From contig JBAZRI010000002.1 in assembly GCA_041662965.1 (NCBI GenBank), positions 46,062 to 110,061 on the forward strand: a stretch of 64,000 nucleotides of DNA, read 5' to 3'. The notes beneath the pieces are model-generated. The model was given only the letters and a program-made list of their open reading frames with translations. It was not told the origin of the DNA and searched no databases. The DNA is from Patescibacteria group bacterium. Lineage in GTDB: Bacteria > Patescibacteriota > Patescibacteriia > Patescibacteriales > GWC2-42-12. This document shows positions 1-64,000 of the stretch, piece after piece (position 1 is the first letter of the stretch; each line of letters begins with the position of its first letter). Both the position numbers and the translations under genes were made by a program.

Positions 1-1068
1 ATACGGCTGAAAGTTTCGGCAAATTAAGATTATAAAAATTTAAAGAATCTTGCGCTACCACTTGGTTTTTATTTTGCTCCGGCAAATAACTAATCCCTTC
101 AATCAAATTATTGTTCAAAGCCGAAATAATTTCTTGTAAATTGCCAAAAAGTTTAAAGCTGATGGTATTAATATAAGCTTTCGAGCCGTAATAACTTTCA
201 TTGCGGGCTAAAATATAAGTTCTGATATTGCCGGATTTATCTTTTACCAATGATTTAAATTTATATCTACCTGATCCAACCGGTTTTAAATTTAATTCAG
301 CCAAACTGGCTGAAATCGGTTCAATTTGCTGCCAAAGCTCTTGAGGCAGAATGCCAAAATTCAATAAATCCAAAAAGGCCGCGTAAGGCTCGGTTAAATT
401 AAATTTAATGGTTTTATCGTCAACTTTAGCAACTTCCACGCCGGTAAAAACCGTTCGCGAAGGAGACTTATACTTAATATTTTTTATAGCTTCAAAAGTA
501 AAGACTACGTCATCAACGGTTAAAGGGCTGCCATTATGCCAAACCGCGTCTGATCTAATTTTTATGGTGTAAATTTTACCGTCTTGGCTTACTTCATACG
601 CCTCGGCTAAATCATTAACCAGCTCGGCATTAACATTTCTTTTAAACAATGAAGAATAAACTAACTCGGCGATATCACTGTCAAGATCGCTTGAGCCTGA
701 ATACAAAGGATTAATATATTTTATTGAGCCGATAGCGCCTTCAATGTAATCACCGCCCGCGACCGGAACAATTCGCAAATGCGTTTTATAAAATCTGGCG
801 GCTAAAAATACCGAGCTAAAAATAATAATCACCAGACAAGCGCCGACTGCCAATCGCTCGACAGGACTTAAGTATTTTTTAATATACTTAAGCTGCTTAA
901 AACTAGGCCACCTTGATTTAGCCAGAGAAAAAACTAATTTTTTATCCAATTCCGCCTGCGCTTGGCCGCGTTGAAAAATATTTTTGAAACCTTTAACCAA
1001 GCCGCCAAAATTAAAAACAAAATTTTTAACTTTGCTAAAAAATTGGACTATTTTGTCTCTTAATGAGT
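1..1068 (-). CDS. ABC transporter substrate-binding protein, family 5 (Opp/Dpp-like), N-terminal part; C-terminus lies beyond the window start
   Basis: Minus-strand translation (GTG start ~1066) gives an N-terminal TM anchor (LAVGACLVIIIFSSVFLAARFY) then a ...DLAEAYEVSQDGKIYTIKIRSDAVWHNGSPLTVDDVVFTFEA... motif typical of family-5 SBPs. The ORF is open to position 1. Confidence 0.6.
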
Positions 1069-1179
1069 TCACTTTAAATAATGTTTGGCCGCTGATTGGC
1101 TTAACCGCTTCCAGCCGGCGGAACTATTTATGAATTAAAAATAACCTCCTTGAGTATAATAGACTTGTTGTTTGATAAT

Positions 1180-1401
1180 TTAGCCCTTATACAATAAAAT
1201 AACGGCTAAAGAGACCGATAAAAATAAAACGGCTAAAATTATAGTTGCGATGAATAATTTTTTTTCTACGCCTCTTTTAGTGCGATAAATATTCCCTGAA
1301 CCGCCAAAAACACCAGACAATCCGGCCCCGCGATTCTGCGAAAGAATCGCCAGCATCAATAAAGCCGCTATGATAATTTGTACTATTTGTAAATTTCTCA
1401 T
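1180..1401 (-). CDS. secG: preprotein translocase subunit SecG
   Basis: 73 aa with two TM helices flanking a Gly-rich loop (NRGAGLSGVFGGSG), typical SecG architecture. Confidence 0.55.
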   Translation of the reverse strand: MRNLQIVQIIIAALLMLAILSQNRGAGLSGVFGGSGNIYRTKRGVEKKLFIATIILAVLFLSVSLAVILLYKG

Positions 1402-1748
1402 TATTTTTTTATCTGTTCTAAAATTTTAGCCAAAGTATTTTTATGATTAACCGCTAAATCGGCTAAAATTTTTCTGTTTATTTCAATCTGATTAATTTTT
1501 AAAAGATGGATTAATTTTGAATACGACAAACCATGCTCTTTGGCGAAAGCGCTGATTTTTATCTGCCATAAGGCCCGATTATCCCGCTTTTTTAAGCGGC
1601 GATCAATATAAGAGCGAACCCCGGCCTTAACCACGGCTGTCGAGGCGGCGCGCATTAAATTCTTTCTGCCCCATTTATAGCCTTTGGCTTTTTTAAGTAA
1701 ATTCCTTCTTTTTTTAAGATGTGTTATTGCTCTCTTAACTCTTGGCAT
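1401..1748 (-). CDS. rplT: 50S ribosomal protein L20
   Basis: MPRVKRAITHLKKRRNLLKKAKGYKWGRKN... canonical L20 N-terminus; last gene of infC-rpmI-rplT. Confidence 0.9.
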   Translation of the reverse strand: MPRVKRAITHLKKRRNLLKKAKGYKWGRKNLMRAASTAVVKAGVRSYIDRRLKKRDNRALWQIKISAFAKEHGLSYSKLIHLLKINQIEINRKILADLAVNHKNTLAKILEQIKK

Positions 1749-1944
1749 AATTGTATGGCATTAATTGTTTAATTACTCTGGCTTCGGTATGGGAAATGGA
1801 AATATCTCGGCGCTTATTTCTTTTAACCTTGCCTGACTCGCGCGCGTTAAAATGATCTTGACCGGCCTTCCTCTTTAAAATCTTTTCATTTTTAGTTACT
1901 TTAAACCGTTTAGCAGTAGCTTTGTGGGTTTTTATTTTCGGCAT
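1735..1944 (-). CDS. rpmI: 50S ribosomal protein L35
   Basis: MPKIKTHKATAKRFKVT...IKQLMPY, canonical L35. Confidence 0.9.
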   Translation of the reverse strand: MPKIKTHKATAKRFKVTKNEKILKRKAGQDHFNARESGKVKRNKRRDISISHTEARVIKQLMPYNYAKS

Positions 1945-2128
1945 ATTTAATTTAATATCAAATAAAATTTTATGGCCGTAGAGCTTTGCTCGCTATAAAA
2001 TTTTATTTGATACATTATATTTTTTGTTTATCCCCGTTAGGGGGAAAGTATTGAAAACTTTTTCTAAAAAAGTTTTCAAAGGCTTTTAAACAAAAAACAG
2101 GTGAAATACCTGATTTTCGTATTCTTGA
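1945..2128 (-). promoter_or_regulatory. structured infC-rpmI intergenic leader (three hairpins); candidate L20 autoregulatory element
   Basis: Long inverted repeat tatcaaataaaatttta/taaaattttatttgata around a GC core; ccccgttaggggg hairpin; perfect palindrome gaaaactttttctaaaaaagttttc. Sits where L20-binding regulatory structures occur in other bacteria. Confidence 0.3.
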
Positions 2129-2686
2129 TTATTGCTTATTTATCAATATTATATTAAACCTTCCTCCCTGTTTTGTCAAGCCCTGCTCTATTTCCATATT
2201 TAAACCGGGCGTGGATTTCAACTGCTGATAAAATTTTTTCATAGTTTCCTCGGCCTTTTCCGGATGCTGGCGTTCCCGCCCTTTTAAGATTAATTCCAGC
2301 TTTAATTTATCGCCTCTTTCTAGAAACTTCTTGGCTTGTTCAAACCTAAAATCAAAATCATGCTGACTGATTCTAACCGACAGCCTGATGCCTTTTATTT
2401 CCACCTTTTTCTGCTTAACTTTTTGTTTTTGCGCCTCTTTCTCTTTTTTGTATTTAAATTGCCCGTAATCCATGATTTTAACTACCGGCGGCTGTATTTT
2501 AGGATTAACTTCAACTACATCCATGCCAGCCTGTTCGGCCATGACTAAGGCCTTGCCGATTGGCATTTCGCCGATGCTCTCGCCGTTTTCATCAATTACA
2601 AAAACCACCGGCACGCGGATTTGCTGATTAACCCGGAATCTTTTTTCCTCAAAGTCTGGTTTTGGCCTGCGATATACTCGACGCAT
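2129..2686 (-). CDS. infC: translation initiation factor IF-3
   Basis: IRVPVVFVIDENGESIGEMPIGKALVMAEQAGMDVVEV...KGRERQHPE, IF-3 N- and C-domains. Non-ATG start likely, as usual for infC. Confidence 0.9.
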   Translation of the reverse strand: MRRVYRRPKPDFEEKRFRVNQQIRVPVVFVIDENGESIGEMPIGKALVMAEQAGMDVVEVNPKIQPPVVKIMDYGQFKYKKEKEAQKQKVKQKKVEIKGIRLSVRISQHDFDFRFEQAKKFLERGDKLKLELILKGRERQHPEKAEETMKKFYQQLKSTPGLNMEIEQGLTKQGGRFNIILINKQ

Positions 2687-2798
2687 TAGTAATTGATAAA
2701 CTTAATTATACGCCAATTATATTATAAAATTGGCGAGAAGTCAATTTTAATAAACAAAAAACAAGGCTTTTAGCCATGCTTTTTGCGGTAAAGTCTGA

Positions 2799-2869
2799 GC
2801 GGGTAACGGGAATCGAACCCGTATATTCAGATTGGCAACCTGACGTACTAACCATTGTACTATACCCGC
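2799..2869 (-). tRNA. tRNA-Gly(GCC)
   Basis: Cloverleaf GCGGGTATAGTACAATGGTTAGTACGTCAGGTTGCCAATCTGA...GGGTTCGATTCCCGTTACCCGCT; anticodon loop TTGCCAA. Confidence 0.85.
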
Positions 2870-2948
2870 CTACGCTTCGCTTCGGCGGGCAAGCCCGCTT
2901 GGCAAAACTATAAGCAAAACATAAATTGCAAATTGTAAAATTATTCTC

Positions 2949-3035
2949 TGGTGCCCGGGGCGGGAATCGAACCCGCACGGAGTTGCCTCCGAGAGATTTT
3001 AAGTCTCTTGCGTATACCAGTTTCGCCACCCGGGC
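2949..3035 (-). tRNA. tRNA-Leu(TAA), type II with long variable arm, CCA encoded
   Basis: GCCCGGGTGGCGAAACTGGTA...AGAGACTTAAAATCTCT...long extra arm...GGGTTCGATTCCCGCCCCGGGCACCA. Confidence 0.85.
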
Positions 3036-3043
3036 GTTAGCAG

Positions 3044-3429
3044 TGGAGATGAGGGGAATTGAACCCCTGTCTAATAAATTTCTTAAAACATATTTACAGA
3101 TTAGATCGATTTGTTTTCTCGCTAACACCGTAAAAATCGAGCAAAATCGGCGCTAGCCAGCTTTAATTTTTTAAAATAACCGGCTAAAGCAACCGGCTAT
3201 TCGATCCTAAAATATAACACCCGTATCCGGCGCCTAGGCAGCGGCCGGGCGGATGGTTGCGGCTATTAAGCGGCAACAGTTGCAAAGGCCGGCATTTTCC
3301 AAGAAAATGTCGCTTTGCTGAATAAGTTTTTGACGCTTATTTTGTTTACAGGCGCGGTTTAAAGTGGCGCCCCTGATGAGCACTTCTGAATGTTTTAAGA
3401 AAATTTTATTATCGACGCCTGGCATCCCC
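3044..3429 (-). ncRNA. ssrA: tmRNA (ssrA)
   Basis: 5' GGGGATG pairs with 3' CATCTCC+A, with a G3:U70 alanine identity pair. T-arm AGGGGTTCAATTCCCCT precedes the 3' end. Internal reading frame ...KMPAFATVAA ends in tandem TAA-TAG stops (candidate tag). Located directly beside smpB. Confidence 0.6.
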
Positions 3430-3443
3430 TCTTATTAAATTTT

Positions 3444-3917
3444 CTATCTTCTAAAACTTTGTTTTGTTAAGGTTCTAAGGCTTCTGTCAAGCTCGCGTTT
3501 TTTAATTACTTCGCGTTTATCAAACTTTTTTCTGCCTTTGCCGATCCCGAATTCAAGTTTAATAAAACTATGCTTAGTATATATTTTTATCGGCACCAAT
3601 GTCAAGCCTTGTTCGTCTTTTTTCCCTAATAAATAGGCGATTTCTTTCTTTTTTAAAAGCAACTTTCTCGACCTGGTCGGGTCATAATCAGGCCTGGCAC
3701 CGGCGAATTTATATAAAGGAATATGGGCGTTGATCAAATGAGCTTCGGGTAAATTTTTATTTTTGCTTTTTTTAAAAGTAACATAACCGCCCTTTAAGCT
3801 TACATGCCCGGTTTTAATGGACTTAACTTCATAGCCTAATAAGACCAAGCCGGCCTCATAAGTTTCTTGGATATCATAATCAAAATTGGCTCGTTTGTTA
3901 AAGGCTAGTACGGGCAT
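3444..3917 (-). CDS. smpB: SsrA-binding protein SmpB
   Basis: NKRANFDYDIQETYEAGLVLLGYEVKSIKTG...LKKKEIAYLLGK, SmpB signature. Confidence 0.9.
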   Translation of the reverse strand: MPVLAFNKRANFDYDIQETYEAGLVLLGYEVKSIKTGHVSLKGGYVTFKKSKNKNLPEAHLINAHIPLYKFAGARPDYDPTRSRKLLLKKKEIAYLLGKKDEQGLTLVPIKIYTKHSFIKLEFGIGKGRKKFDKREVIKKRELDRSLRTLTKQSFRR

Positions 3918-3922
3918 AAATT

Positions 3923-5221
3923 TTAAATGTCATTTTGCTTGGCAATATTCCACTCTCTTAACTTCTCCACTACCTTTTTACCGGTCAAATTATTTTCTAC
4001 ATAATCATGATAAGCGTGGCTTTTAACCCGCTCAATTATGGTCTCATTGCCTTTATACTGCTTTAGAATATCGTCAATCGCTTTATGAATTTCTTCGTGG
4101 CTGACCGAAATTTTTTCCGCATTACCTATCTCTCTGATAACCAAAGATACCTTAACTCTTTTAACCGCGTCCGGCATTAATTCAAGCATTATCTGCTCGC
4201 GCGTTTTTTTTAAATGCATTAGATAATCTTCAAATTTCGCGCCCTGATTTTTAACGTTATATTCGAGCTCGGAAATCATAACCTCGGCTTCGTGCTTAAT
4301 CAGAGTCTCGGGAATATCGCCGAATTTTGAAGCGCCAATAATTTTATCGAGCATGGTAGCTTCGCTCTTCTGCTTTTCTTTCTGTTCTTTTTCCGCCAGC
4401 AGGCTTTTTTTAATATTATTTTTTAATTCTTCGACACTTTTTAGGCCAAAGCCTTTAGCCATGTCTTCGTTTACTTCCGGCAAAATCCGGTTATAAACTT
4501 CTTTAACAGTTACTTTAAATTCAGCCATTTTACCGGCTAAATTTTTATCATGATAATCGGCCGGATAAGGCAGGCTGAATTCTCTCGTGTCGCCTTTTTT
4601 CGCGCCAACTATTTTTTTATCAAAGCCGGGAATAATATAATTCTTACCGACAATTAAGCCGGCGCCTTTGCCCTGGCCGCCTTCAACCGGCACTTTATCT
4701 ATAAATATTCCGATATCCATAATCACCCGGTCGCCGTCCTTAATTTCTAATTCAGATATTACTTCGCTGGCGCGCATCTCGCGCAATTCGGAAATTAGCT
4801 TTTCCGCTTCTTCATCTTTTATTTCGGATTTAACCTCTTTAATCTTTAAATCTTTATAACTCCCGAGCTTAACTTCCGGCAGCATGGTTAAAACCATTTT
4901 ATATTCCATGGGATTGTCCGGCGCTAATTTAGTGATATTAACCTGCGGCTGGCCGACGATTTGGCCGGTAACGTTTTCTTTAATAACTTTATCCAAAGTT
5001 TTATCAATGGCGATGCGCGCGCCTTCTTCTAAAATCGTCATTTCGCCGATTTTATTTTTTAAAATTTCATAGGGCGCCTTGCCCGGGCGAAAGCCTTCAA
5101 TTTTCACATCAAGCGAAACTTTTTCCGCGCCGCGCAAAACATACGGCTTAAATTCTTCGGCCGTAAGTTCAACCGTCAATTCTATTTGCGATTTACCTAG
5201 GTCTTTTTTTCCTATTTTCAT
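3923..5221 (-). CDS. tig: trigger factor
   Basis: 432 aa; N-terminal ribosome-binding domain, FKBP-type PPIase segment (GFRPGKAP), C-terminal chaperone arm. Confidence 0.9.
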   Translation of the reverse strand: MKIGKKDLGKSQIELTVELTAEEFKPYVLRGAEKVSLDVKIEGFRPGKAPYEILKNKIGEMTILEEGARIAIDKTLDKVIKENVTGQIVGQPQVNITKLAPDNPMEYKMVLTMLPEVKLGSYKDLKIKEVKSEIKDEEAEKLISELREMRASEVISELEIKDGDRVIMDIGIFIDKVPVEGGQGKGAGLIVGKNYIIPGFDKKIVGAKKGDTREFSLPYPADYHDKNLAGKMAEFKVTVKEVYNRILPEVNEDMAKGFGLKSVEELKNNIKKSLLAEKEQKEKQKSEATMLDKIIGASKFGDIPETLIKHEAEVMISELEYNVKNQGAKFEDYLMHLKKTREQIMLELMPDAVKRVKVSLVIREIGNAEKISVSHEEIHKAIDDILKQYKGNETIIERVKSHAYHDYVENNLTGKKVVEKLREWNIAKQNDI

Positions 5222-5300
5222 ATTGACTAATTATTAAATTAATGATAAATATTATTATTGGCTTTTATGTTCATTTTATATCTAACAAGGGGAGGATATT

Positions 5301-5675
5301 ATGAAAAAACTAGGAGTAGAAATTGATGTAAATCAGTTAAAACATGGGCAGAAGGTAAAAATATACTTAACTGGCGTGAGAAAAGGTGAAACTATAGTAT
5401 ATCAAACTTTTAGCATTGAGGTAGCAAATCTCTTCCGTGATTTGTTGAATCATCTTAGAATTTCACAGATTCTTAATGATCGTTGTAAGCACAAAGCCGG
5501 TTATACTAAAGGAATTTGCTGCCATGAACACATTAGTCAAAATGGAGAATTGCGTAAACTTGAAGCACGTGCGGAAAAAATTCTTCCCGGAAAAATCGGC
5601 TTGCCGGTTCTTTGCCCTGACTGGTGGAAAAAATTAGGTTTTAAAATATCTACTTTTAACATTATTATTTCCTAA
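5301..5675 (+). CDS. hypothetical Cys/His-rich protein (C-x7-CC-H-x-H ... C-P-x-WW)
   Basis: Strong RBS aaggggagg 8 nt upstream. Codon usage (gga, aga, cgt, tta) departs from neighbouring core genes. No recognisable family. Confidence 0.5.
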   Translation: MKKLGVEIDVNQLKHGQKVKIYLTGVRKGETIVYQTFSIEVANLFRDLLNHLRISQILNDRCKHKAGYTKGICCHEHISQNGELRKLEARAEKILPGKIGLPVLCPDWWKKLGFKISTFNIIIS

Positions 5676-5764
5676 CTTGCCCCACTATCAAGCTCTAAAT
5701 TATTTTATCATTAAGATAGAATAAGGCGGAGCTTCTTTTTTTATTATAAATAATAAAACTTTTC

Positions 5765-5912
5765 AAAATCACCCAGGGGGTTCGGGGAGTGGAGTTGGCG
5801 CCATTGCTTACAGTATGAAGATAAATCAACGTGATAGCCAATCGGAACTCCCCGAGACTTTTTGCTTACTTTTTAGTCATAAAAAGTAAGGCCTAGTGAA
5901 GCATCACGAATG
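5765..5912 (+). repeat. ~150-nt structured repeat family R1, copy A
   Basis: Colinear with 38919-39068 (+) and the reverse complement of 63298-63465. Shares 5' AAAATCACCC-GGGG, central AAGATAAATCA..ATAGC, and a hairpin cttactttttagtcataaaaagtaag. Confidence 0.7.
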
Positions 5913-5963
5913 TAAAATTAAAAAAAGTATACGACAATATTTAGATGTTTTACTAAAGAACCA

Positions 5964-6044
5964 GAGATTGCTTCGCTCACTCTGTTCGCTCGCAATGACA
6001 ATACGAATTCTGGATTCCCGCTTTCGCGGGAATGACAAATTTTA
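5964..6044 (-). repeat. TGTCATT-type palindromic repeats (GTCATTGCGAG...CGAAGCAATCT unit plus TGTCATTCCC-hairpin-GGAATCCAGAAT unit)
   Basis: Reverse-complement matches to units at 8184, 29942-30022, 35278, 36132, 43678 and 54781. Confidence 0.6.
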
Positions 6045-6045
6045 G

Positions 6046-6170
6046 TTGTTCGGCTGGGGAAAATTGTTTTTATCGCGCATACGAAATTGTAGCGTTTTTG
6101 AAAAATTTAATTTTTCAAAAACGCACAAATTTCATCCAAGCAGGAAAAATAATTTTCCCCAGCCGAGCTT
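6046..6170. repeat. long-hairpin repeat family R-C (GCGCATACGAAATTGTAG..CAAATTTC.TC.AAG core), copy 1
   Basis: Same architecture as 16838-16949 and 26970-27078. Outer inverted flanks gctcggctggggaaaatt / aattttccccagccgagc; inner arms covary (gtagcgttttt/aaaaacgcac versus gtagtattttt/aaaaataccc). Confidence 0.6.
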
Positions 6171-6178
6171 ATTTCAAA

Positions 6179-8170
6179 TTATATTAACAACCCTACAATC
6201 AATAACGCCACAATATTCAATATCTTTATCATTGGGTTAATCGCCGGACCAGCCGTATCTTTATAAGGATCGCCGACCGTATCGCCGGTTACGGCCGCTT
6301 TATGCGCCTCCGAACCCTTGCCGCCGAAATTCCCGTCTTCAATATATTTTTTGGCATTATCCCAGGCCCCGCCGCCCGAAGTCATGGAAATGGCCATAAA
6401 AATTCCCGTAACGATTGAACCGACCAGCAAGCCGCCTAAAGCTTCAACGCCTAAAATAAACCCGACTAAAATCGGCGCGGCCACCGGAATTAAAGCTGGC
6501 ACAATCATCTCGCCAATCGCGGCCTTAGTAACGATATCAACAGTCCGGCCATAATCAGGCTTTTCCGTGCCTAACATAATGCCCGGCTTTTCTCTGAATT
6601 GATTGCGCACTTCTTCTACTACCGAGCCGGCCGCCCGGCCCACGGCTTGCATGGCTAAAGCGCCGAAATAATATGGCAATAATCCGCCTAAAAATAAACC
6701 GGCTAAAACTTTCGGGTCATTAATTAAAAATTGATAGGTATCCGGAATACTATGAGTGAAATCAGCGAATAATACTAAAGCGGCTAAAGCGGCCGAACCG
6801 ATAGCATAGCCTTTGGTTACGGCCTTAGTCGTATTGCCGACCGCGTCTAGAGGATCGGTTACCGCGCGTACGTCGTCGCCCATCTCGGCCATCTCGGCAA
6901 TACCGCCGGCGTTATCAGTAATCGGGCCGTAAGAATCAATAGTGACGATTATCCCGGCCATGGATAACATAGCCATAACCGCGATCGCCACGCCATAAAG
7001 CCCGGCTAAACTGTAAGCGCTTAAAATAGCGGCTACAAGCACTATCATGGGCAATACCGTTGATTTCATAGAGACGGCTAGACCGGCAATAATATTCGTG
7101 CCATGTCCGGTCTTAGAAGCTTCGGCGATTGATTTTACCGGCGCGTAGCTTTTTGAAGTATAATATTCGGTAATTACCACCATGGCCGCGGTTACCGCCA
7201 AACCGACCAGCGAGGCTAAATATAAACTCATAACGCTGTAAGTTCCGTTGTCCGCCATCAGCCAATTGGTTATGGGATAAAAGGCCAGACCGGCTAAAAC
7301 TCCAGCCACGATCAAGCCTTTATATAAAGCGTTCATGATATTCTGGCTTCTGCCTAATTTTATAAAAAAACTGCCGATGATTGAAGTGATAATGGAAACC
7401 GCGCCGATAACCAAAGGATAAAGCACCGCATTATCAAAACCGACGAATAAAAGCGACCCTAAAATCATAGTAGCGATGCAAGTTACGACATAAGTTTCAA
7501 ATAAATCAGCCGCCATGCCGGCGCAGTCGCCCACGTTATCGCCCACGTTGTCGGCGATAACCGCCGGATTGCGCGGATCATCTTCCGGAATGCCAGCTTC
7601 AACTTTTCCGACTAAATCAGCGCCCACGTCCGCGGCTTTGGTAAAAATTCCGCCGCCGAGCCGAGCAAAAATAGAAATTAAAGATCCGCCAAAACCCAAG
7701 CCGATTAAAGCATGAGTGTCTTTGGTTACAAAATAAAAACCGGCTGTGCCGAGTAAAGCCAAGCCGACGACTAGCATGCCAGTAACATTACCGCCTTGAA
7801 CCGCTACGTTTAAAGCTTTGGCTAAACCGCTTCTGGCCGCTTCAGCCGTTCTAACGTTGGCGCGCACGGAAATATTCATGCCGATATAGCCGGTTAAAGC
7901 CGATAAAAAAGCGCCGAGTAAAAAAGCTAAGGCCATGGTCCAGCCCAATTTAGGAATAAAACCGATAATTAAAAAAATAACAACCGCGACCGCCGCGATA
8001 GTTTTATATTGGCGGTTTAAATACGCCTTGGCTCCGTCCTGGATGGCTTTAGCGATAAACTGCATTTTCTCATTGCCAGCCGGCAAACGCAAAACCAATT
8101 TAATTAAAATGGCTCCGTAGATGATGGCGAGCAAAGAGCTGCCGAGGATTAACAAAGTAACTAATGACAT
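6179..8170 (-). CDS. hppA: membrane-bound H+(or Na+)-translocating pyrophosphatase
   Basis: 663 aa, ~16 TM; motifs [52 protein letters not shown]. Confidence 0.95.
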
Positions 8171-8183
8171 AGAGTTTTCTTAT

Positions 8184-8279
8184 TGTCATTGCGAGGAGCT
8201 TTCAAGCGACGAAGCAATCTCACGCACGTGGCGCTTAACTTTAGATTGCTTCGCTCCACTATGTTGCGCTCGCAATGAT
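8184..8279. repeat. two inverted copies of the GTCATTGCGAG...CGACGAAGCAATCTCACG unit forming a ~95-bp palindrome
   Basis: tgtcattgcgaggagc..cgacgaagcaatctcacg followed by its approximate reverse complement agattgcttcgc..gcgctcgcaatgat. Confidence 0.6.
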
Positions 8280-8294
8280 ATTATTATTGTTAAT

Positions 8295-9626
8295 TTATTT
8301 TTTTGATTTTTTAGTTTTTTTAACTTTCTTTTCAGCTTTTTCTTCCGGCTTCTCTTTCGCCACCGGTTTCTCAGTTTCAGCTTCAGCTGCTATTTCTACG
8401 GCCGCTTCCGATTGAACCGCATCTTCAACTTTTATCTCTTCAGCTTTAATCTTCTCGGCCTTTTCGCCGACAATGTCCAATTTACAGCCGGTTAAGCGAG
8501 CGGCCAGCCTAACGTTTTGTCCCTCCCGGCCAATAGCTAAAGACAGCTGGTCTTCGGCCACTTTAACCACGGCTTTCTTTTCATCTTGATTAATTTCCAC
8601 GCTTAAAATCTTAGCCGGAGCTAGGGCATGGCCGATAAATTTAGCCAAATCTTCATCATATTCAATAATATCAATTTTTTCTCCGCCTAACTCGCTGATA
8701 ATGGTTTGAATTCTTGAACCTCTTTGCCCGACGCAAGAACCGATTGGGTCAACGTTTTCGCTGGTGGCCGAAACCGCCACCTTAGAGCGGCTGCCGGCTT
8801 CGCGCGCCACGGCCTTTATCTCAACCAGCCCGTTAGAGACTTCCGGTATTTCCAAATAAAATACTTTTTTTAAAATTTCGTCCGAAGTGCGGGATAAAAG
8901 AATTTCCGGTCCCCTGGGCGTAATGCTTACTTGCTTGACATAAACTTTTATCCGATCGCCCGGACGGTATCTTTCGTTCATGATCTGCTCCTCCGCCGGT
9001 AAAACGCCGACGGCTTTATCTAAATCAACCAAAACGATTCTGCCTTCCCGCCTTTGCACCACTCCGGCCACGACTTCATGCTCTTTATTTTTAAATTCAG
9101 AAAAAATCATTTCGCGTTCAGCCTCTCTTAGTTTTTGAATAATTACTTGCTTGGCGGTCTGCGCGGCCATGCGGCCGTAATCGGCCGGAATTTCCAGCTT
9201 AGTTTTTATAACATCGCCGATTTTAGCGGTTTTTTTAATTTCCTTCGCGTCTTTGATCTGTAATTCAGTTTTAGGATTGAATTTTCTAACCTCTTCCTCG
9301 GGTATTTCCTGAATAACTTCCTCTGTTTTCACTTCCGCGTTTTCTTTATCAGTTTTTATTTTTGATTTTTGACTTTTAGGTTCCTCGTCCATTGCAGTTT
9401 CATCAACAACGATTTCTTCCGGCATATCTTCCACCACGGTTTTAACGTCATAAACTTTGGATTTGCCGGTTTCCGGATCAAATTCAACCTTAATATTCTG
9501 GTTCTTTTCGCCAAAATCCTTGCGATAAGCCGCGGCCAAAGCCGACTCAATCGTTTCCACGACCGCTTCGTAGCTCAAGTTCTTTTCTTCGCAAATTTGC
9601 TTCATGGCGTTGGTTATGTCTGACAT
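8295..9626 (-). CDS. nusA: transcription termination/antitermination factor NusA with Lys/Glu-rich C-terminal tail
   Basis: N-terminal NusA domain, S1 and two KH regions (VGQRGSRIQ, GREGQNVRLAARLTG); C-terminal ~60 aa E/K/A-rich. Confidence 0.9.
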   Translation of the reverse strand: MSDITNAMKQICEEKNLSYEAVVETIESALAAAYRKDFGEKNQNIKVEFDPETGKSKVYDVKTVVEDMPEEIVVDETAMDEEPKSQKSKIKTDKENAEVKTEEVIQEIPEEEVRKFNPKTELQIKDAKEIKKTAKIGDVIKTKLEIPADYGRMAAQTAKQVIIQKLREAEREMIFSEFKNKEHEVVAGVVQRREGRIVLVDLDKAVGVLPAEEQIMNERYRPGDRIKVYVKQVSITPRGPEILLSRTSDEILKKVFYLEIPEVSNGLVEIKAVAREAGSRSKVAVSATSENVDPIGSCVGQRGSRIQTIISELGGEKIDIIEYDEDLAKFIGHALAPAKILSVEINQDEKKAVVKVAEDQLSLAIGREGQNVRLAARLTGCKLDIVGEKAEKIKAEEIKVEDAVQSEAAVEIAAEAETEKPVAKEKPEEKAEKKVKKTKKSKK

Positions 9627-9645
9627 AATATTTTATTTAAAAATT

Positions 9646-9689
9646 ATAAGTAAAATAAAAGGCTAGTTTGAATTTAATCAACTAGCCTT
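9646..9689 (-). terminator. putative rho-independent terminator between the 90-aa gene and nusA
   Basis: Minus-strand hairpin aggctagtt-gattaaattcaa-actagcct followed by ttttatttt. Confidence 0.4.
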
Positions 9690-9775
9690 AGTATCTATAT
9701 ACTAGCATTGCTCAACATAAAAGTCAACCAGCAAATTCACCCCCTTTATCAAAGGGGGTTAGGGGGATTTTATTA

Positions 9776-10048
9776 TTATTTATTTTCCCAATATGCTTCC
9801 GCCTCATCTTCCATGGTTTTAAGCCTGGTGTAATAATCCGCGAATTCATTCAAATGCGCCCAGGCGATTTTACCCGTGATAACTAAATCATCATCGGTCA
9901 CATTGGTAACAGGGTCTACCAAGCCATGTTCCAATTCAACATGCAAGCCCTGCTTAAATTGTTCTAGATCCACTTTATTCCAATCAATCCCGATTTCATC
10001 TCCGACCTTTTTAGCTTCTTCGGTTGTAAAAAATTTTTTGTTACTCAT
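9776..10048 (-). CDS. hypothetical protein with ELEHG motif (resembles a family seen in phages and bacteria)
   Basis: 90 aa; GLHVELEHGL...IAWAHLNEFADYY. Confidence 0.45.
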   Translation of the reverse strand: MSNKKFFTTEEAKKVGDEIGIDWNKVDLEQFKQGLHVELEHGLVDPVTNVTDDDLVITGKIAWAHLNEFADYYTRLKTMEDEAEAYWENK

Positions 10049-10067
10049 AATTTTTTATAATTTATTA

Positions 10068-11084
10068 TTAAAATTTCCCCGCCAGCTGCCCGCAGGCGGC
10101 TTTGATATCCTGGCCGAAACGGTAGCGTTCGGTTACTTCTACGCCTTGCTTATTTAAGGCCAATTTAAAATCTTTAATTCTCTTGGCCGGCGACGGCTTA
10201 AATTCATCGGTCGGATTATAAGCGATTAAATTCACGAAGTATAACGGCCGATCTATTTTTTTTAATAAAAGCGCTAGCTCTTGAGCCTGCTCTTTATCAT
10301 CATTAAATTTATCAATCATTAAATATTCAATCATAACCCGGCGGCCGGTTTGTTTTAAATAATTGTTTAATTCTTCAATAATCGCGTCAAGCGAATATTT
10401 TTTATTGGCCGGGATAAGCTGTTCGCGCAAATCATCGTTAGGCGCGTGAAGCGATATCGCCAAATTAACTTGTAGCGGCTGCGCAGCCAACTTTTTAATG
10501 CCGGTAGCTACGCCGATAGTGGAAATGGAAATATGGCGCGCACCGATATTAAGGCCGTCTTTACCGTTTAAAATTTTAATCGCGTCTAAAACATTATCAT
10601 AATTTAAAAACGGTTCGCCCATGCCCATAAAAACTATATTGTTAATCTGCCGGCCTTCTTTTTTTAATAAGCGCGCGAAATAAACAGCCTGCTCTATTAT
10701 CTCCGCGTCGGTTAAATTTCTTTTAAAGCCCATTTTCCCCGTAGCGCAAAATAAGCAGCCGAGCGGACAGCCAACTTGAGAAGACAAACAAACCGTGTTG
10801 CGCCCGGCGCCATGCTCAAGTAATACGGTTTCAATTTTTAAGCCGTCTTCTAAACTAATTAAAGCCTTAATAGAATTGCCTTCACGGCTAACTAAATTTT
10901 CCGCTTCAATCTCTAGCGGGCATTCTTGATTTAATTTTTTTCTTAGCGCCAGAGGAAAATTAGTGGCTTGATTCCAATTGCTTATTAAGTCAACAAAAAT
11001 CGCCTGTCTGGCTTGCTTTAATCTAAATTTCGGCTCCTGACTTAAAATATTTTCCAATTTTTCTAAATTCATATAAAAAAACAA
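10068..11084 (-). CDS. rlmN: 23S rRNA (adenine2503-C2)-methyltransferase, radical SAM (RlmN/Cfr family)
   Basis: CLSSQVGCPLGCLFCATG radical-SAM CxxxCxxC; GMGEP motif; conserved C-terminal Cys. Confidence 0.85.
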   Translation of the reverse strand: MFFYMNLEKLENILSQEPKFRLKQARQAIFVDLISNWNQATNFPLALRKKLNQECPLEIEAENLVSREGNSIKALISLEDGLKIETVLLEHGAGRNTVCLSSQVGCPLGCLFCATGKMGFKRNLTDAEIIEQAVYFARLLKKEGRQINNIVFMGMGEPFLNYDNVLDAIKILNGKDGLNIGARHISISTIGVATGIKKLAAQPLQVNLAISLHAPNDDLREQLIPANKKYSLDAIIEELNNYLKQTGRRVMIEYLMIDKFNDDKEQAQELALLLKKIDRPLYFVNLIAYNPTDEFKPSPAKRIKDFKLALNKQGVEVTERYRFGQDIKAACGQLAGKF

Positions 11085-11115
11085 AATAATTATGCTTATC
11101 GAGCGCCTATCTTTT

Positions 11116-12018
11116 TTACGGCTGCAAAATATCCTCGGTTCGGCCGTTAACCGATATAATAACCTCTTTAACCGTAGAAAATTGTTTTAAGGTTTCGCTG
11201 ATTTGCGCCCGAATGGCGCCGACGCGGCATGATCCACCCATGCCCTTTTCCATAGTTTCATCAAAATCAACTTTAGCGACTCCGCCGGCAATAGTCAATT
11301 CTTGGATTTTAACGCCCGGGTTAATACTGGTGTAAAAGCCCTGGGATATTTCTTGCCCGCTCGGACCTTTTAAAAGCTCTTCAAGCGCCGCCTTAGCGGT
11401 CGCTACGGTTTTAGCGGCCTGGCGCTCCACGGCAAAAACTTTAGCGCAAGTTATCTCTTTATCTAAATTATTATTGCTAAAAAAGGCTTTGACTGCCATA
11501 ATTTCGCTAGGGCTGATTAAAACCGGCATCTCTATTTTTTTATCATTTTCCGGCAAACCGGACGGATTATCCTTTTTTAAAACCAACATGCCCGTAGTCG
11601 TGGCCGCTGCCTGGTAATTTATTTCTCCTTTAAACAGCACGAAATTCTCGGTCATCCAGTCGCTTTGCGCCTGCACGTAGCTTTGGCCTAATATTTTCCC
11701 CTGGTCATCAATAAGCTCAATCGGAAAACTGGCTTCAAAAAACCAATTGCCTCTGGCCTGCCCCTCTACGGCCAAGGGACTGCTAACCGTCTGGTTCGCT
11801 TGCGGCATTGTTACTAAAACTTCGTCCGGCTGTTTCTTGTCGCCGCAAGGCGTAGCTGGCTCGGACGCGCTCGGGTTGCCGTGTTTAACCCAGCCGCCGT
11901 TTTGGCAAAGCCAAATGTCTTCATCACCACTTAATAGTCTTACGCCTAAAATTACAACGGCTAATAAAAAAACGGCGATTACAATTTTCCAAACTAATTT
12001 TATTTTAAGAAACTCCAT
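11116..12018 (-). CDS. membrane-anchored GerMN/Gmad2-like domain protein
   Basis: N-terminal TM; Ig-like middle; C-terminal GerMN-like segment (VAKVDFDETMEKGMGGSCRVGAIRAQISETLKQF). Confidence 0.45.
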   Translation of the reverse strand: MEFLKIKLVWKIVIAVFLLAVVILGVRLLSGDEDIWLCQNGGWVKHGNPSASEPATPCGDKKQPDEVLVTMPQANQTVSSPLAVEGQARGNWFFEASFPIELIDDQGKILGQSYVQAQSDWMTENFVLFKGEINYQAAATTTGMLVLKKDNPSGLPENDKKIEMPVLISPSEIMAVKAFFSNNNLDKEITCAKVFAVERQAAKTVATAKAALEELLKGPSGQEISQGFYTSINPGVKIQELTIAGGVAKVDFDETMEKGMGGSCRVGAIRAQISETLKQFSTVKEVIISVNGRTEDILQP

Positions 12019-12434
12019 AAATTTAAACCGGTTAATTTATTAAATTTTCTATTTAAAAGTTCGCCCGAAGCTTCTAAAATCGCGCACTCGCAGGCGAAAA
12101 TAATTGAACCTTTTTCCAAGTGTCCGCCGTAAACTCGACCGGCTCTGTCGGACACGGTTAAATGGGCATGAATAAACGGCTGGCTGTCTTTAAGCGATAT
12201 ATTGCCAAGACAAGATAAAATTTCCAAAGGCTTATTCACGCTTTCAGCTAAATACTTTTTATTAGCCTGATCATAAAAGCCCAGTTTAGCGTTTTTTAAA
12301 GCGCCGACAGCGAAAATTAACCCGGCCTTGATATTATTTTCTAAACAATAGCCGGAGATGGCGCTGTGCAAATCATCGCCGTTTTTAATCTCCAGCCAAA
12401 TTAATTTTTTGATCTTTTGCCTTTTAATTTTCAT
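12000..12434 (-). CDS. PPC (DUF296) domain DNA-binding-like protein
   Basis: ...QPFIHAHLTVSDRAGRVYGGHLEKGSIIFACECAILE resembles the PCC/PPC fold. Confidence 0.45.
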   Translation of the reverse strand: MKIKRQKIKKLIWLEIKNGDDLHSAISGYCLENNIKAGLIFAVGALKNAKLGFYDQANKKYLAESVNKPLEILSCLGNISLKDSQPFIHAHLTVSDRAGRVYGGHLEKGSIIFACECAILEASGELLNRKFNKLTGLNLWSFLK

Positions 12435-12576
12435 AAATTATGATTTTTTATAATTAGCAATTTTAACAGCTTGCCGGTATCTAAAACTTGAAGGCGTTCT
12501 AAAGCCCGGATTGCCGCGTCGGCCGCCGACTTTTGCTCGCGCTTGTGATTTCATATTATTTTATATTGCTCTAACC

Positions 12577-12675
12577 GCTTGGGCTAAATTTGGAAAATTT
12601 TCGTGCGAGGACTGTTTGAGCCAGCCATGGGCTGACGAGTTCCGCAGTAGAAAATTTTATAAATTTAGCCCAAGC
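12577..12675. repeat. hairpin repeat family R-B (AAATTTTCGTGCGAGGACTGTTTGAGC...GAGTTCCGCAGTAGAAAATTT core), copy 1
   Basis: Core shared with 25381-25490, 40070-40164 and 44815-44910. Flanked by copy-specific inverted arms (cttgggctaaattt / aaatttagcccaag). Confidence 0.65.
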
Positions 12676-12700
12676 CTAGGCTGTTGTAAATATTATAATA

Positions 12701-12988
12701 TTATTTTTTGTTTTCCTCTTCGTTTTTGCCGAAAAATCTGGTTAAATAAACAGTAACAATTACTACCAAGATAGTAATAACAATGGCATAAATAAATTTA
12801 ACCAAGATTGAATCTTTATCAACGGCAAAAAAACTTTTAATTAAAGATTGAATAGCCTCATTCCAGGCCAAGCCGGCGACTAGCCCGAAAGCCGTAAGAA
12901 TAAAGCCTAAAGTTTTTTCTTTGACTTCGCGCGAAATTTTTGAACTTTCTGTTTTAATTTTTTCAAAATGATTGTTGCTGTTTTCCAT
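12701..12988 (-). CDS. small two-TM membrane protein, function unknown
   Basis: 95 aa; hydrophobic segments LGFILTAFGLVAGLAW and FIYAIVITILVVIVTVYL. Confidence 0.45.
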   Translation of the reverse strand: MENSNNHFEKIKTESSKISREVKEKTLGFILTAFGLVAGLAWNEAIQSLIKSFFAVDKDSILVKFIYAIVITILVVIVTVYLTRFFGKNEEENKK

Positions 12989-14243
12989 ATTTTTTATCTT
13001 TAAATAATTTTATAATAACGGCAAAAGCCAAAATCAAAAAAGTCAGCCAAAATAGGCCTAAGGCGAATCCAACCATAACGTCGCTAAAATAATGCACTTT
13101 CAGATAAACCCTTGAGAAACCGACTAACATTATTAAAAATAAATTGCTGAAAATAAATAAATATTTTAACAATTTATTTTTTATTTTTTCGTAAAACAAA
13201 AACATTATTAAAGAAAAAAATATTATAGCCATGAGCGAATGCTGGCTGGGGAAACTGAAGCTAGTTTCTAAAACTAGGCCGCCGGCCGGCCTTGAACGGC
13301 CGATTAACTGCTTAAAAATCGCGCCTAAAACTAGACCGCCGGCCGAACTCATAAAAATTAAAGCGGCTTTATGCCAATTTTTTTTCATGAAAAAATAAAC
13401 AGCCGCGAGCATGGCTATGGCCAATAAAACTTCCGGGCTTAAAGCATTGGTTATAAAAATCATCAGCTTATTTAACCATGGCTGATGAATTGAAGCTATA
13501 TTTTGCGTAAGCCAAAGATCAAAATGATAGGTTGCTTCTTTGTCAAAATAATCTTCAACCATCTTGGAAAAAACATAAATTGACATGGCGTTCAGGGCTA
13601 AATACAAACTATGCTTTCTGACAAAAATCTGCCTTCTCTTATTAAGCGTCCGATAAGCAAAAAATATTAAAATAATTAAAATTATGGCGGCTAAAACTAT
13701 CCGGCCGAAATATTTGGCCGCGCCTTCAAAGCCTTGGCCCATAAGATAACCTAAAAGAACGGATAAAACCGCCCAGCTAGCGCCGCCGACGATAGAATAA
13801 AAAATAAATTTAGGAAATTTTATTTTGTAAATGCCGGCTAAAAAAGCCGCTAAAGCCCTGGTAAACGGGCTAAACCGTCCGATAATCAAAGCTTTACCCG
13901 TATGTTCGGCCACCAATTTTTTAGTATTCTTATATTTCTCCTCATTTAAAAAAAAGTATTTGCCGTAGCGGATAACAAAATCATAGCCGAATTTACGGCC
14001 AATATAGTAAGCTAGCAAATCGCCGACAACCACGCCAACGGCCGCCGCGGCCATAACCGCTTCTAGCCTAAATACTCCGAGTTTGGCCAAAAGTCCTCCT
14101 AATATAATTATCGTATGGCCGGGAATAAAAGTGCCGAAAATCGGTAAAGCCTCGGCGATAGCCGCAAGAAATATAATAATATAGCCCCAATGGTCAAGCA
14201 GGGGCAAGGGCAAATTCAATAAAAAATCATTGATATTAAACAT
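12963..14243 (-). CDS. DedA/VTT-domain membrane protein fused to a PAP2 phosphatase domain
   Basis: N-terminal DedA signature (FIPGHTIIILGGLLAKLG...GDLLAYYIGRKFG); C-terminal PAP2 motifs (SFPSQHS ... SRVYLKVHYFSDV). Confidence 0.7.
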   Translation of the reverse strand: MFNINDFLLNLPLPLLDHWGYIIIFLAAIAEALPIFGTFIPGHTIIILGGLLAKLGVFRLEAVMAAAAVGVVVGDLLAYYIGRKFGYDFVIRYGKYFFLNEEKYKNTKKLVAEHTGKALIIGRFSPFTRALAAFLAGIYKIKFPKFIFYSIVGGASWAVLSVLLGYLMGQGFEGAAKYFGRIVLAAIILIILIFFAYRTLNKRRQIFVRKHSLYLALNAMSIYVFSKMVEDYFDKEATYHFDLWLTQNIASIHQPWLNKLMIFITNALSPEVLLAIAMLAAVYFFMKKNWHKAALIFMSSAGGLVLGAIFKQLIGRSRPAGGLVLETSFSFPSQHSLMAIIFFSLIMFLFYEKIKNKLLKYLFIFSNLFLIMLVGFSRVYLKVHYFSDVMVGFALGLFWLTFLILAFAVIIKLFKDKKYGKQQQSF

Positions 14244-14336
14244 GAATATAATATAACATTTAAATCAATAAATGAAAAATCTAAAAAACAACGCCGCTCG
14301 GACGTTGTTTTATCTTAATTATTGCTCTTAAAAAAT

Positions 14337-15308
14337 TTATTTTATTTTACAAACCGCCTTTAAAGCCGTTATATCGTCGGCCGTTATTTTTTCATTGCCG
14401 CTTTCGTTTAATCTATACATAACCGCATGGGGATTATCCAGATGATCAATTCCTAAGGCATGGCCAAGCTCATGAGCTAAAACTCTAACTAACAACTCTT
14501 GATTATCAAACTGATAAATATCTATTCTTTCACCGGTTTCATCTTTAACATATCGGCCTTCCTGAAATTCGCCCGAAGCGCTGGCGCCAATAGTATTATA
14601 ATCGCCCACGGTTAAATTCAATTCGCGAATCAACCTATTTATAACGCTGGCCACGGCGTTAATATCGTCAACCGTTTTATTAAGCGCAGTTTGCTTTTGC
14701 TTGATTGATTCTACCAGCTTATTTAAATCTTTTCTTTCTTGCTCTAAAATATCGTATTCGGCCGCGCTTGCTCCGCCGCGCTTATTAGCCGCCTTAACTT
14801 CGTCTTCGTAGTTAGCCTTTTGCTCATCATAATATTTAACAATATTATCAAGCTCGGTTTTTTGCGCGTTATAAGTTTTTTCAAAAGCGTTATATTTAAC
14901 TTTTAAAACTTCATAACTGGCTTGATCGTTATTAATGTTAAGGCCTAATTTTTTTAACTTATCGGTCGCTTCTTGGCGCGAGTCATAAATCAAATTAATT
15001 TTTAAACCTGCCTGTCCGGTAGGCAGGGCGCCGTTCTCCGCGTAAGTAAATAAATTTTTGTTGATGGGTGTTTGCCAAATTTGCGCCGCCTGATCGATGG
15101 CTTTTAAAAAATCGGACTGGCTCAAGCCGAATTTAGAATCAAAATCGCCGAGCGAATATTCAATCGGTTTATCGCAAGGATTAATTATCTTAGTTAAATT
15201 TTTTTCGGCCAGCTTTAAATCGTCTTCAAAATAAAACACCAAACCGATAATTAAAGCGGCGGAAAAAACTATTGTAATTATTCTATAAAATATTTTCATA
15301 AAACTCAC
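14337..15308 (-). CDS. membrane-anchored zinc metalloprotease (matrixin/metzincin-like) with coiled-coil region
   Basis: HELGHALGIDH (HExxHxxGxxH) followed by a Met-turn AVMY; N-terminal TM helix. Confidence 0.65.
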   Translation of the reverse strand: MSFMKIFYRIITIVFSAALIIGLVFYFEDDLKLAEKNLTKIINPCDKPIEYSLGDFDSKFGLSQSDFLKAIDQAAQIWQTPINKNLFTYAENGALPTGQAGLKINLIYDSRQEATDKLKKLGLNINNDQASYEVLKVKYNAFEKTYNAQKTELDNIVKYYDEQKANYEDEVKAANKRGGASAAEYDILEQERKDLNKLVESIKQKQTALNKTVDDINAVASVINRLIRELNLTVGDYNTIGASASGEFQEGRYVKDETGERIDIYQFDNQELLVRVLAHELGHALGIDHLDNPHAVMYRLNESGNEKITADDITALKAVCKIK

Positions 15309-15370
15309 CGTTATATGAATCTATACCTCTATTTTACGCCAACATTGAATAATCGTAAACTGCCCGAGAC

Positions 15371-16822
15371 CTAAACTTTGCCTAAATCCAAATCATCATC
15401 AAACTTTATCTGTTTGACGAAATCAGGCATATGGCTAACCATAATCATGGCGCCGGCGTATTCATTAATCGCCTTGGCGATTATGGGCAGATGGCGAAAA
15501 TTAATATGATTGGTCGGCTCATCTAAAATTAATAGTCCGGGCTGCATAAGCGTAAGGCGCGCGAAAGATAATAACCCCTTTTGCCCTTCGGATAACTCAC
15601 TTACTTTATGGCCCATTAAATCTCCGTGGATTAAGAATCCGGCCGCGACCGAACGCATGGCCTGCGTATCCGTGCCTTCATTCAGAGCACTCGCGAGCGA
15701 ATCAAAAACCGTCTGATTAAAATCCAAATTGGAAAAATCCTGGCTGTAATAACCGACGCGCACCTTATCTAAAATTTTTGCCTGTTGGTTTTTCCCGGAA
15801 ACGAGCGAACGCAAAAACGTGCTTTTGCCGACTCCATTCGGTCCGGTAACGAGCAAGTGTATTTTTTTACGAATTATTTTATCAACCTCTTTTATTATGG
15901 GCTGATGATTATGGATAACTTTTACGGCGCTGATTTTAACAATCTCGCCGGCGATATCTTGCGCCTTAATACTAAATTCCCTAATAGTTTTATCTTCCTG
16001 CCTGACGTCTACCATATCTTCTTCAAGCTCGGCGGTTTCGTCTTTAAGCTTTTTAGCCAGTTTGCGCATCTTGCCGCCCTTGTTGGCGAAAAAATTCACT
16101 TTTTCTTTGCGATCGATAATTAATTTTTTAAGCTGGGCGTTTTTTCTCCGCTCGCGCTCAACTCGCTTGGAAATTTCTTCAACTACCGAAAAATAATCGC
16201 CGACATACGTTTCGATTTTTTTGGTAAAAACATCAAGATAAATAACGCCTTCGGTAAAGCAATTTAAAAAATCCGCGTCATGGGAAATTACAATTACGGT
16301 TTTATCATACATAACTAAAAATTCAATTAAATGATCAATGCCGGCCTGATCTAAATTGTTAGTCGGTTCGTCAAGCAAAAGTATATCCGGATTTTGGATC
16401 AAGGCAAAAGCTAAAAGCAATCTGGCCTGCTGCCCGCCGGAAAGATCTCCGACTAGCCGATCGGTCGGAGCGTCTAAATTAACCGCTTCTAAAACTTTAG
16501 ATATTTTACTGGCCAAATTTGGTTGTACTATTTCAAAAGCTTTGGCAAAATATTCTATGATTGTTAAAGAGAAATCTTCGCGCGCCATAACTTGCTTGGC
16601 CGTAGCGATAGTCGCGCCGTTAGTGATAGATACCCGGCCGGACTTAGGTTTTAATTCGCCCATAATTAAAGCGAACATTGAACTCTTGCCCGCGCCGTTT
16701 TGCCCCATTAATGTAATTTTAGCGCTTTTACGCACGCTAAAACCGGCTCCATCTAAAATCGGCTTATCATGCTCGTATTCAAAATTTACTTCGTCAAATC
16801 GCAAAATTACTTCTTCGGACAT
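15371..16822 (-). CDS. ABC-F family ATPase (two tandem ABC domains, no TMD)
   Basis: Walker A GQNGAGKSS and GPNGVGKST; signatures LSGGQQARL and LSEGQKGLL; charged inter-domain linker. Confidence 0.8.
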   Translation of the reverse strand: MSEEVILRFDEVNFEYEHDKPILDGAGFSVRKSAKITLMGQNGAGKSSMFALIMGELKPKSGRVSITNGATIATAKQVMAREDFSLTIIEYFAKAFEIVQPNLASKISKVLEAVNLDAPTDRLVGDLSGGQQARLLLAFALIQNPDILLLDEPTNNLDQAGIDHLIEFLVMYDKTVIVISHDADFLNCFTEGVIYLDVFTKKIETYVGDYFSVVEEISKRVERERRKNAQLKKLIIDRKEKVNFFANKGGKMRKLAKKLKDETAELEEDMVDVRQEDKTIREFSIKAQDIAGEIVKISAVKVIHNHQPIIKEVDKIIRKKIHLLVTGPNGVGKSTFLRSLVSGKNQQAKILDKVRVGYYSQDFSNLDFNQTVFDSLASALNEGTDTQAMRSVAAGFLIHGDLMGHKVSELSEGQKGLLSFARLTLMQPGLLILDEPTNHINFRHLPIIAKAINEYAGAMIMVSHMPDFVKQIKFDDDLDLGKV

Positions 16823-16837
16823 AAAATAATATGATAA

Positions 16838-16949
16838 ATTTTGACGGATAGAATTTTTGATTTTGAGCGCATACGAAATTGTAGTATTTTTTTAAAAAAA
16901 TACCCAAATTTCGTCTAAGTGAAAAATCAAAAAATCTATCCGTCAAACC
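16838..16949. repeat. long-hairpin repeat family R-C, copy 2
   Basis: ttgacggatagaatttttgattttGAGCGCATACGAAATTGTAGTATTTTT...AAAAATACCCAAATTTCGTCTAAGTGaaaaatcaaaaaatctatccgtcaa; near-perfect 24-bp outer arms. Confidence 0.65.
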
Positions 16950-17026
16950 AAAAAAATATAGTAAACAAAAAAGGCGTTTACTACGCCATTAATGTTAATA
17001 TAACATATTATTTAAAAAAGTCTAGC

Positions 17027-18262
17027 TTAAAAAATCACGCTCTCCCCGGCCGCGTAGCCCGTGCTCCAGCAAATTTGCAAATTATAACCGCCGCTTGGCC
17101 CGTCTAAATCCAGTATTTCTCCGGCTAAAAATAAATTTTCATATAGCCGCGAGCGCATGGTTTTAGGATCAACTTCTTTAATATCAACTCCGCCGGCCGT
17201 AATCATGGCCTTATTAAAGCCTTTTAGCTCTTTAATTTCTAAAGAAAATTCTTTAAGCGCTTTTACCAAAGCTTGGCGTTCGGACTTAGTAATAATATTA
17301 ACTTGTTTTAAGGCATTAACGCCGGCTAGTTTAATAATAACGGGCGCTAATTTCGGCGGTACCAAGCCGGTTAAATAATTTTTAAACATTTTATTATGCG
17401 CTTGGTGAAAATCATTTTGCAGTTTTTTTTCTAATTCAGCCGATTCCATCTCCGGCTTAAAATCAATTCTTAAAAAAGTCGGGGCCGGCAGTATCGCGCC
17501 GATGCGCTCGCTTAAATCAATAATCGCCGGACCGCTTATGCCGTCGGCCGTAAAAATAATTTCTCCCATGCGGCTAATAATTTTTTTATTATTTTGATAA
17601 AGGCTGATTCTAATATCTTTTAAGCTTAAGCCTTCTAAATTTTTAACGATTGGTTCTTTTACTATTACCGGCGTTAAGGCCGGCCTAGGCGTAATAATTT
17701 TATGGCCTAATTTTTCCAGCCACTCGAAGCCCGAGCCTGTTGAACCGGTCTCGGCGTACGACTTGCCGCCGGTTGAAATGATAAAATTTTTACTTAAAAT
17801 TTCTTGGCCATTATTTAAAATAACGCTGGCAATTTTATTTTTAATAACTAAAATCTTTTTAACCTCGGCGCCAAATTTTATATCAATGCTGTTTTGCTTT
17901 AAATATTTAATTAGCGCGCTTCGCACATCAATCGCTTTATCGCTTAGCGGAAAAACACGGCCGCGGTCTTCTTCTTTTGTCGCCACGCCTAAATCGTTAA
18001 AAAACTTTATCGTATCTTCGGCGCCGAATTTATTAAACGCGGAAAATAAAAATTTATGATTTTTTCCATAAACGTTAATCATCTCTTTTTTATCGGCCAG
18101 TACATTAGTAATATTACAACGGCCATGCCCGGTCGCGAGCAGTTTAGCCCCGAGCTGATTATTTTTTTCGAGTAAAAGAACGCGCGCTCCCCGTTCGCCC
18201 GCGCGAGCGGCCGCCATCATGCCGGCCGGCCCGCCGCCGATTACTATTACATCATAAAGCAT
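17027..18262 (-). CDS. FAD-dependent oxidoreductase, HI0933/aminoacetone-oxidase-like family
   Basis: YDVIVIGGGPAGMMAA Rossmann dinucleotide motif; GRCNITN; C-terminal GGYNLQ. Confidence 0.8.
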   Translation of the reverse strand: MLYDVIVIGGGPAGMMAAARAGERGARVLLLEKNNQLGAKLLATGHGRCNITNVLADKKEMINVYGKNHKFLFSAFNKFGAEDTIKFFNDLGVATKEEDRGRVFPLSDKAIDVRSALIKYLKQNSIDIKFGAEVKKILVIKNKIASVILNNGQEILSKNFIISTGGKSYAETGSTGSGFEWLEKLGHKIITPRPALTPVIVKEPIVKNLEGLSLKDIRISLYQNNKKIISRMGEIIFTADGISGPAIIDLSERIGAILPAPTFLRIDFKPEMESAELEKKLQNDFHQAHNKMFKNYLTGLVPPKLAPVIIKLAGVNALKQVNIITKSERQALVKALKEFSLEIKELKGFNKAMITAGGVDIKEVDPKTMRSRLYENLFLAGEILDLDGPSGGYNLQICWSTGYAAGESVIF

Positions 18263-18264
18263 AA

Positions 18265-18567
18265 TTATTTTTTAGAAGAATATTTTTTAGCCCAAACTCT
18301 GTCAATATAAACCAAGCGCCACCAAACCCGGCCTAAGAGAAATCCGCCAACCGCGCCTAAAATTAAAAGTAAAATTGAGAGCGCGGGCGGTAAAGCGCAA
18401 TTGCCGTAAAAACGTACTGTTCTACCCTGGCTTAAAACAGAATTTAAATAATTAATTTCAATTACTGCATGAGCGATAAAACTTAAAAGCACGCCCAAAA
18501 TAGTGGCGGCGAATAAATAAATCGCTTTTTTAAAATTGGTTGGATTGCCTGGTGCGTTAAAAAACAT
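18265..18567 (-). CDS. small membrane protein, function unknown
   Basis: 100 aa, three hydrophobic helices. Confidence 0.4.
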   Translation of the reverse strand: MFFNAPGNPTNFKKAIYLFAATILGVLLSFIAHAVIEINYLNSVLSQGRTVRFYGNCALPPALSILLLILGAVGGFLLGRVWWRLVYIDRVWAKKYSSKK

Positions 18568-18643
18568 AATTTTATTTATTAAATTATATTATTATTTTAC
18601 CATTTTACTTGCTAAAACACAAAAAAAATTTTATATTAACATC

Positions 18644-19141
18644 ATGCAAACTCCAATTAGAAAACCTGGAAAATACACTCATCTAAAGCCTGATAGGCAT
18701 CTAACCGAGGTCAAATACAGCGAGCTTAAAAATAAGCTGGACCGGCTTAAATTTAACCGTCCGCGGCTGGCGGAAGAAGTTAAAAAATACGCTTCAGACG
18801 GCGATTTTTCGGAAAACGCGGCTTACCAAATCGCCAAAGGCCGTTTAAGAGGCATGAACCAAAAAATTTTAGAAATAGAAGATCATCTAAAACTCGCCGT
18901 AATAATTAAGCCTGTTAAAAATAGCGGCCTAGTCCAACTAGGCTCAAGCGTAACCGTTGCTACCGGCGGAAAAGAAAAAACCTATTTAATACTAGGGTCG
19001 TCGGAAACTAACCCGCAAAGCGGCATTATCTCGCGCAATTCTCCGATCGGCTCGGCCCTAATCGGCGGAAAACTCGGCGAGCAGATAAAAATAAAACTGG
19101 CCGATAGAGTAGTTGAATATAAAATTATAAAAATAGAATAG
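18644..19141 (+). CDS. greA: transcription elongation factor GreA
   Basis: Real start at ATG 18644 (MQTPIRKPGKYTHL). N-terminal coiled-coil with DGDFSENAAYQIAKGRL; C-terminal FKBP-like domain (VTVATGGKEKTYLILGSSE...ISRNSPIGSALIGGKLGE). The longer tracked ORF adds a spurious N-terminus. Confidence 0.8.
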   Translation: MQTPIRKPGKYTHLKPDRHLTEVKYSELKNKLDRLKFNRPRLAEEVKKYASDGDFSENAAYQIAKGRLRGMNQKILEIEDHLKLAVIIKPVKNSGLVQLGSSVTVATGGKEKTYLILGSSETNPQSGIISRNSPIGSALIGGKLGEQIKIKLADRVVEYKIIKIE

Positions 19142-19155
19142 CTTTAAAAAAAATA

Positions 19156-19186
19156 GACCTCGATTGGATAGATTCGAGGTCTTTTG
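19156..19186. terminator. rho-independent terminator between convergent genes
   Basis: gacctcga-ttggatagat-tcgaggtc + tttt. Confidence 0.6.
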
Positions 19187-19230
19187 GTTTTAATTTAGCA
19201 CATCGTCAGCTGTTTTTCTTTTTTAAATTG

Positions 19231-19791
19231 TTAAATGACTGACAGTGCGTCGGACAAAATCTTTTTGACTTTTTCCAAACAGGCGATAAAGTCAGCTTTT
19301 TTATTACTCGGGTTTAAACCAGTGCATGTGGCAATTACTTTTTGAATGGCCGTTTCCATTTTATTCTCCCTCATAAGAATGCTGTCCAACTCTGTTTTTG
19401 CAGAACTCCGCAGTTCAGCTTTCGATTTAACCATGGCTTCGCTTGCAACAACAAGATCATCATATCTTTTGAGTAGATCTAAAAACTTCTGACCATCGGC
19501 CTTTTTGTTCTCTTCGACCGTCTTGAGTTGATTCTCCAGATCAATCACCTGTTTTTCATAAATGAAAAGCTCGCCCAATGTTTTGTCTAATAACTCATGC
19601 ATGCCGGCCTGTAATGCAGCAACAGTCAACTCGGCAATAATTTGGCCGGGATTTTTCGTGTCGTCACGGATGGTGAAACGAATCTCCGGGATATCACCTA
19701 ATTCCCTTTTTAAAATTTCCTCAATTTTTTTCAGTCGTTTTCTGTTCTCGTCATCTTTCATCTTTTCATCTCCTCTCGTTAAACGTTGCAA
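19231..19791 (-). CDS. hypothetical coiled-coil protein
   Basis: 186 aa, helical and heptad-rich. Higher GC and different codon preference (gag/ctg/cag) than neighbours; bracketed by terminators on both sides. Confidence 0.5.
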   Translation of the reverse strand: MQRLTRGDEKMKDDENRKRLKKIEEILKRELGDIPEIRFTIRDDTKNPGQIIAELTVAALQAGMHELLDKTLGELFIYEKQVIDLENQLKTVEENKKADGQKFLDLLKRYDDLVVASEAMVKSKAELRSSAKTELDSILMRENKMETAIQKVIATCTGLNPSNKKADFIACLEKVKKILSDALSVI

Positions 19792-19882
19792 AAATTATAC
19801 TGCTCTTAAATAGCGACCTTTATAAAATGTACGATTTTTAAACTTCAATAAAAATTATCATAATAATTGTTTTATGTCAATA

Positions 19883-19919
19883 TAAAAAATCGCCCGGCAT
19901 TTTACCGAGCGATTTTTAT
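19883..19919. terminator. bidirectional rho-independent terminator
   Basis: atcgcccgg-catttta-ccgagcgat with A-run upstream and T-run downstream. Confidence 0.5.
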
Positions 19920-19936
19920 ATTATCCGTCTAATATT

Positions 19937-20458
19937 TTAATCGCAAAAGCCCGCGAGCATGTCGGCGGGAAACTGATAATCTAATTTAATGCTTTCGCAA
20001 TCAATACTGCCGTTGCCGTCATAAACCAACTCCCACATATTACCCTGCCTGGCCGCTAAAAATAATCCGCCTGCTCCCCCGGCCGGCAGGCCTTTGGCCG
20101 CGAAAGAAACTTTGCCGACCATATAGTCGGCGGATTTTTTTGTGGCCGTTACGGTAACGTCAGCCGCCGGCTTGTTATATTTCTGCGCCAGCCGATATTG
20201 GATTTCCTGCTCCGCGCCAGCGTAGCACGCTTCTTCCCAAATTCGCAAACATTTATTTTTAACTTCGCACCATTGATAGCCGGCCGGGCCGAGACAGCCA
20301 TGCTCGTCTTTATCCCCGCCAATCAGCGGCTCCGCGTTATTTTCTTCTTGTTGGGGCGGAATTACCGCCGGAGTTTCACTAGTGCGTTTTGTTTCTCTGG
20401 TACAGCCGGTAATCGCCAATAATGGCAAAAAAACAGTTAAAATTAATAATTTTTTCAT
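19937..20458 (-). CDS. secreted lipoprotein, function unknown
   Basis: Signal peptide plus lipobox LAITGC; Cys-rich mature part; GGAGG motif. Confidence 0.55.
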   Translation of the reverse strand: MKKLLILTVFLPLLAITGCTRETKRTSETPAVIPPQQEENNAEPLIGGDKDEHGCLGPAGYQWCEVKNKCLRIWEEACYAGAEQEIQYRLAQKYNKPAADVTVTATKKSADYMVGKVSFAAKGLPAGGAGGLFLAARQGNMWELVYDGNGSIDCESIKLDYQFPADMLAGFCD

Positions 20459-20662
20459 AATTTTAATATTTATTATTTATATATTAATATTAACATACGT
20501 AAACTTATTTGTTAATACGTATTTTTAAATATTTACTTAAATGTTAATTTAAATATTCTCCTGAATATTTTACTCTTTTCTAATTTTAGAGTAAAATAAA
20601 AATATTAATTCATATAATCTCGTCATTATCCAATTAACATTTCTAGGGGGGAGGATAATGCC

Positions 20663-20773
20663 ATGGAAAAAAGTTATTTTGAAGGCCCAAGGGTGCGAAA
20701 CGTTGTCCCAACAGGAAACAAATGCCCAGTATGCGAGAAAGGCGATGAAACTGAGTTCGAAGTGTTCGTTTGA
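20663..20773 (+). CDS. 36-aa small protein with single CPVC motif (below the ORF-track size cutoff)
   Basis: Strong RBS GGGGGGAGG 10 nt upstream of ATG; MEKSYFEGPRVRNVVPTGNKCPVCEKGDETEFEVFV; followed by a hairpin terminator. Confidence 0.35.
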   Translation: MEKSYFEGPRVRNVVPTGNKCPVCEKGDETEFEVFV

Positions 20774-20843
20774 GACCAATGGATAAAACGTTGCAGTTGC
20801 AACAACGATGATTGCATTGCCTAAAAACTAGGCGGCAAAACTT

Positions 20844-20884
20844 CCGGGGCGGTGTAGCCATGCTATCATCCGCCCCAATTTTTA
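20844..20884 (+). terminator. putative terminator after the small ORF
   Basis: ggggcgg ... ccgcccc stem followed by aattttta. Confidence 0.35.
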
Positions 20885-20926
20885 TAAAATAAAAACAACA
20901 CCTTTTTAAAAGTGCTGTTCCTTTTT

Positions 20927-21002
20927 TGGGGTAGGTACTGGGAATCGAACCCAGATTTCTTGCACCACAAGCAAGAGTTCTAGCCGTTGAACTATACCCA
21001 CC
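20927..21002 (-). tRNA. tRNA-His(GTG) with encoded G-1 and CCA
   Basis: G-GTGGGTATAGTTCAACGGCTAGAACTCTTGCTTGTGGTGCAAGAAATCTGGGTTCGATTCCCAGTACCTAC-C-CCA. Confidence 0.85.
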
Positions 21003-21013
21003 ATGATAATATC

Positions 21014-21487
21014 TTATTTTACTTTCACATTTTTATTATGAACCAAATAATGGCAATTGCGACACAGCCAAACTAAATTATTAATCTTATAATTTTTTCT
21101 ATTACAATCTTTATGATGTATAATTAGAACTCTTTTATCATCCAAGCCGCATAATTTACATTTTATTGGGATTTTACTCTCTTTCATAACGCGATAATAA
21201 GTGAATTCACCGCCTTGCCAATTTGAATGAAGTTTGCCAATATAATATTTATTTCTCCAAATAGTCTGGCATTTCTTGCTGCAAAAAAACTTCCCGCTCT
21301 TTGAAATTTTCAATGCCTTTGGCGTTTTCCATGTTTCCTGACCGCAAATTTCACAAAGAACATACTTACCTTTTCTTTGCCCTAAATATTTGCATTTTCT
21401 CGAACAGTATTTACCATAACCCAGTTTTAAATGGCTTGGTTTAATATAAAATTCTTTTTTACAAATTTTACATTTTGCTATAGGCAT
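21014..21487 (-). CDS. HNH endonuclease with N-terminal Cys-rich zinc-finger repeats
   Basis: C-terminal HHKDCNRKNYKINNLVWLCRNCHYLVH (HNH motif); five CxxC pairs upstream. Lies 11 bp from tRNA-His. Confidence 0.7.
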   Translation of the reverse strand: MPIAKCKICKKEFYIKPSHLKLGYGKYCSRKCKYLGQRKGKYVLCEICGQETWKTPKALKISKSGKFFCSKKCQTIWRNKYYIGKLHSNWQGGEFTYYRVMKESKIPIKCKLCGLDDKRVLIIHHKDCNRKNYKINNLVWLCRNCHYLVHNKNVKVK

Positions 21488-21550
21488 ATACCATTAATAA
21501 TATCAAAATTAACTCGCAATGTCAATGTACTGTCTTGTGGATTAAACTTA

Positions 21551-21580
21551 TGTCCTACCATTGTACTATAGCCAGCCACC
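21551..21580 (-). pseudogene. tRNA-like 5' fragment (acceptor plus D-arm only)
   Basis: GGTGGCTGGCTATAGTACAATGGTAGGAC resembles the 5' 30 nt of tRNA-Gly(GCC) at 2869 (TATAGTACAATGGT.AG.AC), but no anticodon or T arm follows. Confidence 0.3.
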
Positions 21581-21652
21581 ATGGTTTTTTTAAATAAAAG
21601 TTGCCTTGCGGCAACTTTTATAATATAACAGAATTTGCTAAAAAGTCAATGA

Positions 21653-22174
21653 TTACACCATCGCCGTTACTTTCTTTTCTTTATATAATAACGCCAAGCT
21701 AAACTCACAGGCGCCGACTAAAGCTCCGGTATAAAATAAATCGCCGAGCAGGCTGTTCCTAAAAAAAGGAACGGCCATATAATAACTTTGTAGCAATCCG
21801 GCCGCGGTCTGCGGATAAAGAGAGCCGAACGCCCAGACCGCTCCGTTTGTCATTAAATAAAATATCACACTGCCTAAAATCGTACCGCCTAAAACCGTGC
21901 TTAATTTTTTGTTCCGCCTGACTAATAGGCCGATTAAACCCATAACCGTGAAACTTGAATAAACCGACAGCATAATCGGCCAGCCGTAAAAACCGATGAA
22001 CAAATCGCTGAAAAACATGGCGGCTAAAGGCAGAATAAGCGCCCATTTCTTCGGAAGATATAATCCGGAAAAAATCGCGATTGCCCCGATTGGCGCGAAA
22101 TTAGCCGGGTGGGGTAAAAACCTGGCCGCGATGCCTAAAATAATTAAAACTAACGCTGGCAGATACTTTTTCAT
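21653..22174 (-). CDS. polytopic membrane protein, possibly ECF-transporter S-component-like
   Basis: 173 aa, 5-6 TM, no soluble domain; last gene of a three-gene minus-strand unit with DUF4430 proteins. Confidence 0.35.
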   Translation of the reverse strand: MKKYLPALVLIILGIAARFLPHPANFAPIGAIAIFSGLYLPKKWALILPLAAMFFSDLFIGFYGWPIMLSVYSSFTVMGLIGLLVRRNKKLSTVLGGTILGSVIFYLMTNGAVWAFGSLYPQTAAGLLQSYYMAVPFFRNSLLGDLFYTGALVGACEFSLALLYKEKKVTAMV

Positions 22175-22195
22175 AAAATTATATTTATAATTTAA

Positions 22196-24301
22196 TTATA
22201 GCAGAAGCAACAGCAATTTCAACCCTAAAAAAATTCCGGCGATAATAGCGCCTGCGCCGGCAACATATAATGCTTTTTTAGCCACGGCATTAATTTTTTC
22301 TTTAGCTGTTACTTTAACGATAACGCCATTATTTTGAGCCTGAGCCTGAATTACATTATTAATCGTAGTTGACGCGGTTTTATTTTCTGCCATCTCCTGG
22401 CCTGATTTCTTACTAGCTATATTATTCACGACAACAGTCGGCTTTAGCGAGGTTATTTTCGCGGACAGCACTTTCGGCGTAACTTGCTTTACCGGCTTAA
22501 CGGCAACGCTTATGGTTTTAACCGTTTCTGACCTGGCCTTTTCTTCGTTAGCTTCAGCCTGAAGCAAACTTTCCGTACTGCTGGCTGTAATTAAATCTTT
22601 AGGCGATGAGGTGGCTATATCTAACTTTTCTAAAGTTGAGGTGGCGATTTCATTTTCAACTACGTCAATATTATCAGCCGGCACTTCAGTCAGGCTCGGC
22701 GCGGCCAGTTTGGAAAAATTTTGCATAATATTAAGCCACGGCTTACCCTGCGCCGCCGGTATGGCGTAAGCGGTTGACCAGAGGCGATTAGCCTCATAGG
22801 CGTTTTCTTTTTCTAAACCGCCGTCAGCGCCCTGGCTTAAAGCTAAATAGCTTTCCGGCGTATTATTATTTTTTTGCCAGGCATCGCTAGATTCGCCTAA
22901 AGCCGCTAGAGCCTGCATAGCCCAAGCCGTGGCATAAGTGCTGCCAAAACCGCCGTCGGCGCCCTGGGCGTTCAATAAAAAATTTCTGGCTTTTTGCAAA
23001 GCCGGCGCAACGCCGCTTAAAGATGGCGCGGAGGCCAGAGCTTGTATGGCGGCGGCCGTTAAATCAGAACTGCCCCAGGAACCGTCGGCTTGCTGTTTAG
23101 CTATTATGAAATCCGCTGTTTTTTTTATTACTTCCTCGTCAGCCGCGTAACCGGCTTTGCTTAAAACCAACAGCGCGAAAATATCGTCATTATATAATGA
23201 AGCGTCGCCGAACTGCTGGCCGTCAAACAAATCAATTATTTTATTTATATAATTTGTTTTTACGCCGTTATAGGGATTGATATTTAAAGACATTAAAGCC
23301 ATGGCGCGGCGCGAATAATCCGACGCTAAATTCATGCCGGCTAACGGATCAGGGTCGGCCAATAAATAATTTTTAATTTTTTGCGCGGCCGAACCATTGG
23401 AGTTGGCCGAGGCTAGAGCTATAGCCGCCCAATCGGATTGCAAAACAGCGCCGAAAGAGCCGTCAGAGCCTTGTTTAGCGATTAAAAAATCTATGGCCTT
23501 GCCTAAATCAACCTTTAAAGGCGGAACAACCGCGGAACCGCCGCCGGACGCAGGCGGTAAAATTATGCCGCCGCCGCTTGGCTGGTCTTGATCTTGGCTA
23601 TTATTTTCTTCCTGTCTTGCCTGCGCCGTAATAGTAACTTCAGCGCTGTTAATATAACCGCTTTTTTTGCCATAAATTAAAATCGGCGCTGTCGTGGTAG
23701 CCGTATATTCATAAATTCCGCTTACATTTTCCAGCTCCTCGCCGCCGATCATTAAAGCGCTGGAAGCGGCTAAAGACCAAGCCGGATTCCAGCTGGCGTC
23801 TAAGCCAAACTGCTCCACCGTTATGGTAGAAGTGGCATTAACATAAGGCGAAGCATTATCCGTAGAAATTTTTAACGGATTGATATTATAGGTTAACAAT
23901 AATTCTTCGCCGTTAGCCAGCATGTGTTTGTTCAGCGCCGTTAAGCCATATTCCAAGTCACTAAACCAAGCCCAATAGACTCCGTTGCCCGCGTCATTAT
24001 TTACATAACCGCCAAGGGAATTTAAAAATATATCGTCGCCCCACCAGCCAAAGTCGCTTATTATCCCTGATTGCTCAACCGCGCACTTGGCATTAACCGA
24101 AGTAGTGCTGGCGCTAACGCTGTCGGCGCAAGCGATTACATCAATGCTTTGGTCATACAGGCTGGCGTCGTTGGTTTTTATTTGCAGCCTGATAGTCGTC
24201 GTGGCCGTATCGGCTTTAGCTATGTCAGTAAAAAACCAAAATGCTAACGCAAACGTAAAAATAAAATAACAAATTTTAAAAAGATTTTTCTTCATACTCA
24301 T
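22196..24301 (-). CDS. secreted, C-terminally membrane-anchored protein with DUF4430-like N-terminal domain and prenyltransferase/terpene-cyclase-like alpha-alpha repeats
   Basis: Signal peptide. DUF4430-like segment (GGYVNNDAGNGVYWAWF...GEELLLTY). Four or more repeats (AKQGSDGSFG, AKQQADGSWG, NAQGADGGFGSTYATAWAMQAL, QGADGGL). C-terminal TM LLLLL. Confidence 0.55.
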   Translation of the reverse strand: MSMKKNLFKICYFIFTFALAFWFFTDIAKADTATTTIRLQIKTNDASLYDQSIDVIACADSVSASTTSVNAKCAVEQSGIISDFGWWGDDIFLNSLGGYVNNDAGNGVYWAWFSDLEYGLTALNKHMLANGEELLLTYNINPLKISTDNASPYVNATSTITVEQFGLDASWNPAWSLAASSALMIGGEELENVSGIYEYTATTTAPILIYGKKSGYINSAEVTITAQARQEENNSQDQDQPSGGGIILPPASGGGSAVVPPLKVDLGKAIDFLIAKQGSDGSFGAVLQSDWAAIALASANSNGSAAQKIKNYLLADPDPLAGMNLASDYSRRAMALMSLNINPYNGVKTNYINKIIDLFDGQQFGDASLYNDDIFALLVLSKAGYAADEEVIKKTADFIIAKQQADGSWGSSDLTAAAIQALASAPSLSGVAPALQKARNFLLNAQGADGGFGSTYATAWAMQALAALGESSDAWQKNNNTPESYLALSQGADGGLEKENAYEANRLWSTAYAIPAAQGKPWLNIMQNFSKLAAPSLTEVPADNIDVVENEIATSTLEKLDIATSSPKDLITASSTESLLQAEANEEKARSETVKTISVAVKPVKQVTPKVLSAKITSLKPTVVVNNIASKKSGQEMAENKTASTTINNVIQAQAQNNGVIVKVTAKEKINAVAKKALYVAGAGAIIAGIFLGLKLLLLLL

Positions 24302-24307
24302 GCATCT

Positions 24308-24345
24308 GTCATCCCCGCGAAGGCGGGGATCCAGAAATATTTATA
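24308..24345 (+). repeat. TGTCAT-hairpin-GGATCCAGAAATATTT repeat unit
   Basis: tgtcatccccgcgaaggcggggatccagaaatattt; same family as 29944, 43678, 6012(rc). Confidence 0.55.
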
Positions 24346-24349
24346 TTAA

Positions 24350-24898
24350 TCAAAATGATTTATTTTCATACTTCCATTCTATCGTGTCATTATTTTTTAA
24401 TTCATAATTAGACACGCCGGTTTGCGCCGGCTGGCCATTAACATAATACAGCCAATTGGCTCCGGCCGGATTATTTTTCACGCCGTTAATTTCTTCCATA
24501 AAAAAACCCAAACCCGAATAATTTTTGCCGGAAAAATTGATTTTGTTTTCTTGATTTAATATATTCATTAAATCATAGACCGAACCGCCGAGCTTTACCG
24601 CGGCTTCATATTTTACTCCGCTGATTATCATTACTACTTTGATTTTTTCTTCGGTCGGCGCAATCACCGGCTTAGGCGCTTCGGTTTTTTCCGGCTTAAC
24701 AACTTCTTCCAAAGCGGTAGGCGCTACCTCGTCCGGTCCGGTCACTGCCGGTTCAGTTCTCTTCTCAACCGCGCCGGCCTGCTCATTTACGACCGGCTCG
24801 CCTTTTTCTTCAGTTAAAAAAATTACTAAACCGCTAGCTAAGGCTATCAGCAAAAATAAAATAAAAATTATCGCTAAATATTTAGTTCTCATAAACAA
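24350..24898 (-). CDS. membrane-anchored DUF4430 (transcobalamin-like fold) protein
   Basis: N-terminal TM and Pro/Glu linker; C-terminal NWLYYVNGQPAQTGVSNYELKNNDTIEWKY. Confidence 0.55.
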   Translation of the reverse strand: MFMRTKYLAIIFILFLLIALASGLVIFLTEEKGEPVVNEQAGAVEKRTEPAVTGPDEVAPTALEEVVKPEKTEAPKPVIAPTEEKIKVVMIISGVKYEAAVKLGGSVYDLMNILNQENKINFSGKNYSGLGFFMEEINGVKNNPAGANWLYYVNGQPAQTGVSNYELKNNDTIEWKYENKSF

Positions 24899-25109
24899 AA
24901 ACCCGCCTTTCGAGCGGGTATTATAAATTTAATAAAAAATTAAATCTATTTTCTTTGCTCGAAGAAAAATCGTGATATTAGCTGATTATCAGCATTCTGG
25001 CTTGTTCCACCATCACGGCGGACATTACAGCTGCGGCACAGCGCCTCGAATCGCACGAGGACTTTCCTGATATGATTAGTATAACTAATTACCTAAAAAA
25101 TTCAACTAG

Positions 25110-25181
25110 TACGCCCAGTTGGAATCGGACCAACATATCCAGCTTAGAAGGCTGGTGTTCTATCCATTGAACTATGGGCGC
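25110..25181 (-). tRNA. tRNA-Arg(TCT)
   Basis: GCGCCCATAGTTCAATGGATAGAACACCAGCCTTCTAAGCTGGATATGTTGGTCCGATTCCAACTGGGCGTA. Confidence 0.85.
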
Positions 25182-25380
25182 TCGATTTAGACTAAAATTT
25201 AATTAAACAAATATCTCTTACGCAAGCGTTTACTCTAGCCTGCTTGTCCCCGGAGCATAAGCGCAGGGGGAACTATGGGAGCATAAAATAACCATAAAAT
25301 AAAATTGCCAATTTTCAGCAATACCAAAATACTACCGATTTAAACATGATTTGTCAAAACAATAATTGATAATTATTATT

Positions 25381-25490
25381 GTTTACGATTTATTTATGAA
25401 ATTTTCGTGCGAGGACTGTTTGAGCCCCACGGCAGCGGGGCGAGTTCCGCAGTAGAAAATTTCATAAATAAATCGTAAACATTCATGCGG
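25381..25490. repeat. hairpin repeat family R-B, copy 2
   Basis: gtttacgatttatttatgAAATTTTCGTGCGAGGACTGTTTGAGC..GAGTTCCGCAGTAGAAAATTTcataaataaatcgtaaac. Confidence 0.65.
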
Positions 25491-25495
25491 CAATA

Positions 25496-26419
25496 TCATT
25501 TCCTATGTCTTCCGTGAAACGCTTTATGCACGTCGCGCAACTGCTGATCGGTAATATGGGTATAAACTTGCGTGGTGGTAATGGAGGCATGGCCGAGCAT
25601 AGCCTGCACGCTCCTGATATCCGCGCCATTCATTAAAAGATCAGTAGCATAGCTATGGCGCATAGTATGCGGCGTCACTTCCTTGGTAATGCCGGCGATT
25701 TTTGAATATTTCTGCACTAAGCGCTGAACACTGCGAGGGGTCAGGCCATCTTGCGTATCACGACCAGAAGCCGCTTTATCATGGCTCGTAAATAAATAGG
25801 GGTTCGTATCTAATCGGGATTTTAAATATTCCTCAATCGCCCGCTTGGCATCATCGGATAAAAACACCACGCGTAATTTAGAACCTTTGCCGCGCACCGT
25901 AAACTCGTCTTTTTTTAAATTAATGTTCTCAATTTTTAATTTGCATAACTCGGAAACTCTAAGGCCGGTGGAAAAAAATAATTCCAGAATAGCCTTGTCG
26001 CGCTTTTTAATAATTTCCGGCGATTCAATCTTAAACGGCGCTTCTAAAATCCTCACTAAATCCGCGCCTTCTAAAAAATCAACTTGCCTTTGCTCCTGCT
26101 TGGCCAATTCCACTTTCTCCGGCTCCAGCGATTTTATGTCGTTTTTAACCAAATACTTTAAAAAACCGCGCAAAGCGATTAAATGATAATTTTGCGTATT
26201 TTTTTTCAATCCCTCGTTTTTAGCATTGTTCAGGCGATTTAGCCATAACCTGTATTTATGTACTAATTCTTTGCTAATTTTAACGGCATTAACCACGCCA
26301 GATTCTTTAGCAAAACCGGCAAATCTTTTCAAATAAAACGCATAATTACTAACCGTGATGCGCGATAAGCCTTTTTCCACCTCTAAATATTCCAAAAAAT
26401 TATTTATTACCTTATCCAT
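25496..26419 (-). CDS. xerC: tyrosine site-specific recombinase XerC/XerD family
   Basis: C-terminal catalytic box [38 protein letters not shown]; RVSE...R upstream. Confidence 0.85.
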
Positions 26420-26552
26420 ATATTGTTATTTTACGACACCTTGCAATTTTTTACAATTTATGTTAGTCTTAGCTCATAATTTATTAAAAAATAACAGTAC
26501 CCAGTCTTGGTCAGGGTTTTGTCTCCCTGTCTCGGTCTGGGCCAAAGCCAAC

Positions 26553-26966
26553 ATGTTAGACAAAAAAGCCAAGCAAAAAATCATCAACAAGTTTAAGATC
26601 CATGACACCGATACCGGATCTTCGCAGGTGCAAATCGCCATTTTAACCGAAGAAATCAAGCAATTGACCGAACACTTGAAAAAGCACAAGCATGACCATT
26701 CTTCAAGACGCGGCCTTCTAAAAAAAGTCGGCGAGCGCAGGCGCCTGTTGAAATATCTGCAAAAAGAAGATAAAGAAGCTTTTGACGAACTGGCTAAGGC
26801 CTTAAAATTAAGAATCGCCAAAAAGATGATTGAAGACGAAGAAGTCAGGCAAAAAATTGAGGATGAAATTTTAGCCAAGCAAGAATTAAAAGCCGAGCAG
26901 GCCGAAGAAGCGGAAAATGAGCGAGCCGAAGCCGAAGACCATAAAAATAAAGAAGACGAAGAATAA
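26553..26966 (+). CDS. rpsO: 30S ribosomal protein S15 with ~50-aa acidic C-terminal extension
   Basis: Start at ATG 26553; [59 protein letters not shown]; tail E/K/A-rich. Confidence 0.85.
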
Positions 26967-26969
26967 AAA

Positions 26970-27078
26970 GCGCCGGATAAAAATTTTGGTTTTGAGCGCA
27001 TACGAAATTGTAGTATTTTTCTTGAAAAAAAATACCCAAATTTCGTCTAAGTGAAAAACCAAAATTTTTATCCGGCAA
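26970..27078. repeat. long-hairpin repeat family R-C, copy 3 (between rpsO and the NYN gene)
   Basis: cgccggataaaaattttggttttGAGCGCATACGAAATTGTAGTATTTTT...CCCAAATTTCGTCTAAGTGaaaaaccaaaatttttatccggca. Confidence 0.65.
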
Positions 27079-27090
27079 AAATAACTATTT

Positions 27091-27588
27091 ATGATAAAAC
27101 ACAAGGAGCAGAGAATCGGCGTTTTAGTTGATGTTTCCAACATGTACCATAGCGCTAAAAACCTCTATAAAAGAAGAACTAATTTTAAAGAAATTTTAAA
27201 GACAGCCATCGCCGGCAGAAAGTTGATTCGGGCTACAGCTTATGTTATAAAAACCGAAAACGAAGAAGGCAATGCTTTTTTTGAAGCTTTAAGCCAGCAA
27301 GGCTTTGAAGTTAAAATGAAAGATTTGCAGATTTTCGCCGGCGGCGCTAAAAAGGCCGATTGGGACGTTGGCATTACGGTTGACGCCATTAAACTGGCGG
27401 AAAAATTAGATGTTATAATTTTAGTCACCGGCGACGGCGACTACATACCGTTAGTAAATTTTTTGCAGAACACCAAAGGCTGTTTAGTGGAAATTATGGC
27501 TTTCCGCCAAACCACCTCAAGCAAATTAATTGAAGAAGCCGATGATTTTACAAATTTAAGCGAAGACAAAAGATACTTATTGAAATAA
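27091..27588 (+). CDS. NYN-domain (LabA/PIN-like) putative ribonuclease
   Basis: IGVLVDVSNMYHSAKNLY...DVIILVTGDGDYIPLVNFLQNTKGC, acidic residue pattern of NYN/PIN nucleases. Confidence 0.75.
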   Translation: MIKHKEQRIGVLVDVSNMYHSAKNLYKRRTNFKEILKTAIAGRKLIRATAYVIKTENEEGNAFFEALSQQGFEVKMKDLQIFAGGAKKADWDVGITVDAIKLAEKLDVIILVTGDGDYIPLVNFLQNTKGCLVEIMAFRQTTSSKLIEEADDFTNLSEDKRYLLK

Positions 27589-27670
27589 ATAATAATTAAC
27601 GCTTGACCTGCGAACAGATAGTACTGTGGCTTAACCATAGTTCTGTAGTTTGTCGGCCAAGCACAAAAGT

Positions 27671-29929
27671 ATGAACGAACAAACATTCAGTTGCGACTGG
27701 CTTGGCCGCACTCTCACTATTAAAACTGGCAAATTGGCCAGACAAGCTGACGCCGCCGTGACCGTGCAATACGGCGATACGTCTGTTTTAGCGACCGTTG
27801 TGGAGGCTAAAACCGAACGGGAAGGCATTGATTTTTTCCCGCTGATGGTTGAATTTGAAGAAAAACTCTACGCCGCCGGCATTATTAAAGGCTCGCGCTG
27901 GATTAAGCGCGAAGGCCGTCCGTCCGACGAAGCGGTTTTAACCGGGCGCATGATTGACCGCTCTATCAGGCCGCTCTTCGGCGCTGATTCAAAAAAAGAC
28001 GTGCAGGTGATGATTACGGTTTTATCCGCCGACGGGAAAAACGATTATGACATCGTTTCCTTAGTCGCGGCTTCAGCCGCTTTGTCCATCGCCGGCTTAA
28101 ACTGGCACGGGCCGATCGCCGGGGTTAGAGTCGGGCGAGTTGAAGGCCAATATATTTTTAACCCGACTTACGAGGAAAGAATAATCAGCGATATGGATCT
28201 AATCGTGGCCGGCACCGGCGCCAAAGTCATTATGATTGAAGCCGAGGGCAAAGAAATAACAGAAAGCGATATGATAGAGGCGATTAATGTCGGGCAAAAA
28301 AATCTGCAAGCTGCCATTGATTTAATAAAGGAAGTGAAAAAAAATGTCGCGGTAACGAAAAAACCGGCCGCTAAAAAATTAGTCGGCTCGGACGAAATCG
28401 CCGCGGCCGAAGAAATGGAAAAAATCTTTGCTACCGCTAAAGCTTGGCTTGATGAAAATATCGCTAAAATTTTATTTGATAAAACTCATTATACCAAAGG
28501 CGAAAGAAAATCGGCCGTAGCCGCGATTAAAGAAGGCTTGGACCAATATTTATTTGATCAAAATATCAGTAAAGACAAGCGCGCGGCCGCCATCGGCCAT
28601 TTAGTTGACGAGATGGTTGAGACTGAAGTCACCCGCGCGATCCTTAAAGACAAAAAAAGAGTTGACGGCCGGAAACTTGACGAAATCAGAAATTTATCCG
28701 CCGAAGTCAGCGTATTGCCGCGCATCCACGGCTCCGGCTTATTCAACCGCGGCGAAACCCAAGTTTTATCCATCGTTACTTTAGGCGCTCCCGGCATGGA
28801 ACAATCTCTAGAAGGCCTGGAAGGCGTTGGCACTAAACGCTATATGCATCATTATAACTTCGCCCCATTCTCGGTCGGCGAAGCCAGGCCGATAAGATCA
28901 ACCGGACGAAGAGAAATCGGGCATGGCGCTTTAGCGGAAAAAGCTTTAGTGCCGGTTTTGCCGACCAAAGAAGAATTCCCTTATACTATCCGCGTAGTCT
29001 CGGAAACTTTGGGCTCAAACGGCTCGTCTTCTATGGCCGCGACCTGCGGTTCAAGTTTGGCTTTAATGGACGCGGGCGTGCCGATTAAAAAAACCGTGGC
29101 CGGTATTGCCATGGGACTAGCCTCTAACGAAGATATGAGCCAATGGGAAATTTTAACCGATATCCAGGACTTAGAAGACGGCGCCGGCGGTATGGACTTT
29201 AAAATCACCGGCACGGCCGACGGCATAACCGCTATTCAATTAGACACAAAAACCAACGGCTTAACCGAAGAAATGATTACCAAAACCATTACCCAATCAA
29301 AAAAAGCCAGACTGGAAGTTCTCTCGGCCATGAATAAAGCCATTGATAAGCCAAGGGCTGATTTATCGCCTTACGCTCCGCGCATTACCAGTTTTCATAT
29401 TGAACCGGATCGCATCAGGGAAGTTATCGGCACCGGCGGCAAAGTCATTAACGAAATCATTGCCGCGACCGGCGTTTCGATTGATATAGACGATGACGGA
29501 TTGGTTATGGTCTGCGGCACTGACGCGGCCAAAGTAATTGAAGCCGTAGACTGGATTAAAAATATCGTGCGCGACTTTGAGCCGGGCGAAATTTTTAAAG
29601 GCAAAGTCGTCCGCTTAATGGATTTCGGCGCTTTTATTTCATTAACTCCGAGCAAAGACGGCATGGCGCACGTTTCCGAACTTGCTCCGTACCGAGTCGG
29701 CCGACCGGCTGATTTCATAAACATCGGCGACGAGGTAACGGTTAAAATTATTGAAATAGACGACATGGGTCGAATCAATCTAAGCTTAAAAGACCTGCCG
29801 GAAAACGAGCATCTTTGGAAAGACGGCAAAGGCAAACAAGAAATGGGAGCTTTCGGCAATGGCGGGCGTCCATCCTTCGGCGGCGGTGATCGCGGGAGCA
29901 GAGGCGGCAGAAACAGAGACAGATATTAA
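27671..29929 (+). CDS. pnp: polynucleotide phosphorylase with Gly/Arg-rich C-terminal tail
   Basis: Two RNase PH domains, KH (GKVINEIIAATG) and S1 (GEIFKGKVVRLMDFGAFISL). ATG at 27671 preferred over the upstream TTG at 27650. Confidence 0.9.
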   Translation: MNEQTFSCDWLGRTLTIKTGKLARQADAAVTVQYGDTSVLATVVEAKTEREGIDFFPLMVEFEEKLYAAGIIKGSRWIKREGRPSDEAVLTGRMIDRSIRPLFGADSKKDVQVMITVLSADGKNDYDIVSLVAASAALSIAGLNWHGPIAGVRVGRVEGQYIFNPTYEERIISDMDLIVAGTGAKVIMIEAEGKEITESDMIEAINVGQKNLQAAIDLIKEVKKNVAVTKKPAAKKLVGSDEIAAAEEMEKIFATAKAWLDENIAKILFDKTHYTKGERKSAVAAIKEGLDQYLFDQNISKDKRAAAIGHLVDEMVETEVTRAILKDKKRVDGRKLDEIRNLSAEVSVLPRIHGSGLFNRGETQVLSIVTLGAPGMEQSLEGLEGVGTKRYMHHYNFAPFSVGEARPIRSTGRREIGHGALAEKALVPVLPTKEEFPYTIRVVSETLGSNGSSSMAATCGSSLALMDAGVPIKKTVAGIAMGLASNEDMSQWEILTDIQDLEDGAGGMDFKITGTADGITAIQLDTKTNGLTEEMITKTITQSKKARLEVLSAMNKAIDKPRADLSPYAPRITSFHIEPDRIREVIGTGGKVINEIIAATGVSIDIDDDGLVMVCGTDAAKVIEAVDWIKNIVRDFEPGEIFKGKVVRLMDFGAFISLTPSKDGMAHVSELAPYRVGRPADFINIGDEVTVKIIEIDDMGRINLSLKDLPENEHLWKDGKGKQEMGAFGNGGRPSFGGGDRGSRGGRNRDRY

Positions 29930-29941
29930 TTTGCCGCCCCA

Positions 29942-30022
29942 TACCGTCATTCCTGCGTAGGCAGGAATCCAGAAGTATTTGTCATTGCGAGCGAGCCCGT
30001 ACTCGGGCGACGAAGCAATCTC
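29942..30022 (+). repeat. tandem TGTCATTCC-hairpin-GGAATCCAGAAGTATT unit plus TGTCATTGCGAG...CGACGAAGCAATCTC unit
   Basis: gtcattcctgcgtaggcaggaatccagaagtattTGTCATTGCGAGcgagcccgtactcgggCGACGAAGCAATCTC. Confidence 0.6.
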
Positions 30023-30041
30023 TAAATTCCTTCACATAAAA

Positions 30042-30070
30042 AACACTCCTTTAAAAAGGGGTGTTTTTGT
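30042..30070 (+). terminator. rho-independent terminator after pnp
   Basis: aacactcctt-taaa-aaggggtgtt + ttttg. Confidence 0.6.
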
Positions 30071-30079
30071 TTGCTGTCT

Positions 30080-30108
30080 TTGCCACAATAGACTAGACAT
30101 ACTATAAT
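30080..30108 (+). promoter_or_regulatory. sigma-70-like promoter (-35 TTGCCA, 17-bp spacer, -10 TATAAT) for the GalT-like gene
   Basis: ttgcca-caatagactagacatac-tataat, 27 bp upstream of ATG 30135. Confidence 0.45.
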
Positions 30109-30134
30109 AGAATTATAATTATAAGCGATAAAAT

Positions 30135-31049
30135 ATGTTAAAATCCGAAATACGCAAAGACTATTTATTAGATAAATATGTCATCATTACGCCCGGCCGC
30201 GCCAAGCGCCCGCGCGATATTAGGGAGCAGACCATTATTTCCCGCGTTTCCGATTGCCCGTTTTGCCCGGAAAAAATAGACAAAAAAAATATTGTTGATG
30301 AAATTAACGGCCCGGAAGGCAGAATATTAAGCGTCAAAAATATCTTTCCGGCCGTGACGCTGGACAATAAAAAAGCTTACGGAGCGCAAGAAGTAGTGAT
30401 TGAAACCCCTGATCATGAAAAAGAACTCCATGATTTAAGCGAGGCGCAGATTGAGCAGCTTTTAAGAATGTACGCTAAGCGCACCGCGGCTTTATGCAAT
30501 ATAAAAAACATTGAATATGTTTTATGCTTTAAAAACCAAGGCTCAAAAGCCGGCGCTTCCATCGTGCACGCCCATTCCCAGATTTTCGCCACCGATATCA
30601 TGCCCTCGGAAATTAAAGAAGAATTAAAATTATCTCATGAATACCAGCTCAACCATAAAACCTGCCCTTACTGCGACGTTATAAAAAAGGAAATGAAATC
30701 GCCCAGAAAAATTTACGAAGATAAATATATCGCCGCCTTCGCGCCTTACGCCAGCCAATACCATTATGAAAGCTGGATTTTCACCAAGCGCCATTTAGAC
30801 AACATAACCAAACTGAATGACGGCGAATTTAAATCATTCGCCAAATCATTAAAAAAAATCTTGATAAAATTAAGCGAACTAGATTTATCTTTTAATTATT
30901 TCCTGCATCAGTCTGTTTCCGAAAAAGAACAGCATTTTTATTTAAAAATCCAGCCGCGCGACAGCGTCTGGGCCGGCATTGAGCTTGGCTCCGGGCTTAT
31001 AATAAACTCCGTAGAACCCGAAGAAGCGGCTGAATTTTTCAGGAAATAA
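30135..31049 (+). CDS. GalT-family (HIT superfamily branch III) nucleotidyltransferase: galactose-1-phosphate uridylyltransferase or ADP-glucose phosphorylase-like
   Basis: CPFCPEK zinc knuckle; HAHSQIF (HxHxQ) active-site motif. Confidence 0.65.
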   Translation: MLKSEIRKDYLLDKYVIITPGRAKRPRDIREQTIISRVSDCPFCPEKIDKKNIVDEINGPEGRILSVKNIFPAVTLDNKKAYGAQEVVIETPDHEKELHDLSEAQIEQLLRMYAKRTAALCNIKNIEYVLCFKNQGSKAGASIVHAHSQIFATDIMPSEIKEELKLSHEYQLNHKTCPYCDVIKKEMKSPRKIYEDKYIAAFAPYASQYHYESWIFTKRHLDNITKLNDGEFKSFAKSLKKILIKLSELDLSFNYFLHQSVSEKEQHFYLKIQPRDSVWAGIELGSGLIINSVEPEEAAEFFRK

Positions 31050-31218
31050 GTTTATCCCTTCGCCTATTTATAGGCGTGCGGGGGGCATAGCTTGTTTAAA
31101 ACCTGTGCATTATATTATCCATGCCGGCTTAAGTAATTTTTTCAGATTAATTTAATACTCTAAAATTAGCCAAAAATATTATAAAATTTAATAATATTAA
31201 ATAAAAAGGCCTTAGCCC

Positions 31219-31247
31219 TTGACATTTATAAAGATTTTCTTTAATAT
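31219..31247 (+). promoter_or_regulatory. candidate rRNA promoter (-35 TTGACA, 17-bp spacer, -10 TAATAT)
   Basis: ttgaca-tttataaagattttctt-taatat, ~450 nt upstream of 16S. Confidence 0.4.
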
Positions 31248-31699
31248 TACAATACAATATAAATTTATTCATAAATGAAAAATTAACTGAATAAATAACA
31301 GGCACAACTTGAAAACACATGAAGAAAAAAACAGTGATAGTTGCTTGGGCAAATATCCCTGTTTTTTTCTTTCGCTAAAAGCAAAAGACGCAACTTAACA
31401 ATTAAATCTACTCTGTGGAACAATTTCGATCAGAGGTTTCGAAATTGCGATAAGCAGCATTAATATTTCCACAAGAGTAAGGCTCTGAAAATTCGCCCCC
31501 CGGCGAATAGATAAAGAGCAAATTTCAATACTAACAGGCGCTAATTCTAACTTTTCTCCGGTTTTTTATTAAACCGGGGAAGAATAAATCTGGAGATTAA
31601 TTTCTTCAAATATTTCAATATTTATCTTCGTAAGAAATATATATTGAACATGGCTAAATCCATGTAAAAAAAGTTAAGCAGGAGCAACCTGAATAAAAA

Positions 31700-33190
<1,491 letters not shown>

Positions 33191-33440
33191 AGGGAGATTT
33201 TTTGGTGAACAATCAAAAGAGTCGAAGAGTTAGCGCCTGTTAGTGTTGAAAATCACGTAGCTCATAACTCGTAACTCACAACTCAAATAATTTATTAATT
33301 GAGTTACGGGTTATGGGTTACGAGTTGCGAGAAAATAAACAAATAGTTTTATGGGCCTATTTGTCCCCCTTCGCTTAAGCTACGGAGGATAAATCATAAA
33401 AAGACTGGTCCTAAACTATTTAGAAGCAGTTTTTTTATTG

Positions 33441-33514
33441 GGGCAACTAGCTCAGTTGGTTAGAGCGCGACACTGATAATGTCGAGGTCGGAGGTTCAAC
33501 TCCTCCGTTGCCCA
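33441..33514 (+). tRNA. tRNA-Ile(GAT)
   Basis: GGGCAACTAGCTCAGTTGGTTAGAGCGCGACACTGATAATGTCGAGGTCGGAGGTTCAACTCCTCCGTTGCCCA. Confidence 0.85.
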
Positions 33515-33555
33515 CCCTCCTTCGCTGAAGCTACGGAGGACAAGCCATTAGAGGA

Positions 33556-33798
33556 TTGTCTATGTATTATATTTATATTTTATTTTGCTCAGACGAAACC
33601 TATTATGTTGGATTAACTGAGAATATTAAAAAAAGAATAATACAACATAAAAACAGTTTAGTTGATTATACAAAATATAGATTACTAATTAAAGTTATTT
33701 GGATTGGAATATTTAAAAATAAAAAGATTGCCGCAAACTTTGAAAAATATCTAAAAACCGGATCTGGTAATGCATTCTTTAAAAAAAGATTAGTTTAA
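33556..33798 (+). CDS. small GIY-YIG nuclease-family protein (YhbQ/UPF0213-like)
   Basis: YYIYILFCSDETYYVGLTENIKKRIIQH (GIY..YIG..R..H); extremely AT-rich codons; inserted between tRNA-Ile and a tRNA cluster. Confidence 0.6.
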   Translation: MSMYYIYILFCSDETYYVGLTENIKKRIIQHKNSLVDYTKYRLLIKVIWIGIFKNKKIAANFEKYLKTGSGNAFFKKRLV

Positions 33799-33836
33799 TT
33801 CGCTAAGCTTGCGATACGAAGCTTTAGCGTAGTATC

Positions 33837-33907
33837 GCGGGGTAGAGCAGTTGGCAGCTCGCCAGGCCCATAACCTGGAGGTCGTGGGTTCAAATCCCAC
33901 CCCCGCA
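33837..33907 (+). tRNA. tRNA-Met(CAT) (elongator or Ile2 type; not initiator-like)
   Basis: GCGGGGTAGAGCAGTTGGCAGCTCGCCAGGCCCATAACCTGGAGGTCGTGGGTTCAAATCCCACCCCCGCA. Confidence 0.75.
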
Positions 33908-33925
33908 ACATAGAAAGTTAATTGA

Positions 33926-33997
33926 GCCTCGGTAGCTCAGTGGTAGAGCAAATGACTGAAAATCATTGTGTCGTCAGTTCGATTCTGACCCGGGGCA
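33926..33997 (+). tRNA. tRNA-Phe(GAA)
   Basis: GCCTCGGTAGCTCAGTGGTAGAGCAAATGACTGAAAATCATTGTGTCGTCAGTTCGATTCTGACCCGGGGCA. Confidence 0.85.
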
Positions 33998-34016
33998 CTA
34001 GAAACAATAATTGAAC

Positions 34017-34088
34017 TCGGGCTGTCGTATACCGGTAGTACGCATGCTTTGGGAGCATGTCGACTGGGTTCAATTCCCAGCAGCCCGA
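34017..34088 (+). tRNA. tRNA-Pro(TGG)
   Basis: CGGGCTGTCGTATACCGGTAGTACGCATGCTTTGGGAGCATGTCGACTGGGTTCAATTCCCAGCAGCCCGA. Confidence 0.75.
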
Positions 34089-34172
34089 CCCTCTTTCGCT
34101 AAAGCTTCAGAGGGCAAGCCGCAACAATAAGCGGGCTTGCCCGCCGTAGCTTTTGCGGTAGCAAAAGCGTAG

Positions 34173-34247
34173 GCGGGTATCGTATAGTGGCTTTTATGCT
34201 AGCCTTCCAAGCTGGAGAGACGGGTTCGATTCCCGTTACCCGCTCCA
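34173..34247 (+). tRNA. tRNA-Gly(TCC), CCA encoded
   Basis: GCGGGTATCGTATAGTGGC...GCTAGCCTTCCAAGCTGGAG...GGGTTCGATTCCCGTTACCCGCTCCA. Confidence 0.75.
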
Positions 34248-34345
34248 AACTTATCCGCCTCGGGTGGATTGACAAAAAACCATTACTGGGCTAATATCCA
34301 TCAATAACCGTCATTGTTATAAATTAATTAATAAGCAACAAAAAC

Positions 34346-34723
34346 ATGTTAACTATCAGACTATCAAGAGTAGGCAAAAAGAATATGCCGCTATACCGCG
34401 TCATCATCTCGGAGAAGCAAAAAGATCTTTATGGCAGCTCTTTAGAAATTTTAGGCTCTTACAATCCACACACCAAAGAGCTAAAAATTGACGCCGAAAA
34501 AACCAAACATTGGATTTCTAAAGGCGCCGGCATGTCAAACACTGTCAACAATTTATTAATTGAGAAAAAAATTATTGAAGGCAAAAAGGTAAAAGCTTCA
34601 AAAGATCGAAAGCCTAAAAAAGCCCCGGCTCCGGCTAAAACTGCCGCCGAACCGGCTATGGAAGAAGCTGCTCCAACCCCAGCCCCAGCCGAAGAGCCAA
34701 AAACCGAACAACCTGCCGCCTAA
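34346..34723 (+). CDS. rpsP: 30S ribosomal protein S16 with Ala/Pro/Lys-rich C-terminal extension
   Basis: MLTIRLSRVGKKNMPLYRVIISEKQKD...; ~45-aa low-complexity tail. Confidence 0.85.
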   Translation: MLTIRLSRVGKKNMPLYRVIISEKQKDLYGSSLEILGSYNPHTKELKIDAEKTKHWISKGAGMSNTVNNLLIEKKIIEGKKVKASKDRKPKKAPAPAKTAAEPAMEEAAPTPAPAEEPKTEQPAA

Positions 34724-34881
34724 AACTGGCTTTGCCCGGCATATTGACAAATATTTAATTTATGTTATAATAACATAATCCCAATAAATTTGGGTCTAAT
34801 TATTAAGAGATCTTTCAATTCTGACTGAAAATATTTACAGGGGCTAACCCTTAAAGTCAGCTTTGCAAGAAAAAGAAAACT

Positions 34882-35211
34882 ATGGCTGCTCAACCAACCG
34901 ATAAAGAATTCTTGGAGTTCATCGCCAAGTCAGTTGTCTCTAACCCTGATGCAATATCAGTGGAAAGAACAGTAGACGAAATGGGAGTTTTGTTAACGCT
35001 TAAAACCGATCCGGCCGACATGGGCTACATTATTGGCCGAAAAGGTCAGACCGCTCAAGCCATCCGAACTTTATTAAAGATCGTTGGCGCTAAAAACAAT
35101 GCTCGCGTTAATTTAAAAATCTATGAACCGGAAGGTTCAAGACGACCGGCCAGAACTGAAAATGAAAGCGCCGGCATTGACACTTCATCTGTTGATGATT
35201 TAAAAATCTAA
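34882..35211 (+). CDS. KH-domain RNA-binding protein (KhpA/YlqC-like)
   Basis: MGYIIGRKGQTAQAIRTLL (GxxG KH loop); canonical position between rpsP and trmD. Confidence 0.7.
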   Translation: MAAQPTDKEFLEFIAKSVVSNPDAISVERTVDEMGVLLTLKTDPADMGYIIGRKGQTAQAIRTLLKIVGAKNNARVNLKIYEPEGSRRPARTENESAGIDTSSVDDLKI

Positions 35212-35237
35212 CATCAAACTTAGATATATAAGCAAAA

Positions 35238-35262
35238 AACCACACACCGTTGTGGTTTTTTG
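35238..35262 (+). terminator. rho-independent terminator
   Basis: accaca-caccgt-tgtggt + tttttt. Confidence 0.55.
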
Positions 35263-35277
35263 TTATAATAAAAGTAT

Positions 35278-35327
35278 TGTCATTGCGAGAAGCCTGTAAT
35301 CAGGCGACGAAGCAATCTCACGAATTA
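35278..35327 (+). repeat. TGTCATTGCGAG...CGACGAAGCAATCTCACGAAT unit
   Basis: tgtcattgcgagaagcctgtaatcaggcgacgaagcaatctcacgaatt. Confidence 0.6.
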
Positions 35328-35357
35328 TTATAATAATCTAAAGATAGCTACACATCT

Positions 35358-36065
35358 ATGACTTTCCACATCATCACCATCTTCCCCCATATCTTTAACT
35401 CTTATTTCAACGAGAGCATTCTTAAGCGCGCACAAACCAATAAATTGATAAACATAAAAATCCATAACTTGCGCGATTGGACGACTGATAAGCATAAAAC
35501 CGTAGACGATACGCCGTTCGGCGGCGGCGCCGGCATGGTTATGAAAATTGAACCGCTATATAAGGCAGTAGAAAGTATAAAGTATCAAGTAGCTAAGAAT
35601 AATAAAAAATTCCTTAATACTAAATACTTGATACATGATACTAGGACCATTTTGTTTTCCGCCAAAGGTAAAACTTGGAATCAGAAATTAGCTAAATCGC
35701 ACGCCAAATTAGATAATATCATTCTCATCTGCGGCCGCTACGAAGGCGTTGACGAAAGAATCACTAAATTTATTGATGAAGAAATTTCCATCGGCGACTA
35801 TGTTTTAACCGGTGGCGAAATTGGCGCTATGGCCATAGTGGATTCTATTACTCGCCTACTGCCTGGCGCCTTAGGCAACGCGGACAGCACTAAATTTGAA
35901 TCGCACACTATTCCCGGCATCCTAGAACACCCGCAATACACTCGGCCGGAAATTTTCATCGCTAACGGCAAAAAATTTCGCGTACCAAAAGTCCTCCTCT
36001 CCGGCAACCATAAAAAAATAGCCGACTGGCGCGCCAAAAAATCCAAACATATTCGCCCCCTTTAA
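35358..36065 (+). CDS. trmD: tRNA (guanine37-N1)-methyltransferase
   Basis: HIITIFPHIF; DDTPFGGGAGMVM; ILICGRYEGVDERI; GDYVLTGGEIGAMAIVDSITRLLPG (SPOUT knot). Confidence 0.9.
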   Translation: MTFHIITIFPHIFNSYFNESILKRAQTNKLINIKIHNLRDWTTDKHKTVDDTPFGGGAGMVMKIEPLYKAVESIKYQVAKNNKKFLNTKYLIHDTRTILFSAKGKTWNQKLAKSHAKLDNIILICGRYEGVDERITKFIDEEISIGDYVLTGGEIGAMAIVDSITRLLPGALGNADSTKFESHTIPGILEHPQYTRPEIFIANGKKFRVPKVLLSGNHKKIADWRAKKSKHIRPL

Positions 36066-36243
36066 CAAATTTATCCGCCTCTGGCGGAGGGGGCAGGGGG
36101 GATTTTACTTTTGTCATTCCCACTACTTTTTTGTCATTGCGGGCTTGATCCGGGATCCATTTCCTTTTCACCTGTCATTGAGAGAAGCCCGTACTCGGGC
36201 GACCTGCCGGCCGGCAGGCAGGCGAAGCAATCTCACGAATAAC
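36066..36243 (+). repeat. compound TGTCATT-type repeat cluster
   Basis: ccgcctctggcgg hairpin; tgtcattcccactac; tgtcattgcgggcttgatccgggatcc; tgtcattgagagaagcccgtactcgggcgacc..gcgaagcaatctcacgaataac. Confidence 0.55.
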
Positions 36244-36337
36244 TATTAACAAGTAAAGCTAATTAACTGCGAATATTCTTCTTACCTCAAAAAGACTAAA
36301 ATATTCTTCTTATATTTTACCTAATTTTAGCCATAAA

Positions 36338-36384
36338 AAGTCAACAATATACCAATTTTTGGTATTATGGTTGACTTTTTTTTG
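36338..36384 (+). terminator. strong rho-independent terminator upstream of the membrane-protein island
   Basis: aagtcaacaatatacc-aattttt-ggtattatggttgactt + ttttttt. Confidence 0.55.
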
Positions 36385-36595
36385 ATTTTATGCTATTATA
36401 TAATATTCTAGTCGTACCTTTTTCTCTCACTTTTAGTCATATTCAGCATTATCATTCCCGCATAAGCGCGAATTCAGAAAAGCTTTAATTTAAAGAAAGA
36501 GCCTAAATGCCTTACGGCCAAAAGCGAGAGAAAAAAGGTTCGACTTAGTCGGACTTTAACAATTTGAAAAAACAATAAACATATAGGAGGTAAAA

Positions 36596-38287
36596 ATGGA
36601 CATTAAATCAATTCTTAGCGAATTTGGCACGGCTTTATTGGCTGACGTTTTCAGTATTAAAATGTTGACCAAACTGTTAGCGAAAGGAGCAAGCAGACAA
36701 GAAGGGTCTGCTGCTACTGCCACTACTGCTTCTACCGCCACTGCTCCCGGAACTGATGAAATTAAATTTGGCGGCATTTTTGATTTATCCGAGGAAACAG
36801 CTTATTTAAGTCTAATGGCAAAAATGGAATCTGATCCTCAATTAAAAAATGCGGCAATTAAAATTTCTAGTTTCGTTAATGGCAACAATTTTCAAAACCA
36901 TGGCCAACGGCGAAGGTTTAGGGTCGTGGTGGGCAAACTCGCCAATATTGAGTATATCAAAGAAGATTTAGTCACAGAAAAACAAATTCCAAACCCTAAG
37001 GGCGGTAAACCGGTTATTGAAAAAACAACCAAACAGACAAAAAGTAACCTCGGGTTGGAATTTCTTAAGAGTTTTTCTCGATTAAGTGAAGAGGAGATGC
37101 TGGAAATTTGCAAAGCTTCTGGCATTATGGAATCGACAATGGATAATATCGGCGAAGGCTTAAGCCACGCCGGCGAGGAAATCTCCAAAATCGCAAAAAA
37201 AATTGAAAGTAGCCAAATTGCTCAAGATATAATGGCTGGTTCTGCAAAAAAAATGAGGGAGAGAATCCAAACACTCGAAGAATCTCCATACCCGCCTACT
37301 GAAGGTGAATGCGAAGAAAAAAAGATGACCATCTCGGTATTCCTAACTTTAACATTTGAATGGCTATCGGCTGAATATAAAACCGGCGACCTGAATGATG
37401 CTCTTGAAAAGGTAAAAAACATTATAAATATAACCAAGCAAAAAGCACAACAATGGTGGATCTGGGCGAAGCGTTTGGCCATCTGGGGAACGATCATTTC
37501 ATTTGTTATTTTCTTGGCTGGTATATTCATCGGAGGATTTACACAATTGGGATGGCCGAATTCAGTAGTTGGTTTGTTAATCGCCCCGATACTTTTTGCC
37601 ATTTTGGTGTGGTGGACCCCGCTAGTCGCAATTATAGCGGTAATATACGAAATTACCCACTTAAGAATTAAGGGGGCAACGAATGTAGGAATCACTCAAG
37701 CAAAATGGTGGCTGAATTTCGTCTGCGGAGTTCTGCTTTGGCAAGTAATCATCTCATTGGCTTTTACTTTTATCCCCTACTGGAATGCGATTTCGCGTAT
37801 CCCGGTGATGATCCTGCTTGCTCTTGGAATGGCTCTAATGAGTCTCCGGTGGGGAGGTATAACCTGGTATAGGTCAATCATCAAAACTTTGGTAGCGCTA
37901 ATGTTTATTCTCCAAGTAACGGTGTGTTTCTTACCAGCAACTGCCACTGCTATACACTCGCTATTAGGGAAAACCGATAGCTTAATAGCAACATGGTTGA
38001 CTACTGGAGCATGGATTGATAATTCTAATGATCGTGAAATTAAAAAAATGTCGGGGGGCCTTTGGATTGTCAGTTTCAAAAACGCTGACCCCATAGAGTT
38101 AGATATTCCTCTAAATTCACGATTCCTCATCTCCGCTTCGGAGGCTATAAATCTTCAGTGGCCAGTTATGGGCAACCCAGGCGAATTCTGTACGGTTCCT
38201 TTGAACACCGAAATCACTAACAAAATTTTTGCCAAAGTCACCCTGAAGGGTGAAGCAGGCAAAACAATCACAGTTAAACTGCTGTAA
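36596..38287 (+). CDS. 563-aa polytopic membrane protein of unknown function (soluble N-domain ~270 aa, ~6 TM, C-terminal extracytoplasmic domain)
   Basis: Near-consensus RBS ataggaggtaaaaATG; Trp-rich TM block (WWIWAKRLAIWGTII...WWTPLVAIIAVIY...). No recognisable catalytic motif; codon usage atypical for this genome. Confidence 0.6.
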   Translation: MDIKSILSEFGTALLADVFSIKMLTKLLAKGASRQEGSAATATTASTATAPGTDEIKFGGIFDLSEETAYLSLMAKMESDPQLKNAAIKISSFVNGNNFQNHGQRRRFRVVVGKLANIEYIKEDLVTEKQIPNPKGGKPVIEKTTKQTKSNLGLEFLKSFSRLSEEEMLEICKASGIMESTMDNIGEGLSHAGEEISKIAKKIESSQIAQDIMAGSAKKMRERIQTLEESPYPPTEGECEEKKMTISVFLTLTFEWLSAEYKTGDLNDALEKVKNIINITKQKAQQWWIWAKRLAIWGTIISFVIFLAGIFIGGFTQLGWPNSVVGLLIAPILFAILVWWTPLVAIIAVIYEITHLRIKGATNVGITQAKWWLNFVCGVLLWQVIISLAFTFIPYWNAISRIPVMILLALGMALMSLRWGGITWYRSIIKTLVALMFILQVTVCFLPATATAIHSLLGKTDSLIATWLTTGAWIDNSNDREIKKMSGGLWIVSFKNADPIELDIPLNSRFLISASEAINLQWPVMGNPGEFCTVPLNTEITNKIFAKVTLKGEAGKTITVKLL

Positions 38288-38308
38288 AGGAGGAAAGCAG
38301 TTTAACTT

Positions 38309-38350
38309 ACGAGGGCTATGAACTTTTTTGTTCACCCTCGTTTTATTTTG
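38309..38350 (+). terminator. rho-independent terminator after the 563-aa gene
   Basis: acgagggctatgaac-ttttttg-ttcaccctcgt + tttatttt. Confidence 0.5.
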
Positions 38351-38395
38351 CTTAAAATAGAAAAAATGGTATTATATTAATATAATATTTAATAA

Positions 38396-38848
38396 ATGTC
38401 TATGAAAAAATTACTACTAATTTTCTTATTTATCGCCGTAAGCCTATTTATTGGAAATTTTGTTTTAGCTGGGTGTATTTGTAATGGTAATCCGACAAGT
38501 GACACCGAGACTGCTTGTGGAGACAGGCTAGCATCAGATTTCTGCATATGGAGAGAAACTGAATCTGGCGGCTCCGCCGGTCCCGTCTCCCTCCCCAACC
38601 CCCTTGGCGAGGGAAAAACCGACATCCCCACTCTACTCGGCAAAATCGTTTCTTCCGTCCTCGGCGTAGTCGGCTCTTTAGCCTTGGTTATGTTTATCTA
38701 CGGCGGCATTACCTGGATGCTGTCGGCCGGCAACCAGGAGCAGGTGACCAAAGGCAAAAATATTCTAATCTGGGCGACCGTTGGCATTGTGATTATCTTT
38801 ACTGCCTACGCGCTGGTTAGATTTGTTTTGACGACGGTAACTAGTTAA
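38396..38848 (+). CDS. VirB2/TrbC-like 'T4SS pilin' family small membrane protein (paralog 1 of 11)
   Basis: Signal peptide plus Cys-rich N-region. Conserved C-module ...LGVVGSLALVMFIYGGITWMLSAGNQEQVTKGKNILIWATVGIVIIFTAYAL shared with 10 other ORFs in the window. Confidence 0.7.
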   Translation: MSMKKLLLIFLFIAVSLFIGNFVLAGCICNGNPTSDTETACGDRLASDFCIWRETESGGSAGPVSLPNPLGEGKTDIPTLLGKIVSSVLGVVGSLALVMFIYGGITWMLSAGNQEQVTKGKNILIWATVGIVIIFTAYALVRFVLTTVTS

Positions 38849-38876
38849 TAAACTAATAGTTTACAATCTATAACAT

Positions 38877-38907
38877 AAAACACGGTCTTGACCGTGTTTT
38901 ATATTTT
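38877..38907 (+). terminator. rho-independent terminator after pilin gene
   Basis: aaaacacggtc-ttga-ccgtgtttt + atatttt. Confidence 0.6.
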
Positions 38908-38918
38908 CAAAATTTATC

Positions 38919-39068
38919 AAAATCACCCCGGGGTTTGGGGTGACGAATAAGCGCCAAGGCGTGAGCATCAAAAGATAAATCAACGTGATAGCGCATTGAG
39001 GCACCCCAAAACTTCTTTGGTTACTTTCTTAGTTATAAGAAAGTAACCCCTAGCGGAGCGTCACGAAC
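38919..39068 (+). repeat. ~150-nt structured repeat family R1, copy B
   Basis: aaaatcaccccggggtttggggtga...aagataaatcaacgtgatagc...ggttactttcttagttataagaaagtaacc...cgtcacgaacag; compensatory changes relative to copy A in both hairpins. Confidence 0.7.
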
Positions 39069-39149
39069 AGATTAATTTAGGAAAGGTAAGCTACAATGTT
39101 CAAACAAGTATCAAATAAATAGATAACACCACATTAATATAACTAACCC

Positions 39150-39185
39150 CTGGATCCCGGATCAAGCCCGGGATGACAAAACAAA
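39150..39185 (-). repeat. TGTCATCCCGGGCTTGATCCGGGATCCAGGG unit (reverse orientation)
   Basis: Reverse complement resembles 36143 tgtcattgcgggcttgatccgggatcc. Confidence 0.5.
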
Positions 39186-39190
39186 AAAAT

Positions 39191-40054
39191 TTATGAGATT
39201 AGCAGCGCTGCTCCGATCGCTCCAGCGTTAGCGCCTAGCTTGCCTTTTACTATTTTTACTACTTTCGCCTCCGGCGACTTAATATACTGCCTCATAATCT
39301 TTTTAGTGCGCGATAAAAACAAATCGCTAGATTCAACTACTCCCCCGCCTACGATTATTATTTCCGGATCTAAAAGATTTACCACATTAGCCAGGCTAAT
39401 ACCTAAATAATGACCGAACTCGTCATAAGATTTTTCCGCTAAAATATCCCCGTGGTAAGCTTCGTCGGCTAAAGCCGCCGGACTGTCTTGCATTAATTTG
39501 TGATAGGCTTCTTCTAATTTCATGCCTTCTTTAAAATCAACCGTCAGCCAGCCGGCTTCGGTAGCCGAACCGTGCGCTCCCCGATAAATTTCGCCATTAC
39601 GCCACCAGGAGCCGCCAATACCTGTACCCACGGTTATGCCAAAAACATTAGTGTGCTTTTTACCGGCGCCAAATTTCATTTCCGCGCGTAAAAAACAATG
39701 CGCGTCATTATCTATCTTAATTTGCTCTATGCCCAGCTTAGCCGCTAAATTTTCCGGCAGCTTAAGGCCGTTGAGTAGCGGTAAATTCGGCGCTTCCACG
39801 ATTTTATTTTCTTTATAATCAAGCATAGCGGCTATGCCCACTCCCAGGCCTTTAATAACGCCGCCGCCGGCCTTAGCTTTATCCATAAGCGGCTCAACCA
39901 AAGCCTTAAGCATAATCATAAAATGCTCCAAATCGTCTTTGGGCGTGGCTAAAACATAGTCGGCGATAACTTTTTCCCCATCAAACAAAACCGCGCTCAT
40001 CTTTGTGCCGCCGATGTCTACGCCGATAGTATAATTTTTGATTGATTTAGTCAT
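39191..40054 (-). CDS. ROK-family sugar kinase (glucokinase-like)
   Basis: IGVDIGGTKMSAVLFDGE N-terminal ATPase motif; GxGIGG; C-terminal GANAGAIGAALL. Confidence 0.8.
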   Translation of the reverse strand: MTKSIKNYTIGVDIGGTKMSAVLFDGEKVIADYVLATPKDDLEHFMIMLKALVEPLMDKAKAGGGVIKGLGVGIAAMLDYKENKIVEAPNLPLLNGLKLPENLAAKLGIEQIKIDNDAHCFLRAEMKFGAGKKHTNVFGITVGTGIGGSWWRNGEIYRGAHGSATEAGWLTVDFKEGMKLEEAYHKLMQDSPAALADEAYHGDILAEKSYDEFGHYLGISLANVVNLLDPEIIIVGGGVVESSDLFLSRTKKIMRQYIKSPEAKVVKIVKGKLGANAGAIGAALLIS

Positions 40055-40069
40055 ATATTTTAGTTGATG

Positions 40070-40164
40070 GGGCTAAATTTTATTAAATTTTTGAACGAGG
40101 ACTGTCTGAGCTCGAGTACTCTCGGGCGAAGTTACGAGAGGAGAAAATTTAATAAATTTAGCCA
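40070..40164. repeat. hairpin repeat family R-B, copy 3 (divergent core)
   Basis: ggctaaattttattaaaTTTTTGAACGAGGACTGTCTGAGCtcgagtactctcgggcGAAGTTACGAGAGGAGAAAATTTaataaatttagcc. Confidence 0.55.
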
Positions 40165-40195
40165 CATCTCTCATGCGATTTATAATTTAAATGGA

Positions 40196-41197
40196 TTATT
40201 TATTAAATAATTTCCTAGCTTCCCTCCACATCTCCGGCCGACCCTCTCGCATCTCCCAATACCAAAATTCCACGCCCCAAAGATAAAATTCGCGAAAACC
40301 GGTCTGGCGCCCGAACTCTATCATCTGTTTAAATTTTTCCGGACTCATAGTTTTATCGCGGTCGGCTTGGGATAAATCTTGGTAAGCTTTCGGCCCCCAA
40401 GGCTCGGCTTGCATCTCTATTACTATCCAGCTCTTAGGCTTGGCGAATAAGCCGGCCATGTTCTTTTTAAATTTAAAAAAGGCTGGCGTAATCGGATAAT
40501 GAATATAGCGTTTAAAAAAATTGGAGTAAGTGTTTAAATACATGGTCGTGCCGAAAATATCAGCGCGCTTAGCCGCGCCCACCCAGTAAGACAACTCACC
40601 TGAATCGGTAACAACAATCGGCCGGGCATCAAGGCTTCTGGCCAGCGAAATTTCCTGGTCTAAAAATTTGGCGTCAAATTTCGGGCAGTCGCCGAAATGG
40701 GATAAAAACGGCTCATTTTCTATCTGCCAGGCAATGATATTTTTATGGTCTTTATAGCGCTCAATTACCCGGGAAATATAATCCAAAGTTTTATTTTCTA
40801 TTTGCGCCTTTAACCGCCCCTTTGTCCAATCCGGAAAATGGCATTCGGGCCAGCGGGGAAGCCTAGCGCCAACCGCTAAAATAATTTCCGCTTGCCGCGC
40901 GCCGGCTTGGCTTATTTGCCAATCAAGATCCTCCCAAAAATAATCGCCTTCTTGATTTTCAATTTCATCCCAATAGGCCGACAACCTTATCTTTTTTACC
41001 CCTAAGTCATCAAAAACTGATAAATAAATGTTTCTCCACTCAAGCCCTAAGCTTTCGGCGTGTTTTTTAGAAAAAGTCAGCCCGTACTCTAATTCATCTT
41101 TTTCATAAACACGGCCTTGGCTAAAAACAAAAACAAAAAATAAAACTAAAATTAAAACAATAAAAAATATTTTAACCAGACGAAAATTTTTCAACAT
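40196..41197 (-). CDS. membrane-anchored glycoside hydrolase, clan GH-A TIM-barrel (NEP catalytic motif)
   Basis: N-terminal TM; IIAWQIENEP (acid/base Glu); Trp-rich C-terminal half. Specificity not assignable. Confidence 0.55.
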   Translation of the reverse strand: MLKNFRLVKIFFIVLILVLFFVFVFSQGRVYEKDELEYGLTFSKKHAESLGLEWRNIYLSVFDDLGVKKIRLSAYWDEIENQEGDYFWEDLDWQISQAGARQAEIILAVGARLPRWPECHFPDWTKGRLKAQIENKTLDYISRVIERYKDHKNIIAWQIENEPFLSHFGDCPKFDAKFLDQEISLARSLDARPIVVTDSGELSYWVGAAKRADIFGTTMYLNTYSNFFKRYIHYPITPAFFKFKKNMAGLFAKPKSWIVIEMQAEPWGPKAYQDLSQADRDKTMSPEKFKQMIEFGRQTGFREFYLWGVEFWYWEMREGRPEMWREARKLFNK

Positions 41198-41227
41198 AAT
41201 TAAATTCTCTGGACTAAACGCGCTCGG

Positions 41228-41647
41228 CTAAGCTCCGGTAGTCGCTCCGACGATTTGATTTATGACGAAATTAGTCAGCGCGTAAGCCGATAAAATAATA
41301 ATTAGGCCGATCACGCCGTTAATCAGCATTTTTTTAGCCTCGGAGACGTTTTCTTCGTTGCCTCCAGCCGTCATCCATTTAAAACCCGCATATAAAACTA
41401 TGATAACGGCGATGATGCCGAGAAAGCCTAAAATAAATTTAATAATATCGGCCGCAACCTGGCGCGGATCGCGGTCAGCTGCCTCGCCCAAACCTGAATT
41501 ATCTCTAGTATAAGTTTTTAAATCATTGCCTCCCCAATAATCATCTGAACTCACGGCTAAGGATTGCGAGGCTGGAGCCAAAACTAAAATGGCCAACGAG
41601 AAAATCATCGCCGCCGTAATGACTTTCTTAAAAAAAATTTGTTTCAT
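41228..41647 (-). CDS. VirB2/TrbC-like T4SS pilin family protein (paralog 2)
   Basis: ...ILGFLGIIAVIIVLYAGFKWMTAGGNEENVSEAKKMLINGVIGLIIILSAYAL. Confidence 0.7.
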   Translation of the reverse strand: MKQIFFKKVITAAMIFSLAILVLAPASQSLAVSSDDYWGGNDLKTYTRDNSGLGEAADRDPRQVAADIIKFILGFLGIIAVIIVLYAGFKWMTAGGNEENVSEAKKMLINGVIGLIIILSAYALTNFVINQIVGATTGA

Positions 41648-41756
41648 AATTTTATTTACCCCGTTAAATCCGCCCTGCGGAAATTCGCTAAAAGCGAATT
41701 TATTTAACAGGGTGAATAAATTAATTTGTTAACTTAAAGTGCTCCGGGCATAAAAG

Positions 41757-42215
41757 CTACTGCCAAATCACCGGTGTATCGGTAGTCGCTCCGACTATAT
41801 AGCTTATAATAAAAGTAGCTAAGGCATAAGCCGATAAAATAATAACTAAGCCGATCACCGCGTTAATCAGCATTTTTTTAGCCGTAGCGACGTTTTCTTC
41901 GTTGCCTCCGGCAGTCATCCATTTAAAGCCGGCGTATAAAATTATCACCACTGTTATTATTCCTAAAAACCCCAAAACAATTTTAATTATATCCACAATT
42001 GTCATTCTGATATCTCTAGGCGTGCTCCCGTCATAAGCTTGGCCAACCTGATTAAGCCCGCCGTCGTTAACCCTCTGCCACCAATCACCTTCAGCCTTGA
42101 CTTGATTAATAGCGCTAAAATCGGCCGTAACCGGGGCTAGAGCTAAAAACATAGACAAAAATACAGCGCTTAGGCTATACTTAATAATTGATTTAAATTT
42201 TTTAGTCATAAACAT
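41757..42215 (-). CDS. VirB2/TrbC-like T4SS pilin family protein (paralog 3)
   Basis: ...VLGFLGIITVVIILYAGFKWMTAGGNEENVATAKKMLINAVIGLVIILSAYAL. Confidence 0.7.
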   Translation of the reverse strand: MFMTKKFKSIIKYSLSAVFLSMFLALAPVTADFSAINQVKAEGDWWQRVNDGGLNQVGQAYDGSTPRDIRMTIVDIIKIVLGFLGIITVVIILYAGFKWMTAGGNEENVATAKKMLINAVIGLVIILSAYALATFIISYIVGATTDTPVIWQ

Positions 42216-42287
42216 ATTATTTTGCTATAATTTAATTATAATAATCTTATTAATATTATATCTAAAATTAGTAAATCAAGCAAAGTT

Positions 42288-43721
42288 ATGACCTTATCCG
42301 CCCAAGTCGCTTACAACACTATCATCCAAATAGCCGGCAAAGCCGTTTCTACCGCCCTGGGGCTAGCGGCCATTGCCGTTATGGCCAGATACTTGCGCGA
42401 GATCGGCTTTGGCCAATATACCACCATTATTACTTTTTTATCGTTTTTCGGCATTATAGCGGATTTTGGCTTAACTTTGGTAACCTCGCAAATGATCAGC
42501 CGGCCGGGCAATAACCAGGCCGCCTTATTAAATAACCTTTTTAGCCTGCGCTTGATTTCCGCCGTGTTCTTTTTGGGTTTGGCGCCTTTAATTGTTTTAT
42601 TCTTCCCTTATGAGCCGATCATTAAATTAGGCGTGGCCGTAGCCGCGCTGTCGTTTTTTTTCACGGCCTTAAACCAAATTTTAGTGGGTTTTTTCCAAAA
42701 AAACCTGACTATGACCGTGGTGGCAATAGCCGAAGCGGTTAGCCGGGCGCTTTTGCTTATAGGCATTATTATAACCGCCTATTTGGATTTAGGCCTATTA
42801 GCCATTATGGTAGCGACGGTTGCCGCCAGCTTAGTAAGCTTTATTATGCATTATTGGTTTTCCCGCCGTTTTATTAAAATCGGCTGGCAAATCGACCTAA
42901 CCGTCTGGCGCGAAATCATTAAAAAATCATGGCCGCTCGGGCTAACTATTTTTTTCAATCTAATTTATTTAAGAGCCGATATTTTTATCTTATCGCTCTT
43001 TAAAAGCCAGGCGGACGTCGGCATTTACGGCGCCACCTATAAAGTGATTGACGTTTTGACTACTTTACCTTTTATGTTCGCCGGCTTGATTTTGCCAATA
43101 TTGACCTCCGAGTGGGCCGGCAAAAATTTCCCAAAATTCAACCAAGTCCTGCAAAAATCCTTTGACGCCATGGTTATGCTGGCTATTCCCCTGATTGTCG
43201 GCGCCCAGCTTACCGCCGATCCGCTGATGGTACTAATCGCCGGAGAAAATTTCGTCCAATCCGGCTATCTTTTAAAAATATTAATTTTAGCCATCGGCTT
43301 TATTTTTATCGGCTGCTTATTCGCTCACGCGGTTATCGCCCTAGACAAGCAAAAAAATATTATTGGCGCTTATATCTTTACCGCCCTGACCGCGCTCGCC
43401 GGCTACCTTATTTTTATCCCCCGCTTTTCCTATTACGGCGCCGCCTGGGTGACTGTTTACAGCGAACTTGCCATTGCCCTGTTTTCCCTCTATATTGTAA
43501 TCAAACACAGCCAATTCAGGCCGAATCTAAGCATTATCCTTAAATCATCGGCCGCCTCGCTGATAATGGCTTTAAGCATTTATTTATTAATCGGCAAACT
43601 TAGCCTTATCTTAACGATTTTATCCGCCGGCGCGATTTATCTGTTTTGCCTCTACTTATTCAAAGGCTTTAGCTCTGTCATTCCGGCCTCCGAGCCGGAA
43701 TCCAGTATTCACCCCCTTTAA
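42288..43721 (+). CDS. polysaccharide/oligosaccharide flippase (Wzx-like, MOP superfamily)
   Basis: 477 aa, ~14 TM; typical PST-family N-terminus. The last ~15 codons and the stop are supplied by a TGTCATTCC-type repeat. Confidence 0.7.
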   Translation: MTLSAQVAYNTIIQIAGKAVSTALGLAAIAVMARYLREIGFGQYTTIITFLSFFGIIADFGLTLVTSQMISRPGNNQAALLNNLFSLRLISAVFFLGLAPLIVLFFPYEPIIKLGVAVAALSFFFTALNQILVGFFQKNLTMTVVAIAEAVSRALLLIGIIITAYLDLGLLAIMVATVAASLVSFIMHYWFSRRFIKIGWQIDLTVWREIIKKSWPLGLTIFFNLIYLRADIFILSLFKSQADVGIYGATYKVIDVLTTLPFMFAGLILPILTSEWAGKNFPKFNQVLQKSFDAMVMLAIPLIVGAQLTADPLMVLIAGENFVQSGYLLKILILAIGFIFIGCLFAHAVIALDKQKNIIGAYIFTALTALAGYLIFIPRFSYYGAAWVTVYSELAIALFSLYIVIKHSQFRPNLSIILKSSAASLIMALSIYLLIGKLSLILTILSAGAIYLFCLYLFKGFSSVIPASEPESSIHPL

Positions 43722-43745
43722 TAAAGGGGCTAGGGGAATTTTACT
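43678..43745 (+). repeat. TGTCATTCCGGCC..GGCCGGAATCCAG unit overlapping the flippase 3' end
   Basis: tgtcattccggcctccgagccggaatccagtattcacccc. Confidence 0.55.
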
Positions 43746-43772
43746 GTATTTATCAATGACAAAAAATTATTT

Positions 43773-44804
43773 ATGACCAAAATTCTCCTGATTAATTCAT
43801 CGGCTGAAAAAAATTTATTGCTGATTCGCGCCTGTAAAGAACTGGAGCAAAAAAACTTTTCCTTGGCTTTTCTGTCTTCAAAAAAACCCCTGCTCGGGCA
43901 ATTTAAATTCCTGTTTTTATTAACCGGCTTTAGGCTTAAGCGAAAAGTTGACATAGTCGCCTGCCTTAATTTCAATGAGAAAATTGTTATTACCCCGTTG
44001 GCCCGCTTGTTTGGCTTAAAAGTTATATGGCTTGAAGGGCCGGAAGCAGACTACCGGCAATTTAATAAATTTTTATTGGCATTATATAAATTAAATTTCC
44101 GGCTGGCGAAAACCATTGCTTTTAATAATTATTCTAAACTAAAATTAAAAAATATCGGCTGCGATGAAAATAAAATAAGCCTGATAACTCCGGGCGCCAA
44201 GCTTTCTCCCTACCAAGAAAATATTTTTAATAAGCTGGCTAGCGCCGGCCGGGTGAATTTCCACCGCAAATATTTTACGGTCGGCCTCGTAACCGCTTTA
44301 AACCAAAAACAAAAAATTGAAACGATTTTCCAGGCCATAAAAACCAGCTTGCCGGTAATCCCCAATATCCAGCTGATTATAATCGGCGAGGGCGAAGAAA
44401 GGAAGAATCTCTCATGGCTCGCAAAAAAAATGGAAATTGATAATCTAGTCTGGCTGGTCGGCGAACAGGAACAGCTGAAAAAATGGCTTGACAGTTTTGA
44501 TGTTTTTTTGGCTTTGGGAGAAAAATTATCGCTTGATGATTATGGCAATATTCTAGAAGCCATGGCCGCCGGCCTGCCGGTTCTAGCTCCGCGCAATATC
44601 GGTCTGGAAGACTTAATTATGGAAAATAATACCGGCGCGCTGATTGAATCCAATAACAGCGAGATGCTGGCGCGGCAAATTATTAAATTACATCAAGACA
44701 AGCGTTTACGCCTGTTTTTAGGCAAAAACGGCCGAGAACGCGCCAGCCGATCATTCACTTTGGAAATAATGGTTGAAAAATTAGCAGTCATATTAAAAAA
44801 TTAA
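43773..44804 (+). CDS. glycosyltransferase family 1 (GT4-like)
   Basis: C-terminal GT-B motif ...LALGEKLSLDDYGNILEAMAAGLPVLAPRNIGLEDLI... Confidence 0.7.
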   Translation: MTKILLINSSAEKNLLLIRACKELEQKNFSLAFLSSKKPLLGQFKFLFLLTGFRLKRKVDIVACLNFNEKIVITPLARLFGLKVIWLEGPEADYRQFNKFLLALYKLNFRLAKTIAFNNYSKLKLKNIGCDENKISLITPGAKLSPYQENIFNKLASAGRVNFHRKYFTVGLVTALNQKQKIETIFQAIKTSLPVIPNIQLIIIGEGEERKNLSWLAKKMEIDNLVWLVGEQEQLKKWLDSFDVFLALGEKLSLDDYGNILEAMAAGLPVLAPRNIGLEDLIMENNTGALIESNNSEMLARQIIKLHQDKRLRLFLGKNGRERASRSFTLEIMVEKLAVILKN

Positions 44805-44814
44805 CTATTTTTGT

Positions 44815-44910
44815 TCAGGCTAAATTTACTAAATTTTCGTGCGAGGACTGTTTGAGCGAGCGTTAGCGAGCGAGTTCCGCAGTAGAAAATTTTGTGAATT
44901 TAGCCTGAAC
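44815..44910. repeat. hairpin repeat family R-B, copy 4
   Basis: gttcaggctaaatttactAAATTTTCGTGCGAGGACTGTTTGAGCgagcgttagcgagcGAGTTCCGCAGTAGAAAATTTtgtgaatttagcctgaac. Confidence 0.65.
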
Positions 44911-44929
44911 TTTCATGTCATAAAATAGC

Positions 44930-45895
44930 ATGAATCATATTCTTATGACCATAAAAATAACCGAAAAAAATTACGGCGAACGGCTGGATAAATTTTTAAC
45001 CGGCTCCGGCCATTTAAAGCTTTCGCGAAACCAAATCCAAAAACTGATTGAGCAAGGCTTAATCAGCATAAACAGCTTAACCGTTTCCGCGCATTACCTG
45101 CTTAGGCCAAACGACATTATTAATGTGGCCAAAAATCTTTTTTTGGATAAAAAATCAATTGATAAAGAGAAATTAGCCGGCCTGCCGGATCATAAAATAA
45201 AAATTATCCATGAGACCGCTGAATTTTTAGTGATAAATAAGCCGGCCGGACTGGCCGTGCATGGGCTAAATAATTACACCCTGGCTGATTGGCTGATGGA
45301 AAAATATCCAAAAATAAAAAAAATAGGCGATGACCCGGAAAGGCCGGGCATAGTGCACCGCCTGGACAAAGACGTTAGTGGACTGATGGTCATAGCGAAA
45401 ACCCAGGCCGCTTTTAACAGCCTTAAAAAACAATTTCAAAACCGGACAATAAAAAAACAATACACCGCTTTAGTTCATGGCAAAATAATAAAAGACAGCG
45501 CTATTATTAACTTTCCGATTAAACGCTCGCGCGAAGGCTATAAAATGGCGGCTCTACCGGCGACGGTCAAAGGCGAACCGACCGAGGCCGGACGGCTGGC
45601 GGAAACGGAGTTTATGGTTTTACAAAGATTGATAAATTACACGCTGTTAAAAATAAAAATTAAAACCGGCCGCACTCATCAAATCAGGGTCCATCTGGCC
45701 GCCTACGGCCACCCGATCGTCGGCGATGATACTTACAGCACGGCTAAAACCAGAGCGCAAAATAAAAAATTAAACTTAGGCCGGATTTTCTTAATCGCCG
45801 ACCATTTATCTTTTAACGACCTTAAGAATAAGCGGCAAGATTATAAAATAAATCTGACCGAAGAATTAAAAAATCTTCTAAAAATTGTAAAATAA
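44930..45895 (+). CDS. rluD: 23S rRNA pseudouridine synthase, RluA/RluD family
   Basis: S4-like N-domain; HRLDKDVSGLMVIAKT catalytic Asp motif. Confidence 0.8.
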   Translation: MNHILMTIKITEKNYGERLDKFLTGSGHLKLSRNQIQKLIEQGLISINSLTVSAHYLLRPNDIINVAKNLFLDKKSIDKEKLAGLPDHKIKIIHETAEFLVINKPAGLAVHGLNNYTLADWLMEKYPKIKKIGDDPERPGIVHRLDKDVSGLMVIAKTQAAFNSLKKQFQNRTIKKQYTALVHGKIIKDSAIINFPIKRSREGYKMAALPATVKGEPTEAGRLAETEFMVLQRLINYTLLKIKIKTGRTHQIRVHLAAYGHPIVGDDTYSTAKTRAQNKKLNLGRIFLIADHLSFNDLKNKRQDYKINLTEELKNLLKIVK

Positions 45896-45896
45896 T

Positions 45897-46538
45897 ATGA
45901 AAAAAACAGGAAAAATATTTATTATTGCCGGTCCGACAGGAGGAGGAGAAAGTACTATCACCAATAAAATAATAAATCGCTACCCTTCTTTTAAAAGGTT
46001 GGTCACGGCCACTACCAGAAAGCCAAGAATTAAAGAAAAACATAAAATTGATTACTATTTTTTTAACAAACCAAAATTCAAAAAAGAAATAAAAAAAGGC
46101 AACATTATTGAACATACCTATATTAAAAACCGTAAGGCATATTATGGCAGTTATAAGCCGGATCTAGAAAAAAAATTAAATGAAGGCTATAACATTATTA
46201 TTAATCCAGACGCAGTGGGGGCAAAATATTATAAAAAATATTATAATGCTGTCACAATTTTTATAAAACCCGATTCACTTGAAAGCATCAAAAAAAGGCT
46301 TATTGCCAGAGATCCTAAAATCAAACCAGTTGAATTAAAAAAACGAATGGAAAATGCTAGAAATGAAATAAAAAATGAATCACGTTTTTACGATTTTACT
46401 GTTATAAATGCGCAAGGAAAGCTTAACCTGGCTATAAAAGAAGTCATTAAAATCATAAAAAAGCTTAAAGGAAAAAGATTGACAAAATCGGTTTATTATT
46501 ATAGTATAACTAAATCATTAAATATTAAGCATATTTAA
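45897..46538 (+). CDS. gmk: guanylate kinase-like P-loop kinase
   Basis: IIAGPTGGGEST Walker A; TTRKPR; YYGSYKPD. Confidence 0.65.
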   Translation: MKKTGKIFIIAGPTGGGESTITNKIINRYPSFKRLVTATTRKPRIKEKHKIDYYFFNKPKFKKEIKKGNIIEHTYIKNRKAYYGSYKPDLEKKLNEGYNIIINPDAVGAKYYKKYYNAVTIFIKPDSLESIKKRLIARDPKIKPVELKKRMENARNEIKNESRFYDFTVINAQGKLNLAIKEVIKIIKKLKGKRLTKSVYYYSITKSLNIKHI

Positions 46539-46577
46539 AATAGAACCGTTAATGTTCTATTTTTAAATATAAAAAAT

Positions 46578-46928
46578 ATGGCAAAAGCAAAAGAAGCAGT
46601 CATGGCGAAAATAAACCCGGAAGATTTAAAGCCCGGGATGACGGTCAGAGTCTACCAAAAAATTAAAGAGCTTAATTCTAAAGGCGAGGAGAAAGAAAGG
46701 GTGCAGTATTATGAAGGCATAATCATCGCTAAAAAGCACGGTAAAGAAGCCGGCGGAACGATTACGGTTAGAAAAGTATCCGACGGCGTTGGCGTGGAAA
46801 AAATCTTTCCTCTTAACCTGCCGACCATCACTAAAATAGAAATTAAAAAGCAAAGCCGGGTAAGGCGGGCTAAATTATATTTTTTGCGCGATTACAATAA
46901 AAAGATTAAAGACGTAAAAATCGCTTAA
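46578..46928 (+). CDS. rplS: 50S ribosomal protein L19
   Basis: GMTVRVYQKIKE...RVQYYEGIIIAKKHGKEAGGTITVRKVSDGVGVEKIFPL. Confidence 0.9.
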   Translation: MAKAKEAVMAKINPEDLKPGMTVRVYQKIKELNSKGEEKERVQYYEGIIIAKKHGKEAGGTITVRKVSDGVGVEKIFPLNLPTITKIEIKKQSRVRRAKLYFLRDYNKKIKDVKIA

Positions 46929-46934
46929 ACTCCG

Positions 46935-47018
46935 GCCGAGGTGGCGAAACTGGTACACGCACTACCTTGAGGTGGTAGCGGGGGCAACCCCTTGCAGGTT
47001 CAAGTCCTGTCCTCGGCA
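46935..47018 (+). tRNA. tRNA-Leu(GAG), type II
   Basis: GCCGAGGTGGCGAAACTGGTACACGCACTACCTTGAGGTGGTAG + long variable arm + GCAGGTTCAAGTCCTGTCCTCGGCA. Confidence 0.8.
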
Positions 47019-47030
47019 CCCACGCCTCGC

Positions 47031-47102
47031 GGACAGTTAGCTCAATGGTAGAGCACTGCGTTTACATCGCAGGGGTTGCAGGTTCGAGCCCTGCACTGTC
47101 CA
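47031..47102 (+). tRNA. tRNA-Val(TAC)
   Basis: GGACAGTTAGCTCAATGGTAGAGCACTGCGTTTACATCGCAGGGGTTGCAGGTTCGAGCCCTGCACTGTCCA. Confidence 0.8.
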
Positions 47103-47103
47103 C

Positions 47104-47523
47104 ATGAAATTTCTCTCCGCGTCTCCAAAACAAACTTTTAGCTTTGCAAAAAACTTCTCTAAAAAATTAACCGGCGGCGCTACACTTGGGCTAATCGGCG
47201 ATTTAGGGGCCGGCAAGACTGTTTTCACCAAAGGTTTGGCGGCTGGTTTAGGCATTAAAAAAAACATCACCAGCCCGACTTTTGTCTTGATGAAAGTTTA
47301 CTCCGTTAAATCATTAAACATTAAATTTTTAGTTCATATTGACGCTTACCGAATTAAATCAGGCCGTGATTTAATAGCTATCGGCGCTGATGAATATTTT
47401 AACCGGCCGGACACGGTAACTATCATAGAATGGGCGGATAAAATAAAAAAAATCTTGCCTAAAAAGGCAAAATTGGTTAAAATAAGCTTCCTAAAAAATA
47501 ATTTAAGAAAAATTATTTTTTAA
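47104..47523 (+). CDS. tsaE: tRNA threonylcarbamoyladenosine biosynthesis protein TsaE
   Basis: LIGDLGAGKTVFTKGLAAGLGI...ITSPTF P-loop. Confidence 0.75.
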   Translation: MKFLSASPKQTFSFAKNFSKKLTGGATLGLIGDLGAGKTVFTKGLAAGLGIKKNITSPTFVLMKVYSVKSLNIKFLVHIDAYRIKSGRDLIAIGADEYFNRPDTVTIIEWADKIKKILPKKAKLVKISFLKNNLRKIIF

Positions 47524-48428
47524 TTTACCTCCTGTCCAGCTTTTTCTTCATTTAAACTATTACAATATTTTTGGATATCGCTACAAACTCGATCTTCTCC
47601 AAAGTTAATATTATTGCTTTCGCCAGGATATTTTTTTTCCTCTTCATCCCGTATATTTTGTACAATTTTTAAAACTCTACCATAACTATCGGCGATGGTT
47701 GTTTTACCTCTTTTTTTCGCATACTCGGCAAAATCATTCAATTGCATCTCAATCTGGCTGATAATTAAAAATTTTACGTGATGTTGGGCTAGGCTTCTTT
47801 TTTTATTATCTACCCACAACTTAATTATTTCATTTAAATTCTTCATATCAACGCCGATAATTACTCTAGGAACATTTTTCATTTCTCCACGATAAGTATC
47901 GGTTAAAAGGTATTGAATAACCCCAATATTCCCTTTATCTATCCGTTTTTTTATACTGTCCATTTTATCAATAATGCCTTTGCCAAAAGTTATATCTACG
48001 CCTAAAGCTAAATGGGAGGTTGATGATGTCTCGGTTTGCTCAAACTCGATTATTTCATCTATGCCATTTTTTAAATCATCATACCAAGAGGCTTTTTGAG
48101 CGGTAGCATGCTCCCCCAGCCAGCCGTTCATATCAATTTGATCATGAATTATGGCTTCAAAAACTATGGCATATTTTTGCGCTTCTATTTGCTCGGGCGT
48201 ATTATCAATTTTAAATTTTTGCTGTCTTTGCTCCACATAATCACCATGCTCTTTTATTATCCGACTTTTATATAAATCTCTAAATTCGTCCTGACTTATT
48301 CTTTCTTCGTTAAGTAATTCAACAGCTTTTTTATAAGCTATGTTCAAATTTATTTCATGTTCTTCGCTATCACTTCCTCTTTCTTGTTTATTAATTAATA
48401 TAGCTTCGGGTGAAAAATTTTTATTCAT
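47520..48428 (-). CDS. hypothetical 302-aa protein, AT-rich codon usage, no recognisable family
   Basis: Acidic N-terminus; ...LALGVDITFGKG...RVIIGVDMKNLNEI...; codon usage differs from core genes. Confidence 0.45.
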   Translation of the reverse strand: MNKNFSPEAILINKQERGSDSEEHEINLNIAYKKAVELLNEERISQDEFRDLYKSRIIKEHGDYVEQRQQKFKIDNTPEQIEAQKYAIVFEAIIHDQIDMNGWLGEHATAQKASWYDDLKNGIDEIIEFEQTETSSTSHLALGVDITFGKGIIDKMDSIKKRIDKGNIGVIQYLLTDTYRGEMKNVPRVIIGVDMKNLNEIIKLWVDNKKRSLAQHHVKFLIISQIEMQLNDFAEYAKKRGKTTIADSYGRVLKIVQNIRDEEEKKYPGESNNINFGEDRVCSDIQKYCNSLNEEKAGQEVN

Positions 48429-48876
48429 ATTTATGATTTTTAATAGATAACAACAATAAAATTACGCCAACCGTTATCATTATGTCAGCTAAATTAAACA
48501 CGGTAAAATATTTTAAATCCAAATAATCAATTACAAAGCCATATTTAAGCCTGTCAAATAAATTACTGCTGGCGCCGGCGATAATTAGAGATAACGCCAC
48601 GGCCTTAAAGATTTGCGCCTTTTTAAGGCAAGCCAAGCCGAATAATATTAAAATTACTATTATCAAGGCGATTAAAATCATCAGCGGCCAGCCGGCTAAA
48701 GGCAAGGAAAAAGCAATATAGTAATTATTTTTATAGCTAAATTTTAAAATTTCACCCAATAAATTAAATTCGCTCGCCTGATTGGCAAAAGAAAAAACCT
48801 TAAAAAATCTATCCAGTGCAATAAAAAAAATGACAGCCATGCTAATCGCTATCATTTTTTTAAAATCTTTAAGCAT
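48421..48876 (-). CDS. lspA: lipoprotein signal peptidase II
   Basis: Start at internal Met (MLKDFKK); C-terminal NLFDRLKYGFVIDYLDLKYFTVFNLADIMITVGV signature. Confidence 0.75.
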   Translation of the reverse strand: MLKDFKKMIAISMAVIFFIALDRFFKVFSFANQASEFNLLGEILKFSYKNNYYIAFSLPLAGWPLMILIALIIVILILFGLACLKKAQIFKAVALSLIIAGASSNLFDRLKYGFVIDYLDLKYFTVFNLADIMITVGVILLLLSIKNHKYE

Positions 48877-48886
48877 AAGTCTCGCG

Positions 48887-49258
48887 CTAAGCCATTTTTT
48901 GCAGCTTGGTCTTGCAAGCAATGCAAGTATTGGCCACCGGCCTGGCCATAAGCCTTTTTTCGCCGATTTCTTTTTTGCAATATTTGCAGATGCCGTAAGT
49001 TCCTTTGGCAATTCTCACCAAAGCATTATCAACGTCGCGCAGAGCGCTCTCTAAAACTTTTTCCGTGGCCAAATTAGTGGTGTATTCGTCAATTTCTTGA
49101 ACGCTCTCATCGCTCTTGTCGCCATAATTAGGAAATTTAGCCTGGTGCTCGTCTTTGGTATGCTCGTCTTTTTTAGTAAAACTCTTTAGATCTTCGCCTA
49201 GCTGTTTTTTACTGGCCAATAATATTTTTTTTATTTTCTCTATAGCCTTTTTGTCCAT
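48887..49258 (-). CDS. DksA/TraR-family C4 zinc-finger protein
   Basis: C-terminal CKYCKKEIGEKRLMARPVANTCIACK (CxxC-x17-CxxC). Confidence 0.7.
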   Translation of the reverse strand: MDKKAIEKIKKILLASKKQLGEDLKSFTKKDEHTKDEHQAKFPNYGDKSDESVQEIDEYTTNLATEKVLESALRDVDNALVRIAKGTYGICKYCKKEIGEKRLMARPVANTCIACKTKLQKMA

Positions 49259-49827
49259 ATTTTTATAGTTATTGTAAAACTAAACTCAATAATCCGCTTT
49301 AAACTAAAAATTTATTCTTGATACCAAGAATAAATTATCACTTATAATATACGCTATAAACGGCTTTTTGGCAAGAGTTTCCCTAAATTTAAAAGCGGCC
49401 CGATGAAGGGCCCTTAATATATAAAATAAATAAATGGCCTAATCGAGCCGCATCCCCAAAGATTTATTCCTTCTCCATCCGATGGATAGATAAGAAAATC
49501 CCTAGTCTTCGAGGCTGAAGCATTCTCGTTCACTTGAAAAATGCAAATTTTTGCTGTCTTTTGGTAAATCTCCTTTATTTTTATTTAGTAAGAAGACCTA
49601 CCGTTATTTTGTTTTTGTTTTGTAAATTGCCATGTGAACTCTGGCATTTTAAGTCAGCAAAAAAGAAAAATTTTCCCAAAAATGTATTTTCGGAAGACTT
49701 TTCTATATATATTATTAATGACCTAATATAAGTATAACACTAAAAATAAGATAAGTCAATAATCTAAGCTAAGATTACAATGCTTTAATATTAGCCAATT
49801 TATATTTTTTATTTTTATTAGCTATAA

Positions 49828-49920
49828 CTTAAGTCTACATTAATGTAGACTTAAGTCCGTTATTTATCCACATAGACCACTTGTTATCCACAATTTATCA
49901 AAACAACTTAAGTCCACAAT
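49828..49920. promoter_or_regulatory. DnaA-box / iteron cluster
   Basis: Two perfect TTATCCACA boxes (49864-49872, 49884-49892) in direct orientation plus ttatcaaaa and gtccacaat half-boxes. Four cttaagtc motifs including the 30-bp palindrome acttaagtctacattaatgtagacttaagt. Confidence 0.45.
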
Positions 49921-49940
49921 TCTCTAGACTTAAGTATTTG

Positions 49941-50012
49941 AGGCCTGAGTGGGAATTGAACCCACGCATAAGAGTTTTGCAGACTCTCGCCTTACCGCTT
50001 GGCTATCAGGCC
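49941..50012 (-). tRNA. tRNA-Cys(GCA)
   Basis: GGCCTGATAGCCAAGCGGTAAGGCGAGAGTCTGCAAAACTCTTATGCGTGGGTTCAATTCCCACTCAGGCCT. Confidence 0.85.
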
Positions 50013-50134
50013 TTAATGCTAAATTTTACTTTCAAATCTTAATTAAATATACCAAATAAAATACCTTAAAACAAGTATAATAAAACACCCTTTTAAGGTG
50101 TGATTCTAATAGACAACATATCTAAAATCTCTAA

Positions 50135-50695
50135 TTACTCTAAAACCTCTATTTTAGCCATTTTCACGCCAAACTTAACCGCGTCAGGTCTTTCTATCAT
50201 CCAAACATCAACTCTATTAGAAAACCGCTTATTCATCCTATCGCGCACGACGAAGACTCTATCGCCAAACAATTCCGGTATTTTAACCTTAGAGCCGAAA
50301 GGTAAAAAGTTAGCCGCGATCGTATCCTCAACCCCATAATCGCAAACATTAAAGCCATTGGCGGTTATACAAGGAGAATTGTCGGTTTGCCCGGCCTCTG
50401 AATTATAAGCGGTTATGGTAACATGACGAGAAAAATCAATATCAGCCCCTCTGCTTTCCGGTAATTTACCGTTAAATTCCATAATATTAACGGCTACATC
50501 TTGGTTAATTTCATTTTGGCTAGAAATAATGCCTTTTTCTTGGCTAATATCAATATCTTTTTCCATTTGGCTCGCCATTAACGGCGCCGGGAATAATAAA
50601 AACTCAAAAAATAAAATAGCAACTAAAACAATAACCACTTTTTTGGCTTGTTTTAGAGTAATTATTTTATTATGATTTTTCTTTAAAGCTTCCAT
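50135..50695 (-). CDS. membrane-anchored 3D-domain (MltA/RlpA-like double-psi barrel) cell-wall protein
   Basis: TITAYNSEAGQTDNSPCITANGF...DTIAANFLPFGSKVKIPELFGDRVFVVRDRMNKRFSNRVDVWM. Confidence 0.7.
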   Translation of the reverse strand: MEALKKNHNKIITLKQAKKVVIVLVAILFFEFLLFPAPLMASQMEKDIDISQEKGIISSQNEINQDVAVNIMEFNGKLPESRGADIDFSRHVTITAYNSEAGQTDNSPCITANGFNVCDYGVEDTIAANFLPFGSKVKIPELFGDRVFVVRDRMNKRFSNRVDVWMIERPDAVKFGVKMAKIEVLE

Positions 50696-51011
50696 ATTGG
50701 CTAATTTTAGATATTTTACTACATAAAAATCCCTATCATTTCCTTTGGGGAATAATTAGATAGGGATTTTCTTGTCTTATATTATAATGGTATCATGGAT
50801 ACGATCCGAAGTCAACCTATCTGCCTAACAGGCAGACCTTGACTTTTATTTTATTTTATTGTATTATACAAAATCAGCTCATTAAAAATTTTCTCAAAAT
50901 TGTCCCGAAGAGAAAATTGTTTTTACTACATAGTCTTTATAGCCTTTTGCTTAGGATAATTTTAGAAAATAATATAAATCAACTTTTCCCTTAAAGGAGG
51001 ATACGATTATC

Positions 51012-51554
51012 ATGAAAACGAAAAAATCAATTTTGTTGGTATTATCCGCGATTATGTTAACGGTCACTATTGGTTGCTCCACCGTACAGCAGGTTGCAAT
51101 AAAGGGCGGGGACGAACAGAAAATCTATACGTCGAATCATCGAGGCATCGTCCCTGGCCCGGATAATGCCGTCAGCGCGGCGACGGCTTACTCAATCGTT
51201 GAAAAAACAAATGCCGAAGTTGGCCTTATCGCAAGCTACAGCCAAAACGGGATACAATCCAATCGGGAGGGCGAGGCATTAGGGTTTATTATCAACGACA
51301 AACACAAAACATGGGATCTGACTATCAAAACAAAAATTGGCGGGTTAACAATTTTCCAAACTAACGTACCTCCGGAGAAAAAACTTGAGCACAGGCTACG
51401 ATGGGGAGAATATGTTACGGTCTGGTCTGATGGCTACCAAAAATACACCAACACCCTAAAAGTTGCGCCTTACGCTGACGTGAGGACAAAAATTAAGAGG
51501 GAAAATAAAGAGGAAGAAGTAAGGGGTTATTGGATGACTCACTTACCGCAGTAG
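51012..51554 (+). CDS. lipoprotein, function unknown
   Basis: RBS aaggagg; signal peptide plus lipobox LTVTIGCS; GC-richer codons than neighbours. Confidence 0.55.
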   Translation: MKTKKSILLVLSAIMLTVTIGCSTVQQVAIKGGDEQKIYTSNHRGIVPGPDNAVSAATAYSIVEKTNAEVGLIASYSQNGIQSNREGEALGFIINDKHKTWDLTIKTKIGGLTIFQTNVPPEKKLEHRLRWGEYVTVWSDGYQKYTNTLKVAPYADVRTKIKRENKEEEVRGYWMTHLPQ

Positions 51555-51585
51555 GACGGTAAAAAATATAATCCTAAATAACGAA

Positions 51586-51628
51586 AAGGCGTTTATCAAT
51601 TTTCATCGATAAACGCCTTATTTTATTC
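51586..51628 (+). terminator. rho-independent terminator
   Basis: aaggcgtttatcaat-tttc-atcgataaacgcctt + attttatt. Confidence 0.6.
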
Positions 51629-51669
51629 TCACCAAATTAATATTTTATTAATACACTTACTTATATTTA

Positions 51670-52119
51670 TTACTCGCCTGTATTATTTACTGGATTTGAA
51701 GGTGCCCCGCCTCCACCGCCTCCCCCATCCGGCAAACTGCTAAACACGAAATAAGTTATGGAGTAAGCCGCGGTAATAATAATTAAGCCGATAACCGCGC
51801 GCGTTAAAGTATTTTTTGCCAGCGTTACCTTTTCTTCGTCGCCTTGCGCCGTCATCCAGTTATAGCCGGCATAAATTATCAAAACTAGAAAAATTATGCC
51901 TAATAAGCCTAAAAAAGCGCTAATCGCAATTCTAATCATTTGCGGCATAGTATTTACCGTAGCCTCTTCGCCGCCCCAACCTTTAGTACCTGCTTTATCC
52001 AACTGATCAAAAAGTTCTACTCCTGCCCTGGCCTGGCAGGACTGAATACTAAACAAACTATTTATCAAAAAAATAACAGATAAAACGCTAAAAATAAATT
52101 TAATATATTTTTTGGCCAT
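51670..52119 (-). CDS. VirB2/TrbC-like T4SS pilin family protein (paralog 4; array member 1) with Gly-rich C-tail
   Basis: ...FLGLLGIIFLVLIIYAGYNWMTAQGDEEKVTLAKNTLTRAVIGLIIITAAYSI...GGGGGGG. Confidence 0.7.
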   Translation of the reverse strand: MAKKYIKFIFSVLSVIFLINSLFSIQSCQARAGVELFDQLDKAGTKGWGGEEATVNTMPQMIRIAISAFLGLLGIIFLVLIIYAGYNWMTAQGDEEKVTLAKNTLTRAVIGLIIITAAYSITYFVFSSLPDGGGGGGGAPSNPVNNTGE

Positions 52120-52124
52120 ATTTA

Positions 52125-52511
52125 TTATAATATCCTGGCTGTAAATATTAGCTTAACTAGTACCCATGTGCTAATCGCATAGGCGGCAATAGTTATAATC
52201 AAACCGATAACCGCGCGCTGAAGCGTATCTTTAGCTTTATTAACCTTTTCCTCTTCGCCCTGCGCTGTCATCCAGTTAAAACCGGCATAAATTATCAAAA
52301 CTAAAAATATAACGCCTAATAAGCCTAAAAAAGCCTGAATAACTATGCCAACGATTTCCGCCAGCTTATATTGATCGGCAGCCGCATATGGCGCGGTGCC
52401 GCCTTCTTCTCCAACCTTTTTTAAACTATTATAAGCATCGCTAGAAGCTAGAACAAACGACGGAAAAATCAGCATCAGTAAAAATATTAAAATTACTATT
52501 TTTTTTGCCAT
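52125..52511 (-). CDS. VirB2/TrbC-like T4SS pilin family protein (paralog 5; array member 2)
   Basis: ...FLGLLGVIFLVLIIYAGFNWMTAQGEEEKVNKAKDTLQRAVIGLIITIAAYAI. Confidence 0.7.
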   Translation of the reverse strand: MAKKIVILIFLLMLIFPSFVLASSDAYNSLKKVGEEGGTAPYAAADQYKLAEIVGIVIQAFLGLLGVIFLVLIIYAGFNWMTAQGEEEKVNKAKDTLQRAVIGLIITIAAYAISTWVLVKLIFTARIL

Positions 52512-52539
52512 AAAATTAATTTTAGTTTATCTGCGATTT

Positions 52540-52992
52540 TTATTCGGGTTGTGGAGTAGGGGCAGGCGTAGTCTGCCCTGATCCGGCGCCTTTTAAAGTT
52601 CCGACTTCTATTCTAGCCATAACAAAAACGCTAATAGCGTAGGCCGCGACGATTATAATAACACCGACGATGGCCCGCTTTAGCGTGTCTTTAGCTTTTT
52701 CCACCTTTGCCTCTTCGCCCTGCGCCGTCATCCAATTATAGCCGGCGTAAAGCATATAAGTTAAAAGCACCACGCCGATAACGCTTAAAAAAGCGTTGAT
52801 GACGATTTGAATTAAAGATAATAAATCTCCGGAAGTATCATAACCGCCGTCAGATCCAGCGAATAGCGTTTTAGCATCTATATCATTTTTCGTTTCCTCT
52901 TTTAATAAACCAGCAAAACATAAATTACCAATCAAAAAAACAAAGAAAAATAATATTATTGCCAAATAAAATTTTTTACTTTTATAAATCAT
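52540..52992 (-). CDS. VirB2/TrbC-like T4SS pilin family protein (paralog 6; array member 3)
   Basis: Start at internal Met (MIYKSKKFYLAIILFF) to avoid overlap with the upstream gene; ...LSVIGVVLLTYMLYAGYNWMTAQGEEAKVEKAKDTLKRAIVGVIIIVAAYAI. Confidence 0.65.
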   Translation of the reverse strand: MIYKSKKFYLAIILFFFVFLIGNLCFAGLLKEETKNDIDAKTLFAGSDGGYDTSGDLLSLIQIVINAFLSVIGVVLLTYMLYAGYNWMTAQGEEAKVEKAKDTLKRAIVGVIIIVAAYAISVFVMARIEVGTLKGAGSGQTTPAPTPQPE

Positions 52993-53008
52993 AATTAATC
53001 CAATTAAA

Positions 53009-53383
53009 TTAAAACAGTCTGTCAAAAATAAACCTCCAAATAGCGTAAGCGCCAACTACGATAATTATGCCGATTATAGCCCGATTTATAGTATCTTTAG
53101 CTTTAGAGACTTTCTCCTCTTCGCCGCGCGCCGTCATCCAGTTATAACCGGCGTAAATCATTAAAATCAAAAAAATTGAACCCACTAAAGCTAAGGCGGA
53201 ACTTATAATAGTTCCGATTGCCACAGATAAGCCAAATTCTCCTGCTACTTGATAAGGCCCTTTTGTTGCTCCAACCTCCTGCAATTTTCCTAGCGCGGCA
53301 TTTTCGGCTAAAACCAATTGCGGCAAAACAATAATAATTGCCAGCCAAACCAATAAAATAATTTTTGAATATTTTTTAATCAT
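53009..53383 (-). CDS. VirB2/TrbC-like T4SS pilin family protein (paralog 7; array member 4)
   Basis: ...LALVGSIFLILMIYAGYNWMTARGEEEKVSKAKDTINRAIIGIIIVVGAYAI. Confidence 0.7.
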   Translation of the reverse strand: MIKKYSKIILLVWLAIIIVLPQLVLAENAALGKLQEVGATKGPYQVAGEFGLSVAIGTIISSALALVGSIFLILMIYAGYNWMTARGEEEKVSKAKDTINRAIIGIIIVVGAYAIWRFIFDRLF

Positions 53384-53464
53384 TATATTTATATTTCAAC
53401 TAATTACTCAATAAATATTTTTATAATACCAGCGTCCTGAAAATTTTCTAAAATAATTCGTGTG

Positions 53465-53920
53465 TCATTCTGAAAGAAGTTCCGGCCCCGACTCTTCTAA
53501 GGTGGCCGTGCCTAAAGCATTAATTACATACCAGCTAATGGCGTAAGCGGCTAGAACAACCACTAAGCCAATAATCGCATTCTGGATAATTTGCTTGGCT
53601 TTTTCCACCTCCTGCTCGTTGCCCCGCGCCAGCATCCAAATATAACCGCCGTAAATCGCCAAAATTAAAAATAATACTCCGATGAAGCTTAAGGCCGTTG
53701 TAATAACTAAAGAAATCATACTTTCGGCTGTTACGCTATCGCTAACATTATAACCTGCTCCATCTGGACCGGCCACTTCATCAAGCGTGCTGTTTTTACC
53801 AAAAGCATCATACAAATTATCAGTCTTGGCCTGGGAAAAAAGAGGCGCTAAAATAACAAACCATAGAATCAAAACCAAGGCTAAATTTTTTATAACTTTA
53901 AAATTTATGATTTTCTCCAT
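53465..53920 (-). CDS. VirB2/TrbC-like T4SS pilin family protein (paralog 8; array member 5)
   Basis: ...LSFIGVLFLILAIYGGYIWMLARGNEQEVEKAKQIIQNAIIGLVVVLAAYAI. Confidence 0.7.
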   Translation of the reverse strand: MEKIINFKVIKNLALVLILWFVILAPLFSQAKTDNLYDAFGKNSTLDEVAGPDGAGYNVSDSVTAESMISLVITTALSFIGVLFLILAIYGGYIWMLARGNEQEVEKAKQIIQNAIIGLVVVLAAYAISWYVINALGTATLEESGPELLSE

Positions 53921-54327
53921 AAAATTACCATTAATTCTGTTATGGCGTAAGCGCCTAAAACTACGGCTAAACCGATTACCGCGTAAATTATAATATTTTT
54001 GGCTTTGGCGACTTCCTGTTCATTGCCCCGCGCCAGCATCCAGAGAAATCCCGCATATATCATTAAGCCCAAAAAAATTACGCCTAAAAAAGTTGTTGAA
54101 ATATTTAATATTTTACCGATCTTTTGCGGCAGAGATAAACTATTCGCCGGGTCCGCAGTATAACCGATTCCTGCGCCAGCCTCTGTTAAGCCTTTGTTGA
54201 ATGATGATGCTGCTGATATTTTTATAATGCCGGCGTTAAACAAAAAACCGTTTAATAAAACAACGCCGACTATAAAACATAATATTTTTTTCAACCCGTT
54301 AGAAATTCTGGTTTTATTAGCTTGCAT
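53905..54327 (-). CDS. VirB2/TrbC-like T4SS pilin family protein (paralog 9; array member 6)
   Basis: ...TTFLGVIFLGLMIYAGFLWMLARGNEQEVAKAKNIIIYAVIGLAVVLGAYAI; 16-nt overlap with the upstream gene. Confidence 0.7.
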   Translation of the reverse strand: MQANKTRISNGLKKILCFIVGVVLLNGFLFNAGIIKISAASSFNKGLTEAGAGIGYTADPANSLSLPQKIGKILNISTTFLGVIFLGLMIYAGFLWMLARGNEQEVAKAKNIIIYAVIGLAVVLGAYAITELMVILWRKS

Positions 54328-54383
54328 ATTTTTAAAATAACACTCATAAAATTTTATAATTTCTAACGGGTTTCATAAAGATA

Positions 54384-54776
54384 TTATTTGCCTACAATCC
54401 CGCTAAGATAAGTAGTTATGGCATAAGCCATTAGAACTATGACCAAGCCGATAACCGCGGCGATTATAATATCTTTGGCTTTGCCGGCAGTCTGCTCGTT
54501 GCCCATGGAAAACATCCACATATAACCGCCGTAAATTATCAAAATGAAAAAGGCCACGCCTAAAAAAGATAAGGCCACGCCAACGATTTTGCCAATTGTT
54601 TCTGATAGAGTTGCGGTCTTTGTTATATTGTTGCCAAATCCACCTGTCGCGGTTTTATTTAAACCTGTGTCATCTTCAATAGCGGCCAACCCTACCTGCG
54701 CCACCATTAAAAATGATAAAACAAATAACAGGCTAATAAAGATAAATTTAAATTTTTTGGTCAAAAACATACACAA
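54384..54776 (-). CDS. VirB2/TrbC-like T4SS pilin family protein (paralog 10; array member 7)
   Basis: ...LSFLGVAFFILIIYGGYMWMFSMGNEQTAGKAKDIIIAAVIGLVIVLMAYAI. Confidence 0.7.
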   Translation of the reverse strand: MCMFLTKKFKFIFISLLFVLSFLMVAQVGLAAIEDDTGLNKTATGGFGNNITKTATLSETIGKIVGVALSFLGVAFFILIIYGGYMWMFSMGNEQTAGKAKDIIIAAVIGLVIVLMAYAITTYLSGIVGK

Positions 54777-54780
54777 AAAT

Positions 54781-54900
54781 TTCTGTCATTCCGGCCGTAG
54801 CCTGTCCTGTACTTGATACAGGATGCCGTAATCCAGAGTTCAGCGCAACGAACAAATTTCTGGATTGCTGGTCAAGCCCGCAATGACGATTTAATTATTC
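54781..54900. repeat. compound TGTCATTCC / GCAATGACGA-type repeat cluster inside the pilin array
   Basis: tgtcattccggccgtagcctgtcctgtacttgatacaggatgccgtaatccagag...ggattgctggtcaagcccgcaatgacga. Confidence 0.55.
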
Positions 54901-54991
54901 CACCGCTCTGCTCACGAGATCAAAATCATGTTCAGGGCAGTGGCCCGGGCTAAGCCCGGAACCACCTTTTTTAACACCGGTGTTAAAAATT

Positions 54992-55411
54992 TTATGTCGC
55001 GGTAGCGGCAGACAATTGATTCAAGACAAAAGTCGCGATGGAAAAAGCTCCAAGAATAATTACCAAGCCGATAATGCCGGCGGTGATTAACTTCTTGGCT
55101 TCGCCAACCTTATCTTCGTTGCCTCCGGCAGTCATCCATTTAAAGCCGCCTAAAAGAATAATAATAACAGCGACAATACCTAAAAAGCCTAAAATTACAT
55201 TGATAATGGAGGCGGCAATTTCGCGCGGATCTTTTACTCCTAAGCCGGTCGCGTCTGTTATAACCGCCGACCCAGCATCGTTACCGGTTCCCTCTCCCCA
55301 AACGTCAACGCCATCAACAGCTAAAGCCGGTAAAGAGAAGGCCATAACCGGAGTCAGCACCAACAAAGCCATGGCAAATACCACTGCTTTTTTCAATAAT
55401 ATTTTTTTCAT
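54992..55411 (-). CDS. VirB2/TrbC-like T4SS pilin family protein (paralog 11; array member 8)
   Basis: ...ILGFLGIVAVIIILLGGFKWMTAGGNEDKVGEAKKLITAGIIGLVIILGAFSI. Confidence 0.7.
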   Translation of the reverse strand: MKKILLKKAVVFAMALLVLTPVMAFSLPALAVDGVDVWGEGTGNDAGSAVITDATGLGVKDPREIAASIINVILGFLGIVAVIIILLGGFKWMTAGGNEDKVGEAKKLITAGIIGLVIILGAFSIATFVLNQLSAATAT

Positions 55412-55600
55412 TTTTCACCTCCCCTCAAGAAAACACGAATATGCGCGAATTCAACCCGCGATATTTGTGCCGTTTAAATAATTTAAGTTATTAACACTAA
55501 ATATATTTTACCATAAAACGCAAAAGCGAGCCAATAACTAATAACGCAAAAGCTATAAGTTGCGAGCTACGGCGAAAACTGTTATAATTTTCTATATTAT

Positions 55601-58547
55601 GACTGCTTCATATTCATCAAACCGCGTAAAATCGCCGCAAAATTGGCGCCAAGCCAAAAAAAAATATTTTTTAAACAAAGCCAAGAAAAATTCATCTGAT
55701 TTCGGCAATCGGGGAGGCGTTAAACAATATTCAAGCGGAAAAAATAAGAATCCCCTAAAAATAAACCTGGCTAAAACCATCTTTATCGGCCTTTTGGCTT
55801 TATTTATTTTTGGCTATGCCGGTTTTCTTTGGCTAACGCACGATCTGCCTGATCCTAACCGCTTGATTGAACGCCAAGTGGCGCAGAGCACAAAAATTTA
55901 TGACCGCACCGGGCAAACCATCCTTTACGAAATCCACGGCGACCAGAAGCGCACCATGATTAGTTTGAGTGACGTGCCGGATAACTTAAAAAACGCCACT
56001 ATTTCCATAGAAGACAAAGATTTTTATAAACATGGCGGCTTCAGCCTCTGGGCTATTTTTAGAACGCTGGTAACCGACGTTCTTTTCGGCAAGCGAGCCG
56101 GCGGCTCAACCCTAACCCAGCAATTTATTAAAAATTCGGTTTTAACCAATGAAAAAACCATCACCAGAAAAATCAAAGAAATAATTTTAGCTTACCGGTT
56201 GGAAAAAAAATTCTCTAAAGATGAAATTTTGCAGATGTACTTTAATGAAATCCCTTACGGTTCAACCGCTTACGGCGTTGAAGCGGCCAGCCAAAAATAT
56301 TTCGGCAAATCGGCGCGCGATTTAAACTTGGCCGAAGCGGCCATTTTAGCGGCTATACCGCAAGCGCCCAGCCGCTATTCGCCCTACGGCCCGAATAAAG
56401 ATATTTTATTGGCGCGGCAAAAATATATTATAGATTTAATGGTAAAGTACGGCTATACTTCTAAAGCCCAGGCCGAAGAAGCAAAAAATTTTAAACTAAC
56501 ATTCAAGCCCCAATCAGACAATATCACGGCGCCGCATTTTGTTATGTATGTTAAAGAAATCTTAGCGGATAAATACGGGGAAAAAACCATAGAGCAGGGC
56601 GGCTTAAAAATTTATACCACGCTTGATTTATACAAACAAAAAATCGCCGAAGAAGTAATCAGCGCCAAAGCGGTTGATAACGAAAAAAAATACCAGGCAA
56701 CAAACGCCGCCCTGATTTCCATTGACCCGAAAAACGGCCAAGTTCTGGCCATGGTGGGCTCGCGCGACTATTTTAACGACGATATTGACGGCCAGGTCAA
56801 CGTGACGCTGCAGCCCCGCCAGCCAGGCTCGTCGTTTAAGCCTATAGTCTACTCGGCCGCGTTTATCAAGGGCTACACGCCCGAGACCGTGCTGTACGAC
56901 GTGGTGACTAATTTTTCCACTGACCCGAATCCGGCCAATGCTTACGAACCACATAACTATGATTTAAAAGAGCATGGCCCGGTTACCATCAGGCAGGCCC
57001 TGGCCGGCTCTTTAAACATACCGGCAGTTAAGGCTCTTTATCTTGCCGGAGTTAATAATGTTATAAGTTTAGCGCAAAATTTCGGCTATACCACGTTTAA
57101 TGACAAAGAGCGTTTTGGCTTGTCTCTGGTTTTAGGCGGCGGCGAGGTAAAATTATTGGAACACGCCAACGCTTTTAGCGCTTTCGCCCGCGAAGGCGTT
57201 AAGCATCCGATCGCCGTTATTTTAAAAATTGAAGATAAGGACGGCAAGATTTTGGAAGAATTTAAAAATCAGGATGAAAAAATTTTAGACGCGGGTATCG
57301 CGCGCTTAACCAACAGTATTTTATCCGATAATTCGGCGCGCGCTTATATTTTCGGCCAAAACAACTATCTGACCCTAGGTTCAAGGCCGGTAGCGGCCAA
57401 AACCGGCACTACCAACGACTACCATGACGCCTGGACCATCGGCTACACGCCGTCAATCGTCACCGGCGTCTGGGTGGGCAACAGCAATGGCAAAGAAATG
57501 AAACGAGGCGCCGACGGTTCGGTGGTGGCCGCGCCGATTTGGCACGATTACATGGATAAAGTTTTAGGCAATACGCCGATTGAGTATTTTAATCCCCCGG
57601 ACAACAAACCAACCGGCAAACCCGTGTTGGACGGCGTGATTGACCCTGATACCGCGGTTAAAATTGATAAATTCTCCGGGCTTTTAGCCAATGAATTTAC
57701 GCCGGCCAGCGCTATCGTAGAAAAACAATTTAAACAAACTCATTGTATTTTATACTATATTAATAAAGACGACCCGCGCGGACCGGCGCCGTCCGATCCG
57801 AAAAACGACCCACAATTTGCTTTATGGGAAAGCAGAGTTTTAGAATGGGCAAAAAAACAAGGCATTGTAAATTCAGCGCCGCCGACCGAATATGATAACG
57901 TCCATCGGCCGGAATTTAACCCGATCATATCAATTGATTCTCCGAGCAATAATCAAACCATCGCTGACCAATTATTAAACGTGCAAATCAGCGCTACGGC
58001 TCCGCGCGGCATTAACCGAGCCGAATATTATATTGACGGTTACTTATTCGGTTCCTCGGTTGCCTATCCCTTTGATCTTAATAAATCAGTAAGCTCTTTA
58101 AGCAACGGCTTCCATAGTTTAACCGTGCGCGTTTGCGATGATGTTGATAATTACTCTGAGCAAAAAATAGAATTTAATTTAATAAATAATAATAAGCCAA
58201 AAACCACTAAAATCAGCCTAACTCTAACTCAGCCTCTTGACGCGACCAGCATTAATAAATATGATTTCCCTTTACTCTTAAAAGCCGAGGTGGTTAATCC
58301 GGAGCAGGCCGCCGGCGTCACTTTTTATTTTAAAGACTCTAGCGGTAAAATACAGCAGATTGCCAAAAGCCAAGTTATAGATAAAACCGCCGAGGCCCAA
58401 ATGACCAATATTTTAACTCCCGGCTCCTATAAATTTTATGCCGAAGCGCGCGGCTGGTATGGCCAAACCGCTAAAAGCGAAGAAGCTTCTATAACTGTTA
58501 ATAGCCTGCCCCTAGCCGCCACTACCACACCGGCGGCTGCCCAATAA
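55601..58547 (+). CDS. class A penicillin-binding protein (PBP1A: glycosyltransferase GT51 + transpeptidase) with C-terminal Ig-like extension
   Basis: GT51 motifs EDKDFYKHGG, GGSTLTQQ; transpeptidase SSFK, SLN, KTGT. Start uncertain (55560 alternative-codon start or ATG 55601). Confidence 0.85.
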
Positions 58548-58606
58548 TACTTTATAATAAAAAAGCCGCTTCATAAATATAGAGGCGGTTTTTTATTATA
58601 TTTATC

Positions 58607-59758
58607 TTATTGTTTTATCGGCATAATGATATACAAATAACTTTCATCTTGCTCCGGCCTGATAATGCACGGAGTATTAGAGTCTATAACCTCAATCTTA
58701 ACCGTTTCTTTTTCAATATTGCTTAAGCCCTCTAATAAATAACGATAATTTACCACAATGCTATTGTCATCACCCGACACCTTGGCCTCTAAATTTGTTA
58801 TATTTTCCCCGGTTTGCCCGGAAACCGAAGAAATCACTACTTGATTTTTGCCTAAAGGAAAATCTAAATTAACATCATTAATGCCGGTTTTAGAAAATAA
58901 AGAGGCCATTTTTACGGCGCGAATTAATTCTTGCCGGTCAATAGAAATTTTAGTTTTACTGTTGTTGGGGATAATCTGCTGATAGTCGGGGTATTGACCT
59001 TCAATTAAACGCGAGACCAATTCAGTTGAACCATAAGTAAATAAAATTTGATTTTCTGAAATATAAAATTTTATTTCCGAGTTTTTTTCTTCCACTTCGT
59101 CATCTAAATTAATTGATAAAACCCTTAATAGCTCCTGTAAAGTCTTAGCCGGCACAATAATCTTTTTTTCTTCTTCGTTGTTTGATTTGATTTTAATCTT
59201 TTTTTCAGCTAAGCGATAGCTGTCGGTCGCGGCCAGAGTTAAACTGCCACCAGAAAAATCAAAAAGTACGCCGGATAATTCCAGTCTGGTTTCACTTAAA
59301 GCGGTGGCAAAAATTACCTGGGAAATCGCCTTTTTTATTTCTTCGGCCTCCGCGCTAAAATAATTTTTTCTGTCAACTTCCGGTATCAAAGGAAATTCTT
59401 CGGCCGATTGGCCTTTAGCCTTGGCTTGATAATTTTCGCAATCTACTAACAAATCATTCTCTTTCTGCTCCAGGCCGATCTTTTTATTCGGCAAAAGATT
59501 TATGCAATCAGAAATAATTTTTGAACTTACGGTAAACGACCCTTCACGCTCAATTTTTCCCCTAACCGTGCTAACTACGCCAATCTCCAAATTAGTGGCG
59601 ATTAGCTTTATTTTGCCTTCTTCGGCTTTAATTAAAACATTATTCAATATCGGCAAGTTAACGTTTTTCCCCGAAACATGCCCGACTAGCGCCAAGCCTT
59701 GCTTTAAATTTTCTTGCAAGCTGAATATTTTTAATCCGCCGGAGTTTTGACTTGTCAT
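58607..59758 (-). CDS. dnaN: DNA polymerase III beta sliding clamp
   Basis: 383 aa, three-domain clamp; N-terminus MTSQNSGGLKIFSLQENLKQGL. Confidence 0.9.
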   Translation of the reverse strand: MTSQNSGGLKIFSLQENLKQGLALVGHVSGKNVNLPILNNVLIKAEEGKIKLIATNLEIGVVSTVRGKIEREGSFTVSSKIISDCINLLPNKKIGLEQKENDLLVDCENYQAKAKGQSAEEFPLIPEVDRKNYFSAEAEEIKKAISQVIFATALSETRLELSGVLFDFSGGSLTLAATDSYRLAEKKIKIKSNNEEEKKIIVPAKTLQELLRVLSINLDDEVEEKNSEIKFYISENQILFTYGSTELVSRLIEGQYPDYQQIIPNNSKTKISIDRQELIRAVKMASLFSKTGINDVNLDFPLGKNQVVISSVSGQTGENITNLEAKVSGDDNSIVVNYRYLLEGLSNIEKETVKIEVIDSNTPCIIRPEQDESYLYIIMPIKQ

Positions 59759-60051
59759 AATATATTTTAATTATCCGTCCCGTTTTTATAAATTTTCAAC
59801 GGGTTGATAAACTTGTTAGTTATTAATTAATATAGTATTTATAATATTAAGAAATAATAATAACAATAAGCGGGTTGATAAACTGGTTTAGTATTAAATT
59901 TTAGCTGATCTTTGATTTTTTATTGGTTTTGTTAGCGGTTAAATATATGTTAAAAAGGGTGTTGAAAAATAAACCGTTTGGGGATAAAATTTTTATTGGT
60001 AAATTTATTAACGAATAGTTAACAGGTAAATCAGAACTTTTCACCAAACTA
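59759..60051. promoter_or_regulatory. AT-rich dnaA-dnaN intergenic region with degenerate DnaA boxes; oriC candidate
   Basis: ttatccgtc; two direct 14-mers cgggttgataaact (reverse complement TTTATCAAC, one mismatch to the DnaA box); ggggataaaa. Confidence 0.4.
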
Positions 60052-61398
60052 TTAACCGCTATAAATTACTTGTTTAATAGAATCTACGTGTTGTTTTATT
60101 TTTTCATCTTCTTGGCACTCGCGTTCTATTTTATTGTAAGCATGCATGGCTGTTGTGTGATCGCGGCCGCCTAATTCTTGGCCGATTGAAGGATAAGAAG
60201 CATTGATTTCTTTGCGCATTAAGTACATAGCGATTTGTCTGGGCACAACCAATTCTTTTTTACGGCTTTGCCCGATCAGATCTTTAATGTTTATATCAAA
60301 AAATTTAGCCGCTGCCTCAATAATGGTTTTAGCCGTAGTTGATTTAGATTGAAAATTAGAAATTATGCCGGCCAAAATGCTTTTAGTTGAATCTATCGAC
60401 GGCAGAGAGTTATTAAACTCATAATAAGCGATTAAGCGATTTAAAGCCCCCTCTAATTCGCGGATGTTATTAGTGATATTAGTCGCAATGTAAGCTAAAA
60501 TTTCTCTATCAAGCTTATAATTTTTTTCTCGGCACTTAGTTTCCAGTATGGCTATCCTGGTTTCTAAATCCGGTGAGCTGACATCAGCAATCATGCCCCA
60601 CTCAAAGCGCGACAGCAGCCTTTTTTCTAAGGCCGGTATGGCTTTGGGCGGCCGGTCTGAAGAAATTACTATTTGTTTATTGGTTTGATGCAGTTCATTA
60701 AAAGTATGAAAAAATTCTTCTTGTGTGCCGTCTTTGCCGCCCATAAAGTGGATATCGTCAATCAGCAACAAATCAACATTGCGGTAATGGTCTTTAAAGT
60801 CTTTGGCTTGGCCGTTTCTCACCGCCTGGACATAGTCATTAGTGAATTTTTCACAGGAAACATATAAAATTTTATCACTTTTTTTGGATAATTCGTGCCC
60901 GATAGCTTGCAGTAAATGGGTTTTTCCCAAGCCGACGCCGCCGTAAATAAACAACGGATTATAAGCATGGCCCGGGTTAGCGGCTACGGCCTGGCAAGCC
61001 GCATGCGCCAATTCGTTGTTTTTTCCAACAATAAAACTGTCAAACACGTAACGGTTGTTAAGGCCGAAGCGGTTAACAATTTTCGGTTTGCTCTCGATCG
61101 TATTTTCAGTTTTAACTCTTTTTATAAAATTTTCCGGCGTTGAGTCTTTTTTAGCTTCAACTTTGTAAAGAATTTCCTTAATTTCTCCGGAACCGACGCT
61201 TTTGAAAGCATTGGCGATTTCTTTGTGGTATTTTTTTTCCAGCCAGGCTTTAGTGAAGGTATTGGGCACGCAGATAATGACGCGGTTATTTTCCAGAGAA
61301 GAGATAAAAGTGCTTTTAAACCAAGTAGTGAAGTTAGCCCTGGACAAGCTAAGTTCAATTTCACCTAAAATAGCTTGCCAAAGTTGTTCATTGTTCAT
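60052..61398 (-). CDS. dnaA: chromosomal replication initiator DnaA
   Basis: AAA+ Walker A GGVGLGKTHLL; sensor motifs; C-terminal DNA-binding domain (RQIAMYLMRKEINASYPSIGQELGGRDHTTAMHA). Confidence 0.9.
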   Translation of the reverse strand: MNNEQLWQAILGEIELSLSRANFTTWFKSTFISSLENNRVIICVPNTFTKAWLEKKYHKEIANAFKSVGSGEIKEILYKVEAKKDSTPENFIKRVKTENTIESKPKIVNRFGLNNRYVFDSFIVGKNNELAHAACQAVAANPGHAYNPLFIYGGVGLGKTHLLQAIGHELSKKSDKILYVSCEKFTNDYVQAVRNGQAKDFKDHYRNVDLLLIDDIHFMGGKDGTQEEFFHTFNELHQTNKQIVISSDRPPKAIPALEKRLLSRFEWGMIADVSSPDLETRIAILETKCREKNYKLDREILAYIATNITNNIRELEGALNRLIAYYEFNNSLPSIDSTKSILAGIISNFQSKSTTAKTIIEAAAKFFDINIKDLIGQSRKKELVVPRQIAMYLMRKEINASYPSIGQELGGRDHTTAMHAYNKIERECQEDEKIKQHVDSIKQVIYSG

Positions 61399-61700
61399 AG
61401 CGCGAGGGGGTTACGATTTATTTAAAATAAAAATATCTAATAGTAATATAAAATTGATAAAATAATTAGCGAGTTCATTTCAATAGCCATTATAACAGCT
61501 TAATTATAAATGTAAAATAGACTTTAATGTTTACAAACTGTTAATAAATAGTGGAAAAGATTATATTAGCTTTTTATTTTTAAAAAAGCGTAATAATATT
61601 TTTTAGTTTGACTTTAAAAAGGTTAAATGTTATGTTTTATTTGAGATAAAGCCGTATATTTATCTCTTTAAATTTTTATTAATAATATTTGTTTATATTT

Positions 61701-61838
61701 TATGCCAAAAAGAACTTATCAGCCGAATAAAAAACGAGCTAAAAGAAAACATGGTTTTAGAAAAAGAATGCAGACAAAAAATGGCCGTAATGTTGTTAAA
61801 AGAAGAAAAGCTAAAGGCAGAAAAAGGCTGTCAAAATA
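61701..61838 (+). CDS. rpmH: 50S ribosomal protein L34 (below the ORF-track size cutoff)
   Basis: [45 protein letters not shown]. Confidence 0.8.
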
Positions 61839-61883
61839 AAGCTAACTAAAGCCTGTTCGGCAATTCGTTTATATTTAATATTT

Positions 61884-62234
61884 ATGTTAGCCAGGCGACT
61901 CCGTTTAGCCAAAGAAAAAGATTTTAAGAGAATATTTAAGCTGGGGAAATCTTCTTATGCTAAAATTTTTGGTATAAAAGTTTTAGCTAATAAGCTAGAG
62001 GTTAATCGTTATGGCATTGTAATTAGTGCTAATGTTAGCAAAAAAGCTACAGATAGGAATAAATTAAAAAGGCAGCTAAGAGCAATTATTAAAGAATTTG
62101 ATGAAAAAATTATCCAAGGATTTGATCTGGTGATTATAGTGGCTCCGGCCGTCTTAAGCCAAAAATACGAATTTATAAAAAGCGAGCTGAAAAAATTATT
62201 GGTTGCATTAAAATTATTTAAGCTCGGCAAATAA
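61884..62234 (+). CDS. rnpA: RNase P protein component
   Basis: [22 protein letters not shown]...[13 protein letters not shown] (RNR-like basic motif). Confidence 0.85.
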
Positions 62235-62235
62235 C

Positions 62236-62484
62236 ATGCTTAAATTTTATCCGCGCTATATCGCGGTAAAAATTTTAAAGATTTATCAGAAAACGCTTTC
62301 TTTTGATCATGGTATTTTTAAATTTTTATATCCTAACGGTTTTTGCCGTTTTCACCCGACTTGCTCTGATTATGCCATAGAGGCTATAGAAAAATACGGC
62401 TTTTTAAAGGGCGGAAGCAAGGCGATTTGGCGGGTTTTGCGCTGTAATCCATTTAATTCCGGAGGTTTTGACCCTCTGAAATAA
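62236..62484 (+). CDS. yidD: membrane protein insertion efficiency factor YidD
   Basis: [37 protein letters not shown]. Confidence 0.8.
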
Positions 62485-62496
62485 TTTTTATTATTT

Positions 62497-63213
62497 ATGT
62501 CTCAAATTTTTAACCTTATTTTCTATCAGCCCATACTTAATCTTTTGGTTTTTTTATATAATATCGTCCCGGGGCATGATATCGGCTTGGCCATAATAAT
62601 CATGACAGTGGTCATTAAATTAATTTTATTGCCTTTGTCCAAACAGTCGATAAAATCACAAAAATCTTTGCAGGAATTACAGCCCAAAATTGATGAAATC
62701 AAGAAAAAATACGCGGACAATAAAGAAGAACAGGGCCGAGCCATGATGCAGTTGTACAAACAGGAAAAAGTAAATCCGCTTTCTTCTTGTTTGCCGCTAT
62801 TAATCCAGTTGCCGTTTTTATGGGCGGTTTTTATGGTTTTTAGAGCAGGTTTAAGCGGTAAATCTCTTAATTTGGTTTACTCTTTTATTCATCAGCCGGA
62901 ATTAATTAACACCATATCTTTGGGTTTTATTGATTTGGCAAAACCCAATGTAGTTTTAGCTGTTTTAGCCGGTTTAGCTCAATTTTGGCAGGCGAAAATG
63001 ATGACTATAAAGCGTCCGGAAGTTAAAAGCCAGGGCGCCAAAGATGAAAATATGATGGCGATTATGAATAAGCAGATGCTCTATATGATGCCGGCTTTAA
63101 CTGTTTTTATCGGATTGTCTTTTCCCGGAGGGTTGGCGCTTTATTGGCTGGTCACTACTCTTTTAACAGCCTTACAGCAATTGTATTTGTTTAAGAAGAA
63201 AGAGACAGTATAA
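62497..63213 (+). CDS. yidC: membrane protein insertase YidC/Oxa1 (short form)
   Basis: ...LQPKIDEIKKKYADNKEEQGRAMMQLYKQEKVNPLSSCLPLLIQLPFL... Confidence 0.85.
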   Translation: MSQIFNLIFYQPILNLLVFLYNIVPGHDIGLAIIIMTVVIKLILLPLSKQSIKSQKSLQELQPKIDEIKKKYADNKEEQGRAMMQLYKQEKVNPLSSCLPLLIQLPFLWAVFMVFRAGLSGKSLNLVYSFIHQPELINTISLGFIDLAKPNVVLAVLAGLAQFWQAKMMTIKRPEVKSQGAKDENMMAIMNKQMLYMMPALTVFIGLSFPGGLALYWLVTTLLTALQQLYLFKKKETV

Positions 63214-63231
63214 AAGATATTTGTACAATAT

Positions 63232-63268
63232 AAAAAAACCGCTCTTGCCAGTAAGGGGTGGTTTTTTA
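63232..63268 (+). terminator. putative terminator after yidC (G:U-rich stem)
   Basis: ccgctcttgccagtaaggggtgg + tttttta. Confidence 0.3.
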
Positions 63269-63297
63269 TATGGTGTACTTTTTTATAAATTTTTATA

Positions 63298-63465
63298 TTC
63301 GTGGCGCTTCGCTAGGACTTACTTTTTATGACTAAAAAGTAAGCAAACCTGCCTGCCGGCAGGCAGGAAGTCTCGGGGGTTTCCGATTGGCTATCTAGCT
63401 GATTTATCTTATCTCTGTAAGCAATGGCGCCAACTCCAACCCCCGAACCCCCTTGGTGATTTTTA
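63298..63465 (-). repeat. ~150-nt structured repeat family R1, copy C (reverse orientation)
   Basis: Reverse complement: aaaaatcaccaagggggttcgggggttggagttggcgccattgcttacag...aagataaatcagctagatagccaatcggaaaccccc...gcttactttttagtcataaaaagtaag...gcgccacga. Confidence 0.7.
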
Positions 63466-63509
63466 ATTGTATTTTAAGGCGAACCTAGAAAAATTTAGGA
63501 ATAGATTTT

Positions 63510-64000
63510 TTAAAAGCTTCTATTTTTCCCCACGATTACGTTTAAATGTTTTTTAACAACCGTGATTTCGGCCGGCGCGTTTATGGGAATTGATCCGTCT
63601 AAAAGCAATTGATGTTTTAAATTATGGATGGTGATTTTTTTAATTTTAAAAATTGATTGGTGGTCTTGCCTGGTAAAAAAATTTTTATTGCCGTAAGTAT
63701 TTACAACTAATTCCAAAAGTCCGTCATCGGGGATAAATTTTACGTTAGGCGGCAGCTTGATTTGTTCTCCGATTAAATTAAAAATATAGATTAAACCTTT
63801 TTCCGTAGTTTCAATAGTGTAATTTTTATTCATGTCAATCACGGTTCCTTGATTATTTATGCTAATATTAGATAAAAAATATGTTTGGTTAGCCAACCCC
63901 AGGTCAAGCTTAACCAGCAGCCTGGCTGATAAAATATCGCAAGCCGCTTCGGCCGATTCAATGCCTAAGCTTTTAGCAATCTGATTGTTGTCTTCGCCGA
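63510..64000 (-). CDS. hypothetical protein; N-terminus probably extends beyond the window end
   Basis: Minus-strand frame stays open from 63896 to 64000 (...SAEAACDILSARLLVKLDLGLANQTYFLSNIS...). The tracked 'M' at 63896 is a TTG codon. Confidence 0.4.
   Translation of the reverse strand, partial: GEDNNQIAKSLGIESAEAACDILSARLLVKLDLGLANQTYFLSNISINNQGTVIDMNKNYTIETTEKGLIYIFNLIGEQIKLPPNVKFIPDDGLLELVVNTYGNKNFFTRQDHQSIFKIKKITIHNLKHQLLLDGSIPINAPAEITVVKKHLNVIVGKNRSF

Follow-up and report, generated by a model that had tools for sequence, protein, structure and literature searches.

The window analysed here, a stretch of 64,000 nucleotides of DNA from a Patescibacteria group bacterium taken as a whole, contains a sequence of about 150 nucleotides, R1, in three copies, and the question that it raises is what such a sequence represents: the decaying trace of a duplication, an RNA, or a piece of mobile DNA. 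CPR genomes are tiny and usually thought poor in repeats and regulators, and the answer therefore matters beyond the locus itself. Namely, R1 as mobile DNA would point to a mobilising enzyme, so far undescribed, that works in these bacteria on single-stranded or RNA substrates, and R1 as an RNA gene would be a multi-copy RNA particular to the lineage, its invariant functional strand being 21 nt long. In both cases, the covariance model obtained here can be used across CPR genomes and groundwater metatranscriptomes.

Three copies and a wider family

The original prediction that the window carries three colinear copies holds, with coordinates refined (Table 1). All three align colinearly, both on direct reading and in computed alignments, with 69-78% identity among them, and the exact 21-nt core AAGATAAATCAnCnnGATAGC is matched three times in the 64-kb window against 0.09 matches expected. 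Two subtypes, A and B, are represented, and copy 3 is longer than the other two because a 20-nt palindrome is nested in it. A covariance-model search of the 64 kb with all filters off returned nothing else that was convincing; two further candidates, at 21463-21591 (19 bits) and 22097-22219 (17 bits), were set aside for their marginal scores and poor pairing.

Table 1. Positions of R1, its parts and the features adjoining it, numbered from the first nucleotide of the window
Feature	Positions	Strand	Evidence or remark
R1 copy 1 (subtype A)	5765-5913	+	covariance model 163 bits, E 4e-47; exact core; alignments
5' boundary box, copy 1	5755-5773	+	consensus AAAAyATTTnAAAATCACC; -10-like hexamer nAAAAT inside
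P1 5' strand, copy 1	5778-5790	+	partner 5847-5860; covarying pairs 24/108, 25/107, 26/106, 19/113
P1 3' strand, copy 1	5847-5860	+	covariation and inverted-repeat search
P2 5' strand TTGGC, copy 1	5795-5799	+	partner GCCAA at 5837-5841; support moderate
Apical strand AAGATAAATCAACGTGATAGC, copy 1	5818-5838	+	near-invariant; last two bases belong to P2
P3 hairpin CTTACTTTTTA / TAAAAAGTAAG, copy 1	5865-5890	+	double changes in 10/11 pairs family-wide
P4 mini-hairpin N-C-[CUAGC]-G-N' and tail AGCRUCACGAAU, copy 1	5891-5911	+	
Semi-conserved linker after copy 1	5914-5963	+	
Two REP-like hairpins after copy 1	5964-6001, 6010-6039	+	both end in AATGACAA
R1 copy 2 (subtype B)	38919-39070	+	covariance model 146 bits; orthologous copies in L015, L152
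Copy 2 parts	P1 38934-38942/39002-39010; core 38972-38992; P3 39019-39048	+	
Linker and REP-like hairpin after copy 2	39071-39181	+	hairpin 39150-39181, CTGGATCCCGG..CCCGGGATGACAA
R1 copy 3 (subtype A)	63295-63463	-	covariance model 113-121 bits; exact core
Copy 3 parts	core 63390-63410; P1 63373-63381/63438-63446; P3 63318-63343	-	
20-nt palindrome CCTGCCTGCCGGCAGGCAGG in copy 3	63348-63367		nested between P1 and P3
Extra block at yidC-DAGK, window and L166	63277-63509 (233 nt)	-	absent in L163-L165

Further, covarying copies exist outside the window. The model was built from 13 relatives, and exact-motif scans covered one genome per prokaryotic species, metagenomes and viral contigs. The genome scan gave 36 motif matches, 6 of them true homologues, on contigs labelled Patescibacteria or Falkowbacteria or uninformatively, with one labelled Gammaproteobacteria; of the 108 stretches from the metagenome scan, about 22 are true R1; and the 7 matches on viral contigs proved on inspection to be something else, leaving no R1 from the viral scan. 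Together with locus L152, which was found through its gene neighbourhood (loci carry our own L numbers), the aligned set comprises 28 distinct copies, and the family has at least that many members. A scan for a known family came back empty: Rfam 15 matches nothing anywhere in the window at the gathering threshold, and with the cut-off relaxed to E <= 10, copies 1 and 2 gave nothing other than chance-level matches of unrelated sRNAs over the flanking terminator. Likewise, a literature search that included sequence strings found nothing on R1 or on interspersed structured repeats in CPR. R1 is non-coding as well: no ORF conserved between the subtypes was found by direct reading, a 29-codon ORF that subtype B has on its opposite strand is disrupted by indels and has no start codon in subtype A, and mini-ORFs in the linker were rejected as coding, not being conserved. 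R1 is thus an undescribed non-coding repeat of 150-170 bases, known only from a small clade of Falkowbacteria-like, ultra-small Patescibacteria.

A multi-helix fold kept by compensatory change

In the covariance-model alignment of the 28 copies, 92.8% of the cells are paired, as opposed to 81.2% in shuffles and 39-54% in slid-partner controls, and double changes occur in 20 of 33 pairs, a number reached by none of 500 shuffles; these pairing figures lean towards the fold, the alignment having itself been fitted to the structure. That said, a structure-blind MAFFT alignment also brings out the covariation of the first helix, P1, between the bases after the second G run and those before the downstream C run: at column pair 54/138, 2 copies have A-T, 13 have T-A and 9 have G-C, and at pair 55/137, 15 have G-C and 9 have T-A.

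P1 is a long-range helix, in which a GGGG-nnn strand covaries with a downstream nnn-CCCC strand through combinations such as AGT/ACT, GTT/AAC, TG/CA, GTCT/AGAC, GCC/GGC and GTGT/ACAC; in copy 1, part of it forms a fully (100%) complementary inverted repeat at 5782-5790/5847-5855. It replaces the 5' hairpin of the original prediction (tcaccc..ggggag), which had paired the GGGG strand with the CACCC upstream of it. The upstream CACCC does not track the changes, and the hairpin as claimed, TCACCC/GGGTGA, which would be an opposite-strand terminator if real, is perfect only in subtype B. The 3' hairpin, P3, fared differently: the compensatory changes reported for it are there, and with 11-13 bp, double changes in 10 of 11 pairs and 99% of cells paired over the 28 copies it is the best-supported helix of all, its stems being wholly re-coded in L063 and L105. 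P4 is a mini-hairpin of 2-3 bp around a conserved CUAGC loop, which 14 copies close with CG, 6 with UA and 5 with GC; a C/G indel in P4 is paired as well. P2, finally, is Watson-Crick in subtype A and in L105, while subtype B carries two fixed mismatches; covariation is seen at pair 32/79 in L063, and 76% of the P2 cells are paired overall. The 5-by-5 internal loop that separates P1 from P2 may accommodate tandem G.A pairs.

P2 is capped by a near-invariant strand, AAGATAAATCA-N4-GATAGC, and the conserved segment between the helices that had been noted at the outset is real. Its invariance is partly built into the sample, most homologues having been gathered by an exact match to the core, and the copies found without the core motif (L078:11326 and L152) differ at 2-3 core positions. 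Two further pairings were tried and rejected. Namely, a pseudoknot between CGUGA of the core loop and UCACG of the tail is paired in 81.9% of cells against 80.0% in shuffles, with a covariation score matched by 7 of 500 shuffles, and a pairing of 5' ATCAC with GTGAT of the core has sequence conservation alone behind it. It may also be mentioned that many co-varying columns simply divide the two subtypes.

Which of the two strands carries the fold can be approached through wobble pairs. Counted on the strand given for each copy in Table 1 (the tabulated strand), there are 72 G.U against 23 A.C overall but no more than 8 against 3 in the well-supported helices, which favours that strand. Both strands of R1 fold stably, however, the complement at -55.5 kcal/mol (z = -5.6), and the fold may act as RNA or as single-stranded DNA, on either strand. 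That a fold of this kind is under selection is well supported by the covariation: since P1, P3 and P4 exceed both the shuffled and the slid controls, the aligned sequences argue for a multi-helix single-strand structure that is being selected, and against a decaying duplicate. On this point the original prediction is supported, even though one of the two helices cited for it was wrong.

Turnover, neighbours and orientation

Between yidC and DAGK, R1 is present in the window (identical here to locus L167) and in L166, and it is cleanly absent from the same site in L163, L164 and L165, whose YidC proteins are 92-93% identical; in these empty sites, the shared terminator is followed by 5-10 nt and then by the DAGK stop codon. 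The extra block of the filled sites consists of a 46-nt fragment of another repeat, R2, then R1, then 18 nt, with the DAGK stop codon (63510-63512) on one side of it and the shared bidirectional terminator (~63232-63267) on the other. With a slash marking each junction, the filled sites read TTTTAA/AAAATC... and ...AAAAGT/ACACCATAT, and the empty ones TTTTAA/ACAACATAT. Target-site duplications, proposed earlier as a thing to look for at the copy boundaries, did not appear: at yidC-DAGK, the single filled/empty site compared, no stretch of 2 nt or longer is seen to be duplicated.

At a second site, between the ROK and pilin genes, the window and L015 carry subtype B and L152 carries subtype A, while in L153 the body of R1 is replaced by R2, joined to the same tail, linker and hairpin. 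Where R1 is lacking at this site, a 23S_rRNA_IVP gene (L155, L159) or a toxin-antitoxin pair (L157) is found. The window and L015 copies are 88.9% identical, as compared with 75.2% for the ROK genes at the nucleotide level and 36% for the linker. The ROK gene of L152 is closer to that of the window (82.6%), yet its subtype A copy is 67% identical to the window's. Moreover, R1 at non-orthologous loci of other contigs shares 91-95% identity with window copies, and relatives with ROK genes of 61-86% identity have no full copy in the roughly 20 kb available for each, L153 contributing a tail remnant only. Almost all copies are intact. R1, in short, behaves as a discrete unit of gain and loss, with turnover of subtypes at one and the same site.

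R1 is also one module of a repeat mosaic, given the REP-like hairpins, R2, other repeat families and nested palindromes that accompany it. A semi-conserved linker of ~100 nt comes after the 150-nt body in most copies, and beyond it stand one or two GC-rich hairpins whose flanks are fixed, either CTGGATTCCsGC...GCsGGAATGACAAA or GAGATTGCTTCGC...GCTCGCAATGACAA. Such REP-like hairpins also stand alone in the window, about 10 times, with no consistent bias in their orientation relative to the origin. The last ~18 nt of R1 (CGAAGC..CACGAAT) are common to the REP-like units at 35277-35327 and 36170-36245, in which they occupy 35308-35327 and 36223-36242, so that the likeness noticed originally between the 3' end of R1 and the TGTCATTGCGAG repeat unit is a true one. 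R2 is ~190 nt long, with inverted-repeat arms of ~38 bp; in L018, L074 and L122 it meets R1 head-to-head at the 5' end of the latter, as its fragment does at copy 3. The palindrome CCTGCCTGCCGGCAGGCAGG is nested at three different positions among R1 copies (copy 3, L061 and L105) and occurs inside a REP-like unit as well, at 36201-36220. Altogether, the window carries at least 4 other small repeat families beside R1.

The genes next to R1 have little in common. The claim that all copies lie beside orphan genes applies only in part: ORF 63510, taken for an orphan, encodes the C-terminal portion of a DAGK_cat kinase, a T4SS-pilin gene precedes copy 2, and over the 28 copies the ORF lists show unrelated housekeeping genes or small ORFs. 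Their orientation is more regular. With ORF calls made within this analysis for 26 copies, the gene on the 3' side is convergent in 22 of 26, or in 19 of 22 loci, antisense to the adjoining gene, once orthologous loci are collapsed; the gene on the 5' side is co-oriented in 15 and opposite in 11; and in none of the 26 does R1 lie between divergent genes, that is, in a promoter region. A riboswitch or 5' leader was rejected, since a co-oriented gene follows just 4 of the 26 copies and the genes on that side are unrelated to one another.

The window copies can also be placed with respect to replication. By GC skew, the origin lies at ~61-62 kb, beside dnaA, with copies 1 and 2 (+) to its left and copy 3 (-) to its right, and the three copies, flipping with the replichore, all read towards it. 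Because 63% of the coding bases of the left replichore are on the leading strand, the directions of replication and transcription are confounded here. In this window the strand favoured by the wobble pairs has lagging-strand sequence, which is opposite to the rule for the top strands of IS200/IS605 elements (IS608) and counts against the mobile reading given below.

Readings of R1

Our preferred reading, held tentatively and at a little short of an even chance, is that R1 is a non-coding, non-autonomous structured mobile repeat, propagated by a trans-encoded enzyme that recognises its folded single strand. We arrive at it because R1 is a discrete non-coding unit with a selected fold, is gained and lost at gene 3' ends, and is biased in orientation. 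The mechanism would run as follows. R1 is gained, lost and swapped as a block near gene 3' ends and terminators, and selection keeps its fold: a rod made of P1, a G.A-rich internal loop and P2, displaying the near-invariant 21-nt strand at its apex, and then P3, P4 and the short tail shared with the REP-like units. An enzyme encoded in trans would recognise this folded single strand, either as DNA exposed at the replication fork or as an R1 transcript, and propagate it, by a logic like that of REP/RAYT and of IS200/IS605 ends. The copies are probably transcribed too, either through read-through or with the -10-like box of the 5' boundary as promoter.

No candidate for such an enzyme was found in the 64 kb or in the ~9 kb past the end of the window (L167). 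Eight flanking ORFs, from the most divergent loci and the window, have by Pfam no transposase, nuclease or reverse-transcriptase domain, the results being TPR, PBP2, TPP-enzyme, CSD or none. Twenty further ORFs of the window proved by Pfam to be ordinary genes apart from one recombinase, at 25496-26419, which looks like an ordinary XerC/D-type protein, and a Y1/HUH domain occurs in none of the 24 window ORFs scanned. Further genes were covered by the Pfam annotations of L167, which equals the window, and of syntenic loci such as L152. Against mobility, moreover, the fold of R1 is more elaborate than any known transposon-end hairpin, and the clean empty-site comparison is a single one, in which the inserted block also holds a fragment of R2. 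The better conservation of the L015 copy than of the ROK gene, together with the intactness of the copies, is no less compatible with an RNA function at the level of the host than with selfish spread.

Among known systems, R1 is closest in kind to REP/REPIN, ERIC-type and IS200/IS605-derived elements, and it has the defining features of none of them. Like REP, BIME and REPIN elements (with their RAYT), it is a short non-coding multi-copy intergenic repeat with single-strand hairpins, placed at gene 3' ends and in mosaics. Both lack convincing terminal inverted repeats, and R1 is itself joined to REP-like GC-rich hairpins. Unlike a REP, which is a palindrome of 20-40 nt, R1 has 150-170 nt, four helices and an invariant unpaired strand, and no RAYT gene was seen in the 64 kb and ~9 kb inspected. 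REPs are described with GTAG or CGTC tags (PMC3733652). The hairpins beside R1 are tagged TGTCAT / AATGACA instead of GTAG or CGTC.

With ERIC/IRU, RUP, Correia and NIME/dRS3 elements, R1 shares an interspersed occurrence at 100-170 nt in intergenic DNA that is, for R1, probably transcribed, compensatory changes that keep the fold, presence/absence between relatives and a mosaic organisation. These elements are essentially one long imperfect palindrome each, often with terminal inverted repeats and a TA target, whereas R1 is not palindromic end to end. The REP-like hairpins ATTCCCGC..GCGGGAAT presumably resemble Neisseria dRS3 in sequence, a likeness to which one string match in the literature adds. 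To IS200/IS605 ends, PATEs and omega-RNA, R1 is similar in lacking convincing terminal inverted repeats and, at the one site compared, a target duplication, in its structured subterminal region and in an orientation bias that may follow replication; omega-RNA, too, is structured and ~150 nt long, and is found at a transposon end. It differs in that tnpA/tnpB domains are absent from the eight scanned flanking ORFs, with none apparent beside the other copies, and in having no Rfam match and no established conserved target tetranucleotide.

A classical MITE was rejected on similar grounds. Namely, R1 is small, non-coding, multi-copy and polymorphic in presence, as MITEs are, but its ends, AAAATCACC... 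and ...CACGAAT, are not inverted repeats, the weak AT-rich inverted matches that flank copies 1 and 3 differ between the two, and there is no target-site duplication at the one site compared. The original suggestion of a MITE-like or small-RNA element related to the REP-like family is a fair one, given the gain and loss as a block, the REP-like hairpins that usually follow and the ~18 shared nucleotides. Integron attC sites, for their part, are structured single-strand recombination-type repeats that can, like R1, follow small ORFs, but R1 lacks both R''/R' core sites (GTTRRRY) and a single bulged hairpin, and it is dispersed on both strands, with no one-directional cassette array and no adjoining integrase gene. 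An attC-like cassette of orphan ORF plus R1 fails, too, in that just 15 of 26 copies have a co-oriented gene upstream and the supposed orphan of copy 3 is a kinase gene.

The strongest competitor of the mobile repeat, which we consider a serious one even if on the doubtful side, is that the copies are stand-alone small-RNA genes, each with its own -10-like element and a start near the base of P1 on the tabulated strand, displaying the 21-nt strand to a protein or nucleic-acid target and ending where the convergent neighbour has its bidirectional terminator; the orientation bias would follow from this. Conservation at the 5' boundary starts at about -10 nt (25 copies), outside the covarying helices, for the boundary box takes part in none of them, and its hexamer nAAAAT reads as a -10 element in 23 of the 25; judged from sequence, the box could be a promoter. 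The wobble pairs favour the same strand, R1 is conserved above neighbouring coding genes, a strong bidirectional terminator commonly lies downstream, with 22 of 26 downstream neighbours convergent, and covarying helices around a conserved unpaired strand are typical of functional RNA. However, no conserved -35 was found, a scan for consensus promoters gave no consistent result, and -10-like hexamers are common in AT-rich DNA. There is no intrinsic terminator inside R1 either, and a promoter would have little space in front of several copies, which begin within 8-40 nt of a stop codon, a terminator or a divergent start codon. What is more, every copy would be head-on to replication, gain, loss and subtype swaps among close relatives are unusual for resident sRNA genes, and no enriched, well-placed complementary target was found in the window, where the complement of AAGATAAATCA with at most one mismatch has 9 non-self matches against ~3.3 expected, none of them compelling. 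The comparison with Qrr-type sRNA families points both ways, with several paralogous copies, covarying helices and a conserved unpaired possible seed on the side of likeness, and the missing own terminator and proven promoter, the gain/loss, the subtype replacement and the repeat mosaics on the other.

Less probable, and in our judgement unlikely, is that R1 serves in cis as a 3' UTR or intercistronic RNA module, a role as mRNA stabiliser, processing site or insulator having been proposed for ERIC and REP. The functional strand would then be the complement, co-oriented with the gene whose 3' end adjoins. In 22 of 26 copies a co-oriented gene indeed precedes the complement, which in co-directional gene pairs is on the sense strand in 11 against 3; at copy 2 it falls between the ROK stop codon and the shared terminator; R1 never occupies a divergent promoter region; and the complement folds stably, as given above. 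Copy 3, however, is reversed, having the tabulated strand in the DAGK transcription unit and the complement beyond the yidC terminator. The wobble pairs disfavour the complement, a stabiliser or insulator has no need of a near-invariant 21-nt unpaired strand, and close relatives do without R1 at the same genes.

We think it decidedly improbable, and put it forward as speculation, that R1 is the RNA of an RNA-dependent mobility system special to these ultra-small bacteria, a guide, bridge or scaffold RNA or a new self-cleaving ribozyme that a protein-less miniature element would carry and an enzyme encoded elsewhere would serve in trans, with the 21-nt strand as its catalytic or recognition centre. 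Very improbable, too, is a known kind of guide or scaffold RNA (omega-RNA or bridge-RNA-like) or a self-cleaving ribozyme of an RNA-dependent mobile system whose partner protein is encoded elsewhere. By analogy with omega-RNA and bridge-RNA systems as generally known, the size of 150-170 nt, the multi-helix scaffold and the conserved unpaired nucleotides would suit such an RNA, as would a conserved 3' end that is sharp and gives way to variable sequence, and the finding of neither convincing inverted repeats nor a target duplication. Rfam, however, includes omega-RNA-type and small-ribozyme families, and Rfam 15 gave no match to R1 either at the gathering threshold or at E <= 10. No TnpB, IscB, IS110-type or reverse-transcriptase domain occurs in the scanned flanks, with none apparent in the other neighbours, and no loop was found that matches the R1 ends or a target site.

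Last, the genome is rich in palindromic repeats and many co-varying columns only split the two subtypes, as neutral remnants of duplication with structure by chance or as a palindromic by-product would have it, but with 20 of 33 pairs double-changed, several independent pair types per position, P3 fully re-coded in L063 and L105 and conservation above the coding neighbours, this reading is effectively refuted by the covariation and the identity comparisons.

Exchange of repeat modules around R1

At the intergenic site between the ROK-kinase and T4SS-pilin genes in L153, a locus on another contig, the body of R1 (the structured non-coding repeat of 150-170 nt) is replaced by a second repeat, R2, while the tail, linker and REP hairpin are unchanged. 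Some 190 nt in length, R2 has inverted-repeat arms of ~38 bp, after which come a GC hairpin and YCYGAGCGGAGCGG; at several loci it adjoins R1 head-to-head. Its central motif, ACTGTTTGAGC...GCGAGTT, recurs in four R2-like inverted-repeat elements of the window, all in one orientation, of which one sits immediately 3' of the gene for a XerC/D-like tyrosine recombinase (25496-26419).

In related genomes, the same ROK-kinase/pilin intergenic region (38849-39190 in the window) holds different small selfish modules, namely MNT/HEPN genes, 23S_rRNA_IVP/bAvd genes with GTAACnCATAAC-type repeats on either side, and putative HicAB-like genes, the last according to our own reading of the ORFs. The site looks like an integration hot spot.

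Positions of repeats, small modules and dnaA-region genes in the window and at loci on other contigs (L-numbers)
Feature	Location	Position	Strand or context
REP-like GC-rich hairpins	window	5964-6039, 8184, 29980, 35277-35327, 36112-36245, 39150-39181, 43676, 54784
CCTGCCTGCCGGCAGGCAGG palindrome	window	63348-63367	within R1 copy 3
CCTGCCTGCCGGCAGGCAGG palindrome	window	36201-36220	within REP-like unit
CCTGCCTGCCGGCAGGCAGG palindrome	L048	9706-9723
CCTGCCTGCCGGCAGGCAGG palindrome	L105	1238-1255
CCTGCCTGCCGGCAGGCAGG palindrome	L061, L078
~130-nt palindromic element	window	6040-6170, 16834-16956, 26963-27088
R2	L074	~4665-4855	(-)
R2	L018	~7215-7420
R2	L122
R2	L153	10811-11226	(-)
R2 fragment	window	63464-63509
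R2-like element	window	12566-12682, 25370-25487, 40056-40175, 44802-44917	same orientation
Small selfish modules, ROK-kinase/pilin region	L015	3062-3527
Small selfish modules, ROK-kinase/pilin region	L155	10833-11186
Small selfish modules, ROK-kinase/pilin region	L157	10947-11671
Small selfish modules, ROK-kinase/pilin region	L159	10881-11252
dnaA	window	60052-61398	(-)
rpmH/rnpA/yidD/yidC	window		(+), next to GC-skew minimum

Hairpins, palindromes and a marginal match

Fixed sequences, TGTCATTCCCGC..GCGGGAATCCAG or TGTCATTGCGAG..CGAAGCAATCTCACGAAT, flank the REP-like hairpins, whose stems vary among copies with the complementarity of the arms kept. They are similar in sequence to Neisseria dRS3, with one string match in the literature. 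Behind one such unit (35277-35327) comes a TATAAT, placed ~25 nt upstream of the start codon of trmD.

Nested in several R1 copies and in one REP-like unit is a perfect 20-nt palindrome, CCTGCCTGCCGGCAGGCAGG, which occupies three different positions among different R1 copies and behaves like a tiny insertion element in its own right. In copy 3, read on the R1 strand, a T-rich run follows 3' of it, with a terminator-like score. A third repeat family of the window consists of palindromic elements of ~130 nt (GGATAGAATTTTTGATTTTGAGCGCATACGAAATTGTAG...), one of them just past the REP-like hairpins 3' of R1 copy 1.

Searched over the window, the R1 covariance model also gave a marginal match of 19 bits at 21463-21591 (-), mostly within a 165-nt gap separating two ORFs. 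This match includes AAGUUUAAUCCACAAGACAG and CAUUGCGAG, and may be a decayed R1 relic, a decayed REP unit or noise.

Origin, pilin arrays and rRNA/tRNA region

Cumulative GC skew reaches its minimum at ~61400-61900, adjoining dnaA and rpmH/rnpA/yidD/yidC, and this is likely the replication origin. Diverged T4SS-pilin (PF18895) paralogues form tandem arrays at 41228-42215 and 51670-54776, which appear as direct-repeat families of 150-210 nt spaced ~400-550 nt apart. At 31700-34244, a tRNA cluster comes after the 16S rRNA gene, and there is no 23S gene anywhere in the 64-kb window; among the tRNA genes lie three repeats of ~43 nt (33365, 33516 and 34090; CCyCCTTCGCTnAAGCTnCGGAGG).

Follow-up and report, generated by a model that had tools for sequence, protein, structure and literature searches.

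Organization of the locus between trmD and the ROK kinase gene

We analyzed a locus of a Patescibacteria group bacterium located between trmD and a ROK kinase gene, within a 64,000-nt stretch of DNA (hereafter, the window). This locus includes: (i) a 563-aa ORF preceded by an AGGAGG Shine-Dalgarno sequence; (ii) a gene encoding a 150-aa pilin; (iii) three terminator hairpins, all of which precede U-runs; and (iv) flanking repeats (Table 1). Each of these features was found where it had been placed by a first-pass annotation made from the DNA sequence, whose description of a codon-atypical unit with terminators and repeats at its bounds was borne out by our analysis.

Table 1. Features of the locus, numbered from the first nucleotide of the window; A and B denote the two parts of the 563-aa ORF.
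Feature	Position	Strand	Remarks
Small REP-like repeat cluster 3' of trmD	36066-36243	+	TGTCATT at 36112, 36132 and 36173; GCGAAGCAATCTC at 36222
28-nt inverted repeat, left arm	36132-36159	+	TGTCATTGCGGGCTTGATCCGGGATCCA; brackets cassette
trmD terminator hairpin, then T8	36338-36378	+	dG -17.2, z -5.6
Promoter-like site TTGACT-N17(TG)-TATTAT	36371-36399	+	Near-invariant among relatives (alignment)
5' leader, conserved long-range 23-bp stem	36411-36544	+	36411-36438 pairs with 36516-36544
Shine-Dalgarno AGGAGG	36585-36590	+	5 nt upstream of ATG of 563-aa ORF
563-aa ORF	36596-38287	+	
Part A, residues 1-243	36596-37324	+	Cytoplasmic; separate 220-250 aa gene in all relatives
A7 run at fusion joint	37317-37323	+	
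Part B conserved core, residues 244-446	37325-37933	+	Cytoplasmic helices and 5 TM helices; conserved outward motifs GWPNS and FIPYWNA
Part B outward stalk helix and hypervariable cupin-like beta-sandwich, residues 447-563 and stop codon	37934-38287	+	
Hypervariable tract	37830-38575	+	B ectodomain, spacer, pilin N-terminal half
Terminator-like hairpin 3' of B	38309-38341	+	Followed by UUUUAUUUU; dG -16.3, z -5.1
Promoter-like site TAGAAA-N17-TATAAT	38358-38386	+	10 nt upstream of pilin ATG
VirB2/TrbC-like pilin, 150 aa	38396-38848	+	Signal peptide, variable region with 4 Cys, conserved core of two helices
Terminator hairpin 3' of pilin gene	38875-38902	+	dG -14.4, z -6.4
Dispersed repeat R1 copy	38919-39068		
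28-nt inverted repeat, right arm	39151-39178	-	2 mismatches

The hairpin described in the first-pass annotation as a strong terminator preceding the locus was verified, but its 3' arm also contributes the -35 box of the conserved promoter. The long-range stem of the 5' leader shows compensatory changes at 6 pairs among seven sequences, its apical loop varies and contains a small repeat as an insertion, and an Rfam search with the leader RNA gave no match. No Shine-Dalgarno sequence is visible upstream of the pilin ATG. Regarding the repeats, TGTCATT occurs 19 times in the window (5.1 copies expected), including 3 copies within 36112-36179, and other members of the R1 family are located near 5755-5926, 49423, and 63282-63473.

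A fusion of two genes followed by a VirB2-like pilin gene

The 563-aa ORF is an in-frame fusion of two genes, A and B, which are separate in every relative found (about 220-250 aa and about 320-340 aa, respectively). The 11 homologues first recovered were all 316-339 aa long, with their start aligned to M244, and residues 1-243 were matched by the A genes located upstream in relatives. Hence, the single protein of the first-pass annotation is not an ancestral unit; its soluble N-terminal domain does correspond to a cytoplasmic part, but one encoded by a gene of its own in the relatives. The joint sits in the A7 run, and a run of six would yield ...EEKR-TGA overlapping the ATG of B (ATGA), that is, two genes again, with the 4-nt overlap that occurs between A and B in relatives. 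Together with the separation of A and B elsewhere, this is what a homopolymer-length error, or a minor variant in an organism that really has two genes, would produce. We consider such an origin quite improbable, given that the identical 563-aa product is recorded in NCBI (two accessions), JGI, ENA, and Logan assemblies, and that B in this genome lacks a Shine-Dalgarno sequence of its own, unlike the B genes of the relatives L003 and L004.

Part A is modeled by AF2 with a core at residues 62-180 (pLDDT 76-96); searches with this part returned no family or fold match, and no conserved catalytic or nucleotide-binding motif was detected in it. Part B harbors five hydrophobic segments, and the positive-inside rule places its N-terminus inside and its C-terminus outside. 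This topology prediction agrees with the polytopic architecture proposed in the first-pass annotation, with a cytoplasmic N-terminal part and an outward C-terminal domain, except that five TM helices are predicted instead of about six. The AF2 model of part B alone has a pLDDT of 85.7, with values near 90 for the beta-sandwich. In line with the first-pass annotation, which saw no recognizable family in the 563-aa protein, searches of Pfam, NCBIfam, PHROGs, and PADLOC returned zero matches for the fusion, for either of its parts, or for family members, and the PADLOC anti-phage defense profiles did not match the pilin either. Sequence and profile searches of the PDB yielded just two hits, both judged spurious: ATP synthase b (E 2e-3), matched over a TM helix and a long helix, and histone H2B (E 2e-3).

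The downstream gene, already labeled "pilin" by NCBI and JGI, encodes a VirB2-like protein, as previously proposed, that matches PF18895 (T4SS_pilin; E 5e-13, 49.4 bits versus a cut-off of 26.6) and scores slightly under the cut-off for TrbC (E 7e-6, 26.6 bits versus 27.9). Alignment with 16 paralogues and orthologues revealed a signal peptide at the N-terminus and, after it, a hydrophobic hairpin of two helices. Since its four Cys are conserved in this genome and in the relatives L009 and L010, processing as a lipoprotein at an LAGC lipobox is considered less likely than cleavage by SPase I and subsequent formation of two disulfides. The window encodes 11 T4SS_pilin genes, eight of them arrayed beside dnaN and dnaA; non-cognate pilins are encoded at 41228-41647 and in the array at 51670-55411.

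Synteny, hypervariability, and mosaic ancestry

Comparative analysis showed that the order rpsP (S16)-KH-trmD-A-B-pilin-ROK is syntenic in seven independent relatives (L001/2, L003/14, L004/5/6, L007/8, and the P0013 contig, with L009 and L010/11 partial), and the A-B-pilin trio is also present in two more distant loci (L020 and L021). The alignment-based homologue search covered candidates up to a set cap; when GTDB species genomes and JGI metagenomes were scanned, just one further locus emerged. A-B-pilin is best read as a chromosomal operon conserved within a narrow clade of ultrasmall (CPR) Patescibacteria. It is not an island variably present between trmD and the ROK kinase gene, a possibility raised in the first-pass annotation; the same genes are found there in every relative recovered. 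That annotation had named universal presence together with host-like codon usage as grounds for refutation; the former is seen in the relatives recovered, but codon usage is not host-like. The 563-aa ORF is the most atypical of the 61 genes in the window (leave-one-out synonymous-codon z -7.5; next most extreme gene, -3.8), with a normal GC content of 0.41, and the signal is confined to residues 244-563 (z -6.9 and -4.4, the former for the conserved membrane core of B) and to the N-terminal half of the pilin (z -3.2). In the relative L001, both A and B are atypical against a small background gene set, as the backgrounds in relatives are. A bias common to membrane proteins was rejected as the source of this signal, since other membrane proteins (H+-PPase, flippase, YidC, and VTT/PAP2) show typical codon usage, with z from +1.1 to -1.3.

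This codon signal, the terminators and repeat clusters at each end, and the 28-nt inverted repeat, which has just two copies within the window and flanks exactly the A-B-pilin cassette, could be taken as marks of a recently acquired mobile island. Such an origin is highly unlikely and has been largely refuted: position and gene order are constant in all relatives, the identity of part A is like that of core genes, the borders carry neither an integrase or transposase gene nor a tRNA, and tblastn detected no homologue in plasmid or phage sequences. The inverted repeat was not found at the loci of relatives and was thus rejected as a generally conserved recombination site.

In addition, a tract of about 750 nt has 23-56% nucleotide identity to the closest relative versus 70-98% in its flanks, the sole such drop in the profile. 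Compared with the closest genome (L004/5; core genes with 79-94% amino acid identity), identity is 76-80% for A, 71% for the B membrane core, and 18-20% for the B ectodomain; compared with L009/L010, it is 60-64% for the ectodomain and about 40% for A. The nearest relatives therefore differ among A, the B membrane core, and the B ectodomain, and this genome shares its ectodomain type and 4-Cys pilin insert with L009 and L010. It is plausible that the exposed segment is swapped en bloc through homologous recombination, in which the conserved membrane core of B and the core of the pilin serve as arms. Block replacement of this kind would account for the mosaicism as well as for codon usage unlike that of the host, although the atypical codons of the B core are not explained by replacing the ectodomain alone. 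Strong codon atypicality alone is not equivalent to a variably present island; at this locus it appears to mark a recombining, hypervariable locus in a fixed core position.

Putative function and comparison with known systems

Our best reading, held tentatively and with somewhat less than even confidence, is that the locus encodes an envelope module that varies between strains and serves a single VirB2-like pilin. B, with an inward N-terminus, five TM helices, and a stalk helix holding the beta-sandwich outward, would be embedded in the membrane and partner its cognate pilin as anchor or base. The joining of A to B implies that A, a cytoplasmic protein, would dock onto B from the cytoplasm. 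The ectodomain of B and the N-terminal region of the pilin may together present an exposed surface that differs from strain to strain and is used to attach to or recognize other cells. On the other hand, the covariation of these two regions could reflect DNA adjacency alone, and T4SS machinery, including VirB4, is missing from the window.

Alternatively, A-B may be an autonomous two-protein envelope module (e.g., a TM receptor or sensor acting through an effector in the cytoplasm, or a determinant of defense or exclusion) whose linkage to the pilin is historical. We regard this as possible, if unlikely. The A-B pair, with its 4-nt overlaps, is the most widely conserved unit and can exist without the pilin, since three distant B-family loci (L018, L019, and L012) lack a pilin gene next to the pair. 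Toxin-antitoxin or Abi genes lie beside A-B in L003 (AbiEii), L009 (HicA), and L018 (PIN and ParE), and receptors under conflict typically have hypervariable ectodomains. Against an autonomous module stand the lack of PADLOC and PHROG matches and of a catalytic or nucleotide-binding motif in A, the presence of a pilin orthologue with a near-identical core 3' of B in at least nine loci, and the pilin variable part, which shifts with the B ectodomain in this genome, L009, and L010.

The first-pass annotation had related the polytopic protein to VirB6/TrbL. Indeed, B has about 5 TM helices with conserved Trp, and these helices and its hydrophilic C-proximal domain recall "extended VirB6" proteins (PMC12857230); moreover, a VirB2-type pilin gene is adjacent, and VirB6 is reported to be scarce or undetectable in some Patescibacteria classes and hard to find in several (PMC12102498). 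Nevertheless, it is improbable that B is an extremely diverged platform for VirB2-like pilin assembly. No sequence or profile homology to PF04610 (TrbL) or to MPF_T VirB6 was detected (no Pfam TrbL match at E<=0.1 with the protein or E<=0.01 with 61 family members; hhalign probability of 0.2% against TrwI and 0.44% against a four-sequence MPF_T VirB6 profile), nor was fold similarity to the solved VirB6 of the R388 T4SS, TrwI. The predicted orientation of B is the reverse of that reported for Agrobacterium tumefaciens VirB6. With 60 cluster representatives among 1.8 billion, the family is tiny, and B is fused or translationally coupled to a cytoplasmic partner. VirB3, VirB4, VirB5, and VirB8 are not adjacent to B, any VirB4 is far from the locus, and the neighbors in all loci are trmD, the ROK kinase, a GH, and a Wzx-type flippase.

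In Pseudomonas aeruginosa, pilA and tfpO/W/X/Y/Z form allelic islands at a fixed chromosomal site between pilB and tRNA-Thr, in which a polytopic modifier (TfpO or TfpW) is paired with pilin alleles. The A-B locus resembles these islands in its fixed location, in the covariation as alleles of a pilin and a cognate membrane accessory protein, and in its atypical composition. By analogy, B could be a pilin-maturation enzyme (glycosylation or other modification of the exposed pilin region), with its strictly conserved outward motifs GWPNS and FIPYWNA as active site and a conserved neighborhood that is glycan-related (the ROK kinase, GH, and flippase genes, and also GT4). This is very unlikely, as B has no similarity to Wzy_C/PglL or any other enzyme family, the wider B family has almost no invariant residue, and enzymes seldom have a variable ectodomain. 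Besides this lack of an indicated enzymatic role, the A-B locus differs from the Pseudomonas islands in its VirB2-type rather than type IV (T2SS-like) pilin and in its unrelated accessory proteins.

Conjugative systems encode entry-exclusion or specificity pairs such as TraS-TraG, Eex-TraG, and EexN; in the records examined, EexN was found beside virB6. B is larger, with a folded ectodomain, shares no homology with these proteins, and is not accompanied by a conjugative element. The likeness lies in membrane proteins, small in the exclusion pairs, encoded beside pilin or VirB6 genes and having allele-specific variable regions.

Finally, the 150-aa pilin is a bona fide member (PF18895) of the Patescibacteria T4SS pilins (Wang et al., 2023, PMC10633639; Quinonero-Coronel et al., 2025, PMC12102498), whose variable N-terminal region it shares, and which were essential in the single Patescibacterium tested genetically (PMC10633639). 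The eight-gene array beside dnaN/dnaA, a known arrangement of the Patescibacteria T4SS (PMC12102498), is common to the window and both papers. Unlike the array pilins, the 150-aa pilin is a singleton with its own promoter and terminator, and A and B, which are tied to it, are unannotated and are not among the T4SS components listed in those papers. It is conceivable, though doubtful in this full form, that A and B constitute an undescribed specificity module of the Patescibacteria VirB2-type pilus, in which B would be a membrane base with a swappable ectodomain allele-matched to the variable knot at the N-terminus of its own pilin, A would link B with the cytoplasm, both would choose the partner cell (host or kin), and the exposed block would be exchanged between strains by recombination. 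The conserved A-B pair, naturally fused here and tied to one pilin orthologue, is a concrete candidate for a pilin partner, and the B ectodomain, because it covaries with the pilin, is a candidate determinant of host or strain specificity.

Layout of the locus and the A-B fusion

The ORFs, ribosome-binding site, terminators and repeats described in the first-pass annotation were all located (see table); its observation is thus confirmed, and its interpretation is partly supported. All three hairpins fold much better than shuffled controls, and TGTCATT occurs 19 times in the window, against 5.1 expected.

Features of the locus and of the window
Feature	Position	Strand	Remark
Three TGTCATT copies	36112-36179		
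28-nt inverted repeat, 2 mismatches	36132-36159; 39151-39178	+; -	just two copies in window
Hairpin then U-run, 3' of trmD	36338-36378		z -5.6 vs shuffled controls
Promoter-like site and leader	36371-36595	+	TTGACT-N17-TATTAT
563-aa ORF	36596-38287	+	ORF call; AGGAGG 5 nt upstream of first ATG
Antisense ORFs inside B	37222-37695; 37777-38130	-; -	157 and 117 aa
A7 run	37317-37323		fusion joint
Low-identity tract	about 37830-38575		
Hairpin then U-run, 3' of 563-aa ORF	38309-38341		z -5.1 vs shuffled controls
TATAAT box to pilin ATG	38358-38398	+	
Pilin ORF, 150 aa	38396-38848	+	ORF call
Pilin signal peptide and Cys region	38396-38560	+	LAGC
Hairpin then U-run, 3' of pilin gene	38875-38902		z -6.4 vs shuffled controls
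R1 copy	38919-39068		member of dispersed repeat family
Tandem pilin paralogues	41228-41647; 41757-42215	-; -	repeat family D3
lspA	48421-49011		
Eight tandem T4SS_pilin genes	51670-55411	-	PF18895
PBP1a; dnaN; dnaA	55560-58547; 58607-59758; 60052-61398		
Palindromic family one	12566-12682; 25370-25487; 40056-40175; 44802-44917		
Palindromic family two	6050-6166; 16834-16947; 26963-27079		
16S rRNA and tRNA genes	31700-34247	+	
GIY-YIG nuclease gene	33556-33798		Pfam E 2e-12

The 563-aa ORF had been read as a single protein. Our comparative analysis instead indicates a fusion of two genes that are separate in relatives, A (residues 1-243) and B (residues 244-563). The first search gave 11 homologues of 316-339 aa, every one of which starts exactly at M244, and relatives' contigs carry, directly upstream of B, a separate 220-250-aa gene homologous to residues 1-243. 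At a more distant locus the gene upstream of B still matches A (hhalign probability 97%), and several relatives show a 4-nt overlap between A and B. The joint is an A7 run immediately 5' of B's ATG, where A6 would yield ...EEKR-TGA overlapping that ATG. No second fused example was found among the homologues and family members searched. Two NCBI MAG entries list the identical 563-aa product, as do assemblies at JGI, ENA and Logan, and B in the window lacks the Shine-Dalgarno sequence that the B genes of the related loci L003 and L004 possess, suggesting that the fusion is probably real rather than an artefact.

Hydropathy analysis of B predicted five TM helices (294-312, 332-350, 375-393, 401-419 and 428-446), and the positive-inside rule places the N-terminus, hence A, in the cytoplasm and residues 447-563 (the B ectodomain) outside. 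The soluble N-terminal part and outward C-terminal domain of the original topology therefore hold, with five helices in place of about six. An AF2 model of B, built from a 61-sequence alignment, was confident (pLDDT 85.7, pTM 0.61) and shows cytoplasmic helices, a TM bundle and a beta-sandwich preceded by a long stalk helix. In the full-length model, confidence was high for the A core (residues 62-180; pLDDT 76-96). Fold searches returned only generic helix bundles for the B membrane core and generic helical hairpins for A. The GWPNS and FIPYWNA motifs, strictly conserved among the first-search homologues, sit in two short outward loops.

As first proposed, the 150-aa ORF encodes a pilin of the VirB2/TrbC type (PF18895, E 5e-13). 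It already carries a pilin annotation at both NCBI and JGI and is itself not new. What is new is the accessory pair to this known kind of pilin, made up of the unannotated families A and B.

The promoter-like site is near-invariant in the window and in six relatives' loci (L001, L003, L004, L007, L009 and L010). The leader that follows, of ~200 nt, holds a conserved 23-bp stem with compensatory changes at six pairs in seven sequences, and a variable apical loop in which small repeat insertions were gained. No Rfam family matched this leader RNA; the region may serve the operon as an element for regulation or processing. No Shine-Dalgarno sequence is visible before the pilin ATG, and a TATAAT box lies 10 nt ahead of it; the pilin mRNA may thus have no leader or almost none. 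The antisense ORFs probably arise from the unusual codons of B, in which TTA, CTA and TCA are scarce.

A probable core-position operon with variable exposed parts

The first-pass annotation had raised the question whether the locus is an island variably present between trmD and the ROK kinase gene. We found the same gene order at the same site in relatives: rpsP-KH-trmD-A-B-pilin-ROK occurs in L001/L002, L003/L014, L004/5/6, L007/8 and the P0013 contig, often continuing, as in the window, with GH, a further pilin, flippase, GT4, RluD and gmk, and occurs in part in L009 and L010/11. The B family is rare, with 60 cluster representatives (E<=1e-3) among 1.84 billion, one locus in GTDB species genomes and three in JGI metagenomes. 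The sole GTDB-representative contig with the cassette (L004/L013, CAYOXC010000007.1) comes from a MAG that bears the title 'uncultured Gammaproteobacteria'. Mis-binning is the probable explanation, since the contig's genes match those of the Patescibacteria window at 79-94% identity.

The atypical codon choice was borne out. When the synonymous codons of every gene were scored against a model of the window's other genes (leave-one-out), the 563-aa ORF was the most extreme of 61 genes (z -7.5; next z -3.8), with ordinary GC (0.41), and other membrane proteins (H+-PPase, flippase, YidC, VTT/PAP2) were codon-typical. Atypical codons are concentrated in residues 244-460 (z -6.9), which include the conserved B membrane core, in residues 461-563 (z -4.4) and in the pilin's N-terminal half (z -3.2), with A (z -2.1) and the pilin's C-terminal half (z -0.9) close to normal. 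A and B of L001 are likewise atypical (z -7 to -8; GC 0.52-0.54 vs about 0.41), as judged against the small gene backgrounds available in relatives.

The genome closest to the window is L004/L005 (core proteins 79-94% identical). Amino acid identity to the window is 76-80% for L004/L005 and about 40% for L009/L010 in A, 71% and 57-60% in the B membrane core, and 18-20% and 60-64% in the B ectodomain. L003 has an A protein nearest to that of L010 (77-80%) and a B membrane core nearest to that of L004 (84%). Judged by these identities, the relationships of the cassette parts are incongruent between pairs of loci. At the nucleotide level the flanks match L004/L005 at 70-98% identity, and only in the low-identity tract, comprising the B ectodomain, the spacer and the N-terminal half of the pilin, does the value drop to 23-56%. 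Cassette pilins are nearly identical in their C-terminal core and differ in their N-terminal mature regions; the window, L009 and L010 have one B ectodomain type in common, and likewise a 4-Cys pilin insert (LAGC[I/V]CNG...C...C). Ectodomains of more distant B-family members are unrelated.

The reading best supported by these comparisons is an operon at a core position, with exposed parts swapped among strains, presumably by homologous recombination. Such swapping would not account for the atypical codons of the conserved B membrane core. A would be a cytoplasmic partner of B, as the fusion and translational coupling suggest, and B the membrane partner of one particular VirB2-like pilin, which lies next to B in at least nine independent loci, including the trio retained in the more distant L020 and L021. 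The B ectodomain and pilin N-terminus would then form a strain-variable outward surface. From this hypervariability and knowledge of Patescibacteria pilins (PMC10633639, PMC12102498), we infer a role in attachment or recognition.

On the main rival reading, A-B is a module of its own, receptor-like or conflict-related, and its linkage to the pilin is secondary. It is favored by three distant loci (L018, L019 and L012) that retain B with no adjacent pilin, in two of which (L018 and L019) the upstream gene overlaps B, and by toxin-antitoxin or Abi genes (AbiEii, HicA, PIN, Unstab_antitox, ParE) inserted beside A-B in L003 (6305-6721), L009 (120-332) and L018 (6220-8651). These insertions also suggest that the A-B neighbourhood is a hotspot for variable genes. 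The swapped-operon hypothesis is clear and testable; it concerns a narrow family, and the function of A-B is one that we infer.

Other pilin genes and repeats

At its end the pilin signal peptide has a lipobox-like LAGC, and four Cys are conserved in L009 and L010; the N-terminal region could be a lipid-anchored or disulfide-knotted mini-domain; the window also encodes lspA. The eight-pilin array, neighboured by PBP1a, dnaN and dnaA, fits the origin-proximal VirB2 arrays described for Patescibacteria. The two tandem paralogues share ~80% DNA identity over 214 nt, and in relatives a pilin of this kind is conserved 3' of GH (L005, P0013 contig).

The arms of the 28-nt inverted repeat flank the cassette exactly in the window and were not found at relatives' loci; they could be REP-like elements placed by chance or an inversion substrate. 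Both palindromic families (~110-120 nt, intergenic, MITE-like or REP-like) are scattered over the window. The 16S rRNA gene is followed by tRNA-Ile, the small GIY-YIG nuclease gene and four more tRNAs; as no 23S rRNA gene lies 3' of it within the window, the rRNA genes appear unlinked.

Comparison with VirB6/TrbL

The first-pass annotation compared the locus to the VirB6/TrbL-pilin pairing, and all tests run were negative. Pfam TrbL matched neither the 563-aa protein nor any of 61 family members, NCBIfam gave no match for the 563-aa protein, and hhalign probabilities were 0.2% against TrwI of R388 and 0.44% against an MPF_T VirB6 profile (four sequences, assembled from plasmids). VirB4, VirD4 and other T4SS machinery were not found within the window. 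Membership of B in the VirB6/TrbL family is thus not supported. With its five TM helices and C-proximal hydrophilic domain, B recalls the architecture of 'extended VirB6' (PMC12857230), and it may be a functional analogue of VirB6.

What the first reader, a model, noticed from the sequence alone, without database searches (positions are those of the whole stretch)
51670..55411. Head-to-tail array of eight VirB2/TrbC-like pilin paralogs, with three more elsewhere in the window
Eleven small ORFs (139-171 aa) share a near-identical C-terminal two-helix module (FLG..G.....IYAG(F/Y).WM.A.GNE(E/Q).V..AK..I..A.IGL.I...AYAI) behind a signal peptide. Their N-terminal or mature-region segments are highly variable and, in array member 1, Gly-rich. 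Eight sit consecutively on one strand with 6-60-bp spacers and local overlaps, and a repeat cluster is embedded between array members 7 and 8. Three conserved-module subfamilies are visible: FKWMTAGGNEE, YNWMTAQGEEEKV, and WML(A/S)xGNEQEV. This looks like a diversified surface-filament or adhesin gene family (antigenic or host-range variation), possibly the pilus of a conjugation-like or episymbiont-attachment apparatus in a CPR bacterium. No VirB4/VirD4 ATPase is present in the window.
Basis: partly seen in the sequence, partly recalled or inferred. Interest (0 to 1): 0.8.

Follow-up and report, generated by a model that had tools for sequence, protein, structure and literature searches.

The report
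Tandem VirB2-like pilin gene array
An uncultured candidate-phyla-radiation bacterium carries eight back-to-back genes, plus three nearby, for small VirB2-like pilin proteins; this arrangement is already catalogued in hundreds of such genomes, and here the sequence suggests the first gene makes the main filament subunit.

Summary
Eight consecutive minus-strand genes (51670-55411) and three more (38396-38848, 41228-41647, 41757-42215) encode proteins with a signal peptide and a helical hairpin. All eleven pass Pfam PF18895 (T4SS_pilin). One passes TrbC/VirB2 (PF04956). Three of seven tested pass the NCBIfam model for the Mycoplasma ICE pilin-like protein.

No VirB4/VirD4 lies in the window or within about 10 kb either side.

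The kind is already published: 441 VirB2-like arrays of 2-11 genes in Patescibacteria (PMC12102498), and an essential array in Southlakia (PMC10633639).

The antigenic-variation reading is not supported:
- Two related genomes keep the same eight genes in the same order, at 66-84% identity.
- Selection is purifying (dN/dS about 0.08 in the core, about 0.3 in the exposed ends).
- No gene-conversion tracts were found.
- Subfamily order is largely conserved across 80 species.

New here:
- The first gene (54992-55411) has a conserved promoter and the strongest Shine-Dalgarno of 55 window genes.
- It is followed 5 nt after its stop by a conserved three-hairpin RNA (54890-54986). The RNA has strong covariation and no Rfam match.
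- This layout fits one major subunit plus minor subunits.

The arrays in this lineage are unlinked to T4SS ATPase genes. Interest is modest.

The parts
55505..55534 (-). Promoter-like site (TTGGCT-18-TAAAAT with an extended -10 TG) upstream of the first pilin gene
   Evidence: Consensus scan. The TGGTAAAAT box and the following TGTTAATAAC block are conserved upstream of the orthologous first gene in L005, L008, L023, L020 and L024.
55412..55504 (-). Conserved 5' leader ending in the Shine-Dalgarno GAGGGGAGGTGAAAA
   Evidence: One search shows the conservation. The SD:anti-SD duplex energy is -16.6 kcal/mol, the strongest of 55 window genes.
54992..55411 (-). Pilin A8 (139 aa), first gene of the array, FKWMTAGGNE subfamily; candidate major subunit
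   Evidence: PF18895 35.3 bits, TrbC 20.9 bits. Strongest SD in the window. An A8-like gene heads the core array in most related loci.
54890..54986 (-). Conserved three-hairpin RNA element starting 5 nt after the A8 stop codon
   Evidence: The whole spacer folds with z = -5.0. RNAalifold gives 32 pairs, 10 of them compensatory, in 5 sequences. Covariance model hits lie on the sense strand after the first pilin gene in genomes and metagenomes. 95-96% of cells are paired, against 39-52% when the partner is slid. No Rfam match.
54777..54889 (-). Palindromic, MITE/REP-like insert (GTCATTGCGG...CCGGAATGAC) in the A8-A7 spacer; variable between relatives
   Evidence: Inverted repeat I6. Similar pieces occur at L005 6310-6393, L039 8304-8333 and window 36133-36159. 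L008 has unrelated AT-rich sequence here instead.
54384..54770 (-). Pilin A7 (128 aa)
   Evidence: PF18895 35.1 bits. Identical to P0099 = NCBI WCV70_01360.
53905..54327 (-). Pilin A6 (140 aa)
   Evidence: PF18895 36.8 bits.
53465..53920 (-). Pilin A5 (151 aa); overlaps A6 by 16 nt
   Evidence: PF18895 40.2 bits.
53009..53383 (-). Pilin A4 (124 aa)
   Evidence: PF18895 27.8 bits, just above the cutoff.
52540..52992 (-). Pilin A3 (150 aa from the ATG at 52992)
   Evidence: PF18895 33.2 bits. The public gene call is 150 aa.
52125..52511 (-). Pilin A2 (128 aa)
   Evidence: PF18895 37.1 bits. NCBIfam NF045849 41.1 bits vs cutoff 40. AF2 model pLDDT 80.7: signal helix plus a helical hairpin at residues 49-82 / 87-127.
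51670..52119 (-). Pilin A1 (149 aa), last gene, Gly/Ser/Pro-rich C-terminal tail
   Evidence: PF18895 38.9 bits. NF045849 40.8 bits.
51586..51619 (-). Intrinsic-terminator-like hairpin (15-bp stem plus T run) closing the operon
41757..42215 (-). Pilin C2 (152 aa), A8-like subfamily, dispersed copy
   Evidence: PF18895 41.7 bits, TrbC 25.1 bits. C2/C1-like genes end the arrays in other species.
41228..41647 (-). Pilin C1 (139 aa), A8-like subfamily
   Evidence: PF18895 44.3 bits. TrbC PF04956 31.8 bits, above the 27.9 cutoff. NF045849 40.7 bits.
38396..38848 (+). Pilin B1 (150 aa), lipobox-like VLAGC after the signal sequence
   Evidence: PF18895 49.4 bits, TrbC 26.6 bits. B1-like genes precede the A8-like gene in many related arrays.
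50135..50695 (-). Conserved neighbour: 3D-domain (MltA-like) putative cell-wall hydrolase; membership in the system is inferred only
   Evidence: Found downstream of the array on the same strand in 22 of 82 loci. NCBI and JGI name its homologues '3D domain-containing protein'. Weak match to the EntA C-terminus.
40196..41197 (-). Conserved neighbour: secreted TIM-barrel glycoside-hydrolase-like protein directly after C1
   Evidence: Pfam GH42/GH2_C/GH5, weak. Found downstream of pilin genes in 11 loci, at a median of 31 nt.

Best explanation
This is one chromosomal operon, plus two detached pieces of the same ancestral operon, encoding VirB2-like pilins of the Patescibacteria-type T4SS-like apparatus.

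Each product is made with a Sec signal peptide. It is then left in the membrane as a helical hairpin. The variable N-terminal segment and the C-terminal tail face outward, and the conserved W-M-x-A-x-G-(N/E)-E loop faces the cytoplasm (or the filament lumen).

The eight genes are not interchangeable cassettes. They are an old, ordered set.
- The first gene (54992-55411) has a conserved promoter and leader and by far the strongest ribosome-binding site in the window. A conserved three-hairpin RNA follows it immediately.
- I infer that this gene supplies the abundant major subunit.
- I infer that the RNA marks or stabilises the 3' end of its transcript while letting some transcription read through.
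- The seven downstream genes, which lack a Shine-Dalgarno sequence, would then be made at lower levels as minor or specialised subunits.
- A terminator at 51619-51586 closes the unit.

Assembly would need a VirB4-type machine encoded elsewhere in the genome.

Shown: family membership, topology, orthology, selection pattern, expression signals and the RNA structure.
Inferred: filament formation, the major/minor roles, the action of the RNA, and dependence on a T4SS.
For: - Family: PF18895 passes for 11 of 11. PF04956 passes for C1. NF045849 (Mycoplasma ICE pilin-like) passes for 3 of 7 tested.
- Shape: a signal helix plus a long helical hairpin at pLDDT >85-96, with three hydrophobic segments in every member.
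- Collinear but weak profile match to bona fide MPF-T VirB2.
- Stable set: the same eight genes occur in the same dnaA-dnaN-PBP1A context in two other genomes. Positional orthologues are 66-84% identical, against 54% or less between paralogues.
- Selection: dN/dS is 0.08 in the core, 0.31 in the N-terminal exposed part and 0.19 in the C-tail.
- No shared DNA tract between paralogues exceeds 36 nt.
- Subfamily order B1*-A8-A7-A6/A5-A4/A3/A2-A1-(C2 C1) recurs across 80 species loci.
- Expression: the A8 SD duplex is -16.6 kcal/mol, against -6.4 to +1.5 for the other pilins and above -4 for most genes. The promoter and leader are conserved. A terminator follows A1.
- RNA element: it sits on the sense strand 5-12 nt after the stop of the first pilin gene in 19 of 23 metagenome hits, with comparable placement in the genome loci. 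Duplicated leader genes each keep their own copy. 95-96% of cells are paired, 14-19 of 29 pairs show compensatory change, and slid controls give 39-52%.
- Relatives fuse the module to Ig-like/TIG domains, which fits outward-facing termini.
- Literature: such arrays are widespread, and one is essential within a T4SS locus.
Against: - No VirB4/VirD4/VirB6 lies in the window or in the 10 kb either side.
- None lies within 10 kb of the array in any of 80 related species loci. Dependence on a T4SS therefore rests on family name and literature alone.
- Similarity to canonical VirB2 is weak: hhalign probability 17%, 10 of 11 below the PF04956 cutoff, and no PDB pilin found by sequence.
- The fold is a generic hairpin, and fold searches do not discriminate it.
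- The RNA element has no U-tract, so it is not a canonical terminator.
- There are no expression data.
- Some relatives carry 3-4 A8-like copies. That could mean variation of the major subunit after all.
- dS is near saturation (0.8-1.5), so the dN/dS values are rough.
Confidence: 0.55

Rival explanations
1. Host-range or antigenic variation. The paralogues are interchangeable major pilins. Different members are used, alone or in mixtures, to present different surfaces to different host strains or to escape recognition.
For: - Exposed segments (N-terminal variable part and C-tail) evolve 4-5 times faster than the core: dN 0.30-0.34 vs 0.06.
- They are only 12-43% identical between paralogues.
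- Some relatives amplify the A8-like gene 3-4 times.
- The literature draws the analogy with Bartonella trwL and Anaplasma virB2 paralogues.
Against: - All regions have dN/dS well below 1.
- The same eight members persist as positional orthologues in three genomes, and subfamily order is largely conserved across species.
- No recombination or gene-conversion tracts were found.
- No invertible promoter or silent-cassette architecture is present.
- Only one gene carries strong expression signals.
Confidence: 0.25
2. Not filament subunits. The hairpin module is a membrane anchor or small envelope protein that works without any T4SS. It might display short peptides or large domains at the cell surface, or act together with the solute-binding protein and the envelope-glycan genes that flank the arrays.
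For: - No T4SS ATPase lies near the arrays in 80 species loci or around the window.
- In 38 loci an SBP_bac_1 protein sits about 5 nt upstream on the same strand.
- The module is fused to Ig-like/TIG domains in proteins of 605 to about 3500 aa.
- Neighbours are PBP1A, a 3D-domain hydrolase, glycosyltransferases, a flippase and a GH-like protein.
- The fold is generic.
Against: - All eleven pass the curated pilin HMM. Some pass the TrbC/VirB2 and Mycoplasma ICE conjugal pilin-like models.
- In Saccharibacteria the homologous array lies inside the T4SS locus and is essential.
- Published counts give 1,948 assemblies with such pilins that also encode VirB4, with only 1,135 of them linked. Unlinked does not therefore mean absent.
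- A strongly expressed first gene followed by weaker paralogues is typical of filament operons (own knowledge of pap/fim and type IV pilus operons).
Confidence: 0.17
3. Artefact: chance ORFs in low-complexity or repeated DNA, or an assembly duplication.
For: None found.
Against: - The same sequence was assembled independently in ENA, JGI, Logan and NCBI records, with 0 mismatches over 19.6 kb.
- Paralogues are only 65-84% identical at the DNA level, and only in the core.
- Orthologues in other genomes are under purifying selection.
- More than 1,200 homologues were found.
Confidence: 0.01

Closest known systems
VirB2-like pilin arrays of Patescibacteria (Quinonero-Coronel et al. 2025, PMC12102498; Wang et al. 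2023, PMC10633639; review PMC12857230)
   Same: The Pfam family used to define them is the same (PF18895/PF04956). The genes are tandem, and there are 8 here within the published range of 2-11. Identity between members is low: mean about 35% and at most 47% in the array, 54% over all eleven, against a published mean of 25% and maximum of 54%. The array lies close to dnaA/dnaN. The organisms are monoderm CPR bacteria.
   Different: In Southlakia the array sits inside the T4SS locus. Here, and in 80 related Parcubacteria-type loci, no VirB4/VirD4 is within 10 kb. The paper reports arrays as most abundant in Microgenomatia and Saccharimonadia, whereas this lineage is Falkowbacteria-like. I did not find these points in that paper: conserved gene order, a dominant first gene, the 3' RNA element, and the solute-binding-protein partner (for SBP; the other points were not searched exhaustively).
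TrbC/VirB2 T-pilins of MPF-T systems (Agrobacterium VirB2, Pfam PF04956)
   Same: Both are small pre-proteins with a long signal peptide and two hydrophobic helices joined by a short loop. The profile alignment is collinear across helix-loop-helix. C1 passes PF04956.
   Different: Ten of eleven fall below the PF04956 cutoff, and hhalign probability is only 17%. The loop and helix-2 start carry a long conserved charged motif (GNEExVxKAK) that VirB2 lacks. There is no adjacent virB1/virB3/virB4 as in the canonical operons. The organism is a monoderm. There are multiple paralogues rather than one gene.
Mbov_0395 / MMCAP2_0565 pilin-like conjugal transfer protein of Mycoplasma ICEs (NCBIfam NF045849)
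   Same: This is the best curated NCBIfam match. Three of seven tested members reach the 40-bit equivalog cutoff. The hosts are monoderm or wall-less, in line with the MPF-FATA affinity reported for the Patescibacteria VirB4.
   Different: It is a single gene inside a mobile element with conjugation genes. Here there are eleven chromosomal genes with no mobile-element context, and array GC (0.394) equals window GC (0.400).
Tandemly amplified trwL (virB2) genes of the Bartonella Trw system and virB2 paralogues of Anaplasma
   Same: Several diverged VirB2-type genes lie head to tail. This is the analogy drawn in the literature.
   Different: Those arrays lie within or next to a complete T4SS locus in diderm pathogens and are interpreted as adaptation to host-cell surfaces. 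Here the copies are much more diverged, ordered, and conserved as orthologues.
Major-subunit-first pilus operons with a stem-loop after the major subunit gene (e.g. pap/fim-type operons; own knowledge, not tested here)
   Same: The regulatory layout matches: a strongly expressed first structural gene, a structured element directly after its stop codon, and then weaker genes for minor subunits.
   Different: The protein families and assembly pathways are unrelated. The action of the RNA element here is untested, and it lacks a U-tract.

Membership tests
Pfam PF18895 T4SS_pilin | Whole-protein HMM score at or above the curated gathering cutoff (26.6 bits) | tested here: met
   All 11 members score 27.8-49.4 bits. 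The public precomputed annotation agrees.
TrbC/VirB2 pilin (Pfam PF04956, MPF-T type) | HMM score at or above the gathering cutoff (27.9 bits) | tested here: inconclusive
   C1 scores 31.8 and passes. B1 26.6, C2 25.1, A8 20.9, A4 19.4 and A2 18.7 fall below. The others are not reported.
TrbC/VirB2 pilin (Pfam PF04956, MPF-T type) | Profile-profile similarity to annotated VirB2/TrbC proteins from conjugative plasmids | tested here: inconclusive
   hhalign of 116 family members against 8 annotated VirB2/TrbC proteins gives probability 17% and E 0.0015. The alignment is collinear over 57 columns.
TrbC/VirB2 pilin (Pfam PF04956, MPF-T type) | Signal peptide followed by two hydrophobic helices joined by a short loop | tested here: met
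   The AF2 model has helices at 2-22, 49-82 and 87-127. The hydropathy scan finds three hydrophobic segments in all 11. AxA-type cleavage sites are read from the sequences. No dedicated signal-peptide predictor was available.
TrbC/VirB2 pilin (Pfam PF04956, MPF-T type) | Fold match to solved T4SS pilins | tested here: inconclusive
TrbC/VirB2 pilin (Pfam PF04956, MPF-T type) | Gene linked to virB3/virB4 and other mating-pair-formation genes | tested here: not met
   None is present in the window, in the 10 kb flanks, or within 10 kb of the arrays in 80 related loci.
TrbC/VirB2 pilin (Pfam PF04956, MPF-T type) | Polymerises into an extracellular pilus through a VirB4-dependent machine | not testable with these tools
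   Needs microscopy or proteomics, or at least multimer modelling. The rest of this genome could not be reached.
NCBIfam NF045849 (Mycoplasma ICE pilin-like conjugal transfer protein) | HMM score at or above the equivalog cutoff (40 bits) | tested here: inconclusive
   A2 41.1, A1 40.8 and C1 40.7 pass. A8 32.7, B1 33.7 and A5 30.6 fall below.
Patescibacterial VirB2-like pilin array (PMC12102498) | Two or more PF18895/PF04956 genes in tandem or separated by one non-pilin gene, with low identity between members | tested here: met
   Eight genes lie in tandem. Pairwise identity is 25-47% in the array and up to 54% among all eleven.
Patescibacterial VirB2-like pilin array (PMC12102498) | A VirB4 of the Patescibacteria clade elsewhere in the same genome | not testable with these tools
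   Only the window plus about 10 kb on each side could be retrieved. The published survey found VirB4 in 1,948 pilin-bearing assemblies.
Type IV pilins (PilA-like, class III signal peptide) | Short leader ending in G followed by a conserved hydrophobic N-terminal helix (G|FTLxE), processed by PilD | tested here: not met
   None of the 11 sequences has this motif. They have long Sec-type signal peptides and two further hydrophobic helices. No type IV pilin Pfam family was hit.

The most novel reading that the evidence does not exclude
The orphan arrays of this Parcubacteria-type lineage may form a surface-filament or display system of their own. They are unlinked to any T4SS ATPase. They are often headed by a solute-binding protein and by modular pilins carrying large or Ig-like domains. 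They carry their own conserved cis-acting RNA after the leader gene, which would set the ratio of one major to several minor subunits. That RNA would be a new cis-regulatory RNA family specific to CPR pilin operons. The system would be an attachment or nutrient-capture organelle distinct from the T4SS-embedded arrays of Saccharibacteria.
Probability: 0.15. Interest if true: 0.7.

Novelty: new member of a known kind. Interest (0 to 1): 0.33.

Why it matters
The role of the T4SS-like system and its pilin arrays in Patescibacteria is an open question. They are essential in the one species tested, and their function is described as completely unknown. This locus adds no new kind of system. It does sharpen the picture for a large uncultured lineage in three ways.
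- The paralogues behave as a fixed, ordered set rather than a variation cassette.
- One member is marked out as the likely main subunit.
- A conserved structured RNA after that gene gives a concrete, testable handle on how subunit ratios might be set.

It also shows that in this lineage the arrays are not next to the secretion ATPase genes. Their dependence on a T4SS should therefore be tested rather than assumed.

Tried and rejected
2. Profile search of PDB sequences for solved pilins. Only noise came back (glycophorin, a GPCR).
3. hhalign against eight annotated VirB2/TrbC proteins. The match is weak (17%) and neither proves nor excludes homology.
4. Search for VirB4/VirB6 near the arrays. 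phmmer with pTi VirB4 and VirB6 against 4,552 ORFs gave no hits. Pfam on 10 of the 17 large Walker-A ORFs gave FtsH, BipA, FtsK, Mfd, SMC, UvrA and the like. The jackhmmer step returned no output, so iterative search was not achieved.
5. Walking along the source contig to find the T4SS locus. Look-ups are allowed only for window proteins, so only about 10 kb on each side was reached.
6. Recombination tracts between paralogues. The longest shared exact string is 36 nt (A8/C2), and the others are 23 nt or less. Rejected.
7. Horizontal acquisition. The array GC equals the window GC, and the only integrase lies 25 kb away. No support.
8. The lipoprotein gene 51012-51554 as part of the system. Only one related locus has a homologue. 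Dropped.
9. ORF 36596-38287 (563 aa, 5-6 TM) next to pilin B1 as a VirB6 analogue. It has no Pfam or NCBIfam hit and no homologue in the 80 loci. Left open.
10. Rfam for the spacer RNA, at gathering and at E <= 1. Nothing.
11. The spacer as a tandem repeat. It consists of inverted repeats only.

Full report
**What is there.** The region 51670-55411 holds eight consecutive minus-strand ORFs. A motif scan and a family HMM find three further copies in the window, at 38396-38848(+), 41228-41647(-) and 41757-42215(-), and no others. I label them by transcription order: A8 (54992-55411) down to A1 (51670-52119), with B1, C1 and C2 for the dispersed copies.

All eleven exceed the gathering score of Pfam PF18895 'T4SS_pilin', scoring 27.8-49.4 bits against 26.6. 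C1 also passes TrbC/VirB2 PF04956 (31.8 against 27.9), while B1, C2, A8, A4 and A2 give sub-threshold TrbC hits. In NCBIfam the only consistent match is NF045849, the 'Mbov_0395 family pilin-like conjugal transfer protein' of Mycoplasma ICEs. A2, A1 and C1 reach its 40-bit cutoff, and A8, B1 and A5 do not.

- The shared module is conserved but not near-identical. Identity is 30-76% in the module, 12-43% in the N-terminal parts and 25-54% overall.
- With sensible start codons the proteins are 124-152 aa. The 171-aa ORF begins at a TTG inside the upstream gene, and the public gene call uses the ATG at 52992.
- The Gly run of A1 is in its C-terminal tail.
- Spacers include one of 81 nt and one of about 215 nt.
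- The three motif subfamilies are right: {A1-A4}, {A5-A7} and {A8, C1, C2}, with B1 apart.

**Protein anatomy.** An AlphaFold2 model of A2 built on 116 family sequences has mean pLDDT 80.7. It shows an N-terminal signal helix, a low-confidence variable stretch, and a long helical hairpin (residues 49-82 and 87-127) at pLDDT 85-96. A hydropathy scan finds the same three hydrophobic segments in all eleven. The sequences show AxA-type cleavage sites after the first segment. B1 instead has a lipobox-like VLAGC (read directly).

After cleavage both termini should be outside the cell and the conserved loop (W-M-x-A-x-G-N/E-E...K-A-K) inside. This is the topology known for VirB2-type pilins (established knowledge). 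The relation to canonical VirB2 is remote:
- A profile of the family against eight annotated VirB2/TrbC proteins from conjugative plasmids aligns collinearly across helix-loop-helix, but with only 17% probability.
- A profile search of PDB sequences finds no pilin.

**Genomic setting.** The window is ordinary chromosome next to the replication origin: dnaA, dnaN, rnpA, yidC, a class A PBP, lspA, ribosomal protein genes, tmRNA, twelve tRNAs, and a 16S gene not followed by 23S.

The window is identical to public assemblies, with 0 mismatches over 19.6 kb. A7 equals NCBI protein WCV70_01360 of a 'Patescibacteria group bacterium' MAG. The nearest homologues are labelled Falkowbacteria or Parcubacteria.

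No VirB4, VirD4 or VirB6 domain occurs in any sizeable ORF of the window, nor in the 10 kb beyond either end. The array has the same GC content as the window.

**Comparison with relatives.**
- Two other genomes (L005/L006 and L008) carry the same dnaA-dnaN-PBP1A(-)-eight pilins layout.
- Each window gene has its best match at the same position. Identity is 66-84%, higher than between any two paralogues within the window.
- Pooled Nei-Gojobori estimates give dN/dS of about 0.08 for the hairpin core, 0.31 for the exposed N-terminal segment, 0.19 for the C-tail and 0.23 for the signal peptide. dS is 0.8-1.5, so these values are approximate.
- Between paralogues the longest shared exact DNA string is 36 nt, and similarity is confined to the core at 65-84%.
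- A scan of one genome per species returned 80 loci. Arrays of 5-11 genes are the rule in them; 72 of the 86 loci tallied (the 80 plus the window, its public copies and two relatives) have five or more.
- Classifying every gene by its best window paralogue shows a recurring order: zero to four B1-like genes, then one or more A8-like, then A7-like, A6/A5-like, A4/A3/A2-like, A1-like, and sometimes C2/C1-like at the end.

The three pilin sites of the window therefore look like pieces of one ancestral operon. Together these results argue against a rapidly varying or recombining cassette system. They favour an old set of non-equivalent subunits.

**Expression signals.**
- This genome hardly uses Shine-Dalgarno sequences. 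For most of 55 genes the predicted SD:anti-SD duplex is weaker than -4 kcal/mol.
- A8 is the extreme outlier at -16.6 (GAGGGGAGGTGAAAA-ATG). The other ten pilin genes range from -6.4 to +1.5.
- Upstream of A8 lies an extended -10 promoter-like site at 55534-55505. This site, a following TGTTAATAAC block and the SD are conserved in front of the orthologous first gene in five other genomes.
- A 15-bp stem plus T run at 51619-51586 follows A1.

**The spacer between A8 and A7.** The 215-nt spacer folds far better than shuffled controls, with z = -5.0. It consists of inverted repeats, not tandem repeats.

Its second half (about 54777-54889) is a palindromic, MITE-like insert. It differs between relatives and has similar copies elsewhere.

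Its first half (54890-54986) is conserved and begins 5 nt after the A8 stop codon.
- Five sequences give a three-hairpin consensus with 10 of 32 pairs changed on both sides.
- A covariance model built from them finds the element on the sense strand in further species loci. In most of them it directly follows the first gene of the core array; in a few it follows the second or third.
- On the ten best hits, 95.4% of cells pair against 77% in shuffles and 39-48% when the partner is slid. Nineteen of 29 pairs show compensatory change.
- An independent set was drawn from metagenomes through an exact 17-mer of hairpin 1, which fixes hairpin 1 by ascertainment. It gave 23 hits, 20 of them distinct, all on the sense strand. 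Nineteen lie 5-12 nt after the stop of the first pilin gene, with up to eight pilin genes downstream (three or more in 20 of 23). Pairing is 96.5%, and 14 of 29 pairs are compensatory.
- Where the leader gene is duplicated, each copy keeps its own element.
- G-U pairs and much weaker antisense scores point to an RNA read in the sense direction.
- Rfam has no match, and there is no U-tract after hairpin 3.

I infer a 3'-end, attenuator or stabiliser element for the leader pilin transcript. This is not shown.

**Neighbours in related loci.** Clustering all ORFs from the loci shows no recurrent ATPase.
- phmmer with Agrobacterium VirB4 and VirB6 finds nothing. The ten large Walker-A ORFs that I scanned (of 17 found) are housekeeping proteins.
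- In 38 loci a roughly 460-aa SBP_bac_1 solute-binding protein lies about 5 nt upstream on the same strand. In 15 of these it falls within the span of the pilin genes. It is often preceded by a nucleotidyl transferase. The 2025 survey does not mention this.
- A 3D-domain protein (window 50135-50695) follows the arrays in 22 loci.
- A GH-like TIM-barrel protein follows C1-type genes in 11 loci.
- PBP1A, lspA and glycan-synthesis genes recur nearby.
- In relatives the pilin module is also found fused to large N-terminal domains, or to Ig-like/TIG domains in proteins of 605 to about 3500 aa. It also occurs as two modules in one protein.

**What is known.** The arrangement is published.
- Quinonero-Coronel et al. 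2025 used PF18895 and PF04956 and report 441 VirB2 arrays of 2-11 genes in 383 Patescibacteria assemblies. They give a mean identity of 25% and a maximum of 54%. They note T4SS genes near dnaA and propose adaptation to host strains by analogy with Bartonella and Anaplasma.
- Wang et al. 2023 found the predicted pilin genes inside the T4SS cluster of Southlakia epibionticum to be essential.
- A 2025 review calls this the first possible pilus of a monoderm T4SS.
- Another review states that the function of the system is completely unknown.

**Verdict.**
- The finding is a correct rediscovery of a known kind. I file it under PF18895 and under the published class of patescibacterial VirB2-like arrays.
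- I do not file it as a canonical TrbC/VirB2 operon member. Linkage to virB genes was tested and not met, and sequence similarity is marginal.
- My best explanation (confidence about 0.55 for the whole chain) is an operon for one major and seven minor VirB2-like subunits, with the ratio set by a strong first-gene ribosome-binding site and a conserved 3' RNA element, assembled by a machine encoded elsewhere.
- The variation hypothesis (about 0.25) and a T4SS-independent envelope role (about 0.17) remain open.

**Interest.** Interest is modest. The value added lies in the conserved order and orthology, the marked leader gene, the new RNA motif, and the lack of linkage to ATPase genes in this lineage.

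Noticed in passing
L088 5844-7235 (representative); 38 of 82 loci: A roughly 460-aa SBP_bac_1 extracellular solute-binding protein sits directly upstream of the pilin arrays. The median gap is 5 nt, on the same strand. In 15 loci it falls within the span of the pilin genes, and it is often preceded by an NTP_transferase gene. The window's array has no such gene. The 2025 survey paper does not mention it.
   Followed up: partly
L051 9971-20428, L058 11732-20218, L070 11727-20342, L062 9797-15640, L098 7071-11453, L083 1651-4038: These are very large ORFs (795 to about 3500 aa) with a single PF18895 pilin module near the N-terminus. In the three checked, Ig-like (Big_5, Big_7) or TIG domains follow the module. 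Other relatives carry 300-370 aa in front of the module. These look like 'modular pilins', or like use of the module as a surface anchor.
   Followed up: partly
P0001-P0013 (sequences): Proteins of 224-267 aa contain two complete pilin modules in tandem. The second keeps a signal-peptide-like stretch. They could be true fusions or read-through gene calls.
   Followed up: no
window 54777-54889; also window 36133-36159, L005 6310-6393, L039 8304-8333: A palindromic MITE/REP-like element (GTCATTGCGG ... CCGGAATGAC) is inserted in the A8-A7 spacer. L005 has several GTCATTGCGAG-type copies at the same place, and L008 has none.
   Followed up: partly
window 36596-38287 (+): A 563-aa ORF has a soluble N-terminal half, 5-6 predicted transmembrane helices and a C-terminal domain. 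It has no Pfam or NCBIfam hit and no homologue in the 80 loci. It lies 108 nt upstream of pilin B1 on the same strand and has the third-strongest Shine-Dalgarno in the window (-11.6 kcal/mol).
   Followed up: partly
window 38396-38848 (+): Pilin B1 has a lipobox-like VLAGC followed by a Cys-rich segment (CICNGNP...TACGD). It may therefore be lipidated. lspA is at 48421-49011.
   Followed up: no
whole window: The genome makes almost no use of Shine-Dalgarno sequences. Only three of 55 genes have a strong one: 54992-55411, 51012-51554 and 36596-38287.
   Followed up: partly
window 54992-55411: The public gene call for this pilin is 126 aa. It starts 13 codons downstream of the ATG that sits behind the strong, conserved Shine-Dalgarno. 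The 139-aa form is the likely product.
   Followed up: yes
window 50135-50695 (-): A conserved 186-aa protein has a signal anchor and a 3D-type (MltA-like) domain. Many homologues are 65-89% identical. It could be a wall-remodelling partner of the arrays, at a point where the literature notes that VirB1 is mostly missing.
   Followed up: partly
record titles: Many of the MAGs carrying these CPR-type pilin arrays are titled 'uncultured Gammaproteobacteria bacterium' (TPA_asm binchicken/SRP assemblies). This looks like a labelling error in the records.
   Followed up: no
window 31700-34250: A full-length 16S rRNA gene is followed by tRNA-Ile and a cluster of four further tRNAs. No 23S gene lies in the window.
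   Followed up: no
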